This document shows positions 1 to 64,000 of a stretch of DNA of 64,000 bases, piece after piece. The stretch is from an uncultured Acidobacteriota bacterium (GTDB lineage Bacteria; Acidobacteriota; Blastocatellia; RBC074), in the NCBI GenBank assembly GCA_963800895.1, contig CAWDDA010000015.1:231003-295002 (forward strand), written 5' to 3'. Made by a program: the position numbers and the translations under genes. The notes under the pieces were generated by a model. The model ran no database searches. It saw only the letters and a list, made by a program, of their open reading frames with translations, and was not told where the DNA came from. The number at the start of each line of letters is the position of its first letter. The stretch's first letter is position 1.

Positions 1-149
1 CAAGATTTGCCTGCGAGTCGAACGGGAATGGATAGATGGTAAGATGAAAGTATATATCGAAGATTATGTGTGCGGCCACAAGCGTTGTAAAATATGCAGC
101 GATGGAACAGTTTCCTGCCCCTGAAAGAATTGAGGTTAATGTCCTGATA

Positions 150-362
150 ATGCCAGGATTTACGGCAGAGGCCTCGCTTTACCGAACACCGAAGTGCTAT
201 CGAGACACCCACGGGCTCGAGCGCCGGAGCGATGCAGTAGAGCCACAAACGCATTTAAGGCCGCCGGTTTACAATAGGTGTACGTGGTTAAACTTTTGTT
301 GCATCGAGTATCACGATTCGTGGTGTTGCAAAAAGTTTCACGAGAGCTGCCTGCTACTATGA
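150..362 (+). CDS. small Cys-rich peptide, PGFTAE-box paralog A (70 aa; ORF track 66..362)
   Basis: The in-frame ATG at 150 gives MPGFTAEASLY, the same N-terminal box as the ORFs at 579 and 959. There are 7 Cys, mostly in the C-terminal half. A GAGG lies about 14 nt upstream. Confidence 0.5.
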   Translation: MPGFTAEASLYRTPKCYRDTHGLERRSDAVEPQTHLRPPVYNRCTWLNFCCIEYHDSWCCKKFHESCLLL

Positions 363-578
363 TAAATGCCAACAAGTAGTTGGAGTCGAGTAGCCGGATG
401 GAGCGTGGCGAAATCCAGAGGGATAAAAAAGACGCAACCTTTTCTACTTCAACACCGATGTCACTGAGAAGTTCTTTGTGCGCGTGGATCTGACCGAGGA
501 GTTTCCGTTCCTGATCACTAAGATGTCGCCGTATTGTGATCGTCAAGGTTGATTGTAAGATGAAAGGAGGGAAATGAA

Positions 579-809
579 ATGAAGTACATGCCAGGATTTA
601 CCGCAGAGGTATCGCTTTATAAGCCGAGTGGATATTATCAGATGATCACTCTTCTAAATCAGGCTAACGTAACCATATATCCAGCACAATTGCTGGTCAC
701 AGATACGCAGTCCTTTTGGCCAGGCTTACTTCATTGGCCCATTGTCGAGCCAACCTGTATCCGCCTGTGTCTACCAGGGGGAGGATACTGCCGTTGGATT
801 TGCTTCTGA
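579..809 (+). CDS. small Cys-rich peptide, PGFTAE-box paralog B (76 aa)
   Basis: Starts MKYMPGFTAEVSLY, contains GYYQ and YPAQL, and has 4 Cys in the last 17 aa. A strong AGGAGGG RBS lies 8 nt upstream. Confidence 0.6.
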   Translation: MKYMPGFTAEVSLYKPSGYYQMITLLNQANVTIYPAQLLVTDTQSFWPGLLHWPIVEPTCIRLCLPGGGYCRWICF

Positions 810-958
810 GGCCTGGTGCAGGGAGAAAAGTCGGTTTAAGACGAACGGACTGATAGACTGATAACGCCACTTGTAAATAATCGAGGAGTTTCCCTTTCTG
901 GTATTACGACCGGTGAGGTCGAAAAACCCAAATGTCGGGAGGTAAAGAGGTAAGCGAA

Positions 959-1177
959 ATGACAAGATTGCCAGGATTTACCGCCGAAGCGTCTGTGTAC
1001 AATATAAACGGCTATTACCAAACGGCTATTAAGGCTGGCCAAGTCAGTGGAGCTGTATATCCAGCTCAACTGATGGCGGAGCTTTTCGGCCACAGTCAAT
1101 GGGGTTGTTTGGTTTCCAAGTGTATTAGATTGCCGCTTGGAAATGAACGATACGCTCTCTATTGCTACTGCTGGTAG
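959..1177 (+). CDS. small Cys-rich peptide, PGFTAE-box paralog C (72 aa; ORF track 932..1177)
   Basis: Starts MTRLPGFTAEASVY, contains GYYQ and YPAQL, and has 4 Cys in the last 23 aa, sharing a CIRL motif with paralog B. An AGAGG lies 8 nt upstream of the ATG at 959. Confidence 0.6.
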   Translation: MTRLPGFTAEASVYNINGYYQTAIKAGQVSGAVYPAQLMAELFGHSQWGCLVSKCIRLPLGNERYALYCYCW

Positions 1178-1238
1178 CGCGCGTAGGATGCGCTGAAGTA
1201 CGAAATGCGTCGCATCGCGATTGATGCGGTTCGGGAAG

Positions 1239-2253
1239 CTAACTGAAAATGCCATGTGCTGCCGACCGGCTCCGTTTAATGAGCTGGCATGCAGCTTCGA
1301 AGACATCCTCCTCGCTCACCGCATTCAAAGCAGTCGCGCGGATGTGCATACGATTTGGACTCAGCACGTCGCGTGTCAGAGGCGTCAAAGCTCCCGAAGC
1401 TGTTACCACCGGAGCGCCCGCTGCAGCGGCAATGTGCGCCGGGCCCGTATGATTTGCAATAAAGAGACTCATGCGCGCGGATGCGGAGACAAAATCCTCT
1501 AGTTTTGGTGACTCGAGTACGATCACTCGTTTAGAACCCACCTGCTTTGCGATCTTTTTTGCGAGACCCTTTTCATCGGGGCCGGCAAAGATGAGCGCGC
1601 GCGCATCGAAGTTATGGATCATTCGAGCTGCCAGAGATGCGAAGCGTTCGGCCGGCCATCGATCTTTTCCGCGCCTTGCACCGGCATGAACTCCCACAAG
1701 TAACTCTCCGGAGCCGACCCGATGTTTGGAAAGAAGCTTTTCAAAGCGTTGATCAGCGTCGGTGTTGGTGAACAATCGCGGCTCGGCCTCGACAGGTCTG
1801 ACCCCCAGAGGTTCAAGCCTGCGCAGGAACTCGTGTGCAACATGCAGGCTGACGGGAGTGCGATTCGAGATTATCCGTCTCAGCTTGTCGAGGGTGCGCG
1901 GTGATTCTTCTTCAAGCGTCGGTGCGGAAACGAGTCTGATTGCCAGCGAAGACTCGAAGTTCCTTGCAAGATCGATTGCGACGTCGAAGGCCCTTCCGCG
2001 AAGCATTCGAGCGGTCTGCGCGGTCTGGTAGAGACGGTTAGGAAGAAATAGACCTCGAGCCAGCCGTTCTGTACTCAGGATCTCATCCGCAAGCTGTCCG
2101 AGTCTAGAGGATGTCGGTGCCCTCCCGGCTCGCGGCAATCGTGATCGAGGCGTCAGGAAGGTGCCGACGGAGAGAACGCAATGCAGGAACTGCAAGCACG
2201 CTCTCAGTGATGCCAGTGATGTGTGCTATGAAGATTGCTTGCGGCGTTGGCAT
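1239..2253 (-). CDS. glycosyltransferase family 9 (heptosyltransferase-like), interrupted by a 1-nt frameshift near 2104-2108
   Basis: The ORF 1239..2195 carries [14 protein letters not shown] and other C-terminal GT9 motifs. The true N-terminus [41 protein letters not shown] lies in another frame, starting at the ATG at 2253. Confidence 0.7.
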
Positions 2254-3810
2254 CCTCTAACTGCTGCTCCGGAAGCAGGCTGCGTCCGGTCATCTCCTCG
2301 GGCGGCTGAATTCCAAGCAGTGCGAGCATTGTAGGCGCGATGTCTTCAAGGGCGCCATTCGATCGAAGGGATCCCGTGAATCGCGGATCGCATAATATAA
2401 AGGGAACTGGATTGTTGGTATGTGCGGTGCCTGGAGCCAACGTCTCAGGATCGATCATCTGTTCGGCGTTGCCATGGTCGAGGTAATAATTGCCGCCCCC
2501 TTGACGCGTTCGATCGTTCCAATGATCCATCCGAGACAGGTATCAATCGCCTCGACAGCAGCGATCGTCGCCTTCAAATTGCCGGTGTGACCAACCATGT
2601 CGGCATTGGCAAGGTTCACGATTATCACGTCAAACTCGCCGTCATCGAGTGCACGGCAAATCTTGTCGGTCACTTTGAAAGCGCTCATCTCGGGCTTCAG
2701 ATCATAGGTTGCAACATCGGGTGATGGGACGAGGATGCGGCTCTCACAAGGAAACTCAGGCTCGACACCTCCGTTGAAAAAGTAAGTAACGTGGGCGTAT
2801 TTCTCGGTCTCGGCAACCCGCAGGTTCCGAACGCCATGTGAAGCGAACACCTCAGCCAGCGTGTTGTGAATCGAAACTGGCGGAAAGACTATTGGCGTAG
2901 TAAACGAGCGATCGTACTGTGTAAACGCAGCAAAGTTGAGCTCGGAAATGGGTTCGCGTACAAAGGCATCGAACGTACGGCCCGAGAACGCGCGCGTCAA
3001 CTGGCGGGCGCGATCTGCGCGAAAATTGAAGAAGATGATCGAATCGCCGCTTCGGACACGACCGATCGGATTGCCGAGTTCGTCAATGATGACAACAGGC
3101 TCGATGAATTCATCCGTGACTCCGAGCTCGTAAGACTCTTGAATCGCGCGACGCGGATCAGTCCCCATCCGGCCTTTGCCCGACGCAATCGCTAAATAGG
3201 CCCGTTCAATCCGGTCCCATCGATTGTCACGGTCCATTGCAAAATATCGGCCGCAGAGCGAGGCGATCCTTCCAACTCCGATGCGCTCCATTTCAACGGT
3301 CAGCTCGTCCAGGTATTTCAAAGCTGCTGTGGGAGCAGTATCACGTCCGTCCGTAAAACAATGGACGAAGACTCTCTTCACGCCTCGCGAAGCAGCCATC
3401 TCCAGTAAAGCCACCAGGTGTGAAAGCGAAGAATGAACGCCGCCGTCGGAGACAAGACCCATGAGGTGCAGTGCTGTATGTTCTCCAGCATCTACAGCTG
3501 TCTGAAGAACAGGGTTAGCTGCAAACGTGCCAGACGCGATGGCTTCGTCGATCCGTGTGATGTCCAGTGGGACTATGCGGCCTGCTCCGATATTGAGGTG
3601 GCCAACTTCAGAGTTACCCATGAAGGGTTCAGGGAGTCCGACGCGGGCTCCGGAGCCTTCGAGCAGGGTATGTGGATATTTCAGTAGGTACTCATCAAGG
3701 AAAGGAGTTCGAGCGAGTGCGATCGCATTTCCTTCAGTCGGTTCAGCATCACCAAATCCGTCGAGAATGATCAGCGCGACGGGACGCTTTTCAAGCATCG
3801 TCACCGGCAT
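2204..3810 (-). CDS. gpmI: 2,3-bisphosphoglycerate-independent phosphoglycerate mutase, split by a frameshift near 2474-2484
   Basis: The ORF 2455..3810 encodes LIILDGFG through [10 protein letters not shown]. The ORF 2204..2530 continues in another frame with [12 protein letters not shown] through EMTGRSL. Confidence 0.9.
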
Positions 3811-3962
3811 ACAGCACGATCATAACCGAAAAGAACGTGACCACGAAAGAACCCTGTGCTAGACTTTTCAGTCGACGAGTCGTGCAGCCGAAGGGGAGGT
3901 GTGCACGACTAATGCCTCTGAGCCTTAACGAGGATTCGAACCTCGTGGCATAATGACTAGCA

Positions 3963-6341
3963 ATGTTTTGTACAGTTTGTGGCCAAACAATAGCTGATGG
4001 ATCGACCTTCTGTCCCTCCTGCGGGGGCGAACTCGCCACCGCCAGGCTTCCCAAACCGCCCGGATCGAATTCGGATCCTTTGAGGACTTCGGTCTGGCCG
4101 TCAGGTGAGAGCCAAGACCCAGCTTTAAAGAAGACTGAAGGCGGAAACCCAACAGCACCGGTTTCAGCTGGTGACCCGGGGCCGCCTCCTGTCCGCGCGC
4201 GTACGAGTGGTAATGCGGTAGGGAAAGTCCTGGGAGGGCGGTACCAACTCGACGAGTTCATCGCTTCGGGTGGAATGGGTGATATTTACCGTGCTCGCCG
4301 CCTGCATATCGGCGACACCGTGGCTGTAAAGGTCCTTCGCCCGGAGGTTATCGAGAACGCTCAATCGAGACAGCGGTTCTACCGCGAGGCAAGGGCTGCC
4401 GCGATGCTTCACCATCCAAATGCCGTCGTGATTCACGACTTTGGCGAAGACCAGGATGGGACGGTGTACATTGTGATGGAGCTTCTGGCGGGACAAAGTC
4501 TGCGCCAGGCACTCATCGAGACTGGCAAGATCCCGCCTGATCGCGCTGCAAATATCATCCGGCAGGCCTGCGCGGCACTCGAGGCCGCACATCGGAGCGG
4601 CATTGTTCATAGAGACATCAAGCCGGACAACATAATGCTTCTTGACGCTCACGGCGAAGGTGATTACGTCAAGCTGCTCGATTTCGGCATTGCCAAACTG
4701 CGTGACGTGATGCTCGATACGCTGAGTCTCGAGAAGAACCTCACCAACGTCGGGACGGTGATCGGGACGCCTCACTACATGTCACCCGAGCAATGCCAGG
4801 GAGAGTCTGCTGACGCCCGCTCTGATGTCTACAGTCTCGGTGTGGTGACGTACGAGATGCTGACCGGTATGACACCGTTTATGGCAAAGACTCCTACCGG
4901 AGTGGCCATCAAGCACGTCACCGAGAAACCAAAGCCACCTTCGGAAGTTCACCGCGCGATCAACTCCTCGCTCGAGAAGGTGATCCTCAAAGCGCTCGAG
5001 AAGGAACCGTCAAAGCGGCACCAGTCAGCTATCGAGTTTGCAACTGATTTCGCGAACGGTGTAGTTGCTGAAAAAGCGACGGCTGTTCTCGCTGGTGTCC
5101 CAACCACAGCTGGCTTAGGTGCGGACACTGACGCGCAGAACCTTGCCGGCGAAGAGAAAGCACAAAAGCCTTCCGGAGTTGCCGACGAAGTGCGGCCTGA
5201 CTATGAGACCCAGTTCGCACCTCCCGACGGAACTGAACCGCTAAAGGCAGGTGCCACAGTACCCATCGGAGCCCCGGCGAACCTCGATAAGAACAAAGAA
5301 GCCGTATCGAAGCCGGAGAAGAAAGCGCCAGCAAAACCTGATGGCAAACTCGCGGCCGGTGCTGCCGCCTTGAAAACCGTTCCGGCGCCGGGTACTCCTT
5401 CGAAGACGCCGGCGGGCGCACCTCGTCGAAGCTCCGCGGCTCCGATGATTGGAGCCGGGGTGGGCGGCTTAGTGATCCTCGCAGTAATCGGATGGTTTGT
5501 TTTCGGCAGAGGAGGCGCGAATCAACCTTCAGTCGCTCCGCCTACACCGACTGCTTCTGTGGTTCCGAGTCCTGAAGTCTCTCCGACGCCACTCAATAGC
5601 GCGTCAAATCCTCCCCTGGGAATGAAGTACGTTCTGGGCGGGGAATTCATGATGGGTCGGGATGATGGAGAGGACGACGAACGTCCGGCGCACAGCGTGG
5701 CAGTCAAGCCGTTCTTTATCGACGAGACTGAGGTCACGAACGAGCAGTATCAAAAGTTTATAGCGGAGAATAATTATCCGCCGCCACCCTCGTGGCCGGA
5801 TGGTAAGTTACCTGCAGGATCGGAGACGCTTCCCGTCACCGATGTTACCTGGGAGGATGCCCGTGCTTATTCCAGCTGGGCTGGCAAACGACTTCCATCC
5901 GAAGAAGAGTGGGAATTCGCGGCTCGAGGGACCGATGGTCGGCGCTATCCGTGGGGCGAAACGTGGCAAACCGACGCTGCCAACGTCCTGTCGAAGACAG
6001 GTGAGAAACGTACGGCCGAACCTGTCGGGCGCCATCCTCTAGGCGCAAGTCCATTTGGAGTTCACGATCTTTCAGGAAATGTCTGGGAGTGGACCTCAAG
6101 TGATTTTGTGGCTTATCCGGGCGGCAAGGTAACTGACACTCCTCCGGGTTATAAGAATATTAAGGTGATCCGCGGAGGATCGTATGTGAGCCAGGCGGCG
6201 CAGGCTACTGCGACGTTAAGACGTGGCTGGCCCGCGACTCGGGACGACTGGCCGCGACCTGGTGATCAGTTTTACAAGCCGGGTACTGTCGATTATTCAA
6301 AGACTGGATTTCGTTGCGCGCAGGATGCTCCTCAGCCCTAG
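3963..6341 (+). CDS. Ser/Thr protein kinase with N-terminal zinc ribbon, one TM helix and a C-terminal FGE-sulfatase (SUMF1-like) domain
   Basis: CxxC..CxxC at the N-terminus. Kinase motifs [11 protein letters not shown] and SPE. TM segment [20 protein letters not shown]-terminal [30 protein letters not shown] and RGGS motifs. Confidence 0.85.
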
Positions 6342-6385
6342 CACCAGCGCAGCGCATTGAGGCGACAAGCTCGCCGGGTGACATT

Positions 6386-7499
6386 ATGAAAAAACGAACG
6401 CTCCTCATCACGTGTCTACTTCTGTTGGTAATTACAAGTGGGACGACTTATGTATTTGCTCAAGGCGGCGACGGTCGCCTGCCGGGCGCCAAGTCTACAA
6501 AGCCAAAACCGACACCAACCCCGGCGGCGGCGAAACCGGTGAAAGAAGAGCCGCCGCCGCCACCGGCAGCGCGTGCGCCTGCGAGCATAACGCCGGTTGT
6601 ATTCAACCAGCTGGTAACTGGAAGTCTTGATCCACAGCAGTCCGGACAGATTAAGGTCGGAATCTATTATGACGAGTTCAGCGTCGCGCTGAGTGACGCA
6701 GACCTCTTCACGATCTTTTTGCAAAGCGCCAATCCTGCGCTTGCAGTTCAGATCTACGAAAAGGAAGGCAAGGGCCTGCCGACGCTGCGTGACCCGCGCA
6801 GCGGAGAGTTCAAGCTCGATACAACAGGCGGCACGGTGCCCAAAGAAGGCGAATATCGCATCCGCGTGGTCGGCGCCGTGGACCCAGCGATCGGACCAAT
6901 CGGCTACACGCTCCGTTTGAACAGGACCGGTCTTACCGAATCAGGTTATCAGGCTCGTTTACAGGCCATCACCGCAGCATTCAATGCTCCTGATTCAAAG
7001 AACATCGACGACACTATCAGCCGTCTCGAAAAGCTGGCCGCCGATGACGATAGCGAGCCCGGCGCATGGGAACTGCTCGGAGTAATGTATGTCTATCACA
7101 AGAATGACCTGGTGAAGGCTGCCGCCGCCATGGAAAAGGCGATCGCGCTCAAGGGCGCCGCTGTTTTTCGTGTGACCTACGATCCGCAACCCGGCCGGAA
7201 GGCGAACAAGAAGCCGGACGGGAAGTATGATTTTGTGGTATCCGAAATCGGGCTGGTTGCGGATCACGCCGGATCGTCTGCAGCTGGTGGATGCAGCTAA
7301 CGAAGCAGCGCAAGTGCTCAATCTGACCAGCTCACAGATCAAAGAAGTGACACCGTCAAAGATGAATACGCTTTTGGTGATTCTTCTTAAGTCTGTCGAT
7401 CAATCACGTCCATACGCCTTCACCCCTGGATCCAAGTCACAACCTGAGATTGATCTGATTCTCAAGACCATCAGGCAACACGTGCCGCCCAGAGGGTAG
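6386..7499 (+). CDS. secreted hypothetical protein (signal peptide, Pro-rich linker, TPR-like segment), frameshift near 7250-7262
   Basis: MKKRTLLITCLLLLVITSGTTYVFAQ signal peptide at the ATG at 6386. The ORFs 6314..7300 and 7227..7499 join sensibly as VVSEIG/WLRITPDRLQLVD. Confidence 0.55.
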
Positions 7500-7502
7500 T
7501 TG

Positions 7503-8909
7503 ATGCCGAAACTTTGGGGCGGAAGATTTTCAGGAGAGACTGACCCGCATTTTGCTTCTTTCAATTCGAGCTTCCGGTTCGATCGACGATTGTTGAGTGC
7601 CGATATTCGCGGCTCGATCGCCCAGGCCGCAGCGCTTGGGCGAGCCGGAATAATCGATCAGAACGAAGCTCGCGCGATCGTCAATGGGCTCGAGAAGTTG
7701 CTTGAGCTATCAAAAGATCCTGCCTACATAGCCAATCCTGAATTTGAAGATACTGAAGATGTGCACAGCTTTATCGAAGCCCGGCTTGTCGAATTGATTG
7801 GGCCCGCCGGCTACAAGCTTCACACAGGACGCAGCCGCAATGATCAGGTCGCAACCGCCACTCGAATTTTTCTGCGCGATGAGATCGATCGCATCGACCG
7901 TCTAATAAGAGAGGTTGAAGCCGCTCTGGTGAAACTCGCCGAGCGGTATAAAGATGATCCGATCCCCGGCTACACGCATCTTCAGAAGGCACAACCAGTA
8001 CTATTCGCGCACTTCCTGCTCGCCTATTTCGAGATGCTCGAACGCGATCGCGCCCGTCTCTCCGATACCAGGCGCCGGACAAATGTTTGCCCGCTTGGAA
8101 GTGGTGCACTCTCGGGAACCGGCTTTGGAGTAGATCGTGAGTGGATTGCTGCTGAGCTCGGATTTGACGGGGTGACACACAACAGCCTCGATGCCGTCAG
8201 CGATCGCGATTACGTGATCGAGTTCATATACATCGCCGCAAATACGATGATGCATCTTTCGCGACTCGCAGAAGACCTGATCATCTATTCGACCCAGGAG
8301 TTTGGTTTCATCAAGCTGGGGGATGCCATCGCGACCGGTAGCAGCCTCATGCCGCAGAAGAAGAACCCCGATTCCCTGGAGCTCATCAGGGGAAAGGCGG
8401 GCCGCGTGTTTGGACATTTGATGGCAATGCTTACGGTGTCAAAGGGGTTGCCGCTCGCGTACAACAAGGATTTCCAGGAAGACAAGGAAGCAGTTTTTGA
8501 TACGATCGATACATTATCCGAATGTCTGCGCGTAACGGTCACCGTGTTGAAAAATGTAGAGCTCGATACAACGCGCGCAAGAGCGGCCGCCGAAAGTGAC
8601 TACACTGATGCGACTGATCTTGCCGATTATCTTGTACGTCGCGGGTTGGAGTTCAGAAACGCGCACGAAATCGTCGGCAAGGTGGTCATCTATGCTCTCG
8701 AGAAAGGCAAGCAGTTGAGAGATCTCAGGCTCGAGGAACTTCGTGACTTCTCGACAAAGTTTGATGAGGATGTATTCGCGGAATTGTCACTCGAAAAAAC
8801 GTTGTCAGCGAGAGCGCAAACCGGTGGTACCTCGCCAGAGCGAGTTAAAGACGAATTGATGCGCGCAAACGAAATTCTATCCAGGGGACAAGATTTGGGG
8901 CGTGAATAA
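7503..8909 (+). CDS. argH: argininosuccinate lyase
   Basis: MPKLWGGRFSG at the start; HTGRSRNDQV and GSSLMPQKKNPD signature motifs. Confidence 0.95.
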   Translation: MPKLWGGRFSGETDPHFASFNSSFRFDRRLLSADIRGSIAQAAALGRAGIIDQNEARAIVNGLEKLLELSKDPAYIANPEFEDTEDVHSFIEARLVELIGPAGYKLHTGRSRNDQVATATRIFLRDEIDRIDRLIREVEAALVKLAERYKDDPIPGYTHLQKAQPVLFAHFLLAYFEMLERDRARLSDTRRRTNVCPLGSGALSGTGFGVDREWIAAELGFDGVTHNSLDAVSDRDYVIEFIYIAANTMMHLSRLAEDLIIYSTQEFGFIKLGDAIATGSSLMPQKKNPDSLELIRGKAGRVFGHLMAMLTVSKGLPLAYNKDFQEDKEAVFDTIDTLSECLRVTVTVLKNVELDTTRARAAAESDYTDATDLADYLVRRGLEFRNAHEIVGKVVIYALEKGKQLRDLRLEELRDFSTKFDEDVFAELSLEKTLSARAQTGGTSPERVKDELMRANEILSRGQDLGRE

Positions 8910-9090
8910 GACCCGATTGCGAAGAACCGGCCAGCGAGCTGGGAACCCACTGGCCGATTCTGAACTGCTGATGTCCTCACCTCATCAACAGTCGGACTAT
9001 CCTACAATTTGCTACAATGCCTATCCCATTGTCAAGCGTCAAGATAAAGGATTGCTAATATAGTACTTATAGCTCCACCCTGACGGCACT

Positions 9091-9822
9091 TTAATCTGAC
9101 CTCACAATTCGTTGACCGTCGAGGCAAGCCATCAGTTTCGACAATGCATCCTGGACTGCTTTTTCGTCCTTGGATTCGAGTGTCAATTTGACGCGATAAT
9201 CGGTGGACGAAAAATTTGGATAGGATCCGACCATTACTGAAGGGCATGCCAGCGCGACCTCGCTCAAACGTTCCGCGAGCTCAAATTCATCTTCGGTTGT
9301 GTAGATTGCCCTGACGAAGAATGGATTCGCACGAAAGCTTTCGCGGATCGCCTGGAATTTCATTCGAAACAGTTCAGGTACTCCGGGAAGAACGAATACG
9401 TTCCGACAACAGATCACTGGCCAACGCAAATCCGGAGCTTCAATCAACTCGCTCCCTCGCGGAACGTCTGCCATTCGAAGGCGGGATTCGTTCGTTCGGT
9501 CACCGAAATACTGACGGATGCGTGTTTCGAGCTGCGGATGGCGAATGACCGGTTCGTTGAACCCGAGCGCAATACCTGCAATTGTCACGTCATCATGGGT
9601 GGGCCCGACGCCACCCGATGAAAAGACGATGTCAAATAAACTTGACAACTCTTTCACCGCCGCTGCAACTTCATCGACCGAATCAGTGATGACAACGATT
9701 CGACGCAGCTCGATCCCGAGCTCTCTGAGCTCGCCGATCAGAAAGCGCGCGTTCGACTCTTCGGTTTTTCCACTGAGAATCTCATTGCCGACTATCAGGA
9801 TTGCTGCCGTCGATACAGTCAT
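9091..9822 (-). CDS. molybdopterin-binding (MoCF_biosynth / CinA N-terminal-like) domain protein
   Basis: ILIVGNEILSGKTEESNARFL and SGGVGPTHDDVT motifs. Confidence 0.7.
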   Translation of the reverse strand: MTVSTAAILIVGNEILSGKTEESNARFLIGELRELGIELRRIVVITDSVDEVAAAVKELSSLFDIVFSSGGVGPTHDDVTIAGIALGFNEPVIRHPQLETRIRQYFGDRTNESRLRMADVPRGSELIEAPDLRWPVICCRNVFVLPGVPELFRMKFQAIRESFRANPFFVRAIYTTEDEFELAERLSEVALACPSVMVGSYPNFSSTDYRVKLTLESKDEKAVQDALSKLMACLDGQRIVRSD

Positions 9823-9843
9823 TCTAGATTGCGGGGATTCGAA

Positions 9844-11034
9844 CTATTCTCTTTCGGATTGCGTGCTCAGGAATGCACTTATTGCTTCAGCCTGGACCTG
9901 ATGAAACGGTGCCGTCGATCTGATTGCAGCGTCGCGGCAGTCTTCGAACTCGGGTGTGTAGCTGGAGAGCGTGCCATCACCTGAGAATCCGAGTTTGATC
10001 CTGATCTTGCCAAATCGAGTTTCAACCACTCTATGCTCTCGCCTGAGTGTTTCACGCCGCTCGATTCGATAACGCAGTCCCAGTGTGGTCGTTTCGTTGA
10101 AGAGCGCTCCAGATATTCGCTCACGATCGGAAGGTCTCGTAATGACCGTTACCAGCATGCCGGGTCGGTTCTTTTTCATTTGAACGGGTGTAAAAAAGAC
10201 GTCGAGCGCGCCCGCAGCAAAGAGCCGTTCCATGAGGTGACCGTAGACCTGCGGAGTCAGATCGTCGATGTTGGTCTCAATCACTGCGACAGAATCGCCT
10301 TCCGAGCTGTCGTCTTCCTTGCCGACGATCGCGCGAAGCACGTTCGGAGATTTTGGGGTATCACGAGTACCGGCCCCGTAACCCACTCCATCAATCGTGA
10401 GTACGGGCAAAGAACCGAATCTGCTTGCCAGCGTAGCCACGATTGCTGCACCTGTGGGCGTGACCAGCTCGCCCTCGACTTCGCCCGCATATGCCGGAAT
10501 CCCCTTTAGCAACTCTGCAGTCGCCGGTCCGGGAACAGGGTAGATTCCATGCGCGCACGTGAACGTTCCAGTTCCGACCTTAAGTGGTGAACTAACGATC
10601 CGATCTACACCAAGCAGGTCGAGACAGATACTTGCGCCGACAATATCGACTATCGAATCAACTGCACCGACTTCATGAAAATATATGTTCTCTATGGGCA
10701 CGTTGTGAATTCTTGATTCTGCCAAACCCAGTTTTCTGAAGATCGATGTTGCGCGATCCTTGACGGACGAATTCAATTCCGATGCAGCGATCATCTTCTC
10801 GATCTCGGAGAGTGGGCGATGGTGATGATCGTGATGAGCTTCGACGATACAGTCGAATTTGGTTGCTGAGATTCCGGAACGGTCCACTCGCGATGCGACA
10901 AGCCTGTAGTCCTTCAGACGAAGTCTTGCAATCTCCTGCTGGAGCGCCTCAAAGCCGACGCCCAGGTCGAGCATAGCGCCAACAAACATGTCACCACTGA
11001 TTCCGGAAAAACAATCGAGATAAAGCGTCCGCAT
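9844..11034 (-). CDS. larC: nickel-pincer cofactor biosynthesis protein LarC (DUF111 family)
   Basis: MRTLYLDCFSGISGDMFVGAMLDLG at the N-terminus. The ORF-track extension to 11130 runs through repeat B1 and is not credible. Confidence 0.85.
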   Translation of the reverse strand: MRTLYLDCFSGISGDMFVGAMLDLGVGFEALQQEIARLRLKDYRLVASRVDRSGISATKFDCIVEAHHDHHHRPLSEIEKMIAASELNSSVKDRATSIFRKLGLAESRIHNVPIENIYFHEVGAVDSIVDIVGASICLDLLGVDRIVSSPLKVGTGTFTCAHGIYPVPGPATAELLKGIPAYAGEVEGELVTPTGAAIVATLASRFGSLPVLTIDGVGYGAGTRDTPKSPNVLRAIVGKEDDSSEGDSVAVIETNIDDLTPQVYGHLMERLFAAGALDVFFTPVQMKKNRPGMLVTVITRPSDRERISGALFNETTTLGLRYRIERRETLRREHRVVETRFGKIRIKLGFSGDGTLSSYTPEFEDCRDAAIRSTAPFHQVQAEAISAFLSTQSERE

Positions 11035-11049
11035 ATCCTTTTGATTAGA

Positions 11050-11136
11050 GGTATGTTGTACCGGCTTTAGCCGGAATCGTGGCCTTCGCACTATTTCAAA
11101 TGCAACCATTCCGGCTAAACGCCGGTACAACGTACC
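11050..11136. repeat. nested-palindrome repeat, family B copy 1
   Basis: The arms GGTATGTTGTACCGGCTTTAGCCGGAAT and ATTCCGGCTAAACGCCGGTACAACGTACC are reverse complements with 1 mismatch and 1 indel. Each arm contains a CCGGC..GCCGG dyad. Confidence 0.9.
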
Positions 11137-11139
11137 TTT

Positions 11140-12114
11140 CTATTTACGTAGTGATTCTACTACCAGTCCGGCCAGTGCTCGAATGAATTCCGGTTCGCAG
11201 TTGAGTGCCGGAACGCGCCGGTATGCGCTAAAGCCGAGTTCTTCTGCGCGATTGCGGTAAAGAATGTCGAGCTCATAAAGTGTCTCAATATGATCGGAGA
11301 CAAAGCTTATAGGAATCGTCAGCACCTGCTCTACTCCTCGCTCTCGCAACTGACGAAGAGCGGAGTCTGTTGAAGGCTCAAGCCATTTCACGGGACCTAC
11401 CTTGCTCTGAAAGCTGAGACTGGCTGGACTCGAGTTCCCGAGCTTCTCGCGAACCAGGCTCATTGTTGCCTGGGTCTGACGAAGATACGGATCACCGCGC
11501 TCAATGTAGCTTTGCGGAACACTGTGTGCACTAAAGAGCAGATGGACCCTCTCTGGTCGAGGGTCAGGAAAGAGCGCGATCTCCTGTTCAATCTGACGTG
11601 CAACGACCGAAACATACTCGGATCGATCATACCATCGCGTGATGTAGTGCCTTCGCATTTGCCTTACCCCACCACGCTCGTCAAGCAGGCGCTTCATTTC
11701 CTTGATGCTTGAACCGGTTGTTGAAACCGAGAACTGAGGGTAGAGCGGAAGCACTACCAGATCGGTAATCTGATCGGTCAGGATGGCAGCAATAGCCTCA
11801 TGGGTAAACGGATGCCAGTAGCGCATCGCAACATATGTCCTTGCCTTCAAGCCCATTGAAGCGAGTTCTACTTCGAGCGCACGCGCTTGCGCCTCTGTGA
11901 TCTTCTTTAGGGGGGAGCCGCCACCAATCAGTGAGTAATAGCCAGAGGACTTACGTGTCCTCAACGTGGAGATCAGCCATGCGAGAGGCTTTTGAAGAGC
12001 CGGTATACCGGTCCTGATGATTTCGGGATCCGAGAAGAGGTTATAGAGAAATGGGCGTACTTCATTCAACCTTTCCGGCCCGCCAAGATTGAAGAGGATG
12101 ACGCCCGTTCGCAT
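11140..12114 (-). CDS. hemH: ferrochelatase
   Basis: GVILFNLGGPE, LYPQFS and a C-terminal FVSDHIETL motif. Confidence 0.9.
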   Translation of the reverse strand: MRTGVILFNLGGPERLNEVRPFLYNLFSDPEIIRTGIPALQKPLAWLISTLRTRKSSGYYSLIGGGSPLKKITEAQARALEVELASMGLKARTYVAMRYWHPFTHEAIAAILTDQITDLVVLPLYPQFSVSTTGSSIKEMKRLLDERGGVRQMRRHYITRWYDRSEYVSVVARQIEQEIALFPDPRPERVHLLFSAHSVPQSYIERGDPYLRQTQATMSLVREKLGNSSPASLSFQSKVGPVKWLEPSTDSALRQLRERGVEQVLTIPISFVSDHIETLYELDILYRNRAEELGFSAYRRVPALNCEPEFIRALAGLVVESLRK

Positions 12115-12142
12115 TCACGGTCACATATTCAGACTGGTTGAT

Positions 12143-13426
12143 CTAATCAACTGTGCCGGCAACAACTGTCGTTGCAAACTCGGGATGGAAATAGTGGAGA
12201 ATGGCAGCGTTGACTTCTTCCTTTGTGATTGCCGAGATTCGATCCGGGAACTCGTCAAGATAGCCAACTCCCAGCCCATGTACCTCCGCTCCCAGCAACT
12301 GCGCCGCCATACCGCTGTTTGTCGCAAGTCCTACCTTGTACGAACCGATCCATGAAGATTTCTCATCGCGCAACTCGTCATCACGAATCCCCAGCTCGCG
12401 AAACTCCTCTATTATCTCGAAAGTTGTGTTAATAGCAGCTTCGATATTCTCGGGCGCGACTGTCACACTAATCACAAAAGGCCCGTCACCCAGCCCCGTA
12501 TCTACAAACGATGAGTTGATCCCGTATGTGAGACCCATCTCATCCCGAATCTTGAGGCCGAGCCGAGACGAGAGTGTGGATTGTCCGAGGGCCCGATTGG
12601 CGAGCATGACTGCGAGATAGTCCGGATTTGATCGGCGAAGGCGCGATGGGTGGCCGATGACGACGTCGACATTCGGTTTGTCCTTCATGGCTACCAGCTC
12701 GCGTCTTGGTGTCTCGGGTAGTTGCGTTACGGGTAGATCTATCGCAGGTTTCGAACCTCCGTTCCATCCACCGAAGAGCTCTTCGAAACGATCGCGAACC
12801 TTATCTGAATCCACGTCGCCAACGACTGCGACGATAAGGGAGGCAGGACTGTAACGCTGGCTATAGAATTGCTTCAAATCCTCCGTCGTTACCGACTCGA
12901 CATCGGCGATCAACTGCTCGGCCGTCACGTGATAAAAGGGATTTTCCGGAGCGTAGATGAACTGCGACAGCCGTTCCATTGCGCGTGACCGCGTCTCCTC
13001 CTGCTCCTGCTTGATCGCCGCGATCGACTGTTGCCGGAGTTTGTCGAGCTCGTCGACCGGGAAGGCCGGTTGCCGAAGTTCTTCAGCGATTGTGGTGAGC
13101 ACCTTTTCAAAATCACGACTCAGGCACTGCGCACCGATGCTCACGTTGAATGTATTGGCCGCATAACCGCGGCGCGCCCCCATCGATTCAAGCTGTCCGG
13201 CAATTTCGAGCTTGTTGCGATTCGTGGTTCCCTTGCTGAGCATGCTTGCCGTGAAACTTGATATTGCACGGCGCTCTTCCGGATTGAAGAACGAGCCTGC
13301 CCGAAGCGACGCTGAAAGAGAGACGGTTGGATTTGCATGATTCTCTATAACGAGAAGGATGATTCCGCCCGAAAGTTCGTATCTTCGCGTGCGCGACAGG
13401 AAAGAGTTCGCCTTTTTGTTATTCAA
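12143..13426 (-). CDS. M16 family peptidase, non-catalytic partner (no HxxEH)
   Basis: Insulinase-like two-domain sequence. Its start overlaps the stop of the upstream M16 gene. Confidence 0.8.
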   Translation of the reverse strand: MNNKKANSFLSRTRRYELSGGIILLVIENHANPTVSLSASLRAGSFFNPEERRAISSFTASMLSKGTTNRNKLEIAGQLESMGARRGYAANTFNVSIGAQCLSRDFEKVLTTIAEELRQPAFPVDELDKLRQQSIAAIKQEQEETRSRAMERLSQFIYAPENPFYHVTAEQLIADVESVTTEDLKQFYSQRYSPASLIVAVVGDVDSDKVRDRFEELFGGWNGGSKPAIDLPVTQLPETPRRELVAMKDKPNVDVVIGHPSRLRRSNPDYLAVMLANRALGQSTLSSRLGLKIRDEMGLTYGINSSFVDTGLGDGPFVISVTVAPENIEAAINTTFEIIEEFRELGIRDDELRDEKSSWIGSYKVGLATNSGMAAQLLGAEVHGLGVGYLDEFPDRISAITKEEVNAAILHYFHPEFATTVVAGTVD

Positions 13427-14715
13427 GCCGTCTCCCTGGGTATGAAATATCCGACCGTTCGATTGTCGTCGGTGAAATATGTATTCACTACACGCCGCAC
13501 GTCTTCCGCAGTCACATCCTCGACTTGCTTTGGCAGGTCGACATAGAGCTTCCAGTCGGCTATGGATTCCGCCTCACCGATGGCATTGACAACTCCGAGC
13601 GCAGAATCACGAAGGTAAATGATCTGCGTCACTATCATATTTTGTGCTCGCATTAATTCGGATGCTGTCACGTCCTCGCTCCTCAGGCGTTCGATCTCGG
13701 CATGAATTACTGCTTCCACGTCCTCGTGTTTGATTCCGGGCGCAAGTGTCACCTCGATAGTAAACAGCCCGGGGTCTCTGAACTGGTAGCTCTGAGCATT
13801 GACGCTCACCGCCTGCTGCTTTTCGACGAGTGCCTGATAAAGTCTCGAGGACACTCCCGACGAAAGAATGTGATCCAGGACCGATAGTGCTGCTGAGTCG
13901 TTGTGTGTCGCTTCAGGTATGTGCCACCCCATCGCAATCAGACCGAGCTGCCCGGCGCGGCGAAGCACGAATCGAATCTCGCCTTCCTGAGGAGGCTCAA
14001 CCGTGTAGGTCTCGGGAATCTGATGGGCCGAGGCTTCGACTCTTCCGAAATGCTCTTCGATCAGGTTGAGAGCCCTTTCGGACTCAAAATCGCCCACGAG
14101 TATCGCGGTCGAGTTGTTCGGATAGTAGAAAGTATCGTAAAACTCTTTGAGCCGTGATGTGGGAACTCCTTCGACGTCCGAACGCCACCCGATCGTCGGG
14201 TGATGATATGGATGCTCACGGAAAGCAGCCGACCATAACCTTTCATCGAGGATTCTGGATGGCTCGTTCTCGCCACGCTCGAGCTCATTTCGTACGACGA
14301 TCATCTCTGACTGGCGATCCTCGTCCGCGATGAACGAATTCCGCATCCTGTCAGCTTCGAGGTGAATCGCAAGCTCGAGCTGATCACTCGGTAGCATCTC
14401 GTAGTAACGGGTCCGGTCGTTCCAGGTGTCGGCATTGAAAAGGGCGCCTTGCCGCTGCAGGACTGATGCGATCTGAGTTCCCGCATGCTTGTTGAATGTC
14501 GGTGTTCCCTTAAAGAGCAGGTGCTCGAGAAGGTGTGTCGATCCCGTATGCCCTACTGCTTCGTTGCGTGACCCTACATGATAAACGACCATGAAAGCGA
14601 CAACCGGCGCCTCACGCCTCGGCACCAGCAGCACCTTGAGGCCATTTGAATTCAAACGGTACTCGGTTATGCCGTGGTATTCAGTGATTTTTGAGAAAGC
14701 GCGTTCAATGCTCAT
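13423..14715 (-). CDS. M16 family zinc peptidase (pitrilysin/insulinase-like)
   Basis: Inverted zinc motif HLLEH within GSTHLLEHLLFKGT. Confidence 0.85.
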   Translation of the reverse strand: MSIERAFSKITEYHGITEYRLNSNGLKVLLVPRREAPVVAFMVVYHVGSRNEAVGHTGSTHLLEHLLFKGTPTFNKHAGTQIASVLQRQGALFNADTWNDRTRYYEMLPSDQLELAIHLEADRMRNSFIADEDRQSEMIVVRNELERGENEPSRILDERLWSAAFREHPYHHPTIGWRSDVEGVPTSRLKEFYDTFYYPNNSTAILVGDFESERALNLIEEHFGRVEASAHQIPETYTVEPPQEGEIRFVLRRAGQLGLIAMGWHIPEATHNDSAALSVLDHILSSGVSSRLYQALVEKQQAVSVNAQSYQFRDPGLFTIEVTLAPGIKHEDVEAVIHAEIERLRSEDVTASELMRAQNMIVTQIIYLRDSALGVVNAIGEAESIADWKLYVDLPKQVEDVTAEDVRRVVNTYFTDDNRTVGYFIPRETA

Positions 14716-15761
14716 CAGGCGACTTCTTTGATCCCTTTCTTCGCAGCTTCGATAAAAGCCCGGGCATTCTCGACCGGCGTCATCGGCAGGATACCGTGGC
14801 CAAGGTTGACGATATAACCCAAAGGCCCGCCGTTGTGCAGCATTTCGTCAACCTGCATCGCAATCGTCTCGGGAGTGCCGAGCAGGGCTCCCGGATCGAG
14901 ATTGCCCTGGATGGCAACCTTATCACCTGCTCTCTGGCGCGCCTCAGTAAGTCCAATTCTCCAGTCTATGCTCAGGACATTGGCGCCCGAGCGCGCCATC
15001 TGTTCAATTATCGCCGAACAACCGTTGATGTATAAGACGGCCGGCACGCCCAGACCTTCAGGTCCGCGATGAAGGCTCTCAAAGACCTTTTGCTCGTAAC
15101 GGAGCGCAAACTCCTCGTATTCAAAAGGTCCGAGCTCTCCCGCCCAAGTGTCAAAGAGCTGAACAACATGAACTCCAGCCTCGATTTGAGCGTTCAGGTA
15201 TTGAATAGTAACATCGGCAATCTTGTCCAGAAGCGCGTGTGCTGTTGCAGGCTCCCGATAGATCAATCTCTTCACTTCAGCAAAATTCTTCGAGGTGCCA
15301 CCTTCGATCATATAAGTTGCCAGCGTGAAAGGAGCGCCCGCAAACCCGATGACCGGTACCTCATCGTTAAGCTGCCGCCGCAGAAGTCTGATAGTCTCGA
15401 GAACGAATGGCATCGCAGATGCCGGATCGGGAACCGCAAGCCGGTCGACCTGTTCGCGGCTTCTCACGGGATTGGACAGTTGAGGGCCTTTTTCACTCAA
15501 CGTCAAGCCCATGCCCATGGCCTCAGCCGGTATCAGAATGTCAGAAAAGAGGATGACTGCGTCGACCCCAAGAATCTCATAAGGCTGTAACGATACCTGT
15601 GCGGCAAGCTCCGGTTCTTTGCAGAGTGTCAGAAAAGGAATGCGTGAGCGAAGGTCGCGGTACTCTGAAAGATAGCGGCCAGCCTGCCTCATCATCCATA
15701 CCGGAGCCCTGTCGACTTCCTGTCTCCGGCAGGCGCGGACAAGCCGCTCGTTGTGAATCAT
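14715..15761 (-). CDS. hemE: uroporphyrinogen decarboxylase
   Basis: MIHNERLVRACRRQEVDRAPVWMMRQAGRYLSEYR from the ATG at 15761. The ORF track fuses it to ypdA only because of a frameshift in ypdA. Confidence 0.9.
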   Translation of the reverse strand: MIHNERLVRACRRQEVDRAPVWMMRQAGRYLSEYRDLRSRIPFLTLCKEPELAAQVSLQPYEILGVDAVILFSDILIPAEAMGMGLTLSEKGPQLSNPVRSREQVDRLAVPDPASAMPFVLETIRLLRRQLNDEVPVIGFAGAPFTLATYMIEGGTSKNFAEVKRLIYREPATAHALLDKIADVTIQYLNAQIEAGVHVVQLFDTWAGELGPFEYEEFALRYEQKVFESLHRGPEGLGVPAVLYINGCSAIIEQMARSGANVLSIDWRIGLTEARQRAGDKVAIQGNLDPGALLGTPETIAMQVDEMLHNGGPLGYIVNLGHGILPMTPVENARAFIEAAKKGIKEVA

Positions 15762-16790
15762 GAGCGCACCCTCGCCGGTTCGCTTTCGAGTTGAAGTGTC
15801 TTGTGTAGCGCAGCAACCAGCTGCTTCCCGTGAAACCGTGCCATTTTCGATGAAGATCTTGTTGGTCTCCACTCCCGCAATCACTACACCGGCTAGATAG
15901 ATCCCGGGAACATTTGATTCGAATGTATCGGGACTGATTCTCGGTTTCAGAGTATCGGGATCGAGCTCAATGCCGAGACCTCGGAGGAATTCGTAGTCGG
16001 CGTGATAGCCAGTCAACGCAAAGACAAAGTCGTTCCTGATCTCACCTCGCTCGCCGGTTTCGACGTTGAGAGTGCGAATCGTGGTCGTTGCGATCTCGGT
16101 GACGACGGTGTTGAAGAGAGCGGCGATCTCTCCGTTCTTGATGCGATTCGAAATGTCGGGCGCAACCCAGTACTTGAGGCTGCGGCTCAAGTCTGGCCGC
16201 CGATGAATCAAAGTCACTCTGGCTCCGCCACGAAAGAGCTCGAGTGCAGCGTCTGCTGCCGAGTTTCCCGCCCCGATAATGGCCACATCCCGCTCGTAAA
16301 ACGGATGCGCTTCAGTATAGTAATGCGCCACCTTAGGAAGATCCTCTCCAGGGATGCCAAGGTAGTTCGGATTGTCGTAGCAACCTGTCGCGAGGATAAC
16401 CTTGCGCGCACGGTAGCGTGCAGACGTTCCTGTTGCTTCGATCAGAGTAGTGACGGTGAAATCGCCGTCTTGCCCCTCAATCGACAAGACCCGCTCGTAC
16501 TGATTAACTCGAAGCTTGTAGGTATCCACCACGCGCCGATAATACTTGAGCGCTTCGAGCCGGCTCGGCTTCTCGCGCTCGCATATGAGCGGGAGATTGC
16601 CGATCTCCAGCAACTCCGGCGTAGTGAAATAGATCATCTGTGTAGGGAAGCGAAACAGGGAATTGACGACGCAACCCTTCTCGATGACACGATAGTCGAG
16701 GCCAAGGCGTTCGAGCTCAATGGCGCACGCAAGCCCTGTAGGGCCGGCACCAACTACTACTGCATCAAGTAGCGGCTCGCCCCGCATCAT
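15758..16790 (-). CDS. ypdA: YpdA-family FAD-dependent (bacillithiol) disulfide reductase homolog, 1-nt frameshift near 15838-15842
   Basis: VVVGAGPTGLACA and IIGAGNSAADAALEL dinucleotide motifs. The authentic tail RFHGKQLVAALHKTLQLESEPARVRS-TGA is in another frame and overlaps the hemE ATG. Confidence 0.75.
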
Positions 16791-17996
16791 ATCCCTTTGC
16801 GCGTAAGGGCATGGACCTTGAGCGGCAGCCCGAAAATGTTGATAAACCCGCCGGCATCGCGTTGATCATAGCTTGCTCCCATCGTGAACGAAGCGAGATC
16901 GGGGCGATAGAGGGTTTGCGGTGATGTGCGGCCCGCGATGATGACGTTGCCCTTGTAGAGCTTAAGGCGAACTGAGCCACTTACTGGCTCCGCCAGTACA
17001 TTCACAAACGCATCGAGAGCTTCGCGCAGCGGCGTGAACCATTGGCCAAAGTAGACCATTTCAGCATATTTGAGAGCGAGCATTTCCTTGTAATGCGATG
17101 ATTCGCGATCGAGGCAAAGAGCTTCCAACTCTCGAAGCGCCGTAAGGAGGAGCGTGCCGCCGGGCGTTTCGTAACATCCGCGTGACTTGATTCCGACAAG
17201 CCTGTTTTCAACGAGGTCGATCCTGCCCACACCATTGCGGCTGCCGATCTCGTTCAGCTTTTCGAGAAGTGGAACAGGATCGAGCTGCTCACCATTGACG
17301 GAAACAGGGTTCGCCTTGTCAAAGCGCAATCTCGACATACTCAGGTTTGTCTGGCGCATCCTCAGGTGACGATGAAAGGATGTACATCGCTTCTTCGGGT
17401 TCAGATGCAGGGTCTTCGAGAATGCCGCCCTCGTGCGAAATGTGCCAGATGTTGCGATCACGGCTGTAGATCTTTTCGCGGCTGGCCGTAATTGGGATCT
17501 TCCTTTCGTTTGCATAATCGATCGCATCCTCACGCGATACGATGTCCCATTCACGCCACGGCGCGATCACTTTGAGTTGGGGCGCGAGCGCCTGGTAGGT
17601 CAGTTCAAATCGGACCTGATCGTTGCCTTTTCCGGTGCAGCCATGCGCCACCGCATCGCACCCGGTGCGAAGCGCCACTTCAACTTGTTTTTTTGCAATT
17701 ACAGGGCGGGCGAACGAAGTGCCCAATAGATACTTGTGCTCATAGACAGCGCCGGCCCGAACTGTGGGGAAGATGTATTCAGTGACGAATTCGTGGCGCA
17801 GGTCTTCGATATAGATTTCGGATGCACCAGTGTCGAGCGCCTTTTCACGCAATCCCTCGAGTTCTTCGCCTTGCCCTACGTCAGCCGCAACCGCGATCAC
17901 TTCGCAGTTGTAGTGTTCTTTGAGCCAGGGGATGATGATTGAAGTATCAAGCCCGCCGGAGTAGGCAAGGGCGACCCGCTTTGCTGATACAGCCAT
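16787..17996 (-). CDS. argG: argininosuccinate synthase, split by a frameshift near 17322-17335
   Basis: The ORF 17319..17996 holds the N-terminal part ([21 protein letters not shown]). The ORF 16787..17554 holds the C-terminal part ([19 protein letters not shown]). Confidence 0.9.
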
Positions 17997-18050
17997 GTAT
18001 TGTCAGGAACCTCCAAAACTGGGGAGTTGTGCCGAATCAGGAAGTATACA

Positions 18051-18203
18051 TTTGTCATTTGGGGTTTGTCATTTGAGATTTGTCATTCGAGTTTAGAGTT
18101 CAAGCTTTAGCTTGCTCTTGGCTGTATCGAATGCAAACAGCAAGCTAAAGCTTGAACTCTAAACTCGAATGACAAATCTCAAATGACAAACCCCAAATGA
18201 CAA
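18051..18203. repeat. nested-palindrome repeat, family A copy 1 (153 nt, TTTGTCATTTG-type outer arms)
   Basis: Near-perfect inverted repeat. Core GAGTTCAAGCTTTAGCTTGCT at 18096-18116 pairs with AGCAAGCTAAAGCTTGAACTC at 18139-18159. Confidence 0.95.
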
Positions 18204-18224
18204 CGAGTTTGGGTTCGCCCCTTC

Positions 18225-19703
18225 TCAATACTTGGGCATACTCGTATCAACCTGATCTGCCCACGCAGTGATCCCACCCTTGAGATTCTGGATCCTGGTA
18301 TAGCCCGCATTTTTCAGCGTCTCGTAGGCCTTTGCGCTTCGGCCGCCCATCTTGCAGTGCAGAACGACGTCTTCGTCCTGACTGATCTCTGAAAGCCGGT
18401 CCTTGACCTGTCCAAGCGGAATGAGGCGCGAGCCATACTTTTCAAGGTTGGCTATTTGCCATTCATGAGGTTCGCGGACGTCGATGATTGTCAGTTTATC
18501 GCCGCGATCGAGCCGCTCCTTGAGACCAGTAACGGTAATCTCCCAGTCATCGGCGGCACCCTCACCGGTATCCTTTCCGGCAGAGGCCGGTTGGGGCGTC
18601 ACTCCGCAGAATTGGTCGTAATCAATCAGCTCTTTGATCGTCGGATTGTCGCCGCAAAGCGGGCACGCAGGATTGCGTCTCAACTTGAGTTCGCGGAACT
18701 TCATTTTGAGCGCATCGAACAGCAGGAGTCTGCCTATCAGAGGCTCGCCCTGGCCGATGATCAGCTTGATAGCCTCGGTTGCCTGAATCACACCGACAAT
18801 CCCTGGAAGAATTCCAAGAACACCACCTTCCGCGCACGAAGGAACGAGACCTGGCGGCGGCGGCTCCGGGTAGAGGCAGCGATAGCAAGGACCTCCAGCG
18901 GCCGGATAAAATACTGATGCCTGACCATCAAATCGGAAGATCGACCCGTAAACATTCGGCTTGCCAAGAAGCACGCTTGCGTCATTGGCAAGATATCGCG
19001 TCTGGAAATTGTCGGTTCCATCGATAATAACGTCGTAATCTTTGACGATATCCAGTGCGTTGTCCGAGCGAAGCGCGACCGAATAGGTATCAATATGGAC
19101 GTGGGGATTGATGTCCGAGAGGCGATCTCTTGCAGAATCAAGCTTGGGTCTGCCAATGTCCTTGGTTCCGTGGAGAATCTGCCGCTGGAGATTGCTTGCG
19201 TCTACGACGTCGAAATCAACCAGGCCCAGCCGTCCAATTCCAGCAGCAGCCAGATAAAGACCCAAAGGTGAACCAAGTCCGCCCGCACCGATCAGTAGCA
19301 CGCTTGCGGCCTTCATCTTGCGCTGCCCCTCCATGCCTACTTCGGGCATGATGAGATGGCGGCTGTATCGTGCAACCTCTTCGTTCGACAACGTCGGGAG
19401 ATCACTCTTCGCTATTTCGTCCTCGGTCGCCACTCCGCCCGCGATCGAAGGAATGATGCTGACCTCATCGTTCTCGGCGATCACGGGGTCAACTTCGCGG
19501 CCATATCGTATATCTTCGTCATTGACGTAAATGTTGACGAAACTTCGCAGCCGGTTCTCATTGTCAAAAAGATGCTTCTTCAGCTCTGGAAACTGAGAAC
19601 TCAAGTCAGCCAGCACTTCGCTCACTCTGCTCCCGCTGACGGAGATCGCTTCCTGATTGCCGGCATACTGTCGAAGTGCTGTCGGTATCGAGATCTTAGG
19701 CAT
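18225..19703 (-). CDS. CysO-like sulfur carrier (ends IAGG) fused in frame to a MoeZ-type adenylyltransferase/sulfurtransferase (ThiF/MoeB plus rhodanese)
   Basis: MPKISIPTALR..FVNIYVNDEDIRY..IIPSIAGG resembles mycobacterial CysO. It is followed directly by EEVARYSRHLIMPEVG, GAGGLG, two CxxC pairs and a rhodanese HCKMGGRS motif. An AGGAG lies 8 nt before the ATG at 19703. Confidence 0.8.
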   Translation of the reverse strand: MPKISIPTALRQYAGNQEAISVSGSRVSEVLADLSSQFPELKKHLFDNENRLRSFVNIYVNDEDIRYGREVDPVIAENDEVSIIPSIAGGVATEDEIAKSDLPTLSNEEVARYSRHLIMPEVGMEGQRKMKAASVLLIGAGGLGSPLGLYLAAAGIGRLGLVDFDVVDASNLQRQILHGTKDIGRPKLDSARDRLSDINPHVHIDTYSVALRSDNALDIVKDYDVIIDGTDNFQTRYLANDASVLLGKPNVYGSIFRFDGQASVFYPAAGGPCYRCLYPEPPPPGLVPSCAEGGVLGILPGIVGVIQATEAIKLIIGQGEPLIGRLLLFDALKMKFRELKLRRNPACPLCGDNPTIKELIDYDQFCGVTPQPASAGKDTGEGAADDWEITVTGLKERLDRGDKLTIIDVREPHEWQIANLEKYGSRLIPLGQVKDRLSEISQDEDVVLHCKMGGRSAKAYETLKNAGYTRIQNLKGGITAWADQVDTSMPKY

Positions 19704-20129
19704 GACCATTGCTCCTGAGTATTTTCTCTTCATCAAACTGCGACCTGTCCTCGCGGACATTCCACGATCGAATATCACGGGCAACACCATTTTGCACCGA
19801 AACGATCAGATATGACCATTCAATGAAAGGTGCGTGTTCAAGATCAAAAGCAGACGGAACCGCGGGATGGTCCGGATGGGAATGATAATAACCCCAGACC
19901 CCGAGACCACGGCGCGTGGCTTCGCGCTCGGCCCTGGCGTATGCGAGCGGATCGAGGGCGACACGATTATGACGGGAATCCTCGCGTACATTCTCAAGGG
20001 GCGCAATCTCTCGAATCACGCGGACCCCATCTTCGAAGACGCCGAGCAGAAGCCCGCCGCATTCCTCCGGGTAGGTTGCTTCACCGTGCTTGCGAATGGA
20101 ATCCAGGCAGCCAACGCCTACGAGGATGC

Positions 20130-20133
<4 letters not shown>
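19696..20133 (-). CDS. mec: JAMM/MPN+ metallopeptidase (Mec-like)
   Basis: EECGGLLLG and HSHPDHPAVPSAFD form the JAMM motif. It overlaps both neighbouring genes. Confidence 0.85.
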
Positions 20134-21074
<941 letters not shown>

Positions 21075-21134
21075 AACAATTAACCATCATCGGTTCAGAC
21101 ATTGGTGCGATTCTAGCCCATAAGTGCCGTGAAT

Positions 21135-22106
21135 TCAAGGGCACGTTGGGCTGAGGACCAAGGTGAAAGCTTGAACTCCGTACTCAGCACTTCTTTCGTG
21201 CCCGAAGTCAAAAAGGGCTGGATGGAGGACTTCTGCGAGGATCTCGAGTGTCTCCACGAGCCGCGGGCCCGGTCGGCTAAAATAGCTATTGCCATCGGCT
21301 ATGACCACCCGGTCTTCTCTTACCGCCTTCAAGTCGGACCACCCTTGAAGTCCTTGCAGATAATCTATTTCGGCTTTCGTTCGTCTCACATCAAAGCCGC
21401 ATGGGGAAATGATGAGCACATCAGGGTCGGAAGCCGCCAGCTGACTCCATTCCATAAAAGGTGAGTGTCGTCCTGCTTCACCAAAGAGGTTCAATCCCCC
21501 GGCCATTTCGATTAACTCGGGGATCCAGTTTCCTCCGGCCATCAACGGATTAATCCATTCAATGAATGCGACTCGCGGCCGAGTCATCGCACTTTCAGCC
21601 CGCTCCTTGATCGCCATCATCCTGTTTTCGAGTTGACTGACCAGCGCTGCCGCTTCCTCGTCGACGCCAAGGGCAACGCCAACTCGCTCGATGTCTGACC
21701 AGACATCGGCGAGAGAGTTCGGCTCGAGTGAGACAATCGCCGGGTTGGATGAAGTCAATTGACAAACCGCCTCTTCGACATCGCGCAGGCTGACCGCGCA
21801 AACCTCGCACTGCGATTGAGTGATTATGTGTGATGGCCTGAGCTCATCGAGCATTCGGGCATCAACACGATAGACGCTCAAGCCTTCCTGAACGATGGCT
21901 TTTACGCGCTGGTCGATTTCATAGCTTATTCCCTCGACATCGAATTTCGGGCTTGTGCAAACGGGGAGGGAAGTGACTGACGCGGGAAAATCGCATTCGT
22001 GAGATCTCCCCACTAAGGCTTTCTCGAGACCAAGAGCACAAACAATCTCAGTGGCACTGGCGATAAGTGAAACGATGCGAAGTGCTGTCATACTGCATCG
22101 TAGCAT
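21135..22106 (-). CDS. BtuF/FhuD-like (Peripla_BP_2) binding-protein homolog without signal peptide
   Basis: RIVSLIASATEIVCALGL, PDVLIISPCG and GPRLVETLEILA are typical of cobalamin/siderophore-binding folds. Confidence 0.6.
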   Translation of the reverse strand: MLRCSMTALRIVSLIASATEIVCALGLEKALVGRSHECDFPASVTSLPVCTSPKFDVEGISYEIDQRVKAIVQEGLSVYRVDARMLDELRPSHIITQSQCEVCAVSLRDVEEAVCQLTSSNPAIVSLEPNSLADVWSDIERVGVALGVDEEAAALVSQLENRMMAIKERAESAMTRPRVAFIEWINPLMAGGNWIPELIEMAGGLNLFGEAGRHSPFMEWSQLAASDPDVLIISPCGFDVRRTKAEIDYLQGLQGWSDLKAVREDRVVIADGNSYFSRPGPRLVETLEILAEVLHPALFDFGHERSAEYGVQAFTLVLSPTCP

Positions 22107-22118
22107 GTAGTACTGTAT

Positions 22119-22188
22119 GGAGTTCAGGCTTTTAGCTTGCTCGATTCGAATACTATCTGTATGCGAGCAAGCTAAAAGCTTGAACTCC
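22119..22188. repeat. nested-palindrome repeat, family A copy 2
   Basis: GGAGTTCAGGCTTTTAGCTTGCTCG pairs with CGAGCAAGCTAAAAGCTTGAACTCC with 1 mismatch. It lies in a divergent intergenic region. Confidence 0.9.
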
Positions 22189-22225
22189 GTACCCGGTACT
22201 CAATCTTGCGATAGTCTTCATCACT

Positions 22226-23170
22226 ATGAAAGAATTGATCCCAATGCTTGAACAGCGCAGGGTTGGTGACAATCTCTGGTTCTACAGTCCGGGAGCGACG
22301 TCGCTCGAAATGCTTGGACGTTATGCTCCGAAGCGATTGGTTCCCGAAGTTCACGATTCAGAAAACGATGTCGGAAGGGCGATGCTCGCTGAGCTCGACG
22401 ACCTGGCACGACAAAAGACCGGAGACCTGGTCATCATCATCCTCGGCGGCCGCGGAGCACAGGCGCTTCACCGGCTCCTCGGTGAACGCGCGCGTACTCC
22501 CTCGAACAACCCGGACGTTGACGATTTGATCCCGCGGCTTCACGTCTTCACACAGGACGGGCTCGCTCCGATGCGCATGGGCAGCAGTCTCAGCTTTGTT
22601 CGCGACTTCGAACGCCTGTTGGGTGATGAATTCTTCCGTCAGGTCAAGAGCTTCACGACAGTCCGCACCGACTCGCCGGATCTGGAGAACGAAGTGCGTG
22701 CATATATCAAGAAACTGGACGCGCTCGGAGGCTCTGACATCTTCTTTCTGGGACATGGCCCTGAAGCCGGCGCTGCATCGCATCTTGCATATATCAAGCC
22801 AGGCTCGGGAGCCACAGCGATCGACGTGGCAGGGTTGATACCTATCTCTTCGAGCATTCTTGAACATCACATTACCAAGTTCAAAGCGGGCGGTACTTCA
22901 GTGAATCCTGATGACGAAGCTGAGTGCCGATCCGCAACTCATATTTTTACGCTTGGTCCGGCTGCAATTCTCAGCTCAAGACGTATTGTGCAGTCAATCG
23001 TGGACGCGGAGACGGCGCCGGCAAAGCGCGCCAGTTACCGGCGGGTCCTCGAAACTGAACTGTCGAAGGATCTTAAAGCGCTCGAATCACAACTTGACGA
23101 AAACCCGGGACTCTGGGTGCGGCTTCATCCCAATGTGCGGTCGCTTGTGCTTCCCAACGTGATTGAGTAG
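22226..23170 (+). CDS. glucosamine-6-phosphate deaminase / 6-phosphogluconolactonase-fold protein
   Basis: LVIIILGGRGAQ and DIFFLGHGPEAGAASHLAY resemble the NagB/Pgl family. Confidence 0.5.
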   Translation: MKELIPMLEQRRVGDNLWFYSPGATSLEMLGRYAPKRLVPEVHDSENDVGRAMLAELDDLARQKTGDLVIIILGGRGAQALHRLLGERARTPSNNPDVDDLIPRLHVFTQDGLAPMRMGSSLSFVRDFERLLGDEFFRQVKSFTTVRTDSPDLENEVRAYIKKLDALGGSDIFFLGHGPEAGAASHLAYIKPGSGATAIDVAGLIPISSSILEHHITKFKAGGTSVNPDDEAECRSATHIFTLGPAAILSSRRIVQSIVDAETAPAKRASYRRVLETELSKDLKALESQLDENPGLWVRLHPNVRSLVLPNVIE

Positions 23171-23198
23171 AACACCTGAAGCTGAAAGGGAAAAAAAG

Positions 23199-24773
23199 AT
23201 GTCAACTGTTCTCAATCGACTGCTCACCTCGCAAGGACTCGAGCCCCATCTCACTGAAACTGACCAGACCGCGGTTGTGAGCGACCTCGAGATACTCTCG
23301 GGCCTTCGAGTCTATCCGCGCTCTATTACCGCAAAGGATGGGTCTATATTCTTTCTTGGTGATCGCGATGGGACAAAACTGCTTGCCTGTCTTTCGAAAG
23401 GTCAGGGGCTTGCACAGAACATCCCGGGCGAGTCGATGAAGGTCGAAGCAGATGGTGACGAACTTTCACTAAGGTTATGCGCGACGTCTGACGCTGCAGC
23501 AAACGGACTTCGAGGTATCCTGCCCTGGCTTGTACCTAAAACCCTGGGTCTTGCGAAGTCGGCAGGTTGTGGAGACAGGCTTGGGCTTGCGACGCCGGGA
23601 CACGTCAGAGCAATCCGTCGCTCATCAATGGCGCCCATCTTTGCTCAGCAGTCGATTCGCGAGAACGCGCGCACCGGGCGTACACCGCAGCAGGTAATGG
23701 ACGAAGCCCTGTGGGGCGTCTTTCAGGAGGGCTGGCGAGAGGGATTTGGCGCCGATGCCGACCATTTGAAGAATACGGACGACATCGATGCCTGCGCGAC
23801 GGCCGGCTATACTTTCTACACCATTGACCCGGGCGAGTATGTAGATAACGAAGCCAACACCGCTCCCGTTGAGACTCTAAGACAAAAGGTGGCGGCGCTT
23901 CCATGGGGCGAGCTCGAGACGACATGGGATGAAGTCAGGTCGCAGCTTGGCAACGGCCCGATCGGACTTGGCTCTATTCAGCTGGAGATCAATGAGGAAC
24001 AGCTGCTGAGAGCTACGGCAAAGTATGGCCGCGTCGTGGCGCATACCGCGAAAATGTACCGCCATCTCGAAAGGGTGATGGGTGAAAAGGACTTTGAGCT
24101 GGAAATGAGCGTTGACGAAACTGAAACCGTAACAACTCTTGCGGAGCATGTTTTTATTGCGCATGAGCTCAAGCGCCTTGGGGTCAAGTGGGTCAGCCTT
24201 GCTCCGAGATATGTCGGAGACTTCGAGAAAGGGGTCGACTATATCGGAGATGTTGGAGCGTTTGAGAAATCGTTTGCGGAACATCTGGCAGTCGCCGAGA
24301 CGTATGGTCCATACAAGTTAAGCCTGCACTCTGGATCTGACAAATTCAGAATCTATCCCATTGCCGGGCGCCTGGCTGGTAACCTCGTACATCTGAAGAC
24401 GGCCGGCACCAGTTATCTCGAGGCTCTGAGAGCAATTGGAAAAACAAACGCAGGACTCTTTCGAGAGATCGTTTCGTTTGCTCGCGAGCGTTATCCCATC
24501 GATCGCGCAACCTATCATGTGTCAGCTGAAGTTGAGAAGATGTCGGATATTTCATCGTGGTCTGATGATCAGCTGACGGATCTGTTGAATGACTTTCACG
24601 CGCGCGAAATCCTGCACGTCACTTTCGGGTCGGTCCTTCACCATCCGGCATTTCGCGAGCGGTTCTTTGCAACCCTTCGCGAAAACGAGGAAACGTATGC
24701 CGAAATGATCGAAACTCACTTCGCAAAACATTTCGCCGGATTCGAAGAAACAAACGCCGTCCGAGGCATGTAG
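23199..24773 (+). CDS. uxaE: tagaturonate/fructuronate epimerase (UxaE family)
   Basis: GDRLGLATPGHVRA, PIFAQQSIRENARTGRT, GFGADADHLK, SVDETET, SLHSGSDKF and LKTAGTSYLEA match my recollection of Thermotoga UxaE. Confidence 0.8.
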   Translation: MSTVLNRLLTSQGLEPHLTETDQTAVVSDLEILSGLRVYPRSITAKDGSIFFLGDRDGTKLLACLSKGQGLAQNIPGESMKVEADGDELSLRLCATSDAAANGLRGILPWLVPKTLGLAKSAGCGDRLGLATPGHVRAIRRSSMAPIFAQQSIRENARTGRTPQQVMDEALWGVFQEGWREGFGADADHLKNTDDIDACATAGYTFYTIDPGEYVDNEANTAPVETLRQKVAALPWGELETTWDEVRSQLGNGPIGLGSIQLEINEEQLLRATAKYGRVVAHTAKMYRHLERVMGEKDFELEMSVDETETVTTLAEHVFIAHELKRLGVKWVSLAPRYVGDFEKGVDYIGDVGAFEKSFAEHLAVAETYGPYKLSLHSGSDKFRIYPIAGRLAGNLVHLKTAGTSYLEALRAIGKTNAGLFREIVSFARERYPIDRATYHVSAEVEKMSDISSWSDDQLTDLLNDFHAREILHVTFGSVLHHPAFRERFFATLRENEETYAEMIETHFAKHFAGFEETNAVRGM

Positions 24774-24783
24774 GACCGCCTTC

Positions 24784-25638
24784 ATGCGGAATCCTCTTGA
24801 TCACATGGACATTACGAAGGCCTACGATTTCACTGATCGGACCGTGGTCGTCACCGGGGGAACGGGTATCCTTTGCAGCGCAATGGTGCGAGCTTTGGTG
24901 AGGTGTGGGGCAAATGTAGCCGTACTCGCGCGCAACATTGACAAGGCTGAAGGTCTAGTCCGTTCGCTCATGGCCGGCGAAAAGGGGAATGGTAAGGCAG
25001 AAGCGGTCAAGGGTGATGTTCTCGACAAGGAAGCTCTCGCGCGGGCTGCAGACGAGATCATGTCACGGTTCGGTACGATCCACGCCCTTATTAATGGAGC
25101 GGGTGGAAACAGTGCGCAGGCAACCACGGGGCCAGACCAGACATTCTTTGATCTTCCGGAAGAAGGTCTCCGCTATGTATTTGACCTGAACTTTGTCGGT
25201 ACTGTCTTGCCGACGCAGGTCTTTGGCAGGCGAATGGCGGAGCAAGGTGATGGCGTGATTCTTAACATCTCATCAATGAGCGCCATCAAACCTTTGACAC
25301 GTGTGATCAGTTATTCCGCGGCGAAGGCAGCAATCGACAATTTTACGCAGTGGCTGGCAGTTTATCTTGCACGCGAATACTCACCAGGACTGCGAGTCAA
25401 TGCCGTCGCACCCGGTTTTTTCGTGACTGAGCAGAATCGCAATCTACTTGTAGATGAGGCATCGGGAAATCTGACAGAGCGCGGCGAGAGTATCATTGCG
25501 CACACTCCAATGGGGCGTTTTGGCAATCCCGAGGACCTTATAGGTGCCGTTCTCTGGCTGTTGTCGCCCGCTTCATCCTTCGTTACGGGCGTAGTTGTTC
25601 CCGTCGACGGCGGGTTCACGGCTTTCAGTGGAGTATAG
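24784..25638 (+). CDS. short-chain dehydrogenase/reductase (possible sugar-acid reductase)
   Basis: TGGTGILC Rossmann motif and a YSAAKAA catalytic motif. Confidence 0.8.
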   Translation: MRNPLDHMDITKAYDFTDRTVVVTGGTGILCSAMVRALVRCGANVAVLARNIDKAEGLVRSLMAGEKGNGKAEAVKGDVLDKEALARAADEIMSRFGTIHALINGAGGNSAQATTGPDQTFFDLPEEGLRYVFDLNFVGTVLPTQVFGRRMAEQGDGVILNISSMSAIKPLTRVISYSAAKAAIDNFTQWLAVYLAREYSPGLRVNAVAPGFFVTEQNRNLLVDEASGNLTERGESIIAHTPMGRFGNPEDLIGAVLWLLSPASSFVTGVVVPVDGGFTAFSGV

Positions 25639-26913
25639 ATGACTATCGGGGCAGGGTTTGAAGACCGGCTTCTCGAGGACAGCGAAGTCCATGAGTTTAT
25701 CAGGCGCGCATTTGACGTGCCTTCAATGAACACCCTCCGCATAATTGTCATTTTGCCCGATGGCACGCGTACGGCACCTGTACCGCTTATGTTCCGCGAG
25801 CTCAATCACGCACTCGGCAAGCGCGTAGCCGCGCTCGATTTCCTGATTGCGCTCGGTACTCATCAGCCAATGTCTCAAGATGCGATCAATGCGCATCTTG
25901 GAATAACCAGCGAAGAGCGGAGAACCACTTACGGGCGTTCGCAGATTGTCAACCATCAGTGGGATGACCCGAATACTTTCACGACACTTGGACGTATCTC
26001 AGCCGAGGAAATAGGCGAGTTGACCGGCGGTATTCTTGAAGACCCGGTAGACGTCCGCCTCAACAAGATGGTGCTCGACTACGATCTCATAGTCATTTGC
26101 GGGCCGACGTTTCCGCACGAAGTGGTCGGATTCTCAGGTGGCAACAAGTATTTTTTTCCGGGAATTGGCGGCTCCGAAGTGATCAATTTTTCGCACTGGC
26201 TGGGCGCGCTTATCACAAGTTATGAAACGATCGGATCGAAATATACGCCCGTTCGCAGAGTAATCGACCGGGCTGCGTCATTCATTACAAAGCCGAAACT
26301 ATGCATAAGCATGGTGGTCAAGTCTGGCGGTCTTGCAGGTCTTTTTATCGGTTCTCCCGAAGAAGCCTACTCTGACGCTGCTGATCTTTCAGCGAAGTTG
26401 CACGTCCGCTGGGTCGAAAGACCATTTCAGAAGATCCTTTCGGTTATGCCTCCGATGTACGCTGACCTCTGGACAGCAGCGAAGGGAATGTACAAGCTTG
26501 AGCCGGCAGTTGCAGACGGCGGCGAAGTGATCATTTATGCGCCTCACCTGGACGAGGTCAGCTATACCCACGGACGCTATCTCGACGAGATCGGATACCA
26601 TGTCAGGGATTACTTTCTAAAGCAGTGGGAGCGGTTCAAAGATTATCCAGGCGGTGTTCTTGCCCACAGCACCCATCTCAAGGGTGTTGGAGAGTATGAT
26701 GTCGGGACGGGAATCGAGACACCGCGCATCAATGTCACGCTTGCGACGAAGATCCCGGAGGATCGCTGCCGCCGATTGAATCTGGGCTACCTCGACCCTG
26801 ACTCGATTGATCTACGGGATTGGGAAGGTCGGGAGGACCAGGGTGTCCTCTTTGTTCCACGCGCCGGCGAAATGCTCTACCGCGTCTCCGAGGTACGTTG
26901 TACCGGCTTATAG
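25639..26913 (+). CDS. LarA-like nickel-pincer-dependent 2-hydroxyacid racemase/epimerase family protein
   Basis: ALGTHQPM, TFPHEVVGFSGGNKYFFPG and SHWLGA correspond to the LarA catalytic His/His/Lys/His positions. The last ~7 codons lie in repeat B2. Confidence 0.75.
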   Translation: MTIGAGFEDRLLEDSEVHEFIRRAFDVPSMNTLRIIVILPDGTRTAPVPLMFRELNHALGKRVAALDFLIALGTHQPMSQDAINAHLGITSEERRTTYGRSQIVNHQWDDPNTFTTLGRISAEEIGELTGGILEDPVDVRLNKMVLDYDLIVICGPTFPHEVVGFSGGNKYFFPGIGGSEVINFSHWLGALITSYETIGSKYTPVRRVIDRAASFITKPKLCISMVVKSGGLAGLFIGSPEEAYSDAADLSAKLHVRWVERPFQKILSVMPPMYADLWTAAKGMYKLEPAVADGGEVIIYAPHLDEVSYTHGRYLDEIGYHVRDYFLKQWERFKDYPGGVLAHSTHLKGVGEYDVGTGIETPRINVTLATKIPEDRCRRLNLGYLDPDSIDLRDWEGREDQGVLFVPRAGEMLYRVSEVRCTGL

Positions 26914-26979
26914 CCGGAATGGTTACTTCCACACCTTCTTCAAGTAACAATTCCGGCTACAAGCCGGTACAACATGCCT
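26891..26979. repeat. nested-palindrome repeat, family B copy 2
   Basis: AGGTACGTTGTACCGGCTTATAGCCGGAAT pairs with ATTCCGGCTACAAGCCGGTACAACATGCCT. The stem continues into the loop (GTTACTT/AAGTAAC). Confidence 0.9.
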
Positions 26980-27000
26980 TGAACGTACCGTTCAATACAT

Positions 27001-28329
27001 ATGGAAGCTCTCACGCTGCATCGCCTGCATTTTGCCTTCACTATTACCTTTCACTATCTCTTTCCTCAGATCACGATGGGCCTGGCGCTCTTGATTGTCA
27101 TTCTCAAGACGCTATACCTCAGGAAGGGCGACGAAAAGTACAACAAGGCAGCGCGATTCTGGGCGAAGATCTTTGGGATCAGCTTTGTCTTCGGCGTGAT
27201 CACAGGTATCCCTATGGAGTTCCAGTTTGGAACAAACTGGGCGCGGTTTTCGACTTTCGCTGGAGGGGTGATCGGGCAGACGCTGGCTATGGAGGGAACG
27301 TTTGCCTTCTTTCTCGAGTCGGCGTTTCTCGGGCTCTTCCTTTATGGCGAGAAAAGACTCGGACGCCTGGGACATTGGTTCGCGGCGCTCATGGTCTTCA
27401 TAGGAGCATGGCTTTCGGGTTACTTCATTATTGCCACAAATGCCTGGATGCAGCACCCGGTGGCGTATGTTGTTGCAGCGGATGGGACAGTTCACGTTTC
27501 TGATTTCTGGGCTTTGCTCTTCAATTCGTGGGCCTTCTGGCAGTATCTGCACAACATGGGAGGCGCGGTCGTAACAGGATCGTTCTTCATGGCCGCCGTG
27601 GGAGCATTTTATGTTTTGAGGAGGGATCAGCACGATTACGGAAGGCTGTTCCTGCGGCTTGGGATATCAGCAGCGTTTGCAGCTTCAATCTGGCAGTTGT
27701 TTCCAACGGGAGACCGGCAGGGTCAGTTACTTGCTAAACACCAGCCGGTAACCCTCGCGGCAATGGAGGGTTTGTTCAAGACAGAGTCTGGAGCGCCGCT
27801 TGCTCTCGTCGGCCAACCAAACACCGATCAGGAAAGGCTGGACAACCCTCTATTCATTCCCAGGGCACTCAGTTTCCTCACTCATCGCCGCTGGAATGCG
27901 GAGGTGAAAGGGCTCGATGCGTTTCCTCGAGATGAATGGCCCGACAACATTCCGCTCCTTTATTACAGCTATCACATCATGGTCGGGCTCGGAACGATCT
28001 TTATCGCAATCACTTCACTGGCGATGTTTCAAATGTGGCGAAAGAAGCTCGAAGTGTCTCGTGCTCTGCTCTGGGTGATAATGCTAACGTTTCCGTTTCC
28101 ATTTATCGCCAACACCGCGGGCTGGACTACTGCAGAGCTCGGTCGCCAGCCATGGCTTGTATTCCAGCTGCTGCGCACAGCAGATGGGGCTTCAATGAAC
28201 GTGTCTTCCGGCAATGCGCTGTTTTCGCTGATCGGCTTCATGGGTATGTATACCGTGCTTTCGATTCTCTTCGTGTTGCTGATCTGGCGAGACATCCATC
28301 ATGGTCCGGAACATGGGACGGATCATTAG
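27001..28329 (+). CDS. cydA: cytochrome bd ubiquinol oxidase subunit I
   Basis: FHYLFPQ, GIPMEFQFGTNW and the GRQPW motif. Confidence 0.95.
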   Translation: MEALTLHRLHFAFTITFHYLFPQITMGLALLIVILKTLYLRKGDEKYNKAARFWAKIFGISFVFGVITGIPMEFQFGTNWARFSTFAGGVIGQTLAMEGTFAFFLESAFLGLFLYGEKRLGRLGHWFAALMVFIGAWLSGYFIIATNAWMQHPVAYVVAADGTVHVSDFWALLFNSWAFWQYLHNMGGAVVTGSFFMAAVGAFYVLRRDQHDYGRLFLRLGISAAFAASIWQLFPTGDRQGQLLAKHQPVTLAAMEGLFKTESGAPLALVGQPNTDQERLDNPLFIPRALSFLTHRRWNAEVKGLDAFPRDEWPDNIPLLYYSYHIMVGLGTIFIAITSLAMFQMWRKKLEVSRALLWVIMLTFPFPFIANTAGWTTAELGRQPWLVFQLLRTADGASMNVSSGNALFSLIGFMGMYTVLSILFVLLIWRDIHHGPEHGTDH

Positions 28330-28347
28330 ACAGGGAATATTTCGAAG

Positions 28348-29472
28348 ATGGAGACCTTCTGGTTCTGCGCCATCGCATTCATGTCGACTGCTTACGTTGT
28401 GCTCGACGGGTTTGACCTCGGTGCGGGCGCGATTCTTCATTTCATTGCGCGATCGGAGCGCGAGCGGCGGAGTGTGTTTGACGCTATCGGCCCTGTTTGG
28501 GACGGAAACGAGGTGTGGCTGGTTGCCGCCGGAGGTACTCTCTTTTTTGCCTTCCCGGTTGTCTATGCTTCGAGCTTCAGCGGTTTCTATTTGCCACTGA
28601 TGATGGTTCTCTGGCTGCTCATGCTTCGGGGAATCGGAATCGAGCTGCGGCACCACATCGATCACGAAATGTGGCGATCATTGTGGGACGTTGTCTTTTC
28701 AGGAGCTAGTCTGCTGCTGACGTTGTTCCTGGGTGTAGCCCTGGCCAACGTGATTCGCGGAGTACCGCTTGACGCAGCGAAGCAGTTCTTCGAGCCACTC
28801 TGGACCGACTTTCGCGTAGGCACAACTACAGGAATACTGGACTGGTATACCGTAATTGCAGGTGTTGTCGCCGTGGTGGCTCTTTCGATTCACGGCGCCC
28901 ACTTTATTGCCGCCAAGACAACCGGCCCGATTAATCAACGTGCTCGCTCACTGGCATCGGCCGGATGGTGGATGCTGGTTGTGGTAACTGGTGTCAGTCT
29001 TGTAGCGACGCTTAGCGTCAGATCTCAGATTCGCGAGAACTTTCAGTCACGGCCCTGGTTTGTATTGTTTCCAGCTATTGTCATTATCAGCCTGGGGGCG
29101 ATGAAATATTTTCAAAGAGCAAATCGTGAATGGCCCGCCTTCTATTCCTCAGCAGGTTACCTTGCCGGGATGCTTCTCGGCGGTGCTGCTGGTCTTTATC
29201 CGGCGCTTTTGCCGGCGATCAGCGATCCCGCGCTGGACCTCACGATCTACAACTCACAGGCTGGCGAATATGGATTGCGTGTGGGAACAATCTGGTGGTC
29301 GATTGGTATCGTACTGGCGATTGGGTATTTCATTTATGTTTACAGCTCGGTTCGGGGAAAAGTAACTGTCGAACCCCGGACCGTCCCGGCGTCTCTCCTT
29401 CAACCGGAGTTCGTGAAAAGGAAGAGCCGGTCTGAGGCAGCAGTACTTTCAAGCACCTATTCCCCAAAATAG
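28348..29472 (+). CDS. cydB: cytochrome bd ubiquinol oxidase subunit II
   Basis: DGFDLGAG and WDGNEVWL motifs; it follows cydA. Confidence 0.9.
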   Translation: METFWFCAIAFMSTAYVVLDGFDLGAGAILHFIARSERERRSVFDAIGPVWDGNEVWLVAAGGTLFFAFPVVYASSFSGFYLPLMMVLWLLMLRGIGIELRHHIDHEMWRSLWDVVFSGASLLLTLFLGVALANVIRGVPLDAAKQFFEPLWTDFRVGTTTGILDWYTVIAGVVAVVALSIHGAHFIAAKTTGPINQRARSLASAGWWMLVVVTGVSLVATLSVRSQIRENFQSRPWFVLFPAIVIISLGAMKYFQRANREWPAFYSSAGYLAGMLLGGAAGLYPALLPAISDPALDLTIYNSQAGEYGLRVGTIWWSIGIVLAIGYFIYVYSSVRGKVTVEPRTVPASLLQPEFVKRKSRSEAAVLSSTYSPK

Positions 29473-29543
29473 TTTGAGTTCAAGCTTTAGCTTGTGGTTA
29501 CGAGCTCTAGTGATAAGAGCGAGCTAAAGCTTGAACTCCAAAC
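29472..29543. repeat. nested-palindrome repeat, family A copy 3
   Basis: GTTTGAGTTCAAGCTTTAGCT pairs with AGCTAAAGCTTGAACTCCAAAC, between convergent genes. Confidence 0.9.
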
Positions 29544-29558
29544 CGGACCCCTGCTTCT

Positions 29559-30317
29559 TCAATTTGCTGGTTTCTTGAATTTCGTGTCGTCGATGGTGCC
29601 ATTGTGCTTGATCTCGGTGAAGGTGATCACCAGTTCAAACATCGGATTCACCTGCCGCACTTTGAAGGGAATCTTGATTCCGTCGACCTCGCGATAATCC
29701 TCAAGGAAAGTCTGAGTGGGAACTTTGCCTTCAGGCGTTTCGCGCTCCTGCTCGTCCTTCAGTAACAACCCTGACTGCGCATCGAAAAACATGGTGATCG
29801 GGGTTCCCTCTTTCGGTGTCGCAAGCACCACATAGGCGTCTTTCTCGCCGACCTTCTGTTTTCCTTTGGCTTCGAGCTTTGGATAAAGTTCCTTAAACTT
29901 GATTTCACGTTGCAGTTCGGCTTCGAGCTTGGTGTCTGCCAGTTCTACACCGGACTTCTCGCGGAGCCCCACCATTGGATTGGCTTCCCAGGCTACCGTT
30001 CCATCGTATCCCTGCCGTAAAGTTCCAAAGTTCGCGAGTTCAGCGTTCATAGAAGTGAGATTGGGCCCTTTGTTCTGTGCTTCGAAAGTGCCGGAGATAT
30101 TAGCGGCGGCGATATCCAGTTTCCCCTTGGCAACTCGCGAGTTGACTTTCGCCAGGGCGTCCTTGCCGCCGAGCGCTTTCACGTAATTATCGATAATCTG
30201 ATCCGCGGTGGGCGTGGCTGCTGATGCAGTTGGAGAAGGCTGCGTAGCTGTCGCCTGCGCGAGTACCGTCCCCACACTCAGGATCAACAAAAATGTAAGC
30301 CAAACAAGACGCTTCAT
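29559..30317 (-). CDS. secreted hypothetical protein (LolA-like/lipoprotein-sorting-like, tentative)
   Basis: Signal peptide MKRLVWLTFLLILSVGTVLAQA. Its start overlaps the stop of the S41 peptidase gene. Confidence 0.5.
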   Translation of the reverse strand: MKRLVWLTFLLILSVGTVLAQATATQPSPTASAATPTADQIIDNYVKALGGKDALAKVNSRVAKGKLDIAAANISGTFEAQNKGPNLTSMNAELANFGTLRQGYDGTVAWEANPMVGLREKSGVELADTKLEAELQREIKFKELYPKLEAKGKQKVGEKDAYVVLATPKEGTPITMFFDAQSGLLLKDEQERETPEGKVPTQTFLEDYREVDGIKIPFKVRQVNPMFELVITFTEIKHNGTIDDTKFKKPAN

Positions 30318-31708
30318 TGAACCTTCCTTTCATTTCTGCCCCTGACAACCTTCATGGCTGTCTCGAGCTGTATATCCCTACCTGCCAGAAGTGATTCGCG
30401 ATCCAGCTTAACTTCAACATCTGGAACTACGCCTGATCCTTCGATCAGGTTACCACGGGGCGATTTGAAATCTGCGACCGCATACTGAAAGATGGCGCCG
30501 GTGGGAAGCCTTGTGAAGAGGGAGGGAAGTGCAGCGCCAGCGCTTCGTTCACCCACCACCAGTGCGCGGCCGAGTTCCTGGAGTCCGCTCGCAAACACTT
30601 CGCTTGTCGAAGCGCTGCTGTCATTCATCAGGATTGCAATTGGTCCCGAGAATGGCTGCGGTTGAGGGAAGATTGCCATATCCATGTATCCAGTCCTCAA
30701 CTGCATTCTCCCCAACGAACCGGTCTTGTCAGTAAGCAACCCCGCGATACCAGGCGCCATGCCACCAAGGCCGCCGGGGTTGTCGCGAAGGTCGATAATC
30801 ATACCTGGTGCGGAGTTGAACGACCGAATGGCTTCGCGTATGCGAGGCATAAGCGAGATCACCCAGACATTGAACCGCAAGTAACCGATACCACCTTCAA
30901 GCGTTTTTCTTTCAAGCTCGGTACGTTGTGGTGGCATGTTTCCGAAGGGCGGTGAATACTCACCCCTGATCCGTTCTCGAGTCACTTCAGTCTCGTGTGG
31001 CAATCCGTTCTCATTGAGGAATCGCACCCGGACCTTTGATCCCTCGCTACCGGAAAGTCTGTTCTCAATAGCTCTGGCCTTCAGGAGCATGCGGTACGAA
31101 TCGGGAATATCGGAAGCCTCGAGCGGTTTGACAAGCGTTGCGACCTCGACGCCATTTACGCCTTTCACAATGAAACCGGGTTTGAGACCGGCCCTGGATG
31201 CGGTCGAATCTGCTTCGATCTTTGTAATCACGGCCTGGCCATTGATAAAGCGCAGCTGGACGCCGATTTGACCTTCACCCGATTGGACCGATGATTGACT
31301 TTCCGTCCTCGCCGCTTCTGTTGGCAGAATACTGAAGTGCGATTGTTTCAATTCTCCGAGCATTTTCTGAAGCAAGCGATAGAGCTGTGTCTCCGAGGTT
31401 ACTTGATCGACCTGGGGAGCGTACTTAACACGGATCTGATCCCAGTCCACTCCTCCAAATCCAGGATCAAAGTGCTTGTCTTTTACGGTGCGCCAGACGA
31501 TCTCAAACGTCTGACGGTAAATCTCTCGCTTATCCTGTAATCCCGCAGTCGCGGCAAGTTCCACCGTGGATCCACGCACTGCAGCAAGTCCTAAGATCAT
31601 TAAACCGATAGGAAGCGTGATCCAGTGGCGAAGCAGCCGCGCGATCCTGCTCGATGTTCTCGTCGTTCTGTTTGGTGACAGTTCTATCATCTCTCTGGGA
31701 TTATACAT
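30314..31708 (-). CDS. S41 family peptidase with PDZ domain
   Basis: IIDLRDNPGG and SASTSEVFA motifs. I chose the start at M147 (MYNPRE..TM anchor) because the longer ORF (to 32146) overlaps the divergent IMPase gene. Confidence 0.75.
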   Translation of the reverse strand: MYNPREMIELSPNRTTRTSSRIARLLRHWITLPIGLMILGLAAVRGSTVELAATAGLQDKREIYRQTFEIVWRTVKDKHFDPGFGGVDWDQIRVKYAPQVDQVTSETQLYRLLQKMLGELKQSHFSILPTEAARTESQSSVQSGEGQIGVQLRFINGQAVITKIEADSTASRAGLKPGFIVKGVNGVEVATLVKPLEASDIPDSYRMLLKARAIENRLSGSEGSKVRVRFLNENGLPHETEVTRERIRGEYSPPFGNMPPQRTELERKTLEGGIGYLRFNVWVISLMPRIREAIRSFNSAPGMIIDLRDNPGGLGGMAPGIAGLLTDKTGSLGRMQLRTGYMDMAIFPQPQPFSGPIAILMNDSSASTSEVFASGLQELGRALVVGERSAGAALPSLFTRLPTGAIFQYAVADFKSPRGNLIEGSGVVPDVEVKLDRESLLAGRDIQLETAMKVVRGRNERKVQ

Positions 31709-31780
31709 TACGATTGAGCGGTCAAAAGGTTCAGATACCACGCGACAATCCGGCCGGCTGCCGATAGAATCCCGAATCAT

Positions 31781-32542
31781 ATGGATTTCGATGACCTCTT
31801 CAAGTTCCTGAATATTGTCAATCGTCAGGCAGGTGCTATTGTTCGGCGTTACTATGGCCGCCAGATCGAAGTTACAAGGAAATCCGACCGGACGCCGGTG
31901 ACTGATGCCGATCGTGAAGTCGAGAGGTTTCTGCGAGCAGCAATCGAACGCCAGTTTCCGACGCATTCGATTCTCGGTGAAGAGCTCGGTGAAGTCTCCA
32001 AAGAAGGAGGGTTTCGCTGGGTCATCGACCCTATCGATGGAACGAAAACATTCCTCCTGCGAACGCCACTCTTTGGCATTCTTCTCGCCCTCGAGAACAA
32101 CGGTGTACCCATTCTCGGATCCATCTATCTCCCAATACAGGATCAATTGATGATTGGCTCAAGAGAGACCGGGACATTCCTCAACGGTGTTGCAAGTTCA
32201 GTTTCAAAGGTTTCACGGATGGACGAAGCTCGGCTGATGATTACCGATCCGTCTTGTCTGACTGGTCCGAACCGCGATCCTGGAATTCAACGCCTGATCG
32301 AAAGCGTTGAGCTGACAAGAGGCTTTGGAGATTGTTACGGGTATTTCCTGGTCGCTTCGGGAGCCGCCGATATCATGGTTGACCCTATCCTTGCCTACCA
32401 CGATCTTGCGGCACTCATTCCGATCATTGAGGGCGCTGGTGGCCGGCTGACCTCGCGCGATGGTCAGGACGCGCTAACTGCGAAGTCCGCCGTCGCGACG
32501 AATGGTCTTTTGCATGAAGAGGCTGTGAGGTTGCTTAGGTAG
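31781..32542 (+). CDS. inositol monophosphatase family protein (HisN-like)
   Basis: GEELG, WVIDPIDGT and GDCYGY motifs. Confidence 0.8.
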   Translation: MDFDDLFKFLNIVNRQAGAIVRRYYGRQIEVTRKSDRTPVTDADREVERFLRAAIERQFPTHSILGEELGEVSKEGGFRWVIDPIDGTKTFLLRTPLFGILLALENNGVPILGSIYLPIQDQLMIGSRETGTFLNGVASSVSKVSRMDEARLMITDPSCLTGPNRDPGIQRLIESVELTRGFGDCYGYFLVASGAADIMVDPILAYHDLAALIPIIEGAGGRLTSRDGQDALTAKSAVATNGLLHEEAVRLLR

Positions 32543-32701
32543 TGGCCGGTCAGTGGTGGATGCAGGGGTCTGAGTGTAACAACAAGCTAAAGCTTGAACT
32601 CAAACTTCGTGTGCCTGATTTTAAGTTTGAGTTCAAGCTTCAGCTTGTTGTTACACTCAAACCCCACCGCGACCGCCCACTGCCCACTGCCCACTGACCA
32701 C
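32542..32701. repeat. nested-palindrome repeat, family A copy 4 (inside-out arm order, CCCACTG-type outer arms)
   Basis: GAGTGTAACAACAAGCTAAAGCTTGAACTCAAACT (32572-32606) pairs with AGTTTGAGTTCAAGCTTCAGCTTGTTGTTACACTC (32624-32658). CCCACTG x3 lies on the right flank. Confidence 0.9.
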
Positions 32702-32707
32702 TCACTC

Positions 32708-34036
32708 TCACACCTCCCGCCGCGGGCGTTCCCTGCGAATAAAGTACTGATCCTGGCGGGGCTCAGCTTCGCATTCGAGGGCAAATGTGGTGATTGGGTG
32801 ATCGGGTGGGCGCTCGGGCAGACCGGTCAATCTAAGGCGAAACTGATCCTGCTGAAACTCAACCTTCTGGCCCGAACCAAGAAGCTTAGCTGACTTGACC
32901 GTTGTCAGGAGACCGGCAATCACCGCGGTGTTACCCGGCCAGAAATGCACATGTACATACAAGGTGTTTCCGCGCCGCGTAAAGCTCGCATAGTTCGATC
33001 TGCGCGGCTGACATTTGTCAGCCCCTATCACCGAGGTGCTGTTGCGCTCCATCCAGGCGCCGGTTTCGGTCAGTATCCGAATGGACTCTTCGGGAATCGA
33101 GCCGTCCCCTTTTTGGTCCGATGTTTAGAAGATAGTTGCCACCATCGCGTGAACACGAGATCAGGTTGCGAATGACCTGTTTTGGAGATTTCCATGCGTC
33201 ATCAGCAGTCTGATAGCCCCAGCTGTCATTCATCGTCATACACGATTCCCATGGGCGATCGCCTTCTTCGGCTTGTATGCGCTGTTCCGGAGTCGAGAAA
33301 TCTCCCTGAAGTTTGTTACGGTTGTTGACTATGATATCTGGCTGGAGCTTGAAGACCATTTCATTCATGCGCTCGGATTCCCACCCGTTCGCATCGAGAG
33401 GCCATGGTACGTCGTACCAGAGCACATCGATCTTCCCGTAGTTCGACATCAGCTCGCGCAAATGTTCGTGAATATAGGCCACGAATCGTTTTCGTGCTCC
33501 TTCATCGGATTCGCAGCGTGCACCATCAGGGTGATGCCAGTCCATTAGCGAATAATAGAGGCCAGCGCGCAGCCCTTCGGCGCGTGCAGCGTCAAGATAC
33601 TCTCTGACGAGATCGCGACCGGCGGCCTGCCTGCGGTGCGCAATACTGGGTCGTCTTTGTATCGAAGAGACAGAAACCTTCGTGATGCTTGGAAGTCATT
33701 ACCATGTACTTCATGCCGGCACGGCGTGCCAGCCGTGCCCAGTCTCGCGCTGCATTCGGCCTTGGATTGAAGCGCTTTGCGAGCTGCTCGTAGTCGGCGA
33801 CTGGTATACCCTCGTTCTCCATGACCCATTCGTGGCGGCCTACAACGCTGTACAGGCCCCAGTGAATGAACATCCCGAAAGTAGCCTCATGCCACCATTT
33901 CATTCTTCGCGCGCGGTCAGCCTGGACCTCAGAATCTTCACAAGATGGCGCTATCAGTCAATTCAGTGTTTAGCACGGCGGTGCTTGCTCCCATCAATTT
34001 CAGATAGTCGCGTCGCGATAGGTGACTCGACTCCAT
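32708..34036 (-). pseudogene. GH29 alpha-L-fucosidase with Tat signal, at least 3 frameshifts
   Basis: MESSHLSRRDYLKLMGAST, then FGMFIHWGLYSV..TSKHHEGFCLFD, then GRDLVREYLDAARAEGLRAGLYYSLMDWHH, then [28 protein letters not shown]. These lie in four different frames. Confidence 0.8.
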
Positions 34037-34048
34037 CGTCTATCCTCC

Positions 34049-37000
34049 TCAAAATGTCAGCCTGACCGACATCTGCATTCGACGCGGCTGACGTGAGCTG
34101 ATCACCTGACCAAATCTTGTGTTGACCTGCGCTCCGGCGGCATCAAAACGAGCCGTCGTGTCTACGCCAAGAAATTGAGTGTGATTGAAAGCGTTGTACA
34201 TCTCCCATCGCACCTGAATCTCGCGTGATTCACTCTTGAGCGGGATGTTCTTGAAGAGTGACAGGTCCCAGTTGTTGATCCCGGGAAGTCTGATCACGTC
34301 CTTTGGTGCGTTGCCAAAGCTTCCTCGTGGAGGTCGTGCAAAGACCGAGGTGTCGAACCAGCGTGAGAAGCCACGCTCGCCACTGTCAAGATTTGGATTC
34401 CCGGTAACAATGATCCTTGTACCATCCCCACCGCCCGAGAGGTCTGCATTGTCGACGAGAGTAAATCCGATCCCGCTTGGGACTCCACTCGAAAACGTAG
34501 TGATACCTGAGACCTGCCAGTTGTCAAACACGGCCCCAAAGACCTTGTTGTCCCAAAGATTCGTTGCTTTGGGAAGGTCCCAGGCGTAATTCACAATAAA
34601 CATGTGCGTCTGATCAAAGCCCGCTTTGCCGTAATTCCATATTTTTACCGGGCGGTAGACCGCGACTCCGTCGGCGTCGTTATCCACGTACGTCATTGCT
34701 TTTGACCAGGTGTAAGCAAGGCCAAATTGCAGACCACGCGCAAACCTTCGGTTCGCAGCAATCTGCAAAGAGTTGTAATTGGAGGTGCCGGCGTACTCGT
34801 TGTATGTAATGTTCCCCCAGCCAGGAAAAGGACGAAAGAAATTATCGTTGAGCGGGATGGCAGGATTTGTGGGGTCAGCATTTTGCGGCAGGAATCGCGA
34901 CCCATAGGGAACCAGGTTGATATTGCGCGTCTGCGCCAGGTGTCGGCCGACGCTACCTACGTACGCTACGTCAAGCACTGTCCCGAACCCGATGTCACGC
35001 TGAACACCGAGCATGAAATTGTAGATCGAGGGAGTGTGTGCGTCTCGCTCAAAGCTTTGAATGTTGCTCGGAAAGATAACCCCGGTCGTGCCGAGAAACG
35101 TGTCAAAGTTGCCGTAAAAGAGCTGAGGGTTGAACTGAATCGGCGGATTCTGCGTGAAAGCGCGAATTCCGGGTGAGACGGTATTGTAGAAAACTCCGAA
35201 GCTTCCTCGCAGCGCAGTCTTCCCATTGCCGCTAATATCGTATGCAAATCCGACACGCGGCTCAAAGAGCAATGAAACTGGTTCCTTGAATCCTTCTGGA
35301 TAGCTCAGGATCTGTCGCAACTACAGAACCATTAACCGGGTCACCCGTTCCTGGAATGATGGCTCCGATGTAAACAGCCGGAAGTACCTGATTGTTTATC
35401 GGATTGAGCGCGCGGCGATCGGCCGTCGGGCACGGAGTCACGTTGCGGGCACATGTCGGACGGTAGATAGGTCGGCGCTTTCGACCGGTCATAGCGCTCG
35501 AGCGCGAACGCGGCTGCCTCACCTCTATTATGGGTCCATTGTGAATACCAGACGAGCCTCAATCCGTAATCAAGTGAAAGACGGCGAGTCGCCTTCCAGT
35601 TATCCTGAACAAACCACGCTAGCGAGGTCTTCCGGCCCTCGTTACTCGGTCGGGTGTCAGATTCGACATAGGACTGAAAGTTTCCAAGGATTGCGTTCGA
35701 ATATGCGTAGTTCGAGTCAAGTGGATTGTTCACATCCCGGCCAAACGCGATGTTGCCTCCATACGTGCCCTGCTCACCTTCGTAATTTCTGAGCCGCTCG
35801 TAAAAGAACCCGGCTTTGAACGTATGGCTTCCGCGGATATAGGTTACATTGTCTGTAAAGTTAATGACCGTGTCCGCACCTCTCAACGGGAAACGCCCGT
35901 CATAGGTAATCGCGGCTGCGTTTGTCACTCCGCCGAATGAAGCCTGAGGAATGATCCCAAGTGGATTGTTAGAGGGAAAGAACTGGCCAAGTCCCGTCAG
36001 TCCCCGGCTCGCCCGCTGCACCTTCGCCAGTTCAGAATCTGATTCGGGTGGGCCCGCCTCGACGCTGTGCCTCACTCCGACCGTAGCCTCGTTTATGAAC
36101 TGCGGGCTGAAGACGCGTGTGTAACTCGTAACGATTCCATCGTCCGTAAAGGTGTAGTGCTGCCTGATAAGCCCCCAGTTAGATGAACCAGCCAGCAACC
36201 GCATGACCTATACTGTCCGCATACCACGTCGAGCCGCGAACACTGACAGAGTCTTTCTCCGTCGGTCTCCAATCGACCCTCAGAAGATGCTGATGGCGTG
36301 GCTGATTGATGCTCTCCTGGAACTGATAGTTGAAATTACCGCCGGTAATTGCCCGGTTTAGCTGGTTGGGCGTAGGAAAGATGTTGAGGATCGACTGCCC
36401 ATACCGATTGATCCGGCTTGTGGGAATGATGTTGTTCTGAAACGGCAGATTGGTTACCGGATCACGGATCACAATCAGCCTCCCGTTCTGATCCAGGGTC
36501 TGAGAGAAATTGCCGGCCCGTTCGAGTTCGGTTGGAACGGTTACCTGTCTAACAGCCTGCGGATTCTTTACCCATGAATGCTCAAATGAGTAGAAGAAGA
36601 ACAACTTGTCCTTATCAGTATTGAAATGACGCGGAATGTAGATCGGTCCACCGACAGTGAAACCGAGTGTGCTGTGGCGGTAGATCGGCTTGCTGATCTT
36701 GTCCCGGTTATTGAAGAAGTCATTTGCATTGAACGACTCGTGTCGTTTGTACCAGTATCCACTTCCGTGAAACTCCTGTGAGCCCGACTTGGTAATGATA
36801 TTTACAAAGCTCCCGCCATTTCGACCATACTCGGCCTGGTAATTGTTCAGTTGAACCTTTGACCTCGCCGATTGCATCGAGATTGATCGGGCTCGAGAAC
36901 GTGCTCGGAGTTCCCAGATCGTTGCCAGTAATGCCGTCAACCTGCACGCTGTTCCAGGTTGACCGTGATCCCTGAATATTAGGTGTTCCAGTGCCGAAAT

Positions 37001-37525
37001 TGCCGCCGAGGAACCTGTGTCGACCTGTTGTGAAACACCAGGGAGAATACGCAGCATTGAAATAACGTCGCGTCCGCGAATTGCAATCGTCTGTAACTGA
37101 TCCGAGGTGATCAGTGCTGAATGTTCCGAGGTTTCGGTCTGGACGACAGCGCCTTCAGCCTGTGTGGTCACCGCTTCGCTCACCTCACCCACGCTCATCT
37201 CGATTGTCCCGACAGAGAGATGCTCGGCAGCAGGCAGGACGTTTCCAGTGCGCTCGAACACACGAAAGCCTTTGTTTTCGACACGGACCGTATAGACACC
37301 GGGCTGAACCGCAGCGAATGTAAAGACTCCTTCGTCGCTCGTTAGAATGGTCCGTTGTTCGCGGGTCCTTTCGCTGATGAGTTTTGCGGTTGCTCCGGCA
37401 ATTACGTGACCCGAGCTGTCGAGGACCGTTCCGGAAATCGTGCCGGTTGTTGTCTGTGCTTTTCCGGCGATCGTCAGGAAACAGAGACACACTAGGACAA
37501 GACTTAGGACCTTGAATCGGTACAT
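34049..37525 (-). pseudogene. TonB-dependent receptor with CarboxypepD_reg N-domain, at least 5 frameshifts
   Basis: The fragments 36179..37525, 36720..36947, 35341..36204, 35262..35522 and 34049..35320 join into one roughly 1150-aa receptor (GTISGTVLD.., NNYQAEYGRNGG, C-terminal ..RMQMSVRLTF). Confidence 0.8.
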
Positions 37526-37599
37526 AAGGGACCTCCAGCGTTACCGCTAACGAGTGTCGCGTATAGTATCCGTTACCGATAACAATGTCAAGATACGTC

Positions 37600-37690
37600 C
37601 AGGCATGTTGTACCGGCTTGTAGCCGGAATCTTCACATTCAGATAGTTCGAATGCGACCGTTCCGGCTACAAGCCGGTACGACATGCCTG
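37600..37690. repeat. nested-palindrome repeat, family B copy 3
   Basis: CAGGCATGTTGTACCGGCTTGTAGCCGGAAT pairs with TTCCGGCTACAAGCCGGTACGACATGCCTG. Confidence 0.9.
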
Positions 37691-37703
37691 GGTAAAAGCG
37701 AAC

Positions 37704-38909
37704 CTAACTATGGGCGATCCGGCGGGCGATGCGTTTTGCGCGGCTGACGATGCGGGCGAGGCCGATCTCGCCAAGATAATTGCCTACGAGACTGATCTCT
37801 GAAGGAAGAACGCCAAGGTGGTCGAGGATCAGTTCCAGATCTGTCGTGTAATGGGGAAGAGCCTTGGGCCAGCGCGTGATCTTTAGATCGATCAGTGTTT
37901 CGCGAGCTCCAGTTAACCGTTCATGTTCATTTACCAGTAATTCACTAAGAGTAGAGTCGTCGAGATCGACTACTTGCCGATCAAGTGCGCCACCGAGAAT
38001 CCACGTCTCCGAGCGAATCGGACTGCGACCTGCGAAGATACAGTCGTTGAACAGCACACCAAGCGAACGAAATCCCTGCTCGCGAGGAAAAAGGCAGCCG
38101 AACCCAATCACCTGGGCAGGGCTTCGTTCGAAAAAGCATGTCGCCGTTACCAGCGGAAGCATTTCGATTCTTTCAAGCTGCCGGCTGATGTCAGGAGCAA
38201 CGCTCTTGAGCACCTCAGACGCTTCGTGCGCGCTCGTGCAGATGATGACTGGCTCGCGATCGCGAATCTCAGCGCGCTCACCCGTCACTATCTGGACTCC
38301 AGCCTTCACGAGAAACGTCACCAGGCCGTCGATGATCTGTTGCAAGCCACCTTTAGGCGCCACCGTTCGCGGCCGCGCCGCCCGCTTACTGCCTGTCTCA
38401 TGCCCTGCGTACTCGGCACGTTTCAGTACGAGCGTCGCACTCAGCTTGTGTGGGTCACCCGCGTAGACGCCTGCAAGCGCCGGCGCGAGGAAGTGTTCGG
38501 TTGCGCCTTTACCCAGCACGCGGGCGCCCCATTCGTTTACCGACTCGCGCGGCTCGGGTTTGAATCGAGCGACATTCCAGGCAAGACCGGCTGCAAGACG
38601 GATCGATTCGCTAAAGCGAAGCGGCCAGCGGCTGGGCCTTCCGCGGTAAATGTAACGAGCACGCGACTGCGGCAACGTGCGTTCGAGCGGAACCCCGATC
38701 CTGGAACACATCTCGACAACGTCGGGCGAACTGAGTATTCCATTGGCGGCGGTTTCGACCAGTCCGTTGCGGGTGTTCAGCGTCTGAATAAGTCCTCCAG
38801 CGCGCTCGGACTTTTCGATGAGTCGTACCTGCATCCGCTCATGGACAAGATAGAACGCAGTCACCAGACCTGAAAAACCTGCGCCGATAACCGTGATCTC
38901 ATGCGCCAT
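37704..38909 (-). CDS. FAD-dependent protoporphyrinogen/coproporphyrinogen oxidase-like protein (HemY family)
   Basis: ITVIGAGFSGLVTAFYL..EKSERAGG at the N-terminus and a C-terminal GNYLGEIGL-type motif. At 401 aa it is shorter than typical HemY. Confidence 0.6.
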   Translation of the reverse strand: MAHEITVIGAGFSGLVTAFYLVHERMQVRLIEKSERAGGLIQTLNTRNGLVETAANGILSSPDVVEMCSRIGVPLERTLPQSRARYIYRGRPSRWPLRFSESIRLAAGLAWNVARFKPEPRESVNEWGARVLGKGATEHFLAPALAGVYAGDPHKLSATLVLKRAEYAGHETGSKRAARPRTVAPKGGLQQIIDGLVTFLVKAGVQIVTGERAEIRDREPVIICTSAHEASEVLKSVAPDISRQLERIEMLPLVTATCFFERSPAQVIGFGCLFPREQGFRSLGVLFNDCIFAGRSPIRSETWILGGALDRQVVDLDDSTLSELLVNEHERLTGARETLIDLKITRWPKALPHYTTDLELILDHLGVLPSEISLVGNYLGEIGLARIVSRAKRIARRIAHS

Positions 38910-39023
38910 GCGATCGCCTTATCCCACGCCCGTTGATGTTACTTTGTCACCATCTTAATTTGCCTTGAACAAGCCAGTCGATGTACAAGTAGAGTCACAT
39001 CAATTTATACGAAGGGTCATTTA

Positions 39024-39963
39024 ATGAGAAGAAGTTCCCCCGTGCGTAGCGATCTTGAGGGTGTTTTCGCAGTTCCGCCACTGGCGCGAAACTCTGACTC
39101 GACCCGATCCCTGAATCTCGAGGAGAGTCAACGGATAGTTGATCACATAGCCGGAGACGGCATCACCCGACTTATATATGGGGGTAACGCTTTCTTGTAC
39201 CATATTTCGCTCGACGAATATGCGGCGATGCTCGAATGGGGCGCCTCTTTGTCTGATGATCTGTGGATCATTCCAGGCGCCGGTCCGTCCTTCGGACGAG
39301 CAATCGACCAGGCTCCTCTCCTCCGAAAGCATGGGTTTCCATGCGTGATGATGCTTCCTTGCAGCGATCCTCGAGATGCGCGAGGTCTTGAGCGTGGTCT
39401 TCGAGAAATCGCCGAACGTGCCGAAACCCGGCTCATGCTTTACGTCAAGGACGAGGATAATTTCGGAGCGAACCGGGAGGCTGGCCTTGATGCACTGGCG
39501 CGACTCGTCGATGATGGCGTGTGCGTGGCAATCAAGTATGCCGTCGTGCGAAAGGACCCTTCGCAGGACACATATCTCGAAGCATTGCTCACCCGCGTCG
39601 ATCGCAGCATCGTTATCAGCGGAATTGGAGAACGGCCAGCAGTGACCCATATGCAGCTCTGGCAGCTCCCCGGATTCACGACCGGTTCCGGGTGTATAGC
39701 TCCTGCTCTCTCAAATCGCATCTTCGCGCAATGTGTTGCTCAAGACTGGGTTACGGCAGGTGAGACGCGAGCAGCGTTCCTGCCGCTCGAAGACCTTCGC
39801 GATGAGCTTGGACCAGCTCGCGTCCTCCATTCCGCAGTGGATCTCACCTCAATCGCGCAAGTCCGGCCCGGTTCCCCCGTTTGTTTCCGGACTGACAGAC
39901 GCCGAGCAAAACCGCGTTGCAAGCGTTGCTCGCGATCTTCTTGAGCTGAATTCTGCGTCGTGA
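39024..39963 (+). CDS. dihydrodipicolinate synthase/N-acetylneuraminate lyase family aldolase, frameshift near 39857-39862
   Basis: VCVAIKYAV holds the candidate Schiff-base Lys. The C-terminus SGPVPPFVSGLTDAEQNRVASVARDLLELNSAS lies in the frame of ORF 39733..39963. Confidence 0.6.
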
Positions 39964-40007
39964 TCCATCCATCCCGTCGCTCATACCTTGAATCAGGAGA
40001 CTGAAAG

Positions 40008-42972
40008 ATGAAGCGAATGCCGAAAACGGCTGTCCTGCTCTTGTTTATTCTCGCGTTGCCCGTGAGAGCCCAGCAACCCGGAACGGCAACCCTTGGCGGG
40101 CGCGTGATGGATCCGAATGGAGCAGTGATTGCCGGAGCGAAGGTGACTGCGAGAGTAAAGACGATCGACGTGTCGCGTGTAGTGTCGACCAGCGGTGAAG
40201 GTTTCTTTACGATTCCAAATTTGCAGCCGGCGGAATATGAACTAGCCGTTGAAGCAGCGGGTTTCAAGAAGCTGATTGTGACAAGCGTCATACTCGAAGT
40301 GGGTCAAAGTATTAGCCGTGACTTGACGCTGGCGGTCGGGCAGATCAGCGAGCAGGAAGAACTCGTAGCAGGACTGGCGCAGGTGGAAACCACGAACGTC
40401 AGCGGTCGACGGTGTGATTCACGAAAAGTTTATCCAAAGCCTTCCACTGAACGGCAGAAACTTTATCGAGCTGGCACTCCTCATTCCCGGTAATTCGCCG
40501 GCTCCGAATTTCGATCCGACAAAAACGAACAGCGTAATCATATCGTCCGCCGGTCAGCTCGGCCGAGGAGGAAATATCCAGATAGATGGCCTGGATAATA
40601 ACGATGACGCAGTTGGCGGCCCCTTGACCAACATCACTCAGGAAGCGGTACAGGAATTTCAGATCGCGACTAACCGCTATTCTGCAGAAATCGGGCGCTC
40701 GGCATCGTCGGTGATCAACGTCGTTACCAAGTCAGGAACCAACGATGTGCACGGATCGATTTCATTCTTTGAGCGTGACAGGAGCATTCAGGGCCTGCCG
40801 GCTACGTTTGACCGTTCGAGCGGCGAAGTGCCCCCGTTCGACAGGCAGCAGTACGCGGGCTCGATTGGAGGTCCATTCAAAGCGAACCGGGCGTGGTGGT
40901 TTGGAGCGGTCGAGTATCGCAACCAGGACGGCGCCGTTCTTGTCGGGCGCCGCGACGTGCCAAGCCGGACAATCGTACGAACGTTTGCACCTGCTCCACT
41001 TGACGACTTGCTGGCGATTGTTCGCACTGATTTCCGGCCATCAGACCGCGATCATCTGACGGTCCGTTACACATTTGAAGAAGCTGAAGACGTCGGCGCA
41101 AGCACGCTTGAACGCACAATCGGGTCTGCAACGCAGCGCCAGTCCGGGAAGAACGAATATCATACGCTTCTCTCAAACTGGACCCGTACGATAACGCCGG
41201 CCGTGCTCAACAGCTTCAGCTTTGGGGTTAGCAACTACGTCAACAGCACTCGACCAGTGACGCCCGGTCCGCAACTAACCTTTCCATCAATCCAGGACGG
41301 GGCATCGTTCCGTGTTCCGCAGGAGACGCGGCTCAATCGCTTTCAGTTTTCTGACACTTTGACTCTCGTTCGCGGAGAACACACCTTTCGTCTCGGCGGC
41401 GAACTTCAGCGCGTCGACTCTTCTTTCAACCTCGGGGTTTTTCAGCAGGGAAGGATCGAGCTTGTTGAAGATTTTGCCGGCTTTGATCACAACGGCGACG
41501 GAAGAGTCGACGATAACGACCTTCTCTTCGCGGTGACGCTCCGAAGCGCGACTCCGTCACGCTCGCTTCTGCTTCCAGACATCGACAATCATTATGTATC
41601 GTTCTTTTTGCAGGATGACTGGCGAGTGTCGCCGAACCTGACCCTTAATCTTGGAGTGCGTTACGAGCTGGACACTGACGTCAAGAATCTCAGCGGGTAC
41701 GATGAAATCAATCCGCTCGTTCGTCCATTTCTGAAAGGCGATCGCAAGCGTGACACCAATAACATCGCACCGCGAATTGGATTCAACTGGTCAACTCGTG
41801 ACGGACGGACGAGCATCAGGGGCGGCTACGGTATTTATTTTGACCGAGTGACGCTTGAGATTGCGTCGCTCGAGCGAGGTCTCGATGGCCGTTCGCTGGC
41901 AATCCAGGTTCGTGCAGGCAACGTCTTTTTTCTCGATCCGAACACTGGTCAATTTCCGCCATTTGCACCGTCAATCTCGAATCCGTTTACCGGATTCATA
42001 CTGCCAGGGGAAGGCGCTGCGGGAATCGATATCATCGACAACAGTCTGCAGAACCCGATGGTCCAGCAAATGAGCCTCGGGTTTCAGCACGAATTGTCAC
42101 GGAATTTCCTTCTTCGTGCCGATTACGTCCATAATTTCGGAACTGATTTCATCATTGGTCGGACTGTTGGGACTGTTGATAATCCGGTAGTGGGCGGTCC
42201 GGACCGTGTACTCAATCTCGAGCCGAGCGCAAAGACCAAATATGACGGTCTGCTCCTAAGTGTCGAAAGACGATTCAGCACCCGATCACAATTTCGAGCG
42301 TCGTATACTCTTGCAAAGGCATTCAACTATGCCAACGATGATCAGATACCATTCCTGAACGGTCCCGTAGATTCCAACAATCTTGCGCTGGAGTACGGCC
42401 CGGCACCGAATGACCAGCGTCATCGTTTCACGTTTTCGGGAGTCTTTGAGCTTCCGTGGAGCTTCGTAATATCACCTATATACACGTTAGCATCCGGTGT
42501 CCCAATGGACATCAGAATGCCGAATGCCAGCTCACGAATTCCAGTCATCCAGAGGAATGCTGGTGGAAGGATCTTCAAGACAGGCGCTGATCTCAACGAA
42601 TTTATCCGTCAGGTCAATGCCAGTGGCGGAATCAATGGAGTGGCGCTGCCGCTGGTCAGAGACGATGCACGCTTTAACGACACCTTCAACTCATTTGACG
42701 CTCGTCTCTCGCGTCTCTTCAGGGTAGGAGAGCGAGTCACCGTCGAGCCTATTGCCGAAGTCTTCAATCTCTTCAACGTAACCAATGTTCTCGGTACGTC
42801 GAACGTGAACTACTCCGGGTTTGCGAACGTGCTTGCGCGCGACAACAATACGCCCGGCACCGCCGGCTTTCTGCGCTCATCAAGTTTTGGCCAGGCGGTG
42901 ACCACCGCTGGCGGCGTCTTTGGCTCGGGTGGCGCTCGGGCCTTTCAGTTTGCGGTAAGGGTCGCGTTTTGA
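40008..42972 (+). CDS. TonB-dependent receptor with CarboxypepD_reg N-domain, frameshift near 40401-40406
   Basis: Signal peptide, GRVMDPNGAVIAGAKV, plug LPLNGRNFIEL, and a barrel ending FQFAVRVAF. The ORFs 40008..40493 and 40414..42972 join at TTNVS/VDGVIHEKF. Confidence 0.8.
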
Positions 42973-43134
42973 TCTCTGCCGGATCCCGGATCGAGTGCAA
43001 ACCGGTGAGGTTGTGTTAGCCCGACCATTAGGGAAAGCTTGCAACGATGCGTGTTTTCTCGAAGCCCTCCCTTACGGTCGGGCTACTGACACGCTTCGGG
43101 AGGCGTGTTCTGACGAGCCACATTTTTTCAGAGT

Positions 43135-43453
43135 TCAACTTTGTTTTCGTTCCAGGTATTCTACGCGCTCGTTTAACTTGCGCTGGCTGCGGCGCACTTC
43201 TACGAGATCCCGCCATAACTACATCGAACTTGTACTCAAAGGATGCGAACCGATTCTCGACGCGCTCAAACCCATCACGCATCTCTTTCTCAATAAGATC
43301 AAATCGGTTTCGCGTCTCTTCAAATCCGCTACGCATCTCTTTCTCGATTAGATCAAATCGGATACGCGTCTCGTTGTCGATACGATCAAACCCGCTACGC
43401 ATCTCTTCGAGTATCTGTTTCAGCATCGGCTGGGTATCTTCGATTTCAGACAT
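43135..43453 (-). CDS. small coiled-coil repeat protein (R-x-RFDLIEKEMR-x-GFE repeats), frameshift near 43185-43197
   Basis: It contains tandem peptide and DNA repeats. The plausible C-terminus DLVEVRRSQRKLNERVEYLERKQS-TGA is in another frame from ORF 43028..43453. Confidence 0.45.
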
Positions 43454-43518
43454 GTGTTGCCTCTACCCTTGATGAAAGAATTGAACGCAAACTGACCATG
43501 AGTCAAGCCCGTTGATGG

Positions 43519-45097
43519 TCAGATCCAGTACGTCCGGTCGAGCGTGCGGTATTGGAGCGCCTCCGAGAGGTGATGCTCGACGATAGAAGCGGCGCCCTCG
43601 AGGTCGGCGATTGTTCTTGAAAGCTTGAGGATTCGATCGTATGCCCGTGCCGACATTCCCCGCTTTGTAATCGCGTGCTCAAGCATCTTCTGAGGTCCGG
43701 ATGCAAGCGCGCAATGAAGTCTGATATGGCGAGGGGTCATCTGAGCATTCGCAAACGCCTGATCACCGGCAAATCTCTTGAGCTGAACATCTCGCGCCCT
43801 CAGCACGCGGTCGCGAATCTTCTCAGAGCTTTCGGATTCTCGCTGTCCTGACAGTTCCGATACCTTGACTGCCGGAACATCGATGTGGATGTCGATGCGA
43901 TCGAGCAGCGGGCCTGAGATCCTGGAAACATATCTTTGAATCTGTGGAGGCGAACAGTGGCAGGTGCGGTTTGGATCATTGAAGTAGCCGCACGGGCACG
44001 GATTCATTGCCGCTACAAGCATGAACGATGCTGGAAACGTGACAGACATTGCTGCGCGGCTGATTGTGACGCGCCCATCCTCGAGTGGCTGACGCATTAC
44101 TTCGAGCACATGACGCGCGAATTCCGGCAACTCGTCGAGAAAAAGAACTCCATTATGAGCGAGGCTCACTTCACCCGGACGAGGAATCGAACTGCCGCCG
44201 ATGAGGCCTGAGTCAGAGATTGTATGATGCGGCGAGCGGAATGGACGCTCCGAAAGAACTCCCTGCGCCCTGGTGAGCCCTGCCACGCTGTGAATCTTTG
44301 TAGTCTCCAGGGCTTCTTCGAAAGTTATTGGTGGAAGTATCGACGGGATGCGTTTGGCAAGCATCGTCTTTCCCGAACCAGGTGGCCCAACCATCGAGAA
44401 CATTGTGTGCGCCTGCCGTGGCCACTTCGAGAGCTCGTTTGACGTGGAGCTGCCCGCATACTTCCTTGAAATCGGGACGTATGCCGTTCGTTTCCTGCGG
44501 CATCAGACTCAAGGGTGGGGAAAGGGGGCTGTGAGGAGGTTGTGCCTGAAGGATTGAGACAACCTCATCCAGCGAGTTTGCCGCATAGACATCGATCCCG
44601 CGGACAACGGACGCTTCCAGAGCGTTGACCGCCGGAAGGATCAGCCGCTTGACTCCCCGCTTCTTCGCCGCAATCGCAATTGGCAATGCGCCGCGAATGG
44701 GTCTTACGCCACCCGAAAGTGCGAGCTCGCCCACAAGCATGGTTCCAGCAACATCTCCTTCGGATAAGAGTTCGTTAGCTCCGAGGATTCCCGTCGCAAT
44801 TGGCAGGTCGAAGAGGGAACCTTCTTTCTTGACGTCAGCGGGTGCGAGATTGATCGTTGTCCGGCGGGCAGGGAAGTAGAAGCCGCAATTGGAAATTGCA
44901 GCACGGATTCTCTCTCGGCTCTCACGCACAGCAGGATCCGGAAGCCCCACCACGGTCACACACGAGTCGTAGGCAGAGTCTCCAGTGCGCGGCTTGAGGT
45001 CCACTTCGATTTCTACAATTTCGGCATCGATTCCATAAACCGACGCGCTCAGTGTTTTGAAAAGCAAAACCCACCTCCGTGTGAGAAAACTCAACAA
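43519..45097 (-). CDS. comM: YifB/ComM family Mg-chelatase-like AAA+ ATPase, frameshift near 44392-44396
   Basis: The ORF 44213..45097 holds the Lon-like N-domain. The ORF 43519..44403 holds [13 protein letters not shown] and the C-terminal domain. The true start may be the TTG at 45067. Confidence 0.85.
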
Positions 45098-45110
45098 GGA
45101 GGTGGGCTTT
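45066..45110 (-). terminator. GC-rich hairpin followed by a U-tract downstream of the mltD-like gene, overlapping the comM SD/start
   Basis: On the minus strand: AAAGCCCACCTCC, a 19-nt loop, then GGAGGTGGGTTTTGCTTTTC. Confidence 0.4.
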
Positions 45111-45165
45111 AAGGTGGCCTTTGAGGTGGCCTGTTACTGACTGGTTAAAAACTTAGATTGCGATA

Positions 45166-46953
45166 TCAGTTTCCTACAGGAATCTTCAGGACCTGATCCG
45201 GGCGAACGCGAGTCGATGTACTGATTCCGTTTACGGCAGCAATGTCACTCGCGCCAATTCCATACCGGGCCGCAATATCAACGAGTGACTCACCCGATTT
45301 CACGCGGTAAGTCACAATACGCGAACTTGAATTGACCGCAACAGGAGCGGAACCGGAAGCCGGCACTGATGAAGCGGTAGCAGGAAGCATTGATCCTTTT
45401 GGCGCTGTTGCTGCGACAGTCTTGATTGCCGTGGTTGACGGAACGATCACCTTCTGACCCGGTTTCAGGGACCCGCCGTTGAGTGATGTCAGCAGTGACT
45501 CTGAAACTCCCGTTCGTTCGGCAATCGTCTCAAAGGTTTCATCCGCTTGAGCGGTGTGGAGTCTCCACGTGGCTCGCTTGTCTGCAGGTATCAACTTAAG
45601 CGCAGCCTGCAATGGCTTGCCTGTTCCGACAGGTACGCGTATCGCGTGTTCCATTGCCGGCGGAGTTATTCCGCGCTTGAGTTCGGGATTCAGACCGAGA
45701 AGCCTGTCATAGGTGGAGTCTAGAGCGTCTGCCACCAGGCGAAGGTCGACCGATGATGAGACGCGAACCAGATCATATTCCAGCGGAGGCTCCGGTTTGA
45801 CGTTGAAACCATAACGCTGTGGATTCTTGGCGATGATAATCGTTGCAAGAATGTTTGGAACATAGTTTCTGGTTTCGGTCGGGAGCATGCCGCGCGAGTA
45901 GATCTCCCAGAAATCAGCATAGCCGCTGCGGGCTACCGCCGAATCAACCCTGCCGGCGCCCGAGTTGTATGCCGCCATCGCCAGTTCCCAGTTTCCCGCA
46001 TAGCGGTCCGAGAGCGACTTCAGATATCGGGCCGAGGCTCGGGTTGCCTTCTCAAAGCTCGAGCGTTCATCGACCCAGGCATCCTGACGAAGGCCATATT
46101 CGGCGCCAGTGCTCGGAATGAACTGCCACAATCCAACCGCTGCGGCCCAGCTGCGCGCAATCGGAGACCAGGCGCTTTCAACCTGACCCAGCCAGACCAG
46201 GTCCTGGGGAACTCCTTCTTCGCGAAATATGCGCCGCGCCATATCCATGAAACGTCCTGACCTGCGCAGGCCGCTTTCCATGGTCGTTCGTCCGCGTCCC
46301 AGATAGTAATTGATGAAACTTTGAACGAGGGCGTTTGGCTTGAAATCAAAATCGAGTCTGAGTGCGGCGACCGCTGATTCAACGTCAGCCTTGGTCGCAT
46401 CCTTCAGCTCGTCATCGGTAAGCTTCAGTTGGGCCAACTCATCAAGCGGCGATGGCTCGAAGTTCTGCTGTCCGAACCCACGTGCAGTAGGCGAAGCCGG
46501 AGTCTGCTGCTGCACATTGGCATACTGCAGGGTAACAGAACGGTCGCCTGTTGACCGAATCGCGACCTCTTGCTGTCCAGCGCCCTTGAGCGATTTCGCG
46601 ACGCTAATTTGCCGCTGAAAAATATGATCGACAAGGAACTGATAGTGCCGGCTCAGATTCGCATCGAGGCGTACGTCAACGCCAGCTTCAAGGATTGTAT
46701 CGATCGCACGGTCGTAGGCCTTGCGCGCTTCCTTGTAGTTTCCCTCGTTGAAGGCTTTGTCGCCGTCCTGAAGTAAGAGCGTCGATTGATCGATCACCTT
46801 TTGTATGGCGCCACGATCTTGAAGCTCAGTTGGTTGAGAATTGGGGCTTGCGGCTCCTGGGCGGACTTGCGAGAGTCCGGTCAGGGGTAAGTGGATAAGA
46901 AGCCCAGCAAATAAGACGCTTCTAGCGACCACTCCACCTTTGTGTGTCGGCAT
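45166..46953 (-). CDS. lytic transglycosylase (SLT/GH23 domain) with C-terminal LysM domains
   Basis: VESAWSP..GLWQF..AYNSG motifs and two LysM-like segments (VKSGESLVDIAARYG). Confidence 0.8.
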   Translation of the reverse strand: MPTHKGGVVARSVLFAGLLIHLPLTGLSQVRPGAASPNSQPTELQDRGAIQKVIDQSTLLLQDGDKAFNEGNYKEARKAYDRAIDTILEAGVDVRLDANLSRHYQFLVDHIFQRQISVAKSLKGAGQQEVAIRSTGDRSVTLQYANVQQQTPASPTARGFGQQNFEPSPLDELAQLKLTDDELKDATKADVESAVAALRLDFDFKPNALVQSFINYYLGRGRTTMESGLRRSGRFMDMARRIFREEGVPQDLVWLGQVESAWSPIARSWAAAVGLWQFIPSTGAEYGLRQDAWVDERSSFEKATRASARYLKSLSDRYAGNWELAMAAYNSGAGRVDSAVARSGYADFWEIYSRGMLPTETRNYVPNILATIIIAKNPQRYGFNVKPEPPLEYDLVRVSSSVDLRLVADALDSTYDRLLGLNPELKRGITPPAMEHAIRVPVGTGKPLQAALKLIPADKRATWRLHTAQADETFETIAERTGVSESLLTSLNGGSLKPGQKVIVPSTTAIKTVAATAPKGSMLPATASSVPASGSAPVAVNSSSRIVTYRVKSGESLVDIAARYGIGASDIAAVNGISTSTRVRPDQVLKIPVGN

Positions 46954-47241
46954 TCGTCGTCATTCCTCCAGTATCAACAGTAAATTACCTAATCGGCCCG
47001 ATCGTCAATTAGTCGTTACAGTCTCATCAATTGTGGATCGTTTTGAGTTAGGAGGTTGTCTCGTTTACGTCCAGGGCACACCTTTTTATCACTGACAGTG
47101 CAAATTCTAGCCTTTGAGGGCCTTATTGTCAAATCCATATCAAGTCGCCAAGATCCAGGTCGCCAGAGAACTAGTGATTTGCCGGGACGTCAGCAATCTC
47201 ATTGACTCTAATCGCTCCAAGCCCTTATAAGTTCCGCAATA

Positions 47242-48120
47242 ATGCAGATATTGCAGATTAGATTGCTTTTAAGGCTGGCCGCTCTCAGCGTTCTGACAGC
47301 AGGCATCTTTTTTACATCGGTTCTCGCCCAGAAATCGCAATATCCGACCTACGCCGGGCATGTCAATGACTTTGCTGGTGTGCTCGATTCGGCGACCCGC
47401 GAGAAACTCGAGACCATGCTTCTGAATTTTGAGAAGAAGACTGGCGCCCAAATTGCAGTAGTCACTATCAAGACTCTTGAGGAGCGGCCGATCGAGGATT
47501 ATGCAAATGGCCTTTATCGGAGCTGGGGAATTGGTGCAAAGAGTGGTGAGCACAAGGATAAAGGCGCGCTTCTGCTGATTGCCACTGAGGATCGGCGCTC
47601 GCGACTCGAGGTTGGATATGGACTTGAAGGAGATCTCCCTGATGGGCTGGCCGGTGAAATGCTGCGGCGGATGCGGCCATACTTCAAGCAGATGGCGTGG
47701 TCTGAAGGCGTCACTGTGGGTGTCAGGACGCTCGTCGATACCCTGGCGCAAAAATGGAACGTCTCGCTCGAAGGTATCGATCAGCGCTACGCTTATGGCG
47801 GCCCCGCGAAAGAGGACGATGGCGGTTTTCCCGTCGGGCTGCTCATCGGAATTGGGATTCTATTCCTTGTGATTGTCATCATTGCCGGTCGTAACAAAGG
47901 GGGCCCGGGCCCAGGCAATCGCACGCGCAAAGGTTTGGATCCCGGAATATGGTGGGGACCACTAATCCTCAACAGAGGTGGCGGAGGATTTGGCGGCGGC
48001 ACATGGGGAAATAGCGATGGCGGTGGCGGCGGGTGGAGCGGCGGAGGAGGCGGAGGAGGCAGCTGGGGTGGCTTCGGAGGCGGATCAAGCGGTGGTGGCG
48101 GTGCGAGCGACAGCTGGTAG
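47242..48120 (+). CDS. TPM-domain protein (YgcG-like) with TM helix and Gly-rich tail
   Basis: [29 protein letters not shown], followed by a long GGG tail. Confidence 0.8.
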
Positions 48121-48150
48121 ACTTCGATCCAATTCCCTGGAGAAACCTTG

Positions 48151-48858
48151 ATGAAACAAACGGTCGATGAACTTGTGCGGCGACTGGTCGAAGCTCACGG
48201 CGACGATCTGCTCTCGGTAATAATGTATGGCGCTGTCGTCCGAAGCGATGCAACGCCAAAAGCCTCTGATGTTCAGCTGCTCGTTGTTACGCGTTCGCTT
48301 CCCGCGGCACAGCTTGCGCGATCAGCGCCTGTGATGCGCTGGTGGATGAACGGAGGATTTCCGCGAGCTGGATATTTCACACGTTCTGAGCTTCGAAACG
48401 CTCTCGATGTTTTCCCGATCGACTTCATGCAGATACAAAGCGGCTATCGCGTGTTGTACGGTGAAGACCTTCTGAAAGGCGTTGAGATCTCGCACGCGCA
48501 CGTAAGATTGCTGACCGAATACGAATTGCGCGGAAAGCTCGTCCGGCTTCGCGCGCTCTATCTGACCTCGAGCGGCGATTCGCGACGAACCCTGCAGTTA
48601 ATGACTGACAGCGTTGTCAGTTTTATTCAGTTCATGCGGCCGATACTCGACTTGATCGGTGATGAACCTTACAGAGGCCGACTCGAAACGATTCGTCGAG
48701 TTGGAGACCGGTTAAAGGTCGATACTTCGGCGCTCGAACGCGTTCTTCGTCTCAGGAATGAGCACGTCGACCTTATGGATGTGGAAGTCGATGACCTGTT
48801 TGCGAGCTACATCGATTCCATCGAAAAGATCATTGACGCCGTTGACGCCATCAAGTGA
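48151..48858 (+). CDS. hypothetical protein, degenerate nucleotidyltransferase-like N-terminus
   Basis: MYGAVVRSD..SDVQLLVV weakly resembles the Pol-beta NTase motif. Confidence 0.35.
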   Translation: MKQTVDELVRRLVEAHGDDLLSVIMYGAVVRSDATPKASDVQLLVVTRSLPAAQLARSAPVMRWWMNGGFPRAGYFTRSELRNALDVFPIDFMQIQSGYRVLYGEDLLKGVEISHAHVRLLTEYELRGKLVRLRALYLTSSGDSRRTLQLMTDSVVSFIQFMRPILDLIGDEPYRGRLETIRRVGDRLKVDTSALERVLRLRNEHVDLMDVEVDDLFASYIDSIEKIIDAVDAIK

Positions 48859-48906
48859 TTCGCTTCAGAGAATTGTTCCGGCTGAATTTCTGGAATGGAG
48901 GATTGA

Positions 48907-49530
48907 ATGGGCAAAATAGCATTGATCATTGTTGGGATAATCGTGGTCGTCGCACTGGCCATCGGAGGCTGGGCTGTTGGCAACTACAACACGCTTGTCT
49001 CGAAACGCAATGAAGTCGATAAGCAGTGGTCGCAGGTCGAGAACAACCTCAAGCGGCGTGCTGACCTGATCGGAAACCTTGTCGGTACAGTCAAGGGGAT
49101 TGCGGGTCAGGAGGTCGAAGTATTCGGTCGGATTGCAGACGCAAGAGCACGCCTGTTGTCGGCTGGGACTCCTGAAGAGAAGATCGCAGCCGACGAACAG
49201 CTGTCCAAGCTAACACGTGAAAGTGGACTGCTTCCGGGGAGTGGAGGCGGTATCCTCGGACCCGGCGGCAGGTTTCTTTCCCTCACCGAGGCGTATCCTC
49301 AGCTGAGATCGAGCGAGAACTTCATGAAGCTTCAGGATGAGCTCGCCGGCACAGAGAATCGACTAGCGATCTCGCGCAAGGACTACAACGAAGCGGCGAC
49401 CGATTACAATACAACTCGCCAGAAATTCCCGACAGTCCTGATCGCCGGCATGCTGGGCTTTGGGGATAAACCTCTCTTCAAGGCTGAAGAGGCGGAACGA
49501 CAAACACCAAAGGTCGATTTTAGTAAGTAA
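48907..49530 (+). CDS. lemA: LemA family protein
   Basis: N-terminal TM helix, [17 protein letters not shown] and [10 protein letters not shown] motifs. Confidence 0.9.
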
Positions 49531-49541
49531 CGAAAGAAAGA

Positions 49542-49663
49542 AGGTGCTGAGTGCTGAGTGGTGCTGAGTATGGAGTTCAAGCTTCAGCTTGCTCTTCGAA
49601 TTCGATCGTGCCGAGAGCAAGCTAAAGCTTGAACTCCAAACTCAGCACCCAGCACTCAGCACT
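49542..49663. repeat. nested-palindrome repeat, family A copy 5 (GTGCTGAGT-type outer arms)
   Basis: AGGTGCTGAGTGCTGAGTGGTGCTGAGTATGGAGTTCAAGCTTCAGCTTGCTCT pairs with its imperfect reverse complement. Confidence 0.95.
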
Positions 49664-49672
49664 TCTTCCTCT

Positions 49673-50896
49673 CTACCACACCCACGCGAGTCGCTTGCGG
49701 TATTCTTCAAGCATTGCGCGATTGAGCTTGAGGATCCCTTCTCGATTTACTCCTTGCGGGGGGGCGTAGAGCCCAGCCATCTTGTCATAGATGCGCGCCC
49801 GATCCTCTACTTTTACTCTGTGAAGCAGATGCCAGAGCGTGAGCGTATCGCGCCGGTCAGCTTCGATCAAAAGTACATCAAGGGCGGCAGAGCTGCCCTT
49901 CATTACCTGGGTGAGGGCCTGTTTAAATTTTGCCGAGGCTGTCTCGAAGTAAGGGACGCCCGGACCGCCTTTACTCATCTCACAAACCGCGCCAGCAGGC
50001 ACGATCGCATCGTGACCCTGATCCTCGAGGAGCACATATCCGCTTGTTACCCGCAGCAGACCCGCACCAGATTCGTCCACCTCAAGAATGTATTCGCACC
50101 CCAGATCGACAGCCGTAGCTGAAGGCGTTTCGATCACGAAGATACGGGGCGGTGCTACGACCTGCGCCTGAATCCGGCCCCGCGCAAGCTTTAAGCGGTG
50201 CTCGGTCGCCTTCGTGTTGAGCAGGCTAATGCGTGAATTCGGCTCGACCTCAACTCGACCGATATCGGCAATAGTGATCTGCGCGCGAGATGATCGATCC
50301 GTTTCAAGCCACTCACCGACTCCAAGCCTTCCTTTTCCCTCAACCCTGGTGGCAGCTACCAGAGGCGCGCCATCGAGTGACACGACTTCGAATGATGGCC
50401 GGTTCGGATCAGCGGGTGGTGTAGGACTGGGGCCGCTCGGAGTAGGGCTAATCGTTGGGGGCACGGCTGTAGGTGTGACTACCGGAGGTTCCGCGGTCGG
50501 AGCCGGTGTTTCGTTTCGCGCGATCTCAGGGGGAAGTTCCGCTCCTGATCGCGAAAGACTGAAGTACCACGCAAGTCCGATTGTAAGAAGCATCAACGCA
50601 GCAATTGCGAGCCCCAACTGAAATCTTCTCTGAGCGAAAAGACCCTGAGCGAGCCCTCGCTGCCCGCCTCGAAATCGATCGCCGTGGAGTTCGGATTCGA
50701 CTCGCTCCCAAAGACCGTCGGGGGCGGCGAGAGGCTGCATCACTGATGCCAGTTGAACGCCCAGCCGGATTTCGTCGTAGTCGGCACGACACTTCTGACA
50801 CGCAACCAGATGCTCTGCGACAACGCGTGCTTCTTCCGGCGTCATCTCGCCGCGACAGTATTCCGAGAGCCGTTGATGTATATGCTTGTCCGCCAT
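49673..50896 (-). CDS. anti-sigma factor (zf-HC2) with TM helix and FecR-like domain
   Basis: HLVACQKCRADY zinc-finger motif, one TM helix, and location downstream of the ECF sigma gene. Confidence 0.7.
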   Translation of the reverse strand: MADKHIHQRLSEYCRGEMTPEEARVVAEHLVACQKCRADYDEIRLGVQLASVMQPLAAPDGLWERVESELHGDRFRGGQRGLAQGLFAQRRFQLGLAIAALMLLTIGLAWYFSLSRSGAELPPEIARNETPAPTAEPPVVTPTAVPPTISPTPSGPSPTPPADPNRPSFEVVSLDGAPLVAATRVEGKGRLGVGEWLETDRSSRAQITIADIGRVEVEPNSRISLLNTKATEHRLKLARGRIQAQVVAPPRIFVIETPSATAVDLGCEYILEVDESGAGLLRVTSGYVLLEDQGHDAIVPAGAVCEMSKGGPGVPYFETASAKFKQALTQVMKGSSAALDVLLIEADRRDTLTLWHLLHRVKVEDRARIYDKMAGLYAPPQGVNREGILKLNRAMLEEYRKRLAWVW

Positions 50897-50905
50897 TCGT
50901 TTCAG

Positions 50906-51523
50906 TTAAGACTGAAGCTCCTCGCGCAAATGCGCCAAAGTCCTTGCCAGCTGTTGGTGTCCGCGATTGAGTCGCGACGCCACAGTCCCCGGTGAACAAT
51001 CGAGCACGGCTGCCATTTCGTCATATGAGAAATCCTCAAAATATTTCAACAGGATGACGAGTCGCAGTTTCGGACTGAGAGTCGCTACGGCTTCCCGTAC
51101 GCGCGCTCCCAGCTCCCTCCGGCCGACTCGGTCCTCGATCGAAACGACGCTTCTCGATGCAATGCTCTGCCGGCTGTCTTCATCCCAGGGAAGGAAGCGC
51201 CGTTTCCGCCGGTGCTCATCCATACACACGTTTGCGACCAGCCGATAGAGCCAGGTGGTGAACTCTGAGTTGAAGCGGAATTGCCGGATCGAATCGAAGA
51301 GTTTTAGAAAGACCTGCTGAGTAATATCAGATGCCATCGCCTCATCACTGCAAAAGTGGTAGGCGATCGTGTAGGTCCGGTCCCGGTAAGTTTCGAAGAG
51401 CAGCCGGAATGCATCGCGGTCGCCTTCCTGACAAGCTCTGATCACTTTGACATCGGGGAAGTCTTCCGCGTCATCGCTCTTCATCATTCTTCGGCTCACC
51501 AGCCCAATCGAACCGCTTCCCAT
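50906..51523 (-). CDS. ECF (RpoE-like) sigma-70 family factor
   Basis: Region 2 (FRLLFETYRDRTYTIAYHF) and region 4 (LKYFEDFSYDEMAAVLDCSPGTVASRL). Confidence 0.85.
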   Translation of the reverse strand: MGSGSIGLVSRRMMKSDDAEDFPDVKVIRACQEGDRDAFRLLFETYRDRTYTIAYHFCSDEAMASDITQQVFLKLFDSIRQFRFNSEFTTWLYRLVANVCMDEHRRKRRFLPWDEDSRQSIASRSVVSIEDRVGRRELGARVREAVATLSPKLRLVILLKYFEDFSYDEMAAVLDCSPGTVASRLNRGHQQLARTLAHLREELQS

Positions 51524-51584
51524 TGCAGTCGACCTTTAGACGCGGCACGCCCGTATTTTCTTCCCTCAAGGCTCTTTCCGAGCT

Positions 51585-54500
51585 TCACGTGGTCAGACGG
51601 CGGTAGATGCCCGGAAGTCGTTCAGGGAGGCTCATGACATCATCAATGATCGTATACCCAACTTCGCCATAGAGATCCTTGAGCTCGTCCTCTGATTCCC
51701 GGTCAATGGTGATGCAGAAGGGTGTGATTCCGCTAATCTTCGTCTGACGCAGCGCCATCTTTGTGTCTTCACGGGCGTAGCGGGAATCACCATAATCATG
51801 ATCATAAGGTCGACCATCACTGAGCACGATCAGCAGTCTGGTGCGGGCATCCTGGCGCTCGAGCTCCGTTGATGCGTGCCGGATCGCGGCACCAAGGCGC
51901 GTATTGTTGTGATAGGTAATACCGCCAATACGCTTTTCAACCTCTGGTGAGTATTTCTCGCCGAATTGCTTGATCACAAAATACTTCACATTCCGACGGC
52001 CCTCGCTCGTGAATCCCGAGATCGCATAAGCATCCCCCACGGCTTCGAGAGCCTCGCTCATGAGCACCAGACCTTGCTTTTCGATGTCAATGATCTTCTG
52101 GCCCGGACGCGTATAGGGTTGATTGGGATGTCGTGTGATGGTCCGCGCGGTCGATGACGACATATCGAGCAGGAACGAGACTGCTACCTCGCGCTCTCGT
52201 CGAATGCGGCGAATATAGAGCCGATCCGAAGGACGTCCGTTTGTTCTCAGATCGACGTGGTGATCGATCACTGCCTGGAGGTCATAGTCCTCCCCATCGA
52301 TCTCACCTTTTACGCGGCGCAGCGATTCAGGCTTAAGCATCTGGAACTGATGCCGGATTGATGAGATCACCCCGGAGTATTTCGAACGGACCTGATCGAC
52401 AAAGTCACGCGTACCACGTCGATTCTCGCGTTGTATTATGCGGCACCACTTGGAGCGATGATCACAGAGCTCGCGATCCCATTCATCGTAGAAAAAGACC
52501 ACATCTCCTTCCTGAAGCTCCTGTTCACTGCTCTCAGAATTCAACAGATCTTCGAAAATGTCCGCTTCGAGCGGCGCAGTCTCTTCAACCGGGTCGGACC
52601 ACTGAGTAAACGGGTCGAGTGACCGCGGCTGCTGCTGGGACGCGCGCTGTTCCCGGCTGCGGGCTGACTCGTCGCTCGCTTCCGATTCGTCGGGGCTCGC
52701 CTCGTCGCTTTCTTCAGCCTCGCGCTCCGCGTCATCCTGCTGCTGTTGCTGGCCGATCAGATTGTAGACGCGGAAAGTCGCCACCAAAGTGTCGGCCACT
52801 GTTGCATTCTCGCGTCGCAGGCATTCCGTGATGATGCGCGTGAATTCGGTTATCACGCGGTCATACGCCGTACGCACTTTCTCTTCTATGACGCCTCCGC
52901 AGAGAGTGATCTGAAAAAGTATCTCGTAGATCGCCTGTTCTACAGGCAGCTCGAACACGGGTGGACGGTGCTCAATCAGACGCGCCCGCACAAAATCGAG
53001 ATCTCGTCGTATTCCTCGATAGCAAGATCTTAAGAGATAATCGATACGGCCATTCTCGAGAGTCGTGAAAATCCTTGTTGCGAGACCCTGGTTCGGAAAT
53101 CTGTGGAGTACGATCCGGTAAGTGACGCTTTCAATGTCATCAGAGCTAAGCGCCGGCCTGATCCGATGCTCGACATGCCGAGAATCGGAATACGCTGCGA
53201 ACTCAAGATCACCCTCATCCGGTTTGGCTGACTGTCTCGACGCGCTTTCACTCTCTGCGCGTCGCTCTACGTCTGTAAAGAAGCGGTCTACTTCACGAAT
53301 CGTAGCTTTGAGCTCGTCGGTAGCCGCCTCCCGGGTGCGAAATTCTATCTGTCCTGCTGCATGCGCCGCGAGCACCTTATAGAGTTTGAAATCATCTTCA
53401 GCCGAACCGAACTCAGCTACCGCCGAAGGGAGGTTTATGGTGTGGCCGTCACCGATGCGCGACTCTTCGGGGATAGCGCCTATGGGCGCAATTACCATCT
53501 CGCGTCCTGTCAATCCTTCGACGTAAAGGCGAAGCAGATGGGCGATCGATTCGAGCGTCACACCCTCATTGGAGCCCCTGAGAATTTCCTGGCTCGTCTT
53601 CGACTCCAGCGCGAAATATGCCTGTGCTCGACGCCGATCCTGCCGGTGAACCTGGACACCTGCACGCGCCCAACTCTGAAACTGATCGAGCGATGCTCGC
53701 GCAATTGCTCGCGGAGAGCTCTTGAAGCACTCGAGTGCAAGATGCACGTTCATAGCTGTCAGCTCTTCGACGATCTCCAGAACTGCGGCTATTGCCGCGT
53801 GGCTCTTATCAGCGCCCGATCTGCGCATCCGGGGAATTGAAAGTGCGGCGACCACTTTTGGTGTCAGCTTTAGAAAGTCATAGACGAGCGCGTTGCCTTC
53901 ATCGGCAACTTTGCCGACAACGCGATTCCATCTGTCAAAGCTCTGCACGCCACCAAATTCGACAACTGAGCGTGCAGATCTAAAGAACTGGAGAGCAGTC
54001 GCGCCTCCACGGTCGAGGTAGAAAGCGGTTTGCTGAGCAAGCAGCTCGATCTCCGCCGGACGCTCGATGAATTCGAGCCCCTCGCCAACCGTTGAGAGGA
54101 ATTCCGCTGCCGTAGCGCCGGTCCGGCTGGCGAATTGTTCTGCCAGGTTTACAACAGATGTTGTCGGACGTTCGGCTGATGTCGTGTCGATGTCCAGCCT
54201 GGCTTCGAGAGCATGCAATGCGACGAGCGCGCGGGGAGAAGCCTCGAGCACTTCGGTGCTGTGTTTAACCGATCGCTGAGCGACTTCAACTGCGATCCCA
54301 AAAATGCGCACTGCGGCCTGTTCATCCCGCAGTTCGGCAAAAATCTGCGGAGCCGATCGAAATGTAGCGAGACAGGCTGCCGGCGAGAGGACGATCTGAC
54401 GGCTGCAGAGCGAGATCAGGACGGGCCGCAGCTTCTCTGGTAGAAATGAGAATGTGCTCGCAGAAGTGCGAAAGAAATCTGAAGCCTCATCCGCATTATT

Positions 54501-54763
54501 GAGGGCTATCCGGCGTCCAAGCTCCGCCCAGGCGCGTAGGTCGCTGCTTTCGAGCAGGCGGCCGATTTCGGGTGCGCATTTAAAGAAGTCGACGGTTGTC
54601 TTGAGGAGATACCCGCGAGCGAGGCGCCGATATCGACCGCCACCCAGGCGCGCTCTGACGGGTTAAGGCCCATCTTCACTGCGAGAGCTTCAATTGTCCC
54701 TCGGGTCGCGCCTTTCAGCTGTTCGGCGATCGGACCGGTTCCGCCTTTTTTCTCTTCTGACAT
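51585..54763 (-). CDS. NorD/CbbO-like VWA-domain protein, frameshift near 54608-54616
   Basis: C-terminal VWA domain with MIDAS DMSSS. The ORF 54506..54763 joins the open frame upstream of 54311 (..[18 protein letters not shown]..). Confidence 0.7.
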
Positions 54764-54778
54764 TGAGTTTGAACCGGC

Positions 54779-55615
54779 TCAGATCACGGTGGTGATGATC
54801 TCTCGAATTGACCGGTGAAGTTCCGCGTCGTCTGTTATCGGGCTTGAGATTGCGGTTTCGCAGGCGACGATCGGATTGATCCCCTTGGCGATCAGCTGCG
54901 CCGAATACACCAGCAGGCGGGTGGAGACGCCTTCTTCGAGCCCGTGCCCCTTTAAATTTCTGACCTTCTCTCCGATCTTCACAAGGTCGCGTGCCATGTT
55001 TTCATCGATCGCGCCTTCACGAGCAACGATCTGCACTTCCGCCTCGGCGGGCGGGTAGTTGAACTCCATGGAGACAAATCGCTGCCTGGTCGACTGCTTC
55101 AAATCTTTAAGCACGCTCTGATAGCCTGGATTGTAGGAGATCACAAGCATGAATGATTCTGGAGCTGAAAGCAGCTCACCGCGTTTCTCGACCGGCAGAA
55201 TTCTTCGATCATCGGTTAAGGGATGAATCAGGACGATCGTGTCTTTGCGCGCCTCGACCACTTCATCGAGGTAACAGATCGCGCCGTGTCTGACTGCGGT
55301 TGTCAGTGGACCGTCGTGCCAGATCGTCTCATCCCCTTCGAGCAGGTATCGGCCGACGAGGTCCGTTGCCGAGAGGTCTTCGTGGCACGCTACGGTTACC
55401 AGCGGACGGCCCAGCCGGTACGCCATCGATTCCACGAAGCGCGTCTTTCCACACCCGGTGGGACCCTTGAGCATCACCGGAAGCTTTGATCGGAATGCGG
55501 TCTCGAAGATCTCGGCCTCATTGCGGATCTCGAGATAGTATGGTTCACGAGTGATGCGGTATTTATCGATTGCGGGTTCAACGATTGTACCCGGGTTGTT
55601 CAAGGGTTGTGTCAT
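54779..55615 (-). CDS. CbbQ/NorQ/NirQ family MoxR-type AAA+ ATPase
   Basis: [17 protein letters not shown] Walker A and a [11 protein letters not shown] Walker B region. Confidence 0.85.
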
Positions 55616-55753
55616 TGTCGCGTATGATCCGTTCGATAGTCAGGGTCCTTCTATTCATGATTCATCGTATCTAAGCGTGCTAGAATCAAGCTTACATCTT
55701 AACATTGTATAAAACGTATTGGTCAAATCAGTGCGTGATTTGAAGGTGGTTGA

Positions 55754-56836
55754 ATGATTGCAGTAGCCATGAGCGGCGGGGTCGATAGCTCGACGACCGC
55801 GGCCATTCTCAGGAACCAGGGCGAAGAGCTGGTTGGATTCTCGATGCAGCTCTGGAACCAGCGCCGCATCAATGTCGATGCGGAGGGTGAGCCTCTGCCT
55901 TCGCGTTGCTGTTCTTTGGACGATCTTTATGACGCCCGCGTAGTTGCTGCGAAACTCGGGTTTCCGTTCTACGTGATCAACCTCGAGGACGCATTTGAGC
56001 GAGATGTTGTTCGGCCCTTCGTATCAAACTATCTTGCAGGACTGACACCGAGCCCGTGCGTTGCGTGCAATTCATTTCTCAAGTTCGACAAACTGGTTGA
56101 GCTGGCAAAAGGGGTTGGCGCAGAAAAGGTCGCGACGGGCCACTATGCTCGCGTTCGCTTTGACGATGAGACAGGGCGGTGGCTTCTGTTGCGCTCGGTC
56201 AACCGCGAGAAGGACCAGTCATACTTTCTCTTTGAGTTGACGCAGGAGCAGTTGAGTTATGCGCTCTTTCCTCTTGGAGAAATGACAAAGCTGGAAGTGC
56301 GTGCAGTTGCCGAGCGCGAAGGTTTGCCGACGGCGCAGAAGCCCGAAAGCCAGGAGATTTGCTTCGTTCCTGATGGCGACTATGCGCGCTTTATAGATCG
56401 CTACCTTGAGAGTGATACTCCAGCAACTGGCGAGATCGTCTCACAGGAAGGCCGCGTTCTCGGCAGGCACTCCGGAATTCATCACTATACGGTTGGGCAG
56501 CGAAAGGGGCTGGGTATCGCTGCGCCAGATCCACTTTATGTTGTTCAGATTGATGCACCGCAGAATCGTGTTGTTGTTGGCCAACGGGAAGCTCTACTCA
56601 AGTCAGAAATGCGGGTCGTTCGAACGAACTGGATTGCATTCGAGACCCTCGAAGAGCCTCGCGCGGTCAACGCCAGGATCCGTTCGCGCGCCGGTGAAGC
56701 TCCCGCTCGCATATCCCCCTGCGAGGACGGCTCAGTGCTTGTGAAATTTGACGAGCCTCAGCGCGCCATCACTCCCGGACAAGCCGCGGTCTTTTACGAT
56801 GGAGATGTGGTGATTGGGGGAGGGTGGATCTCTTAG
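55754..56836 (+). CDS. mnmA: tRNA 2-thiouridine(34) synthase
   Basis: [11 protein letters not shown]-loop, CNSFLKF, ATGHYAR and KDQSYFL motifs. Confidence 0.95.
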
Positions 56837-56837
56837 A

Positions 56838-56985
56838 AGAAGAAGGTGCTGAGTGCTGAGTGCTGGGTGCTGAGTATGGAGTTCAAGCTTTTAGCTTGCT
56901 CTTGGCCCAATCGAATTTGACGACAGCAAGCTAAAGCTTGAACTCCATACTCAGCACTCAGCACTCAGCACTCAGCACCTTCTTC
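56838..56985. repeat. nested-palindrome repeat, family A copy 6 (GTGCTGAGT-type outer arms, 148 nt)
   Basis: The left arm 56838-56900 pairs with the right arm 56925-56985. The right end overlaps the stop codon of the VWA gene. Confidence 0.95.
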
Positions 56986-57910
56986 AGTACTCCGCCTCGC
57001 TACCCCGTGCGACGTAGCCTTTCCTTGCGCGGACAGCGAGTTTGATTCCAGGGTGTGGTGGTTTTACGTCAACCCTGAGCCGGCGCATGCTTCCGTCGGC
57101 GACAAAATCCGAAGGCTGATAAGCAATCGAGTAGGATCGCCTTACCTCATTTGCGATCCGTCCAAACGCTTCATCGAGACCATCTGCATTTACTGGAAAG
57201 AACGCGCGGCCCCCGGAGCTTGATGCCATTTCTTTGAGAATTGCACGTGCCGGACTGTGAGGTATGATCGAGCCAACCATAACGGTATAGACCAGGACTC
57301 CTGACTCGATGATTCGGCGTCGAAGTTCCCTGAATCCGAGCCGCGATTGATTGTCTTCTCCATCACTAAGAATAATCAGGGCGCGGCGCCGGTGGCGTGC
57401 CTGCTCGAATGTTTCGATCGCTTCGCAACTCGCGTCGTATAGTGCCGTATCGCCGCGAGGCTCGATCTGCTTCAGTTTCTCAAACAGCGACTCGCGGTCA
57501 GGCGAGCCGCGAGTTACAAGTCTCAATTTAGAATCGAATCCGAAGATGAAGTATTCGTCCTCAGGATGGCTGGTCTCTACTAATCTCTCAAGCGCCTGGC
57601 GTGCGAGCGCGATTCGGCCTCCGACCATTGAGCCGGAGAGATCGAAGACTACGCCGACCGATGCCGGACCGTCATCGCGACTGAAGTAACTTATTTGCTG
57701 TTCGACATGATTGTCGGAGATGCGGAAATGGTCGGCATCGAGTCCCGAAAGCGCGCGTCCCTGCTGATCGGTTACTACAACTGTGACTGAGACAACACGC
57801 GTATTGAGAACGATCCTTTGATCGCGCTCAACCGGCTGCGCGTGTGCTGACGTCATCAGCAGGCAGACTCCCGCCGCTGTGAGCAATATCCCGGGTTGAT
57901 GGACTCTCAT
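56984..57910 (-). CDS. secreted VWA-domain protein (acidobacterial VWFA-related type)
   Basis: Signal peptide, VVFDLSGSM MIDAS motif, and ILSDGEDN. Confidence 0.8.
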   Translation of the reverse strand: MRVHQPGILLTAAGVCLLMTSAHAQPVERDQRIVLNTRVVSVTVVVTDQQGRALSGLDADHFRISDNHVEQQISYFSRDDGPASVGVVFDLSGSMVGGRIALARQALERLVETSHPEDEYFIFGFDSKLRLVTRGSPDRESLFEKLKQIEPRGDTALYDASCEAIETFEQARHRRRALIILSDGEDNQSRLGFRELRRRIIESGVLVYTVMVGSIIPHSPARAILKEMASSSGGRAFFPVNADGLDEAFGRIANEVRRSYSIAYQPSDFVADGSMRRLRVDVKPPHPGIKLAVRARKGYVARGSEAEY

Positions 57911-58039
57911 AACGACTATCAGTCAATAAGTTAGTCAGTCGTTCTGGCTACTTAGGATAGCACCATTCCGCGGGAGTGGGGCATAATTAACTCTTTGAAA
58001 GAATTCAACGTGTTTCAGACTTGTCAGGGAGGAAGAGAG

Positions 58040-58870
58040 ATGAGACCAACTCGTTTCGTGCTTTTTGCGGGTGCACTGATTTCGCTGCTTTGCGCCCTTG
58101 CCTGTTCCGGCGGAAGCACTGATCAGGGAGCTGTGACTCCTACACCCGAAAAGGCAGGCGGGCCCGTTTACTCGCCTTCAGGAAACGAAGGCAACATTAA
58201 AGGTTCAATAGCTTTCAAAGGGACAACTCCTGATCCGAGAAAGATACAGATGGGATCCGATCCCGTATGCGAGCAGAAAGCTCAGGGCGCCACTTTTGAG
58301 GATATGCTCGTGAAGGACGGCAAACTCGCTAACGTGTTTGTCTATGTCAAGTCAGGGTTGCCGGAGAACACATTCCCGGCACCTTCTACCGAAGTGGTAC
58401 TCGATCAGGTTGGTTGCCGCTACGTCCCGCATGTATTCGGACTTCAGACGAACCAGACCTTGAAGATACTCAATTCCGATGCGACCGCTCACAACGTTCA
58501 TCCAGTTCCAAAGAACAATCGCGAGTGGAACGAAAACCAGTACCCGAGTGCTCCTCCTTTAATGAAGAAGTTCGCTGAACCAGACCTGCTCATTCCGATC
58601 AAGTGCAATCAGCATTCGTGGATGAAGGCATATGCTGGCGTTCTGCGTCATCCATTCTTCGCCGTCAGCGGAGCTGATGGCTCGTTCGCTATCACGGGCC
58701 TTCCTCCGGGAGAATATGAAGTTGAAGCCTGGCACGAGAAGCTGGGCACCAAGGTCGGAAAGGTGACGGTCAAAGAGAAAGCGGACGTAGATCTGGCTTT
58801 TGAATTTGACCAGTCGGCGATTTCACAGGCGGGTTCGCTCAAGGTGCAACCCGCGCTGGTCGTTCCCTGA
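58040..58870 (+). CDS. lipoprotein with cupredoxin-like and CarboxypepD_reg-like segments
   Basis: LLCALACSG lipobox, GGGAGGAAG RBS, and C-terminal GSFAITGLPPGEYEVEAWHE. Confidence 0.5.
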   Translation: MRPTRFVLFAGALISLLCALACSGGSTDQGAVTPTPEKAGGPVYSPSGNEGNIKGSIAFKGTTPDPRKIQMGSDPVCEQKAQGATFEDMLVKDGKLANVFVYVKSGLPENTFPAPSTEVVLDQVGCRYVPHVFGLQTNQTLKILNSDATAHNVHPVPKNNREWNENQYPSAPPLMKKFAEPDLLIPIKCNQHSWMKAYAGVLRHPFFAVSGADGSFAITGLPPGEYEVEAWHEKLGTKVGKVTVKEKADVDLAFEFDQSAISQAGSLKVQPALVVP

Positions 58871-58881
58871 TCGGTTGTCCG

Positions 58882-59694
58882 ATGGGCAGATTACTGGGAA
58901 CAGCCATCTTATTGATCACATTGATCACTATCGCAGCCTTTGCGACGGGACGTTGGTGGTTTCCTCCATCAGCCGCGTCGCACGGGGCTGCAATCGACGG
59001 TCAGTTCAAACTCACGCTCTGGATTGTTGCCATCGCGTTTGCCGCCGCTCAACTCGCACTCGCATTTGCGGTCTGGCGATATCGTGGGACCGCTCACTCA
59101 CGCGCGATTCACAATGATGGCCATACACGTATTGAACTCATTTGCCTCGCCGTGACAGCGGCCGTTTTTGTTACGTTGGCGGTCCTCGGGCAGCGTGTCT
59201 GGGCTGATTTGAGGATTGCAACCGCTCCAGAAGGGGCGCTTGAAGTCGAAGTCATCGGTCAACAGTTTGTCTGGAACTTTCGTTATCCTGGAATTGATGG
59301 GACGTTCGGGCGAACCAATCCCGCACTTTATGATGATGAAAACAATTCTCCGACCGCTCGACCCGGTCCTGCAGGAATAGATAGCAAGGATCCAGCGGGC
59401 AAGGACGATCTAGTGAGCGTCGGTGTGATGACGGTTCCGCTGGGCAGGCCCGTCAAGCTCATCATCCAGTCCAAGGATGTGACTCACAGTTTTTTTGTTC
59501 CCGAGCTAAGGATCAAACAGGACGCGGTCCCAGGCCTCAGGATCGCACTCAATTTCACACCGACGCGGGCGGGTCGATTCGAAATTGCATGCGCCGAGCT
59601 TTGCGGCCTGTCACATCATCGCATGCGGGGATTCCTGGAAATTCGAGAGGCTGCGGAGTTTGATAAATGGCTCCTGGAAAAGGCGAAGGAGTAA
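58882..59694 (+). CDS. coxB: cytochrome c oxidase subunit II
   Basis: DVTHSF and the CuA motif CAELCGLSHHRM. Confidence 0.9.
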   Translation: MGRLLGTAILLITLITIAAFATGRWWFPPSAASHGAAIDGQFKLTLWIVAIAFAAAQLALAFAVWRYRGTAHSRAIHNDGHTRIELICLAVTAAVFVTLAVLGQRVWADLRIATAPEGALEVEVIGQQFVWNFRYPGIDGTFGRTNPALYDDENNSPTARPGPAGIDSKDPAGKDDLVSVGVMTVPLGRPVKLIIQSKDVTHSFFVPELRIKQDAVPGLRIALNFTPTRAGRFEIACAELCGLSHHRMRGFLEIREAAEFDKWLLEKAKE

Positions 59695-59779
59695 AGAAAA
59701 GAAGTTCAACAGAAGGAAACAAAGGTAACGAAGGAATTATCATTTTAGTAACCTGTAACAGTGACTTCGCAAGTCGCCT

Positions 59780-59863
59780 GGGAGCGCCAGGCTCCAGCCT
59801 GGCGCGTCATCGACCAACATTTTAGGCAACAAGACACGCGCCAGGCTGGAGCCTGGCGCTCCC
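59780..59863. repeat. nested-palindrome repeat, family C (perfect 27-bp arms)
   Basis: GGGAGCGCCAGGCTCCAGCCTGGCGCG pairs with CGCGCCAGGCTGGAGCCTGGCGCTCCC. Each arm is itself a dyad, GCGCCAGGCT-CC-AGCCTGGCGC. Confidence 0.95.
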
Positions 59864-59883
59864 GGGCGCTTCAAATCAACGAC

Positions 59884-61644
59884 ATGCCTGACCAAACCGT
59901 TAAGCACGCGACACAACTCGGGTTTCTTCGACGGTACATTTTTAGTCTCGATCACAAGGTCATCGGCATTCAGTACTTTATTCTTGCACTGTCAGCCGCA
60001 CTTATTGGTACCGGGCTTTCGGTACTGATGAGGATGCGACTCGCGTGGCCCGAAATGCGCTGGGGCGTGATTGGAGCCCTGCTCCCAAGAGCGTTTCCTG
60101 GCGGCGTGATGCAGCCGGAGTTTTACCTGGCGCTGATGACGATGCACGGCACGATTATGGTCTTCTTCGTGCTTACGACTGCGCCACAGGGGGCGTTTGG
60201 AAATTACTTTCTTCCAATCCAGATCGGCGCGCGTGATATGGCCTTTCCGGTGCTCAACATGCTTTCGTTCTGGACGACAGTTCTCAGCTTTCTGGTTCTT
60301 CTGGCGGCATTCTTTGTGGAAGGAGGAGCCCCGATAGCCGGTTGGACTTTTTACCCTCCACTGAGTGCCATTCCATCGGCAGGACCCGGACTGGCGGCGG
60401 GCGCCGATCTGTGGCTGATCAGCATCGCCATCTTCTGCATCGGATCGTTGTTCGGCGCTCTCAACTTCATCACGACTGTTCTGACTTTGCGCGCTCGCGG
60501 GATGACGCTTGGACGAATGCCTTTGACAAGCTGGTCATGGTTTATCACAGCAGTGATTGCGCTCCTCGCATTTCCCGTCTTGCTTGCCGGAGGCATCCTT
60601 CTCCTTGGCGAGCGCTGGCTCGGTATGAGTTTCTTCAATCCCGGTGGTCTGGTGATCAGTGGAAAGCAGATCGCAGGTAGCGGAGGCACGCCGCTCTTGT
60701 GGCAGCACCTCTTCTGGTTTTTTGGTCACCCGGAGGTCTATCTGGCGATCCTGCCGGGAATGGGCGTCACCTCCCACGTCTTATCGACCTTTGCGCGCAA
60801 GCCCGTCTTTGGATATCGAGCAATGGTGATTGCTATGTCAGCGATAGCGGTCCTCGGTTTTCTGGTGTGGGGACACCACATGTTCATCAGCGGGATCAAC
60901 CCGGCCTCTTCGATCGCGTTCTCAGTTTTGACACTTGTGATCGGTGTTCCAAGCGCTATCAAGACATTCAACTGGCTGGGGACCTTGTGGGGCGGCAGCA
61001 TCCGTTTCACAACACCGATGCTTTTTGCGATCGGTTTTGTCTCGCTTTTTGTCTCAGGCGGAATCACCGGGTTGATCATAGGGCAGACAAGTCTGGACGT
61101 GTACTTCCACGATACTCACTTCGTCACCGGACACTTTCACTTGATCATGGGAGTGGCTGCGGTTTTTGGCATCTTTTCTGCAACATACTTCTGGTTCCCA
61201 AAGATGACCGGCAGAGCTCTCAATGAAAAGCTCGGGCATCTGCACTTCTGGCTGACGTTTGCTGGAGTTTATGCGATTTTTGTTCCGTTTCATCTGCTGG
61301 GCATGGTTGGACACCCGCGGAGAATCGCAGAGAGCACGGGGTACGATTTTCTCAAGCCCTATGCATCTATGCACGAGTTCATCACGATAGCAGCGATCAT
61401 AACTGCCGTAGCACAGCTGATCTTTCTCGCGAACCTTCTCGTTAGCCTGTTCCGGGGGACAAAGACCGGCGAGAATCCGTGGGAAGCGAGCACGCTCGAA
61501 TGGACGACTTCAAGTCCGCCTCCACACGACAATTTTGGCGAGGCTGAACCGATTGTCTATCGAGGTCCATACGATTTTTCGGTTCCTGGTGCACCACGAG
61601 ATTACGCATTGCAGACGGAAGAACGGACGGGCGACCGACGCTGA
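59884..61644 (+). CDS. ctaD: cytochrome c oxidase subunit I
   Basis: MPDQTV..DHKVIGIQY, WFFGHPEVY and HFHLIMG motifs. The ORF-track extension to 59761 runs through repeat C. Confidence 0.9.
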   Translation: MPDQTVKHATQLGFLRRYIFSLDHKVIGIQYFILALSAALIGTGLSVLMRMRLAWPEMRWGVIGALLPRAFPGGVMQPEFYLALMTMHGTIMVFFVLTTAPQGAFGNYFLPIQIGARDMAFPVLNMLSFWTTVLSFLVLLAAFFVEGGAPIAGWTFYPPLSAIPSAGPGLAAGADLWLISIAIFCIGSLFGALNFITTVLTLRARGMTLGRMPLTSWSWFITAVIALLAFPVLLAGGILLLGERWLGMSFFNPGGLVISGKQIAGSGGTPLLWQHLFWFFGHPEVYLAILPGMGVTSHVLSTFARKPVFGYRAMVIAMSAIAVLGFLVWGHHMFISGINPASSIAFSVLTLVIGVPSAIKTFNWLGTLWGGSIRFTTPMLFAIGFVSLFVSGGITGLIIGQTSLDVYFHDTHFVTGHFHLIMGVAAVFGIFSATYFWFPKMTGRALNEKLGHLHFWLTFAGVYAIFVPFHLLGMVGHPRRIAESTGYDFLKPYASMHEFITIAAIITAVAQLIFLANLLVSLFRGTKTGENPWEASTLEWTTSSPPPHDNFGEAEPIVYRGPYDFSVPGAPRDYALQTEERTGDRR

Positions 61645-61656
61645 CAGAGAGGGATA

Positions 61657-62340
61657 ATGCCGACGACAAGTGTTCCCGGAAAACCCAGGACAAGACATGC
61701 CGGTGATGAGGAGAAGCACGACACTGGTAGGGGCCATTTCGACGACTTGCCACCGGGCTACGGTGGAGATGGCGGGGGTGACGGGAAACCTGAACTTACA
61801 CCGCCGCCTGAGGGCTACCGAATAGGCATCTGGCTTGCTCTTGCCAGCGTGACAATGATGTTCCTCGCACTTTCGAGTGCTTATGTCTTTAACAGCGCTT
61901 ACCGTCCTTTCCTGGAGTTCCCTTCAACGTTCATCGTAAGTACGATCATCGTCCTGACGAGCAGCGTGACGCTGGAGATTTCACGAAGAGCGGTGCGTCG
62001 CCGCTTCGAGCGACGCTTCGAACGCTGGCTAATCGTCACGTTGGTTTTGGGAGTAGGCTTTCTTGCCGCGCAGATGACGGCCTGGTTTCAACTCGTCGGG
62101 AGCGGCTTCTATGTGAATACCAATCGACACAGCGGCTTTGCTTATATCTTCACTGCGCTTCACGCGATTCACGTGCTTGGAGGCATTGGCGCGCTGAGCT
62201 TTGTTCTCATAAAGTCGCGACGGGGGTTGTGGACAGCAGTACGTCGCAGGTCAGCCGTGGGCGCGACAGCGATCTACTGGCATTTTCTTTGTGCTCTCTG
62301 GCTATACATTCTCGTGATGCTTTTTGTCTGGGGAAGTTGA
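61657..62340 (+). CDS. ctaE: heme-copper oxidase subunit III family protein
   Basis: TM-rich with TALHAIHVLGG and YWHFLCALW motifs. Confidence 0.75.
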   Translation: MPTTSVPGKPRTRHAGDEEKHDTGRGHFDDLPPGYGGDGGGDGKPELTPPPEGYRIGIWLALASVTMMFLALSSAYVFNSAYRPFLEFPSTFIVSTIIVLTSSVTLEISRRAVRRRFERRFERWLIVTLVLGVGFLAAQMTAWFQLVGSGFYVNTNRHSGFAYIFTALHAIHVLGGIGALSFVLIKSRRGLWTAVRRRSAVGATAIYWHFLCALWLYILVMLFVWGS

Positions 62341-62907
62341 ATGGAAGCGGTCGATGCAACGTCACGTGTGAGCGGCAACCGAAAGCTTGGTATGTGGCTT
62401 TTTGTTGTGTCTGACTCGTTCACGTTCGCCGCGCTCTTGATCGCAACTATCTACCTTCGATGGGGTAGTGCCAACTGGCTCAGGCCATTTAGCTGGTCAA
62501 GCATTGCATTCGCCTTTGCGATGACATTGGTACTTGGAGCGAGCAGCGTAACAATGATGAAGGCCGTACGTGCGGAGTGGTCCCAGGGGAGGTCTTCGTC
62601 GAGGAAGTGGATGCTTCTGACCGTGCTTCTGGGAATCGTGTTTCTGGGCCTTCATGGGCTTGAATGGAGGCGGCTTTTTCACGAAGGAATAACTCCGTGG
62701 GGCTCCGGTGGGTTTGGGTCGTCGTTCTTTGGCGTTACCGGGCTTCACATGCTTCACGTACTGGCGGGGGTTGCAGTGCTTGGCATCATTTCCACCAGCC
62801 GCAGGTTTTCGAGTGAGAATGTGGAAGCCAGCGGCCTTTACTGGCAGTTTGTAGACGTTGTGTGGATGTTCGTATTCGTCGTGATCTATGTTTTTTCTAT
62901 TGGCTGA
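62341..62907 (+). CDS. second heme-copper oxidase subunit III family protein
   Basis: GLHMLHVLAG and YWQFVDVVWMFVF motifs. Confidence 0.7.
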   Translation: MEAVDATSRVSGNRKLGMWLFVVSDSFTFAALLIATIYLRWGSANWLRPFSWSSIAFAFAMTLVLGASSVTMMKAVRAEWSQGRSSSRKWMLLTVLLGIVFLGLHGLEWRRLFHEGITPWGSGGFGSSFFGVTGLHMLHVLAGVAVLGIISTSRRFSSENVEASGLYWQFVDVVWMFVFVVIYVFSIG

Positions 62908-63091
62908 ATTGCTGAATGTGGTGCCGGCTGCGTGTCCTGCATGCAGCGCGACATTTGCAAGGTCCGCTGAAACCTCGCAGCTTACAGCCGGTGCAGAGAC
63001 GGCTGCGCTGTTTCTCCTGGTGCCCGCTCTTGCTTTTCTTTGCGCAATCGGGGCTGTTGTCTATCGTTATTACCGGGCAGAGCGGAATTAG
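62888..63091 (+). CDS. small membrane peptide with CPAC motif and C-terminal TM anchor (start uncertain)
   Basis: ..VVPAACPACS..AALFLLVPALAFLCAIGAVVY.. sits between subunit III and DUF420. It is open only in this frame. Confidence 0.3.
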   Translation: MFFLLAELLNVVPAACPACSATFARSAETSQLTAGAETAALFLLVPALAFLCAIGAVVYRYYRAERN

Positions 63092-63095
63092 CCAT

Positions 63096-63509
63096 ATGTC
63101 ACTATCGGATCTGCCTGCGCTCAATGCCGCTCTCAATACAACGAGTTTTGTTCTGCTGTCTACCGGATACTACTTCATCAGGCGAAAACGGATCATCGCT
63201 CACCGCACTTGTATGATCGGCGCGCTGGTAACATCAGCTCTCTTCCTGACGTCCTACCTTATCTATCATTACAATCATCCGACCAGGATGTTCACGGGGA
63301 CAGGCTGAATCCGATCTCTTTACTTCGTAATACTTTTTTCTCACGTGGTGCTTGCGGTTGCGATTCTTCCGCTTGTGCTCGTGACAGTAACGAGGGCTTT
63401 GCGGAGAAATTACCAGAGTCACGCACGCATCGCTAGAATCACATTTCCGTTGTGGGTCTATGTCTCAATTACGGGAGTGATAGTGTACCTGATGCTGTAT
63501 CGGATGTAG
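63096..63509 (+). CDS. DUF420 membrane protein, interrupted by an in-frame TGA at 63306-63308
   Basis: MSLSDLPALNAALNTTSFVLLSTGYYFIRRK..FTGTG-TGA-IRSLYFVILFSHVVLAVAILPLV..WVYVSITGVIVYLML, all in one frame. Confidence 0.7.
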
Positions 63510-63524
63510 TGAGCCGCGGGAATT

Positions 63525-63618
<94 letters not shown>

Positions 63619-63627
63619 AGACTCGCC

Positions 63628-64000
63628 TCAGTCGTGGCGAACGCGTTCAATGAAGAGCGATCGCACCCGATCTGCTAACTCTTCGACATTCTCCCTGGAA
63701 TACCCGGAGGTGCTAATCGGCGGGAGAACCTCGACATAGACGTCGCCAGGGATACAAACGTGCCGTCCTTTGGGCATAACAAGGCGAGTATCATTGAAGA
63801 CTACGGGAACGATCGGAACGCCACCTTCGACAGCCATGTAGAAGACACCTTTTTTGAATTCCTTGAGCCTGCCGTCATAGGTTCGCGTGCCTTCGGGAAA
63901 GCCCATGAGGCTGTGTCCTGCGCGGAGCGCTTCGGCGCCGACTCTGGTGCTCGCCACTGCCTTGTCGTGGGCACCGCGATCAACGGGAATTATGTGTGCC
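63628..64000 (-). CDS. plsC: 1-acyl-sn-glycerol-3-phosphate acyltransferase, partial (5' end beyond the window)
   Basis: FPEGTRT motif and VPIVPV. The frame is open to the window edge. Confidence 0.75.

What the first reader, a model, noticed from the sequence alone, without database searches (positions are those of the whole stretch)
66..1177. Tandem array of three paralogous small Cys-rich peptide genes with a conserved N-terminal PGFTAE[AV]S[LV]Y box
Three same-strand ORFs of 70-76 aa start within 0-3 residues of an almost identical box: MPGFTAEASLY, MKYMPGFTAEVSLY and MTRLPGFTAEASVY. Paralogs B and C also share GYYQ and YPAQL, and then diverge into C-termini with 4 Cys (CIRLC.. versus C..CIRL..CYC). 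Paralog A has 7 Cys. The box is also conserved at the DNA level (about 33/38 nt between A and B), while the remainder has drifted. None has a Sec signal peptide or a double-glycine leader. A conserved N-terminal region with hypervariable Cys-rich tails in tandem copies is the architecture of RiPP precursors or leader-dependent bacteriocins. I do not recognise the box as any named leader family. No maturase or exporter is visible because the window starts right at the array; the only neighbour is a convergent GT9 glycosyltransferase.
Basis: partly seen in the sequence, partly recalled or inferred. Interest (0 to 1): 0.75.

Follow-up and report, generated by a model that had tools for sequence, protein, structure and literature searches.

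The report
Cys-rich peptide precursors, cyanobactin-type protease
The three small genes are real members of a very large, unnamed family of cysteine-rich peptide precursors whose conserved N-terminal leader travels with a split version of the cyanobactin leader protease PatA, which makes this a widespread and apparently undescribed peptide-maturation system.

Summary
Three same-strand genes (A 150-362, B 579-809, C 959-1177) share an N-terminal PGFTAE[AV]S[LV]Y box. A fourth copy is cut by the window start (2-121).

They are not orphans. A profile search finds 4,234 cluster representatives, and no Pfam or NCBIfam model covers them. Family members have a Cys-free leader of about 35 aa: the box, then [VI]xP[AQ](Q) 32-34 residues later. 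A variable core follows, with an even number of Cys in 185 of 202 cases.

In about 46-48 of 51 informative genome loci the peptides lie just downstream of one operon. These loci span Acidobacteriota, Nitrosospira, methanotrophs, cyanobacteria, Brocadia and archaeal Methanoperedens. The operon encodes:
- a cytoplasmic PatA-like S8 protease;
- a roughly 70-aa CxxC protein;
- a stand-alone PatG_D/PatG_C "DUF" protein.

No radical SAM, YcaO, lanthionine synthetase or exporter is conserved. The window itself keeps a 30-codon relic of the DUF gene's 3' end in front of B.

Best reading: these are leader-guided precursors cut by a split PatA-type protease to give disulfide-rich peptides. The cleavage site, export route and activity are inferred, not shown. 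I found no published description. Interest is high.

The parts
2..121 (+). 3' end (39 codons plus stop) of a fourth family member, cut by the window start: ...KICLRVEREWIDGKMKVYIEDYVCGHKRCKICSDGTVSCP*
   Evidence: 72.5% identical over 40 aa to the C-terminus of the leader-bearing peptide L085 2688-2990. Window 65-122 is 84% nt identical to the end of L001 1805-2095.
150..362 (+). Peptide A, 70 aa. Leader 150-248 (MPGFTAEASLY...AVEPQ). Core 249-359 with 6 Cys in the framework C-x4-CC-x7-CC-x6-C. GAGG at 132-135.
   Evidence: The ortholog in L001 is 79% aa identical with all Cys kept and dN/dS 0.49. The same core framework occurs in Methylobacter luteus, Methylococcaceae, Calothrix and Beijerinckiaceae loci.
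454..543 (+). Relic of the last 30 codons of the upstream PatG_D/PatG_C (DUF) gene: TDVTEKFFVRVDLTEEFPFLITKMSPYCDR. It was duplicated together with a peptide gene.
   Evidence: tblastn with the L001 DUF protein tail gives 83% identity and E = 1e-16. tblastn with the whole DUF protein gives 76% over 33 aa and E = 2e-11.
579..809 (+). Peptide B, 76 aa. Leader 579-689 (MKYMPGFTAEVSLY...TIYPAQ). Core 690-806 ends in EPTCIRLCLPGGGYCRWICF (4 Cys, C-x3-C-x6-C-x3-C). AAGGAGG at 564-570.
   Evidence: Orthologs: L001 at 89% and L085 at 82% aa identity, dN/dS 0.24 and 0.23. In a 22-member subfamily the motif E-P-x-C-x3-C...G-x-C-R-W-I-C is invariant. AlphaFold2 predicts a beta-hairpin at residues 60-64 and 71-75 with pLDDT 71-76.
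877..913 (+). Weak second relic of the DUF gene tail, upstream of C (IIEEFPFLVLR, and YYDR in another frame).
   Evidence: tblastn finds 6/11 identities at E = 0.06, so this alone is not significant. blastn aligns window 901-984 to L001 1755-1836, the DUF gene end plus first peptide start, at 74% and E = 4e-9.
959..1177 (+). Peptide C, 72 aa. Leader 959-1069 (MTRLPGFTAEASVY...AVYPAQ). Core 1070-1174 with 4 Cys (C-x5-C-x13-C-x-C). AGAGG at 946-950.
   Evidence: The ortholog P0002 in L084 is 89% aa identical with all Cys kept and dN/dS 0.33. The L084 contig also keeps the B-C adjacency.

Best explanation
**What it is.** The array (a cut copy plus A, B and C) encodes precursor peptides of a large, unnamed family.

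**Precursor anatomy.** Each precursor has two parts.
- A Cys-free leader of about 35 aa. It has an N-terminal recognition box (M)PGFTAExSLY and a junction motif [VI]-x-P-[AQ]-(Q) 32-34 residues later.
- A core of about 35-45 aa with an even number of Cys.

**Maturation machinery.** Maturation is carried out by a three-gene operon. In the closest relatives it lies directly upstream, so here it would lie just outside the window. It encodes:
- a cytoplasmic S8 protease most like the cyanobactin leader protease PatA;
- a roughly 70-aa protein with a PCGGC motif;
- a stand-alone copy of the PatA/PatG C-terminal domain of unknown function (PatG_D + PatG_C).

**Proposed mechanism.** The box docks the precursor on the protease/DUF complex. 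The protease cuts at or next to the [VI]xP[AQ](Q) junction. The released core folds into a disulfide-stabilised mini-peptide. For B this is a two-disulfide beta-hairpin.

**Proposed role and evolution.** The peptides act outside the producer, most plausibly as antimicrobial or competition factors. New copies arise by tandem duplication of the unit 'end of the DUF gene + first peptide gene', followed by divergence of the core.

**Shown versus inferred.**
- Shown: the genes, the family, the leader/core anatomy, the Cys parity, the gene linkage, the homology to PatA and the PatG DUF, and the duplication relic.
- Inferred: that the S8 cuts these peptides, where it cuts, disulfide formation, export and biological activity.
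For: **The genes are real**
- 222 homologues at E <= 0.01 and 4,234 representatives at E <= 1e-3.
- Orthologs give dN/dS of 0.23-0.49 with every Cys kept.
- Each start has a Shine-Dalgarno site.

**Leader and core anatomy**
- G, F, T, A and S of the box are invariant in 120 of 120 homologues.
- [VILMA]xP[AQ] is present at residues 25-42 in 284 of 348 non-redundant members.
- The leader is 32-34 residues long in 178 of 202 members.
- The leader has no Cys in 180 of 202 members.
- The core Cys count is even in 185, odd in 16 and zero in 1.

**Gene linkage**
- S8, small protein and DUF lie upstream of the peptides on the same strand in L001, L002, L003 and L085.
- Across the genome loci, DUF was found in 75 loci, S8 in 65-66 and the small protein in 57.
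- Of 51 loci with at least 3.5 kb upstream, only 3 lack the operon within reach.
- All-against-all clustering finds no other conserved neighbour.

**Identity of the operon proteins**
- The DUF protein matches PF18047 and PF18065 at about E = 1e-35. A profile of it hits only 4UVQ, the PatG DUF structure.
- The S8's best solved relatives are PatA and PagA (4H6V, 3ZXX, 4H6W) at about E = 1e-29. The PatG macrocyclase scores 4e-12 and aligns only from residue 65.
- S8 and DUF match consecutive parts of TIGR03895.
- The S8 has no signal peptide. Its D/H/S triad is kept in 52-53 of 54 full-length copies.

**Junction motif**
The DUF proteins carry [ILV]xPQ followed by a Cys pair in an N-terminal arm in 48 of 66 cases. 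That motif is 8-fold enriched there over the rest of the protein. One partner may therefore read the same motif in both proteins.

**Link to this window**
- The DUF-tail relic lies at 454-543.
- Window 150-829 is 89% nt identical to L001 2227-2907.

**Core fold**
AlphaFold2 predicts a hairpin for the B core.
Against: - No experiment or expression data exist.
- The operon itself is not in the window. Its presence upstream is inferred from relatives and from the relic.
- The protease is cytoplasmic, and no exporter, immunity gene or thiol oxidase is conserved nearby. Where disulfides form and how the product leaves the cell are therefore open.
- The box contains T-A-E-A-S, which resembles the PatA cleavage motif G(L/V)E(A/P)S (PMC10885120, PMC4282754). 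The cut could be there instead.
- In the patellamide system the DUF bound none of the linear substrates tested (PMC4259220).
- The AlphaFold2 models are weak. Peptide B has mean pLDDT 51 and the DUF protein 43.
- Similarity between the box and the small protein's RLPGFIxDEEIG is weak (hhalign P = 0.002, probability 14%).
Confidence: 0.7

Rival explanations
1. Same system, different cut. The PatA-like protease cleaves inside the box after T-A-E-A-S and removes only 8-13 residues. The LY...[VI]xP[AQ]Q stretch then stays as a conserved N-terminal domain of the product, much as pediocin-like bacteriocins have a conserved N-terminal half and a variable C-terminal half.
For: - PatA-like enzymes cut after G(L/V)E(A/P)S (PMC10885120, PMC4282754). 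The box has invariant A-E-x-S, with A or V at the P2 position.
- The box is far more conserved than the junction motif.
Against: - In cyanobactin precursors the PatA site directly precedes the core. Here the element that directly precedes the Cys-bearing core is [VI]xP[AQ](Q), at a fixed distance.
- The same [ILV]xPQ motif recurs in the DUF protein's N-terminal arm.
- L (nearly invariant) and Y (94 of 120) follow the Ser of the box. This fits a binding motif better than a scissile site with a free P1' position.
Confidence: 0.2
2. True cyanobactins: the cores are excised at both ends and joined head to tail by a PatG-type macrocyclase.
For: An S8 protease plus PatG_D/PatG_C domains are the hallmark proteins of cyanobactin clusters. 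Some loci are cyanobacterial.
Against: - There is only one S8 per operon. It is PatA-like, and its match to the PatG macrocyclase is much weaker and lacks the N-terminal part.
- There is no conserved C-terminal follower such as AYDG. The peptides end at variable residues, often directly after the last Cys.
- No heterocyclase, oxidase or prenyltransferase is conserved.
- The cores are 35-45 aa rather than 6-20 aa.
Confidence: 0.03
3. Intracellular or secreted metal-binding peptides (metallothionein- or chalkophore-like), in which the Cys serve as ligands rather than forming disulfides.
For: - The cores are Cys-rich at 11.8% Cys.
- Many hosts have metal-hungry metabolisms: methanotrophs, ammonia oxidisers, anammox bacteria and Methanoperedens.
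- All maturation proteins are cytoplasmic. Both accessory proteins carry CxxC or CxC pairs.
Against: - The strong even-number bias includes 6 and 10 Cys. That is the signature of pairing, not of Cys4 sites.
- The cores are extremely diverse in sequence and spacing within a single locus.
- The taxa also include many ordinary heterotrophs, such as Acidobacteriota, Chloroflexota and Actinoplanes.
Confidence: 0.1
4. The S8/DUF operon performs only the last step. An unlinked enzyme (radical SAM, MNIO or similar) first modifies the Cys-rich cores.
For: - Orphan peptide genes lie far from the operon in the same genome, so the system tolerates action in trans.
- The role of the DUF is unknown (PMC4259220).
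Against: - No modifying enzyme recurs within 10 kb in 80 loci spanning many phyla and one archaeal lineage.
- Such wide horizontal spread of a compact operon argues that it is self-sufficient.
Confidence: 0.1
5. The ORFs are chance reading frames or decaying pseudogenes.
For: - The genes are small and the region has low GC (47-48% against about 56% in flanking genes).
- Neighbouring genes show frameshifts.
Against: - The family has thousands of members.
- Orthologs are intact, show dN/dS below 0.5 and keep every Cys.
- Synteny is conserved and each start has a Shine-Dalgarno site.
Confidence: 0.02

Closest known systems
Cyanobactin pathways (PatA/PatG proteases with C-terminal DUF; PatE-type precursors)
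   Same: - The S8 protease's closest solved relatives are PatA and PagA.
- The PatG_D + PatG_C domain pair is otherwise characteristic of PatA/PatG.
- Both systems use ribosomal precursors with a leader, often in several copies per cluster.
- Both use cytoplasmic enzymes, and neither has a dedicated exporter.
   Different: - Protease and DUF are separate genes, usually with a small CxxC protein between them.
- There is no PatG macrocyclase, heterocyclase, oxidase or prenyltransferase.
- The precursors are unrelated to PatE: a different leader, no AYDG-type follower, and one long Cys-rich core instead of short cassettes.
- The system occurs in many bacterial phyla and in Methanoperedens. A 2015 review states that cyanobactin clusters were known only from cyanobacteria (PMC4663559).
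Shared-leader, many-core precursor families (prochlorosins, NHLP/Nif11-type leaders); from my own knowledge
   Same: One highly conserved leader is fused to many unrelated cores. Several paralogs occur per genome, some far from the enzymes.
   Different: Those leaders direct LanM, YcaO or radical SAM enzymes and end in a double-glycine site for a C39-ABC exporter. None of these is present here.
Animal and plant disulfide-rich peptide precursors (conotoxins, beta-hairpin peptides such as tachyplesin with C-x3-C-x4-C-x3-C); analogy from my own knowledge
   Same: - A conserved pro-region is followed by a hypervariable mature region with conserved, even-numbered Cys frameworks.
- The B core is C-x3-C-x6-C-x3-C and is predicted to be a beta-hairpin.
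   Different: There is no homology. Those precursors enter the secretory pathway through a signal peptide, whereas these have none.
Class I lanthipeptide leader proteases (LanP, S8 family)
   Same: A dedicated subtilisin-like protease removes a leader at a conserved motif (PMC10885120).
   Different: There is no lanthionine synthetase. The protease is nearer to PatA than to the subtilisins, and it is paired with the PatG DUF.

Membership tests
PGFTAExSLY-leader peptide family (unnamed; defined here) | N-terminal box PGFTAE[AV]S[LV]Y within the first 7 residues | tested here: met
   A, B and C all carry it. It is invariant or nearly so in 120 homologues.
PGFTAExSLY-leader peptide family (unnamed; defined here) | Junction motif [VI]xP[AQ](Q) 32-34 residues after the P of the box, with a Cys-free leader | tested here: met
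   A has AVEPQ at residue 32. B has TIYPAQ and C has AVYPAQ, both at residue 33. A has one leader Cys, as do 21 of 202 members.
PGFTAExSLY-leader peptide family (unnamed; defined here) | Core with an even number of Cys | tested here: met
   The cores have 6, 4 and 4 Cys. In the family the count is even in 185 members and odd in 16.
PGFTAExSLY-leader peptide family (unnamed; defined here) | Position directly downstream of the S8 / small protein / PatG_D-PatG_C operon | tested here: inconclusive
   The window starts inside the array, and no S8 or DUF gene occurs anywhere in the 64 kb. Indirect support: the DUF-tail relic at 454-543, and orthologous arrays in L001 and L085 that follow the operon.
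Cyanobactins | PatA-type N-terminal S8 protease | tested here: met
   Met in related loci only. The best PDB hits are PatA and PagA at about E = 1e-29. TIGR03895 matches partially, below its cut-off.
Cyanobactins | PatG-type C-terminal protease/macrocyclase | tested here: not met
   There is one S8 per operon. PatG macrocyclase structures 4AKS and 4H6X score only 4e-12 and align from residue 65.
Cyanobactins | PatA/PatG C-terminal DUF (PatG_D + PatG_C) | tested here: met
   PF18047 and PF18065 match at about E = 1e-35 and the profile hits 4UVQ. Here the DUF is a separate protein, not a C-terminal domain.
Cyanobactins | PatE-like precursor: core cassette(s) flanked by G(L/V)E(A/P)S and AYDG-type recognition sequences | tested here: not met
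   No follower sequence is conserved, and the C-termini vary. TAEAS in the box resembles the first motif, but it lies about 25 residues before the core.
Double-glycine-leader bacteriocins / NHLP-Nif11 precursors | GG/GA leader end and a C39 peptidase-ABC exporter nearby | tested here: not met
   There is no GG motif at the junction, no NCBIfam or Pfam hit, and no conserved transporter.
Lanthipeptides / sactipeptides / YcaO-dependent RiPPs | Cognate modifying enzyme (LanB/C/M/KC/L, radical SAM, YcaO) in the cluster | tested here: not met
   All-against-all clustering of ORFs from 83 loci plus the first 12 kb of the window finds no conserved family apart from S8, DUF and the peptides. The small protein was mapped separately.
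RiPPs in the strict sense | A post-translational modification of the core beyond leader removal | not testable with these tools
   Only proteolysis and presumed disulfides can be inferred. Mass spectrometry of the product is needed.

The most novel reading that the evidence does not exclude
This would be a new peptide natural-product class spread by horizontal transfer across bacteria and into archaea. In it, the long-enigmatic cyanobactin DUF domain has a job of its own. Together with a CxxC mini-protein it would read the PGFTAExSLY box, and through its [ILV]xPQ-CxxC arm it would couple leader cleavage by a PatA-like protease to oxidative folding of the core inside the cytoplasm. The output would be libraries of disulfide-rich mini-proteins, a bacterial counterpart of conotoxin- or defensin-type peptides.
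Probability: 0.25. Interest if true: 0.85.

Novelty: new variant of a known kind. Interest (0 to 1): 0.78.

Why it matters
- **Scale.** The family has more than 4,000 sequence clusters at 50% identity. No Pfam or NCBIfam model covers it, and I could find no paper on it. It occurs in environmentally important microbes: nitrifiers, methanotrophs, anammox bacteria, soil Acidobacteriota and anaerobic methane-oxidising archaea.
- **The DUF question.** The family ties a new kind of precursor to the cyanobactin protease module. It also offers a natural, genetically separated form of the PatA/PatG DUF, whose role has been open since its structure was solved in 2014 (PMC4259220). A three-protein operon with cheap peptide substrates is an easy system in which to ask what that domain does.
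- **The products.** If they are disulfide-rich peptides, the many cores are a large untapped library of compact scaffolds. The conserved leader and protease would also be a portable processing tag.

Tried and rejected
- **Family libraries, peptides.** Pfam and NCBIfam scans of A, B and C at E <= 10 gave nothing.
- **Family libraries, small protein.** The Pfam scan gave nothing. The NCBIfam scan gave only two chance-level hits at E about 0.04.
- **Literature.**
  - The string GFTAEAS occurs in 0 papers.
  - PF18047, PF18065 and PatG_D returned nothing relevant.
  - Several keyword sets for cyanobactin-like systems outside cyanobacteria or for disulfide-rich RiPPs with S8 proteases returned nothing relevant.
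- **Source contig.** An exact-protein lookup of window peptide B to recover its source contig and upstream DNA found nothing on record.
- **Rfam.** A scan of the whole window gave no hit.
- **Promoter/terminator scan of 1-1400.** Counts were no higher than in shuffles.
- **Box versus small protein.** hhalign aligns MNMPGFTAEASLY with RVRLPGFIxDEEIG, but only at P = 0.002 and probability 14%. I treat this as a lead, not a finding.
- **AlphaFold2, stand-alone DUF protein.** With 30 close homologues the mean pLDDT was 43, which is unusable, so I ran no fold search.
- **AlphaFold2, peptide B.** Only the C-terminal hairpin reached pLDDT above 70.
- **DUF protein against PDB.** Single-sequence phmmer gave no hit. 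Only the profile found 4UVQ.
- **Viral contigs.** A scan for the box DNA pattern gave 0 matches.
- **Rejected readings.** I rejected a Sec, Tat or lipoprotein signal from the sequences themselves: there is no hydrophobic h-region, no twin arginine and no lipobox. I also rejected a double-glycine leader and a PatG-type macrocyclisation.
Full report

Yes. The + strand of window 1-1200 carries three ORFs.
- A lies in ORF 66-362. Its start is best placed at ATG 150, with GAGG at 132-135.
- B is 579-809, with AAGGAGG at 564-570.
- C lies in ORF 932-1177. Its start is best placed at ATG 959, with AGAGG at 946-950.

All three begin with the box PGFTAE[AV]S[LV]Y. The back-translated pattern CCNGGNTTYACNGCNGAR occurs exactly three times in the 64 kb, at the three gene starts. 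Shuffles give 0.09 expected.

B and C also share GYYQ and YPAQL. The A-B DNA identity over the first 38 nt is 30/38 rather than about 33/38.

Two features were missed.
- Window 2-121 encodes the C-terminal 39 residues and stop of a fourth family member cut by the window edge.
- Window 454-543, upstream of B, encodes TDVTEKFFVRVDLTEEFPFLITKMSPYCDR. This is 83% identical to the last 30 residues of a PatG-domain protein in a related contig (E = 1e-16).

**2. Are they genes?**

An alignment of A, B and C recovered 222 small proteins at E <= 0.01. A profile of 72 members recovered 4,234 representatives of 50%-identity clusters at E <= 1e-3.

Close orthologs exist for all three.
- A and B are in L001 (NCBI GCA_975094425.1), where window 150-829 is 89% nt identical.
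- B, A and the cut fourth peptide are in L085.
- C is in L084, a contig that also keeps the B-C adjacency.

Nei-Gojobori dN/dS is 0.49 for A, 0.24 and 0.23 for B, and 0.33 for C. Every Cys is conserved. The counts are small, but together with the family size they exclude chance ORFs.

None of the three matches any Pfam or NCBIfam model, even at E = 10.

**3. Anatomy of the family**

- In 120 homologues, G, F, T, A and S of the box are invariant. P, E and L are nearly so. A Tyr follows 16 residues after the P of the box in 113 of 120.
- A second motif, [VI]-x-P-[AQ]-(Q), is present at residues 25-42 in 284 of 348 non-redundant members.
- In the 202 members with a clear P(A)Q:
  - the leader is 32-34 residues long, counted from the P of PGF, in 178;
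  - the leader has no Cys in 180;
  - the part after the motif (median 44 aa) has an even number of Cys in 185, an odd number in 16 and none in 1. The main classes are 4 Cys (74 members), 6 (58), 8 (27) and 10 (12).

A Cys-free conserved N-terminal part followed by an even-Cys variable part is a leader/core architecture with Cys pairing in the product.

The cores are not all hypervariable.
- The B type keeps E-P-x-C-x3-C-L...G-x-C-R-W-I-C-[FY] in 22 members.
- The A type keeps C-x4-CC-x7-CC-x6-C in loci from Methylobacter luteus, Methylococcaceae, Calothrix and Beijerinckiaceae.

**4. Genomic context: the key result**

In L001 the peptides follow these genes on the same strand:
- the 3' part of an S8 peptidase gene (148-555);
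- a 71-aa ORF (560-775);
- a 324-aa protein with PatG_D and PatG_C domains (796-1770).

L002, L003 and L085 show the same order.

A scan of one genome per species returned 80 loci. The hosts include:
- Acidobacteriota, with many Pyrinomonadaceae;
- Nitrosospira and Nitrosovibrio isolates;
- Methylobacter luteus and other Methylococcaceae;
- cyanobacteria, including Calothrix NIES-4105;
- Brocadia, Nitrospira, Chloroflexota, Actinoplanes, Verrucomicrobiae and a spirochaete;
- three archaeal Candidatus Methanoperedens MAGs.

phmmer against six-frame ORFs found the DUF protein in 75 loci, the S8 in 65-66 and the small protein in 57. Nearly always the order is S8, small protein, DUF, then one to six peptide genes.

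Of the 51 loci with at least 3.5 kb upstream, only L030, L034 and L074 lack the operon altogether. Two more carry it downstream. L030 and L074 come from MAGs that carry the operon on another contig (L040 and L051).

All-against-all clustering found no other recurrent neighbour. There is no radical SAM, YcaO, lanthionine synthetase, transporter or immunity gene.

**5. What the operon proteins are**

*DUF protein.* It matches PF18047 and PF18065 at about E = 1e-35. A profile of it hits a single PDB entry, 4UVQ, the PatG DUF.

*S8 protease.*
- Its best solved relatives are the cyanobactin N-terminal proteases PatA (4H6V, 3ZXX, 3ZXY) and PagA (4H6W), at E about 1e-29 to 1e-27. Ordinary subtilisins score 1e-19. 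The PatG macrocyclase scores 4e-12 and aligns only from residue 65.
- The S8 and the DUF protein match consecutive parts of the PatA/PatG model TIGR03895. Together they look like a PatA split into two genes.
- The S8 proteins start M..PLDLVKLTALMERTSG.PEVKIGLIDGPV, with no signal peptide or propeptide. They keep the Asp/His/Ser triad in 52-53 of 54 full-length copies.

*Small protein.* It is strongly conserved: PHRVRLPGFIxDEEIGLGDVIKRATxxxGIKPCGGCExRAAALNRWxVF. It has no family assignment. It is absent from the cyanobacterial loci and some archaeal loci, where the box is unchanged. It therefore cannot be the only reader of the box.

*Stand-alone DUF homologues.* They are very numerous. All 8,000 candidates scored reached E <= 1e-10. 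Sources name them only 'hypothetical protein', 'PatG domain-containing protein' or 'cyanobactin maturation protease PatG family protein'.

**6. A shared motif**

In 48 of 66 DUF proteins the domain is preceded by an N-terminal arm. The arm carries [ILV]-x-P-Q 18-30 residues before the domain start, followed within 2-8 residues by a Cys pair (CxxC or CxC). P(A)Q is eight times denser there than in the rest of the protein.

This is the motif that ends the leaders. The simplest reading is that one partner, the S8, recognises it in both. The arm would then be either a self-processing site or a pseudo-substrate tether. This is inference.

**7. How the window's array arose**

The relic of the DUF gene tail in front of B, and a weaker one in front of C, show how copies were made. 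New copies came from tandem duplication of the segment 'end of the DUF gene + first peptide gene'.

Gene order differs among close relatives:
- window: cut copy, A, B, C;
- L001: cut-copy ortholog, A, B;
- L085: a 223-aa member, cut-copy ortholog, B, another member, A.

The array has 47-48% GC against about 56% in the flanking genes.

**8. Mechanism proposed**

*Shown:* the precursor anatomy, the gene linkage and the homologies.

*Inferred:*
- The box docks the precursor on the S8/DUF complex.
- The S8 cuts at or next to [VI]xP[AQ](Q).
- The core forms disulfides. For B, AlphaFold2 gives a beta-hairpin for CIRLC...CRWIC at pLDDT 71-76, while the leader is disordered.
- The product acts outside the cell.

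*Main uncertainty:* the cut site. PatA-like enzymes cut after G(L/V)E(A/P)S (PMC10885120, PMC4282754), and the box contains TAEAS. I weight the junction at about 0.5-0.6 and the box at about 0.2.

*Also open:* export, and the place of disulfide formation. The CxxC and CxC pairs of the two accessory proteins could be a redox site or a metal site. I could not test this.

**9. Comparison with known systems**

It works like a leader-dependent RiPP or bacteriocin pathway. Its enzymes are homologous to the cyanobactin protease module.

It is not a cyanobactin pathway, for these reasons:
- There is no PatG macrocyclase.
- There is no PatE-like precursor or follower motif.
- There is no heterocyclase.
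- The cores are long.
- The distribution reaches far beyond cyanobacteria. A 2015 review states that cyanobactin clusters had been found only in cyanobacteria and always encode both an A and a G protease (PMC4663559).

The function of the DUF is unknown. In the patellamide system it bound none of the linear substrates tested (PMC4259220).

**10. Novelty**

Nine literature searches found no description of the leader, of the split PatA arrangement, or of cyanobactin-type proteases with Cys-rich precursors outside cyanobacteria. The library lacks most subscription journals, so a prior report cannot be excluded.

I class it as a new variant of a known kind: leader-guided peptide maturation with cyanobactin-type parts. 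There is a real chance that it is a class of its own.

**11. What failed**

- The DUF AlphaFold2 model was unusable.
- The window's own contig could not be retrieved.
- The similarity between the small protein and the box is statistically weak.
- There were no Rfam hits.
- Promoter and terminator scans were uninformative.
- No copies of the box were found in viral contigs.

Noticed in passing
window 2204-2530 and 2455-3810 (-); window 1239-2195 and 2104-2253 (-): The iPGM gene (PF06415 + PF01676) is split into two overlapping ORFs. The GT9 glycosyltransferase has its first 49 or so residues in another frame. That makes two apparent frameshifts within 1.5 kb, from either assembly errors or pseudogenes.
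   Followed up: partly
window 1-1200 versus 1200-7000: The peptide array has 47-48% GC, against 54-60% in the neighbouring genes. This fits a horizontally acquired or fast-evolving segment.
   Followed up: no
window 3963-6341 (+): A 792-aa protein combines an N-terminal zinc ribbon, a Ser/Thr kinase domain and a C-terminal FGE-sulfatase domain. It is unrelated to the finding.
   Followed up: no
L085 1725-2396: A 223-aa protein carries the same leader (MNIPQFTAEASLYRTSNLY...IVPA) followed by a very long core with dozens of Cys. The family is therefore not limited to 70-120-aa peptides.
   Followed up: no
L030 and L040 (MAG MFD01916.bin.1.29); L074 and L051 (MAG MFD02242.bin.1.183): Orphan leader-bearing peptide genes sit in unrelated neighbourhoods, while the S8/small/DUF operon lies on another contig of the same genome. 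This implies maturation in trans.
   Followed up: partly
L006, L012, L054 (Candidatus Methanoperedens MAGs): The DUF gene and the peptides also occur in archaeal MAGs, and L054 carries a full-length S8 gene as well. The small protein is absent from these loci. This points to transfer between domains, or possibly to binning contamination.
   Followed up: no
Small accessory protein, e.g. L001 560-775, L018 7415-7633: Its conserved RLPGF(I/L)x(D/E)E(I/V)GLGD segment resembles the precursors' MPGFTAEASLY box (hhalign P = 0.002, probability 14%). It also carries an invariant PCGGC pair. It could be a mimic or competitor of the leader, or the resemblance could be chance.
   Followed up: partly
N-terminal arm of the DUF proteins, e.g. 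L046 9038-9973, L033 5485-6468, L059 1306-2205: The motif [ILV]xPQ (IIPAQ in L059) is followed by CxxC or CxC 18-30 residues before the PatG_D domain, in 48 of 66 proteins. This is the same motif that ends the peptide leaders.
   Followed up: yes
L001 3209-9819: Downstream of the array, the closest relative encodes Amidohydro_3, FTR, GXGXG and formate-dehydrogenase-like proteins, not the window's GT9/iPGM genes. The array therefore sits at a synteny breakpoint between two otherwise similar genomes.
   Followed up: no
P0122, P0125, P0175 (family members): Some members carry two leader boxes, or a full tandem double leader, before a single core. These could be read-through of degenerate duplicates or genuine double leaders.
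   Followed up: no

What the first reader, a model, noticed from the sequence alone, without database searches (positions are those of the whole stretch)
18051..18203. Family A composite nested-palindrome repeat (core GAGTTCAAGCTTTAGCTTGC), six dispersed intergenic copies
Copies lie at 18051-18203, 22119-22188, 29472-29543, 32542-32701, 49542-49663 and 56838-56985. Each is a long inverted repeat of 70-160 nt whose arms carry the same ~20-nt core. The core is itself a dyad (CAAGCT-TT-AGCTTG, including a HindIII site), so each element can form either one long hairpin or a cruciform with arm hairpins. Three copies sit exactly between convergent stop codons, two between same-strand genes and one in a divergent promoter region. 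None encodes a protein. I do not recognise them as REP/BIME/ERIC-type elements. Six copies in 64 kb suggests a high genome-wide copy number.
Basis: seen in the sequence. Interest (0 to 1): 0.65.

Follow-up and report, generated by a model that had tools for sequence, protein, structure and literature searches.

The report
REPIN-type mobile palindromes in an acidobacterium
The six nested palindromes are real and are best read as a soil acidobacterium's version of REP/REPIN elements, small hairpin repeats copied around the genome by a single-copy tyrosine transposase (RAYT); this is a known kind of element in a new sequence family and host group.

Summary
Verdict: a new REP/REPIN family of a known kind, with moderate interest.

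**Observation.** It is confirmed. Six intergenic palindromes each carry two inverted copies of GAGTTCAAGCTT(T/C)AGCTTG: 9 hits against 0 expected.

**Interpretation.**
- The repeated unit is 24 nt: a tag GTTYAGAGTN followed by a 5-bp hairpin with a TTYA loop.
- The hairpin stem covaries strongly: 96% of cells pair against 71% in shuffles, 0 of 500 shuffles reaching the observed value.
- In 78 of 79 loci found through a 199-aa Y1/HUH transposase alone, that gene lies within 400 nt of such units. The transposase's only solved relative is E. coli TnpA_REP. Where both flanks were readable, the units usually sat inverted on either side of the gene.
- The unit type tracks the transposase clade.
- A covariance model built only from those gene-flanking units recovers exactly the 12 window units, plus a missed relic at 21157-21183.

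**Mobility and copy number.** Relatives at 93% and 82% nucleotide identity (and a third at 93% protein identity) show gain, loss or replacement at five orthologous sites. Soil metagenomes hold the element at roughly 30-50 times the depth of its flanks.

**Outer arms.** The heptamer arms are a lineage-specific extra, seen in 8 of 91 doublets.

**Limits.** The RAYT gene is not in this window. Its presence in this genome, and any terminator role, are untested.

The parts
18052..18203 (.). Copy 1. Tag-outward REP doublet (units 18091-18116 + and 18139-18164 -) inside 71-nt arms built of 7/14-nt repeats (CATTTGT type). It lies between a moeB-like gene's stop and the argG start, both on the minus strand.
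   Evidence: units E 3.7e-12
21157..21183 (-). The 93%-identical relative L197 has a complete doublet at this site.
   Evidence: (E 0.0037)
22115..22192 (.). Copy 2. Tag-outward doublet with a TTTTA loop variant (units 22115-22141 + and 22166-22192 -) and no heptamer arms, in a divergent intergenic region. It is present in all three related genomes, with the spacer replaced.
29471..29543 (.). Copy 3. Tag-outward doublet (units 29471-29496 + and 29518-29543 -) between the convergent cydB and a 252-aa gene. It is absent at the orthologous site of both relatives, which carry other palindromes there.
32541..32702 (.). Copy 4. Tag-inward doublet (units 32581-32606 - and 32624-32649 +) nested in arms of CCACTG-type heptamers (array 32675-32702). 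It lies between the convergent hisN-like gene and a fragmented fucosidase gene.
49538..49668 (.). Copy 5. Tag-outward doublet (units 49568-49593 + and 49616-49641 -) with GTGCTGA heptamer arms, between the convergent LemA-like and anti-sigma genes. A different palindrome family sits at this site in relative L199.
56839..56985 (.). Copy 6. Tag-outward doublet (units 56874-56900 + and 56925-56950 -) with four GTGCTGA heptamers on each arm, between the convergent mnmA and a 308-aa gene. The stop codons abut or overlap the palindrome.

Best explanation
Family A is a family of REP (repetitive extragenic palindrome) units. Most are arranged as inverted doublets, that is, REPIN/BIME-type elements.

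**The unit.** It is 24 nt: a 5' tag GTTYA-GAGT-N (GTWYR-GAGTT in this window), then a 5-bp stem C-N-N-N-C, a TTYA loop and the complementary stem.

**Proposed mechanism.**
1. When DNA is single-stranded, for example at the replication fork, each unit folds into its small hairpin.
2. A single-copy REP-associated tyrosine transposase (RAYT/TnpA_REP, an HUH-Y1 enzyme) is encoded elsewhere in the genome between two inverted units.
3. This enzyme recognises hairpin plus tag, and cuts and rejoins the strand. That spreads doublets to new intergenic sites, mostly the gaps between convergent genes.
4. There the long hairpin is tolerated. It probably also serves as a transcript-end structure.

**The outer heptamer arms.** They are a separate, lineage-specific layer: slippage-prone arrays that are in phase with the tag's own 7-nt repeat (GTTCAGA|GTTCAAG).

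**Shown here:** the unit anatomy, covariation of the small hairpin, the link to the RAYT gene in relatives, co-variation of unit type with RAYT clade, gain/loss/replacement between close relatives, and high abundance.

**Inferred:** binding and cleavage by the RAYT, single-strand transposition, presence of the RAYT in this genome, a role at transcript ends, and the origin of the heptamers.
For: 1. **Nested architecture and stability:**
2. **The small hairpin is what is conserved.**
   - Among 39 distinct cores taken from loci found by protein, not by DNA motif, 96.4% of cells pair against 70.6% in shuffles.
   - There are 54 double-sided changes against 17, and 0 of 500 shuffles reach the observed value.
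   - The two arms of one doublet often carry different stems.
3. **Unbiased scan of RAYT loci.** It found 242 perfect 5-bp/TTYA hairpins in 265 kb, against about 4 expected. Of these, 231 have GAGT at -5 to -2 and GTT[CT]A at -10 to -6.
4. **The partner gene.**
   - A 199-aa protein passes Pfam Y1_Tnp (24.9 bits against a cut-off of 23).
   - Its HUH motif is LPNHYH and its tyrosine lies in NYVHHNPV.
   - Its only PDB match is 4ER8, E. coli TnpA_REP (E 1.6e-7).
   - In 80 metagenome loci found by protein similarity, a unit lies within 400 nt upstream in 48 of 74 and downstream in 46 of 71. The typical geometry is a + unit about 48 nt before the ATG and a - unit 25-65 nt after the stop.
   - With variant tags allowed, 78 of 79 loci have a unit within 400 nt of the gene.
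5. **Unit type follows RAYT clade:** 71% against 63% amino-acid identity, permutation 0 of 500.
6. **Independent model test.** Model R1 was built only from RAYT-flanking units of other genomes. In the window it finds exactly the 12 units (E 4e-12 to 2e-4) and the relic.
7. **Turnover in relatives**:
   - Site 3 is filled only in the window.
   - Site 21157 is full in L197, a relic in the window and not detected in L198.
   - Site 4's heptamer arms are shared, but the inner doublet is absent in L198.
   - Site 5 is replaced by another family in L199.
   - Site 6 has a different heptamer count and a damaged unit in L199.
8. **Abundance.** Contig word depth is 94, 186 and 149 over the element, against about 3-6 in the flanks, in three soil metagenomes.
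Against: - No RAYT gene lies in the 64-kb window or in the 62 kb held from three close relatives. A partner in this genome is therefore assumed, not shown.
- The canonical REP tag GT[AG]G directly at the hairpin foot is not present; the tag is GAGT-N. The stem is only 5 bp, shorter than in the published REP descriptor (7-20 bp, PMC6006769).
- No clean empty site or excision footprint was found. Orthologous differences are replacements by other palindromes, not simple insertions.
- Unit sequences in related loci are not independent samples, so the covariation and co-evolution statistics are inflated by shared descent.
- The RAYT association was tested only in Acidobacteriota-type loci, not in the Verrucomicrobiota that also carry the core.
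Confidence: 0.82

Rival explanations
1. The elements are host-selected transcript-end hairpins, acting as bidirectional terminators or 3' mRNA stabilisers. They are now immobile, either as fossil REPINs whose transposase has been lost or as structures kept purely for their RNA role.
For: - Four of the six sit between convergent stop codons and fill the whole gap.
- The hairpins are very stable.
- At sites 3 and 5 relatives carry a different palindrome in the same gap, as if any strong hairpin will do.
- Canonical intrinsic terminators are not enriched in this region: 16 found against 16.8 in shuffles.
Against: - There is no T-run after any element.
- What is conserved is the small tagged hairpin, not the long stem: the arms of one doublet can carry different stems.
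- The same 24-nt unit flanks RAYT genes.
- One copy is in a divergent promoter region and one is upstream of argG.
- This reading is compatible with the best explanation as a secondary role; it does not replace it.
Confidence: 0.12
2. The elements are a MITE: a deletion derivative of an ordinary insertion sequence, moved by a DDE transposase through its terminal inverted repeats.
For: They are short, non-coding and palindromic, with high copy number and patchy presence among relatives.
Against: - No target-site duplications are visible at the borders.
- Single units and both doublet orientations occur.
- Covariation points to a folded single-strand hairpin, not a duplex terminal repeat.
- The gene consistently found between inverted units is a Y1/HUH enzyme, not a DDE transposase.
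Confidence: 0.03
3. The element is a structured regulatory RNA or a protein-binding RNA hairpin, and selection on the RNA explains the covariation.
For: There are compensatory changes in the 5-bp stem and a conserved tetraloop. One metatranscriptome contains contigs carrying the element.
Against: - No Rfam family matches beyond generic hairpin models.
- Units occur in both orientations at each locus and in every gene context, so no consistent transcript strand exists.
- The flanking of RAYT genes is a DNA-level signature.
Confidence: 0.03

Closest known systems
REP / BIME / REPIN elements with their RAYT (TnpA_REP) of Proteobacteria: E. coli REP-BIME with RayT, Pseudomonas fluorescens REPINs (PMC3116915, PMC3337134, PMC3479197, PMC6006769)
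   Same: - A short tagged hairpin unit, arranged in inverted doublets that form a larger hairpin, with both relative orientations present.
- Strictly intergenic, and frequent at 3' ends of genes.
- Tens or more copies.
- A Y1/HUH gene flanked by inverted copies of its own repeat (a REPtron).
- Repeat type co-varies with the transposase.
- Patchy presence at orthologous sites.
   Different: - The tag is GTTYA-GAGT-N, not GT[AG]G at the hairpin foot.
- The stem is only 5 bp, with a conserved TTYA tetraloop.
- The hosts are Acidobacteriota (Blastocatellia/Pyrinomonadaceae-like).
- The exact 19-mer core also occurs in Verrucomicrobiota, Planctomycetota and Lentisphaerota genomes, whereas published REPs are described as species-specific.
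- Some copies carry heptamer-repeat arms.
TnpA_Y1 subclass 2.8 of Quentin et al. 2018 (PMC6006769)
   Same: The published signature is 199 aa with motifs NHYH, W[YH] and YIHYNP. The paper notes close relatives outside Cyanobacteria in nr. The protein family here is 199 aa with LPNHYH, VW[YHF]N and YVHHNP.
   Different: - The assignment rests on motif comparison with the paper's table only; no subclass 2.8 sequence was aligned here.
- The paper reports long canonical GT[AG]G REPs for that subclass in Cyanobacteria. The units here are short and GAGT-tagged.
Cyanobacterial STRR heptanucleotide repeats (from my own knowledge of the literature, not checked here)
   Same: Both are tandem 7-nt repeats in intergenic DNA, often as inverted arrays able to form hairpins. 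One heptamer here (TTTGTCA) differs by one base from STRR2 (TTGGTCA) as I recall it.
   Different: - The phylum is different.
- Here the arrays flank a REP doublet and are in phase with the unit's own tag.
- No link between STRRs and RAYTs was found in the papers searched.
Intrinsic (Rho-independent) terminators
   Same: A stable hairpin placed directly after stop codons, often between convergent genes.
   Different: There is no U/T tract, the same sequence recurs at many loci, and the stems are far longer than usual.

Membership tests
REP / REPIN-RAYT system | Short imperfect palindrome repeated many times, outside genes | tested here: met
   There are 12 full units plus 1 relic in 64 kb, all intergenic. 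More than 115 loci occur in public genomes. Metagenome depth is about 30-50 times that of the flanks.
REP / REPIN-RAYT system | Units paired in inverted orientation to form a larger hairpin (REPIN/BIME) | tested here: met
   There are six doublets, five tag-outward and one tag-inward. Long hairpins fold at -23 to -80 kcal/mol. Tag-inward junctions are common in metagenome contigs.
REP / REPIN-RAYT system | Conserved tetranucleotide GT[AG]G 0-2 nt 5' of the hairpin foot | tested here: not met
   The conserved 5' flank is GTT[CT]A-GAGT-N, with GAGT at -5 to -2 in 231 of 242 hairpins. A conserved single-sided tag exists, but not the canonical one. GTAG occurs 9-10 nt upstream in only some REPtrons.
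REP / REPIN-RAYT system | A RAYT gene flanked by inverted copies of the same unit (REPtron) | tested here: met
   This is met in related genomes. Units lie upstream in 48 of 74 loci, downstream in 46 of 71 and on both sides in 41. With variant tags, 78 of 79 loci have a unit within 400 nt. It is not seen in the window or in L197-L199.
REP / REPIN-RAYT system | The partner protein is an HUH-Y1 transposase related to TnpA_REP | tested here: met
   It passes Pfam Y1_Tnp above the gathering score. The HUH and Tyr motifs are conserved. The only PDB match is 4ER8, TnpA_REP.
REP / REPIN-RAYT system | RAYT present, typically in single copy, in the same genome as the repeats | not testable with these tools
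Homologue clusters mostly sit on 1-3 contigs each, which fits single copy but does not prove it.
REP / REPIN-RAYT system | RAYT binds and cleaves the single-stranded unit | not testable with these tools
   This needs biochemistry.
REP / REPIN-RAYT system | Copies come and go between close relatives | tested here: met
   Five orthologous sites differ among the window, L197, L198 and L199.
MITE (IS-derived, DDE transposase) | Terminal inverted repeats bounded by target-site duplications | tested here: not met
   No direct repeats flank the six copies. Single units and both orientations occur.
Intrinsic terminator | G+C-rich hairpin followed by a T-run | tested here: not met
   None of copies 1-4 is called in the 17000-34000 scan, which is at chance level overall. 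The sequences show no T-run after copies 5 and 6.
Any curated RNA family (Rfam 15) | Match at or near the family's gathering score | tested here: not met
   There are no matches at gathering score in the window. Only generic miRNA-precursor hairpin models match, far below threshold.

The most novel reading that the evidence does not exclude
One RAYT-REP system with an almost invariant 24-nt recognition unit is shared across at least four phyla: Acidobacteriota, Verrucomicrobiota, Planctomycetota and Lentisphaerota. Each phylum has its own tag spacing. This would mean either horizontal spread or extreme conservation, against the published view that REPIN-RAYT systems are species-specific and vertically inherited. 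In addition, the unit's tag is itself a 7-nt tandem repeat. It may seed in-phase heptamer arrays of the STRR kind, whose origin in cyanobacteria (which also carry this RAYT subclass) has never been explained.
Probability: 0.25. Interest if true: 0.65.

Novelty: new member of a known kind. Interest (0 to 1): 0.4.

Why it matters
- **Host range.** REPIN-RAYT systems have been studied almost only in Proteobacteria. This is a well-supported example in soil Acidobacteriota.
- **A compact, testable recognition unit.** It consists of a 10-nt tag, a 5-bp stem and a tetraloop, with natural compensatory variants. That suits tests of how a Y1 enzyme reads a hairpin.
- **Annotation.** Recognising the family explains much of the intergenic DNA between convergent genes in these poorly known genomes. 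It also explains contig breaks in short-read assemblies.
- **Markers.** The copies can serve as markers for strain-level comparison.
- **Open leads.** The cross-phylum core and the heptamer arms go beyond the known picture.

Tried and rejected
- **Rfam.** The gathering search on the whole window gave no match. Permissive searches on two elements gave only generic miRNA-hairpin models.
- **Cyanobacterial origin.** The HIP1 octamer is not meaningfully enriched, 9 against 3.8 expected. Protein hits place the window in Blastocatellia-like Acidobacteriota.
- **Terminator scan.** No element has a T-run.
- **RAYT in the window or close relatives.** Searches with phmmer (E. coli RayT) and with a profile of the new family found nothing there.
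- **Exact-protein look-up of a window gene.** It is not on record, probably because the called start codon differs.
- **Plasmid collection searched with the RAYT protein.** It returned only four distant hits, so gave no route to cyanobacterial relatives.
- **Literature.** The 19-mer appears in no searchable paper; the four hits to the 12-mer are cloning primers. No paper links heptamer repeats with RAYTs. The supplements of PMC6006769 hold none of these sequences.
- **Metatranscriptome X13.** It is too shallow to show transcript ends.
- **Heptamer arms as an intrinsic part of the family.** Rejected, because only 8 of 91 doublets carry them.

Full report
**1.

The six elements are at the stated coordinates. 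The 20-mer core with up to 3 mismatches occurs 9 times, against none in 100 shuffles. The remaining three arms differ only by a one-base longer loop. All six are inverted repeats. As single strands they fold into long hairpins of -23.5 to -79.6 kcal/mol, with z-scores from -7.6 to -21.9.

All six lie between ORFs. Copies 3, 4, 5 and 6 lie between convergent genes, and the stop codons touch the palindrome. Copy 1 lies between two minus-strand genes. Copy 2 lies between divergent genes. Copy 4 has its two units turned inward.

The outer arms of copies 1, 4, 5 and 6 are inverted arrays of 7-nt tandem repeats.

**2. The core is not private to this genome.**

By record title, about 76 are Acidobacteriota (mostly Pyrinomonadaceae and Blastocatellia), 28 Verrucomicrobiota, 3 Planctomycetota and 3 Lentisphaerota.

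Protein hits place the window itself in Blastocatellia-like Acidobacteriota. Soil and rhizosphere metagenomes hold it.

**3. The real repeat unit is smaller than the palindrome.**

In the fetched loci the partner arm of a doublet often has a different stem. L013, for example, pairs GAGTTCAGCCTTTAGGCTG with GAGTTCAAGCTTTAGCTTG.
- A regex that did not demand pairing found 196 units. In 187 of them the three variable stem positions were complementary.
- On 39 distinct cores taken from loci found by protein similarity, the 5-bp helix pairs in 96.4% of cells against 70.6% in shuffles.
- There are 54 double-sided changes against 17, and a covariation score of 0.654 against 0.165. None of 500 shuffles reached these values, and slid controls collapse.
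- An unbiased scan for perfect 5-bp hairpins with a TTYA loop in those loci found 242, against about 4 expected by chance. Of these, 231 had GAGT at -5 to -2 and GTT[CT]A at -10 to -6.

The unit is therefore GTTYA-GAGT-N / CNNNC-TTYA-GNNNG, 24 nt in all. The HindIII site is a by-product of one stem variant.

**4. The partner gene.**

Searching all ORFs of the fetched loci with E. coli RayT (taken from locus L116) gave two hits. The one in L046 (Pyrinomonadaceae) is flanked by two family A units upstream and one inverted unit downstream.
- It passes Pfam Y1_Tnp.
- It has 1393 homologues at E up to 1e-5. These are mostly 199 aa, and several are named REP-associated tyrosine transposase by JGI.
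- The HUH motif (LPNHYH) and the tyrosine (NYVHHNPV) are conserved.
- The only solved relative is 4ER8, E. coli TnpA_REP bound to a REP (E 1.6e-7).

The length and motifs match the published signature of TnpA_Y1 subclass 2.8: 199 aa with NHYH, W[YH] and YIHYNP. The authors describe that subclass as cyanobacterial, with close relatives in other phyla (PMC6006769). I did not align against a subclass 2.8 sequence.

**5. The association is general.**

Eighty metagenome loci were retrieved through the protein alone.
- A family A type unit lies within 400 nt upstream in 48 of 74 loci and downstream in 46 of 71. It lies on both sides in 41.
- The geometry is constant: a + unit about 48 nt before the start and a - unit 25-65 nt after the stop. 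Only three units lie elsewhere in the flanks.
- The remaining loci carry variants of the same design: GAGTACAAGC..., GAGTACCGAC..., GAGTCCCGCC... and GAGTACCGGC....
- Allowing these, 78 of 79 loci have a unit next to the gene.
- Unit type follows the protein clade: 71% against 63% identity, permutation 0 of 500. Shared descent inflates this statistic.

A covariance model built only from these gene-flanking units was then run on the window with filters off.
- It returned exactly the 12 units of the six elements (E 3.7e-12 to 1.6e-4).
- It also returned a relic at 21157-21183 (E 0.004) and one unit of a second palindrome family at 11058-11076.

This is the REPtron signature that defines REP-RAYT systems.

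**6. Gain, loss and replacement.**

Three syntenic contigs from other samples were fetched.

| Locus | Similarity to the window |
|---|---|
| L197 | 93% nucleotide identity |
| L198 | 82% nucleotide identity |
| L199 | MnmA 93% amino-acid identity |

| Site | Window | Relatives |
|---|---|---|
| Site 2 (22115) | Doublet | Present in L197 and L198; units conserved, spacer replaced by different self-complementary sequences |
| Site 3 (29471) | Family A doublet | L197 has a heptamer palindrome; L198 has a GGTACCGCCTTCAGGCGG-type doublet |
| Site 4 (32541) | Inward doublet inside CCACTG heptamer arms | L197 is the same; L198 has the same arms around a different centre with no family A units |
| Site 21157 | Relic | L197 has a full doublet; no unit was detected in L198 |
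| Site 5 (49538) | Doublet | L199 has a palindrome of another family |
| Site 6 (56839) | Doublet | L199 has 3 rather than 4 left heptamers, a 7-nt deletion in the right unit and about 12 right heptamers |

No clean empty site was found.

**7. Abundance.**

In three soil metagenomes the contig word depth over 49552-49698 is 94, 186 and 149, against about 3-6 in the flanks. That is roughly 30-50 times, though related genomes in the same soils contribute. Many contigs join units in the inward orientation with short palindromic spacers. Both orientations are therefore common, as in E. coli BIMEs.

**8. The heptamer arms.**

Only 8 of 91 doublets in all held sequence have period-7 arms, mostly in the window's own lineage.

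The arrays are in phase with the tag, which is itself a 7-nt repeat (GTTCAGA|GTTCAAG). Copy 6 reads GTGCTGA|GTGCTGA|GTGCTGG|GTGCTGA|GTATGGA|GTTCAAG.

Array length varies between orthologues. A heptamer palindrome without any unit exists at 63522-63612.

I infer slippage-driven arrays, in some cases older than the doublet they enclose (site 4). Their origin is not settled.

**9. What it is not.**
- It matches no Rfam family.
- It has no T-run, and terminator-like sites are at chance level in the region.
- It has no target-site duplications.
- It is not an assembly artefact, because independent assemblies carry orthologous copies.

**10. Comparison with what is known, and verdict.**

Published surveys sort REPs into GTAG- and CGTC-tagged superfamilies (PMC3733652). 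They also describe the REP descriptor as GT[AG]G plus a 7-20 bp stem (PMC6006769). This family has a GAGT-N tag and a 5-bp stem, so it fails that one criterion and would escape such descriptors. It meets the others: the doublets, the intergenic position, the REPtron, the Y1 partner and the turnover between relatives.

The 19-mer is in no searchable paper.

I file it as a new member of a known kind. Confidence is 0.82 that it is a REP/REPIN family tied to this RAYT family. Confidence is lower, about 0.6, that it is still being mobilised in this genome, because the RAYT gene was not seen here.

A role at transcript ends is plausible by position and by analogy with E. coli REPs. It is untested.

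Noticed in passing
window 11049-11137, 26891-26979, 37599-37691: A second palindrome family, also made of inverted doublets. Its unit is GTATGTTGTA-CCGGC-TTTA/TTGT-GCCGG. It has the same hairpin as the RAYT-flanking variant GAGTA-CCGGC-TTTA-GCCGG, but with TTGT in place of GAGT in the tag. Model R1 picks up one unit (E 0.002). The 26891 and 37599 copies are shared with L197.
   Followed up: partly
window 59775-59868; also L003 rc 3650-3700 and 4410-4450; L199 3785-3945: A third palindrome family, GGGAGCGCCAGGCTCCAGCCTGGCGC. Similar units flank a second, more distant RAYT-like gene in L003. A related element fills site 5 in relative L199.
   Followed up: partly
window 63522-63612: An inverted pair of ATTTGTC heptamer arrays with a unique 30-nt centre and no REP unit (-20.4 kcal/mol, z -6.7). 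Heptamer palindromes therefore exist on their own.
   Followed up: partly
window 16787-17996 and 32708-33903: argG is split into two overlapping ORFs. The alpha-L-fucosidase gene is split into three, whereas L197 has it whole. These are frameshifts that could be long-read assembly errors or pseudogenes. L198 shows the same kind of fragmentation.
   Followed up: no
window 29377-29472: The cydB ORF has about 30 extra 3' codons compared with L197, and they run right up to the doublet. The event that brought the element appears to have replaced the gene's C-terminal tail and stop codon.
   Followed up: partly
window 18043-18072 (minus strand): A 10-of-12 match to a sigma-70-type promoter (ATGACA, 18 nt, TATACT) lies in the left heptamer arm of copy 1, facing the argG start. 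The TGACAA heptamers resemble -35 boxes.
   Followed up: no
L028 2802-3480 (Verrucomicrobiota MAG171): There are four tandem 220-bp repeats. Each contains one family A unit and one GAGTTCACGC-type unit. This is a higher-order array not seen in the window.
   Followed up: no
L001-L115: The tag spacing differs by phylum. It is GTT[CT]A-GAGT in Acidobacteriota and GTTG-GAGT (one base shorter) in Verrucomicrobiota, Planctomycetota and Lentisphaerota. This argues that the cross-phylum hits are real subfamilies rather than binning contamination.
   Followed up: partly
window 43299-43407 and 45100-45132: There is a 33-nt tandem repeat (2.7 copies) and a 12-nt repeat AGGTGGCCTTTA (2.8 copies). The second lies in an intergenic gap. 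A weak degenerate unit-like match is at 43126-43145 (E 0.012).
   Followed up: no
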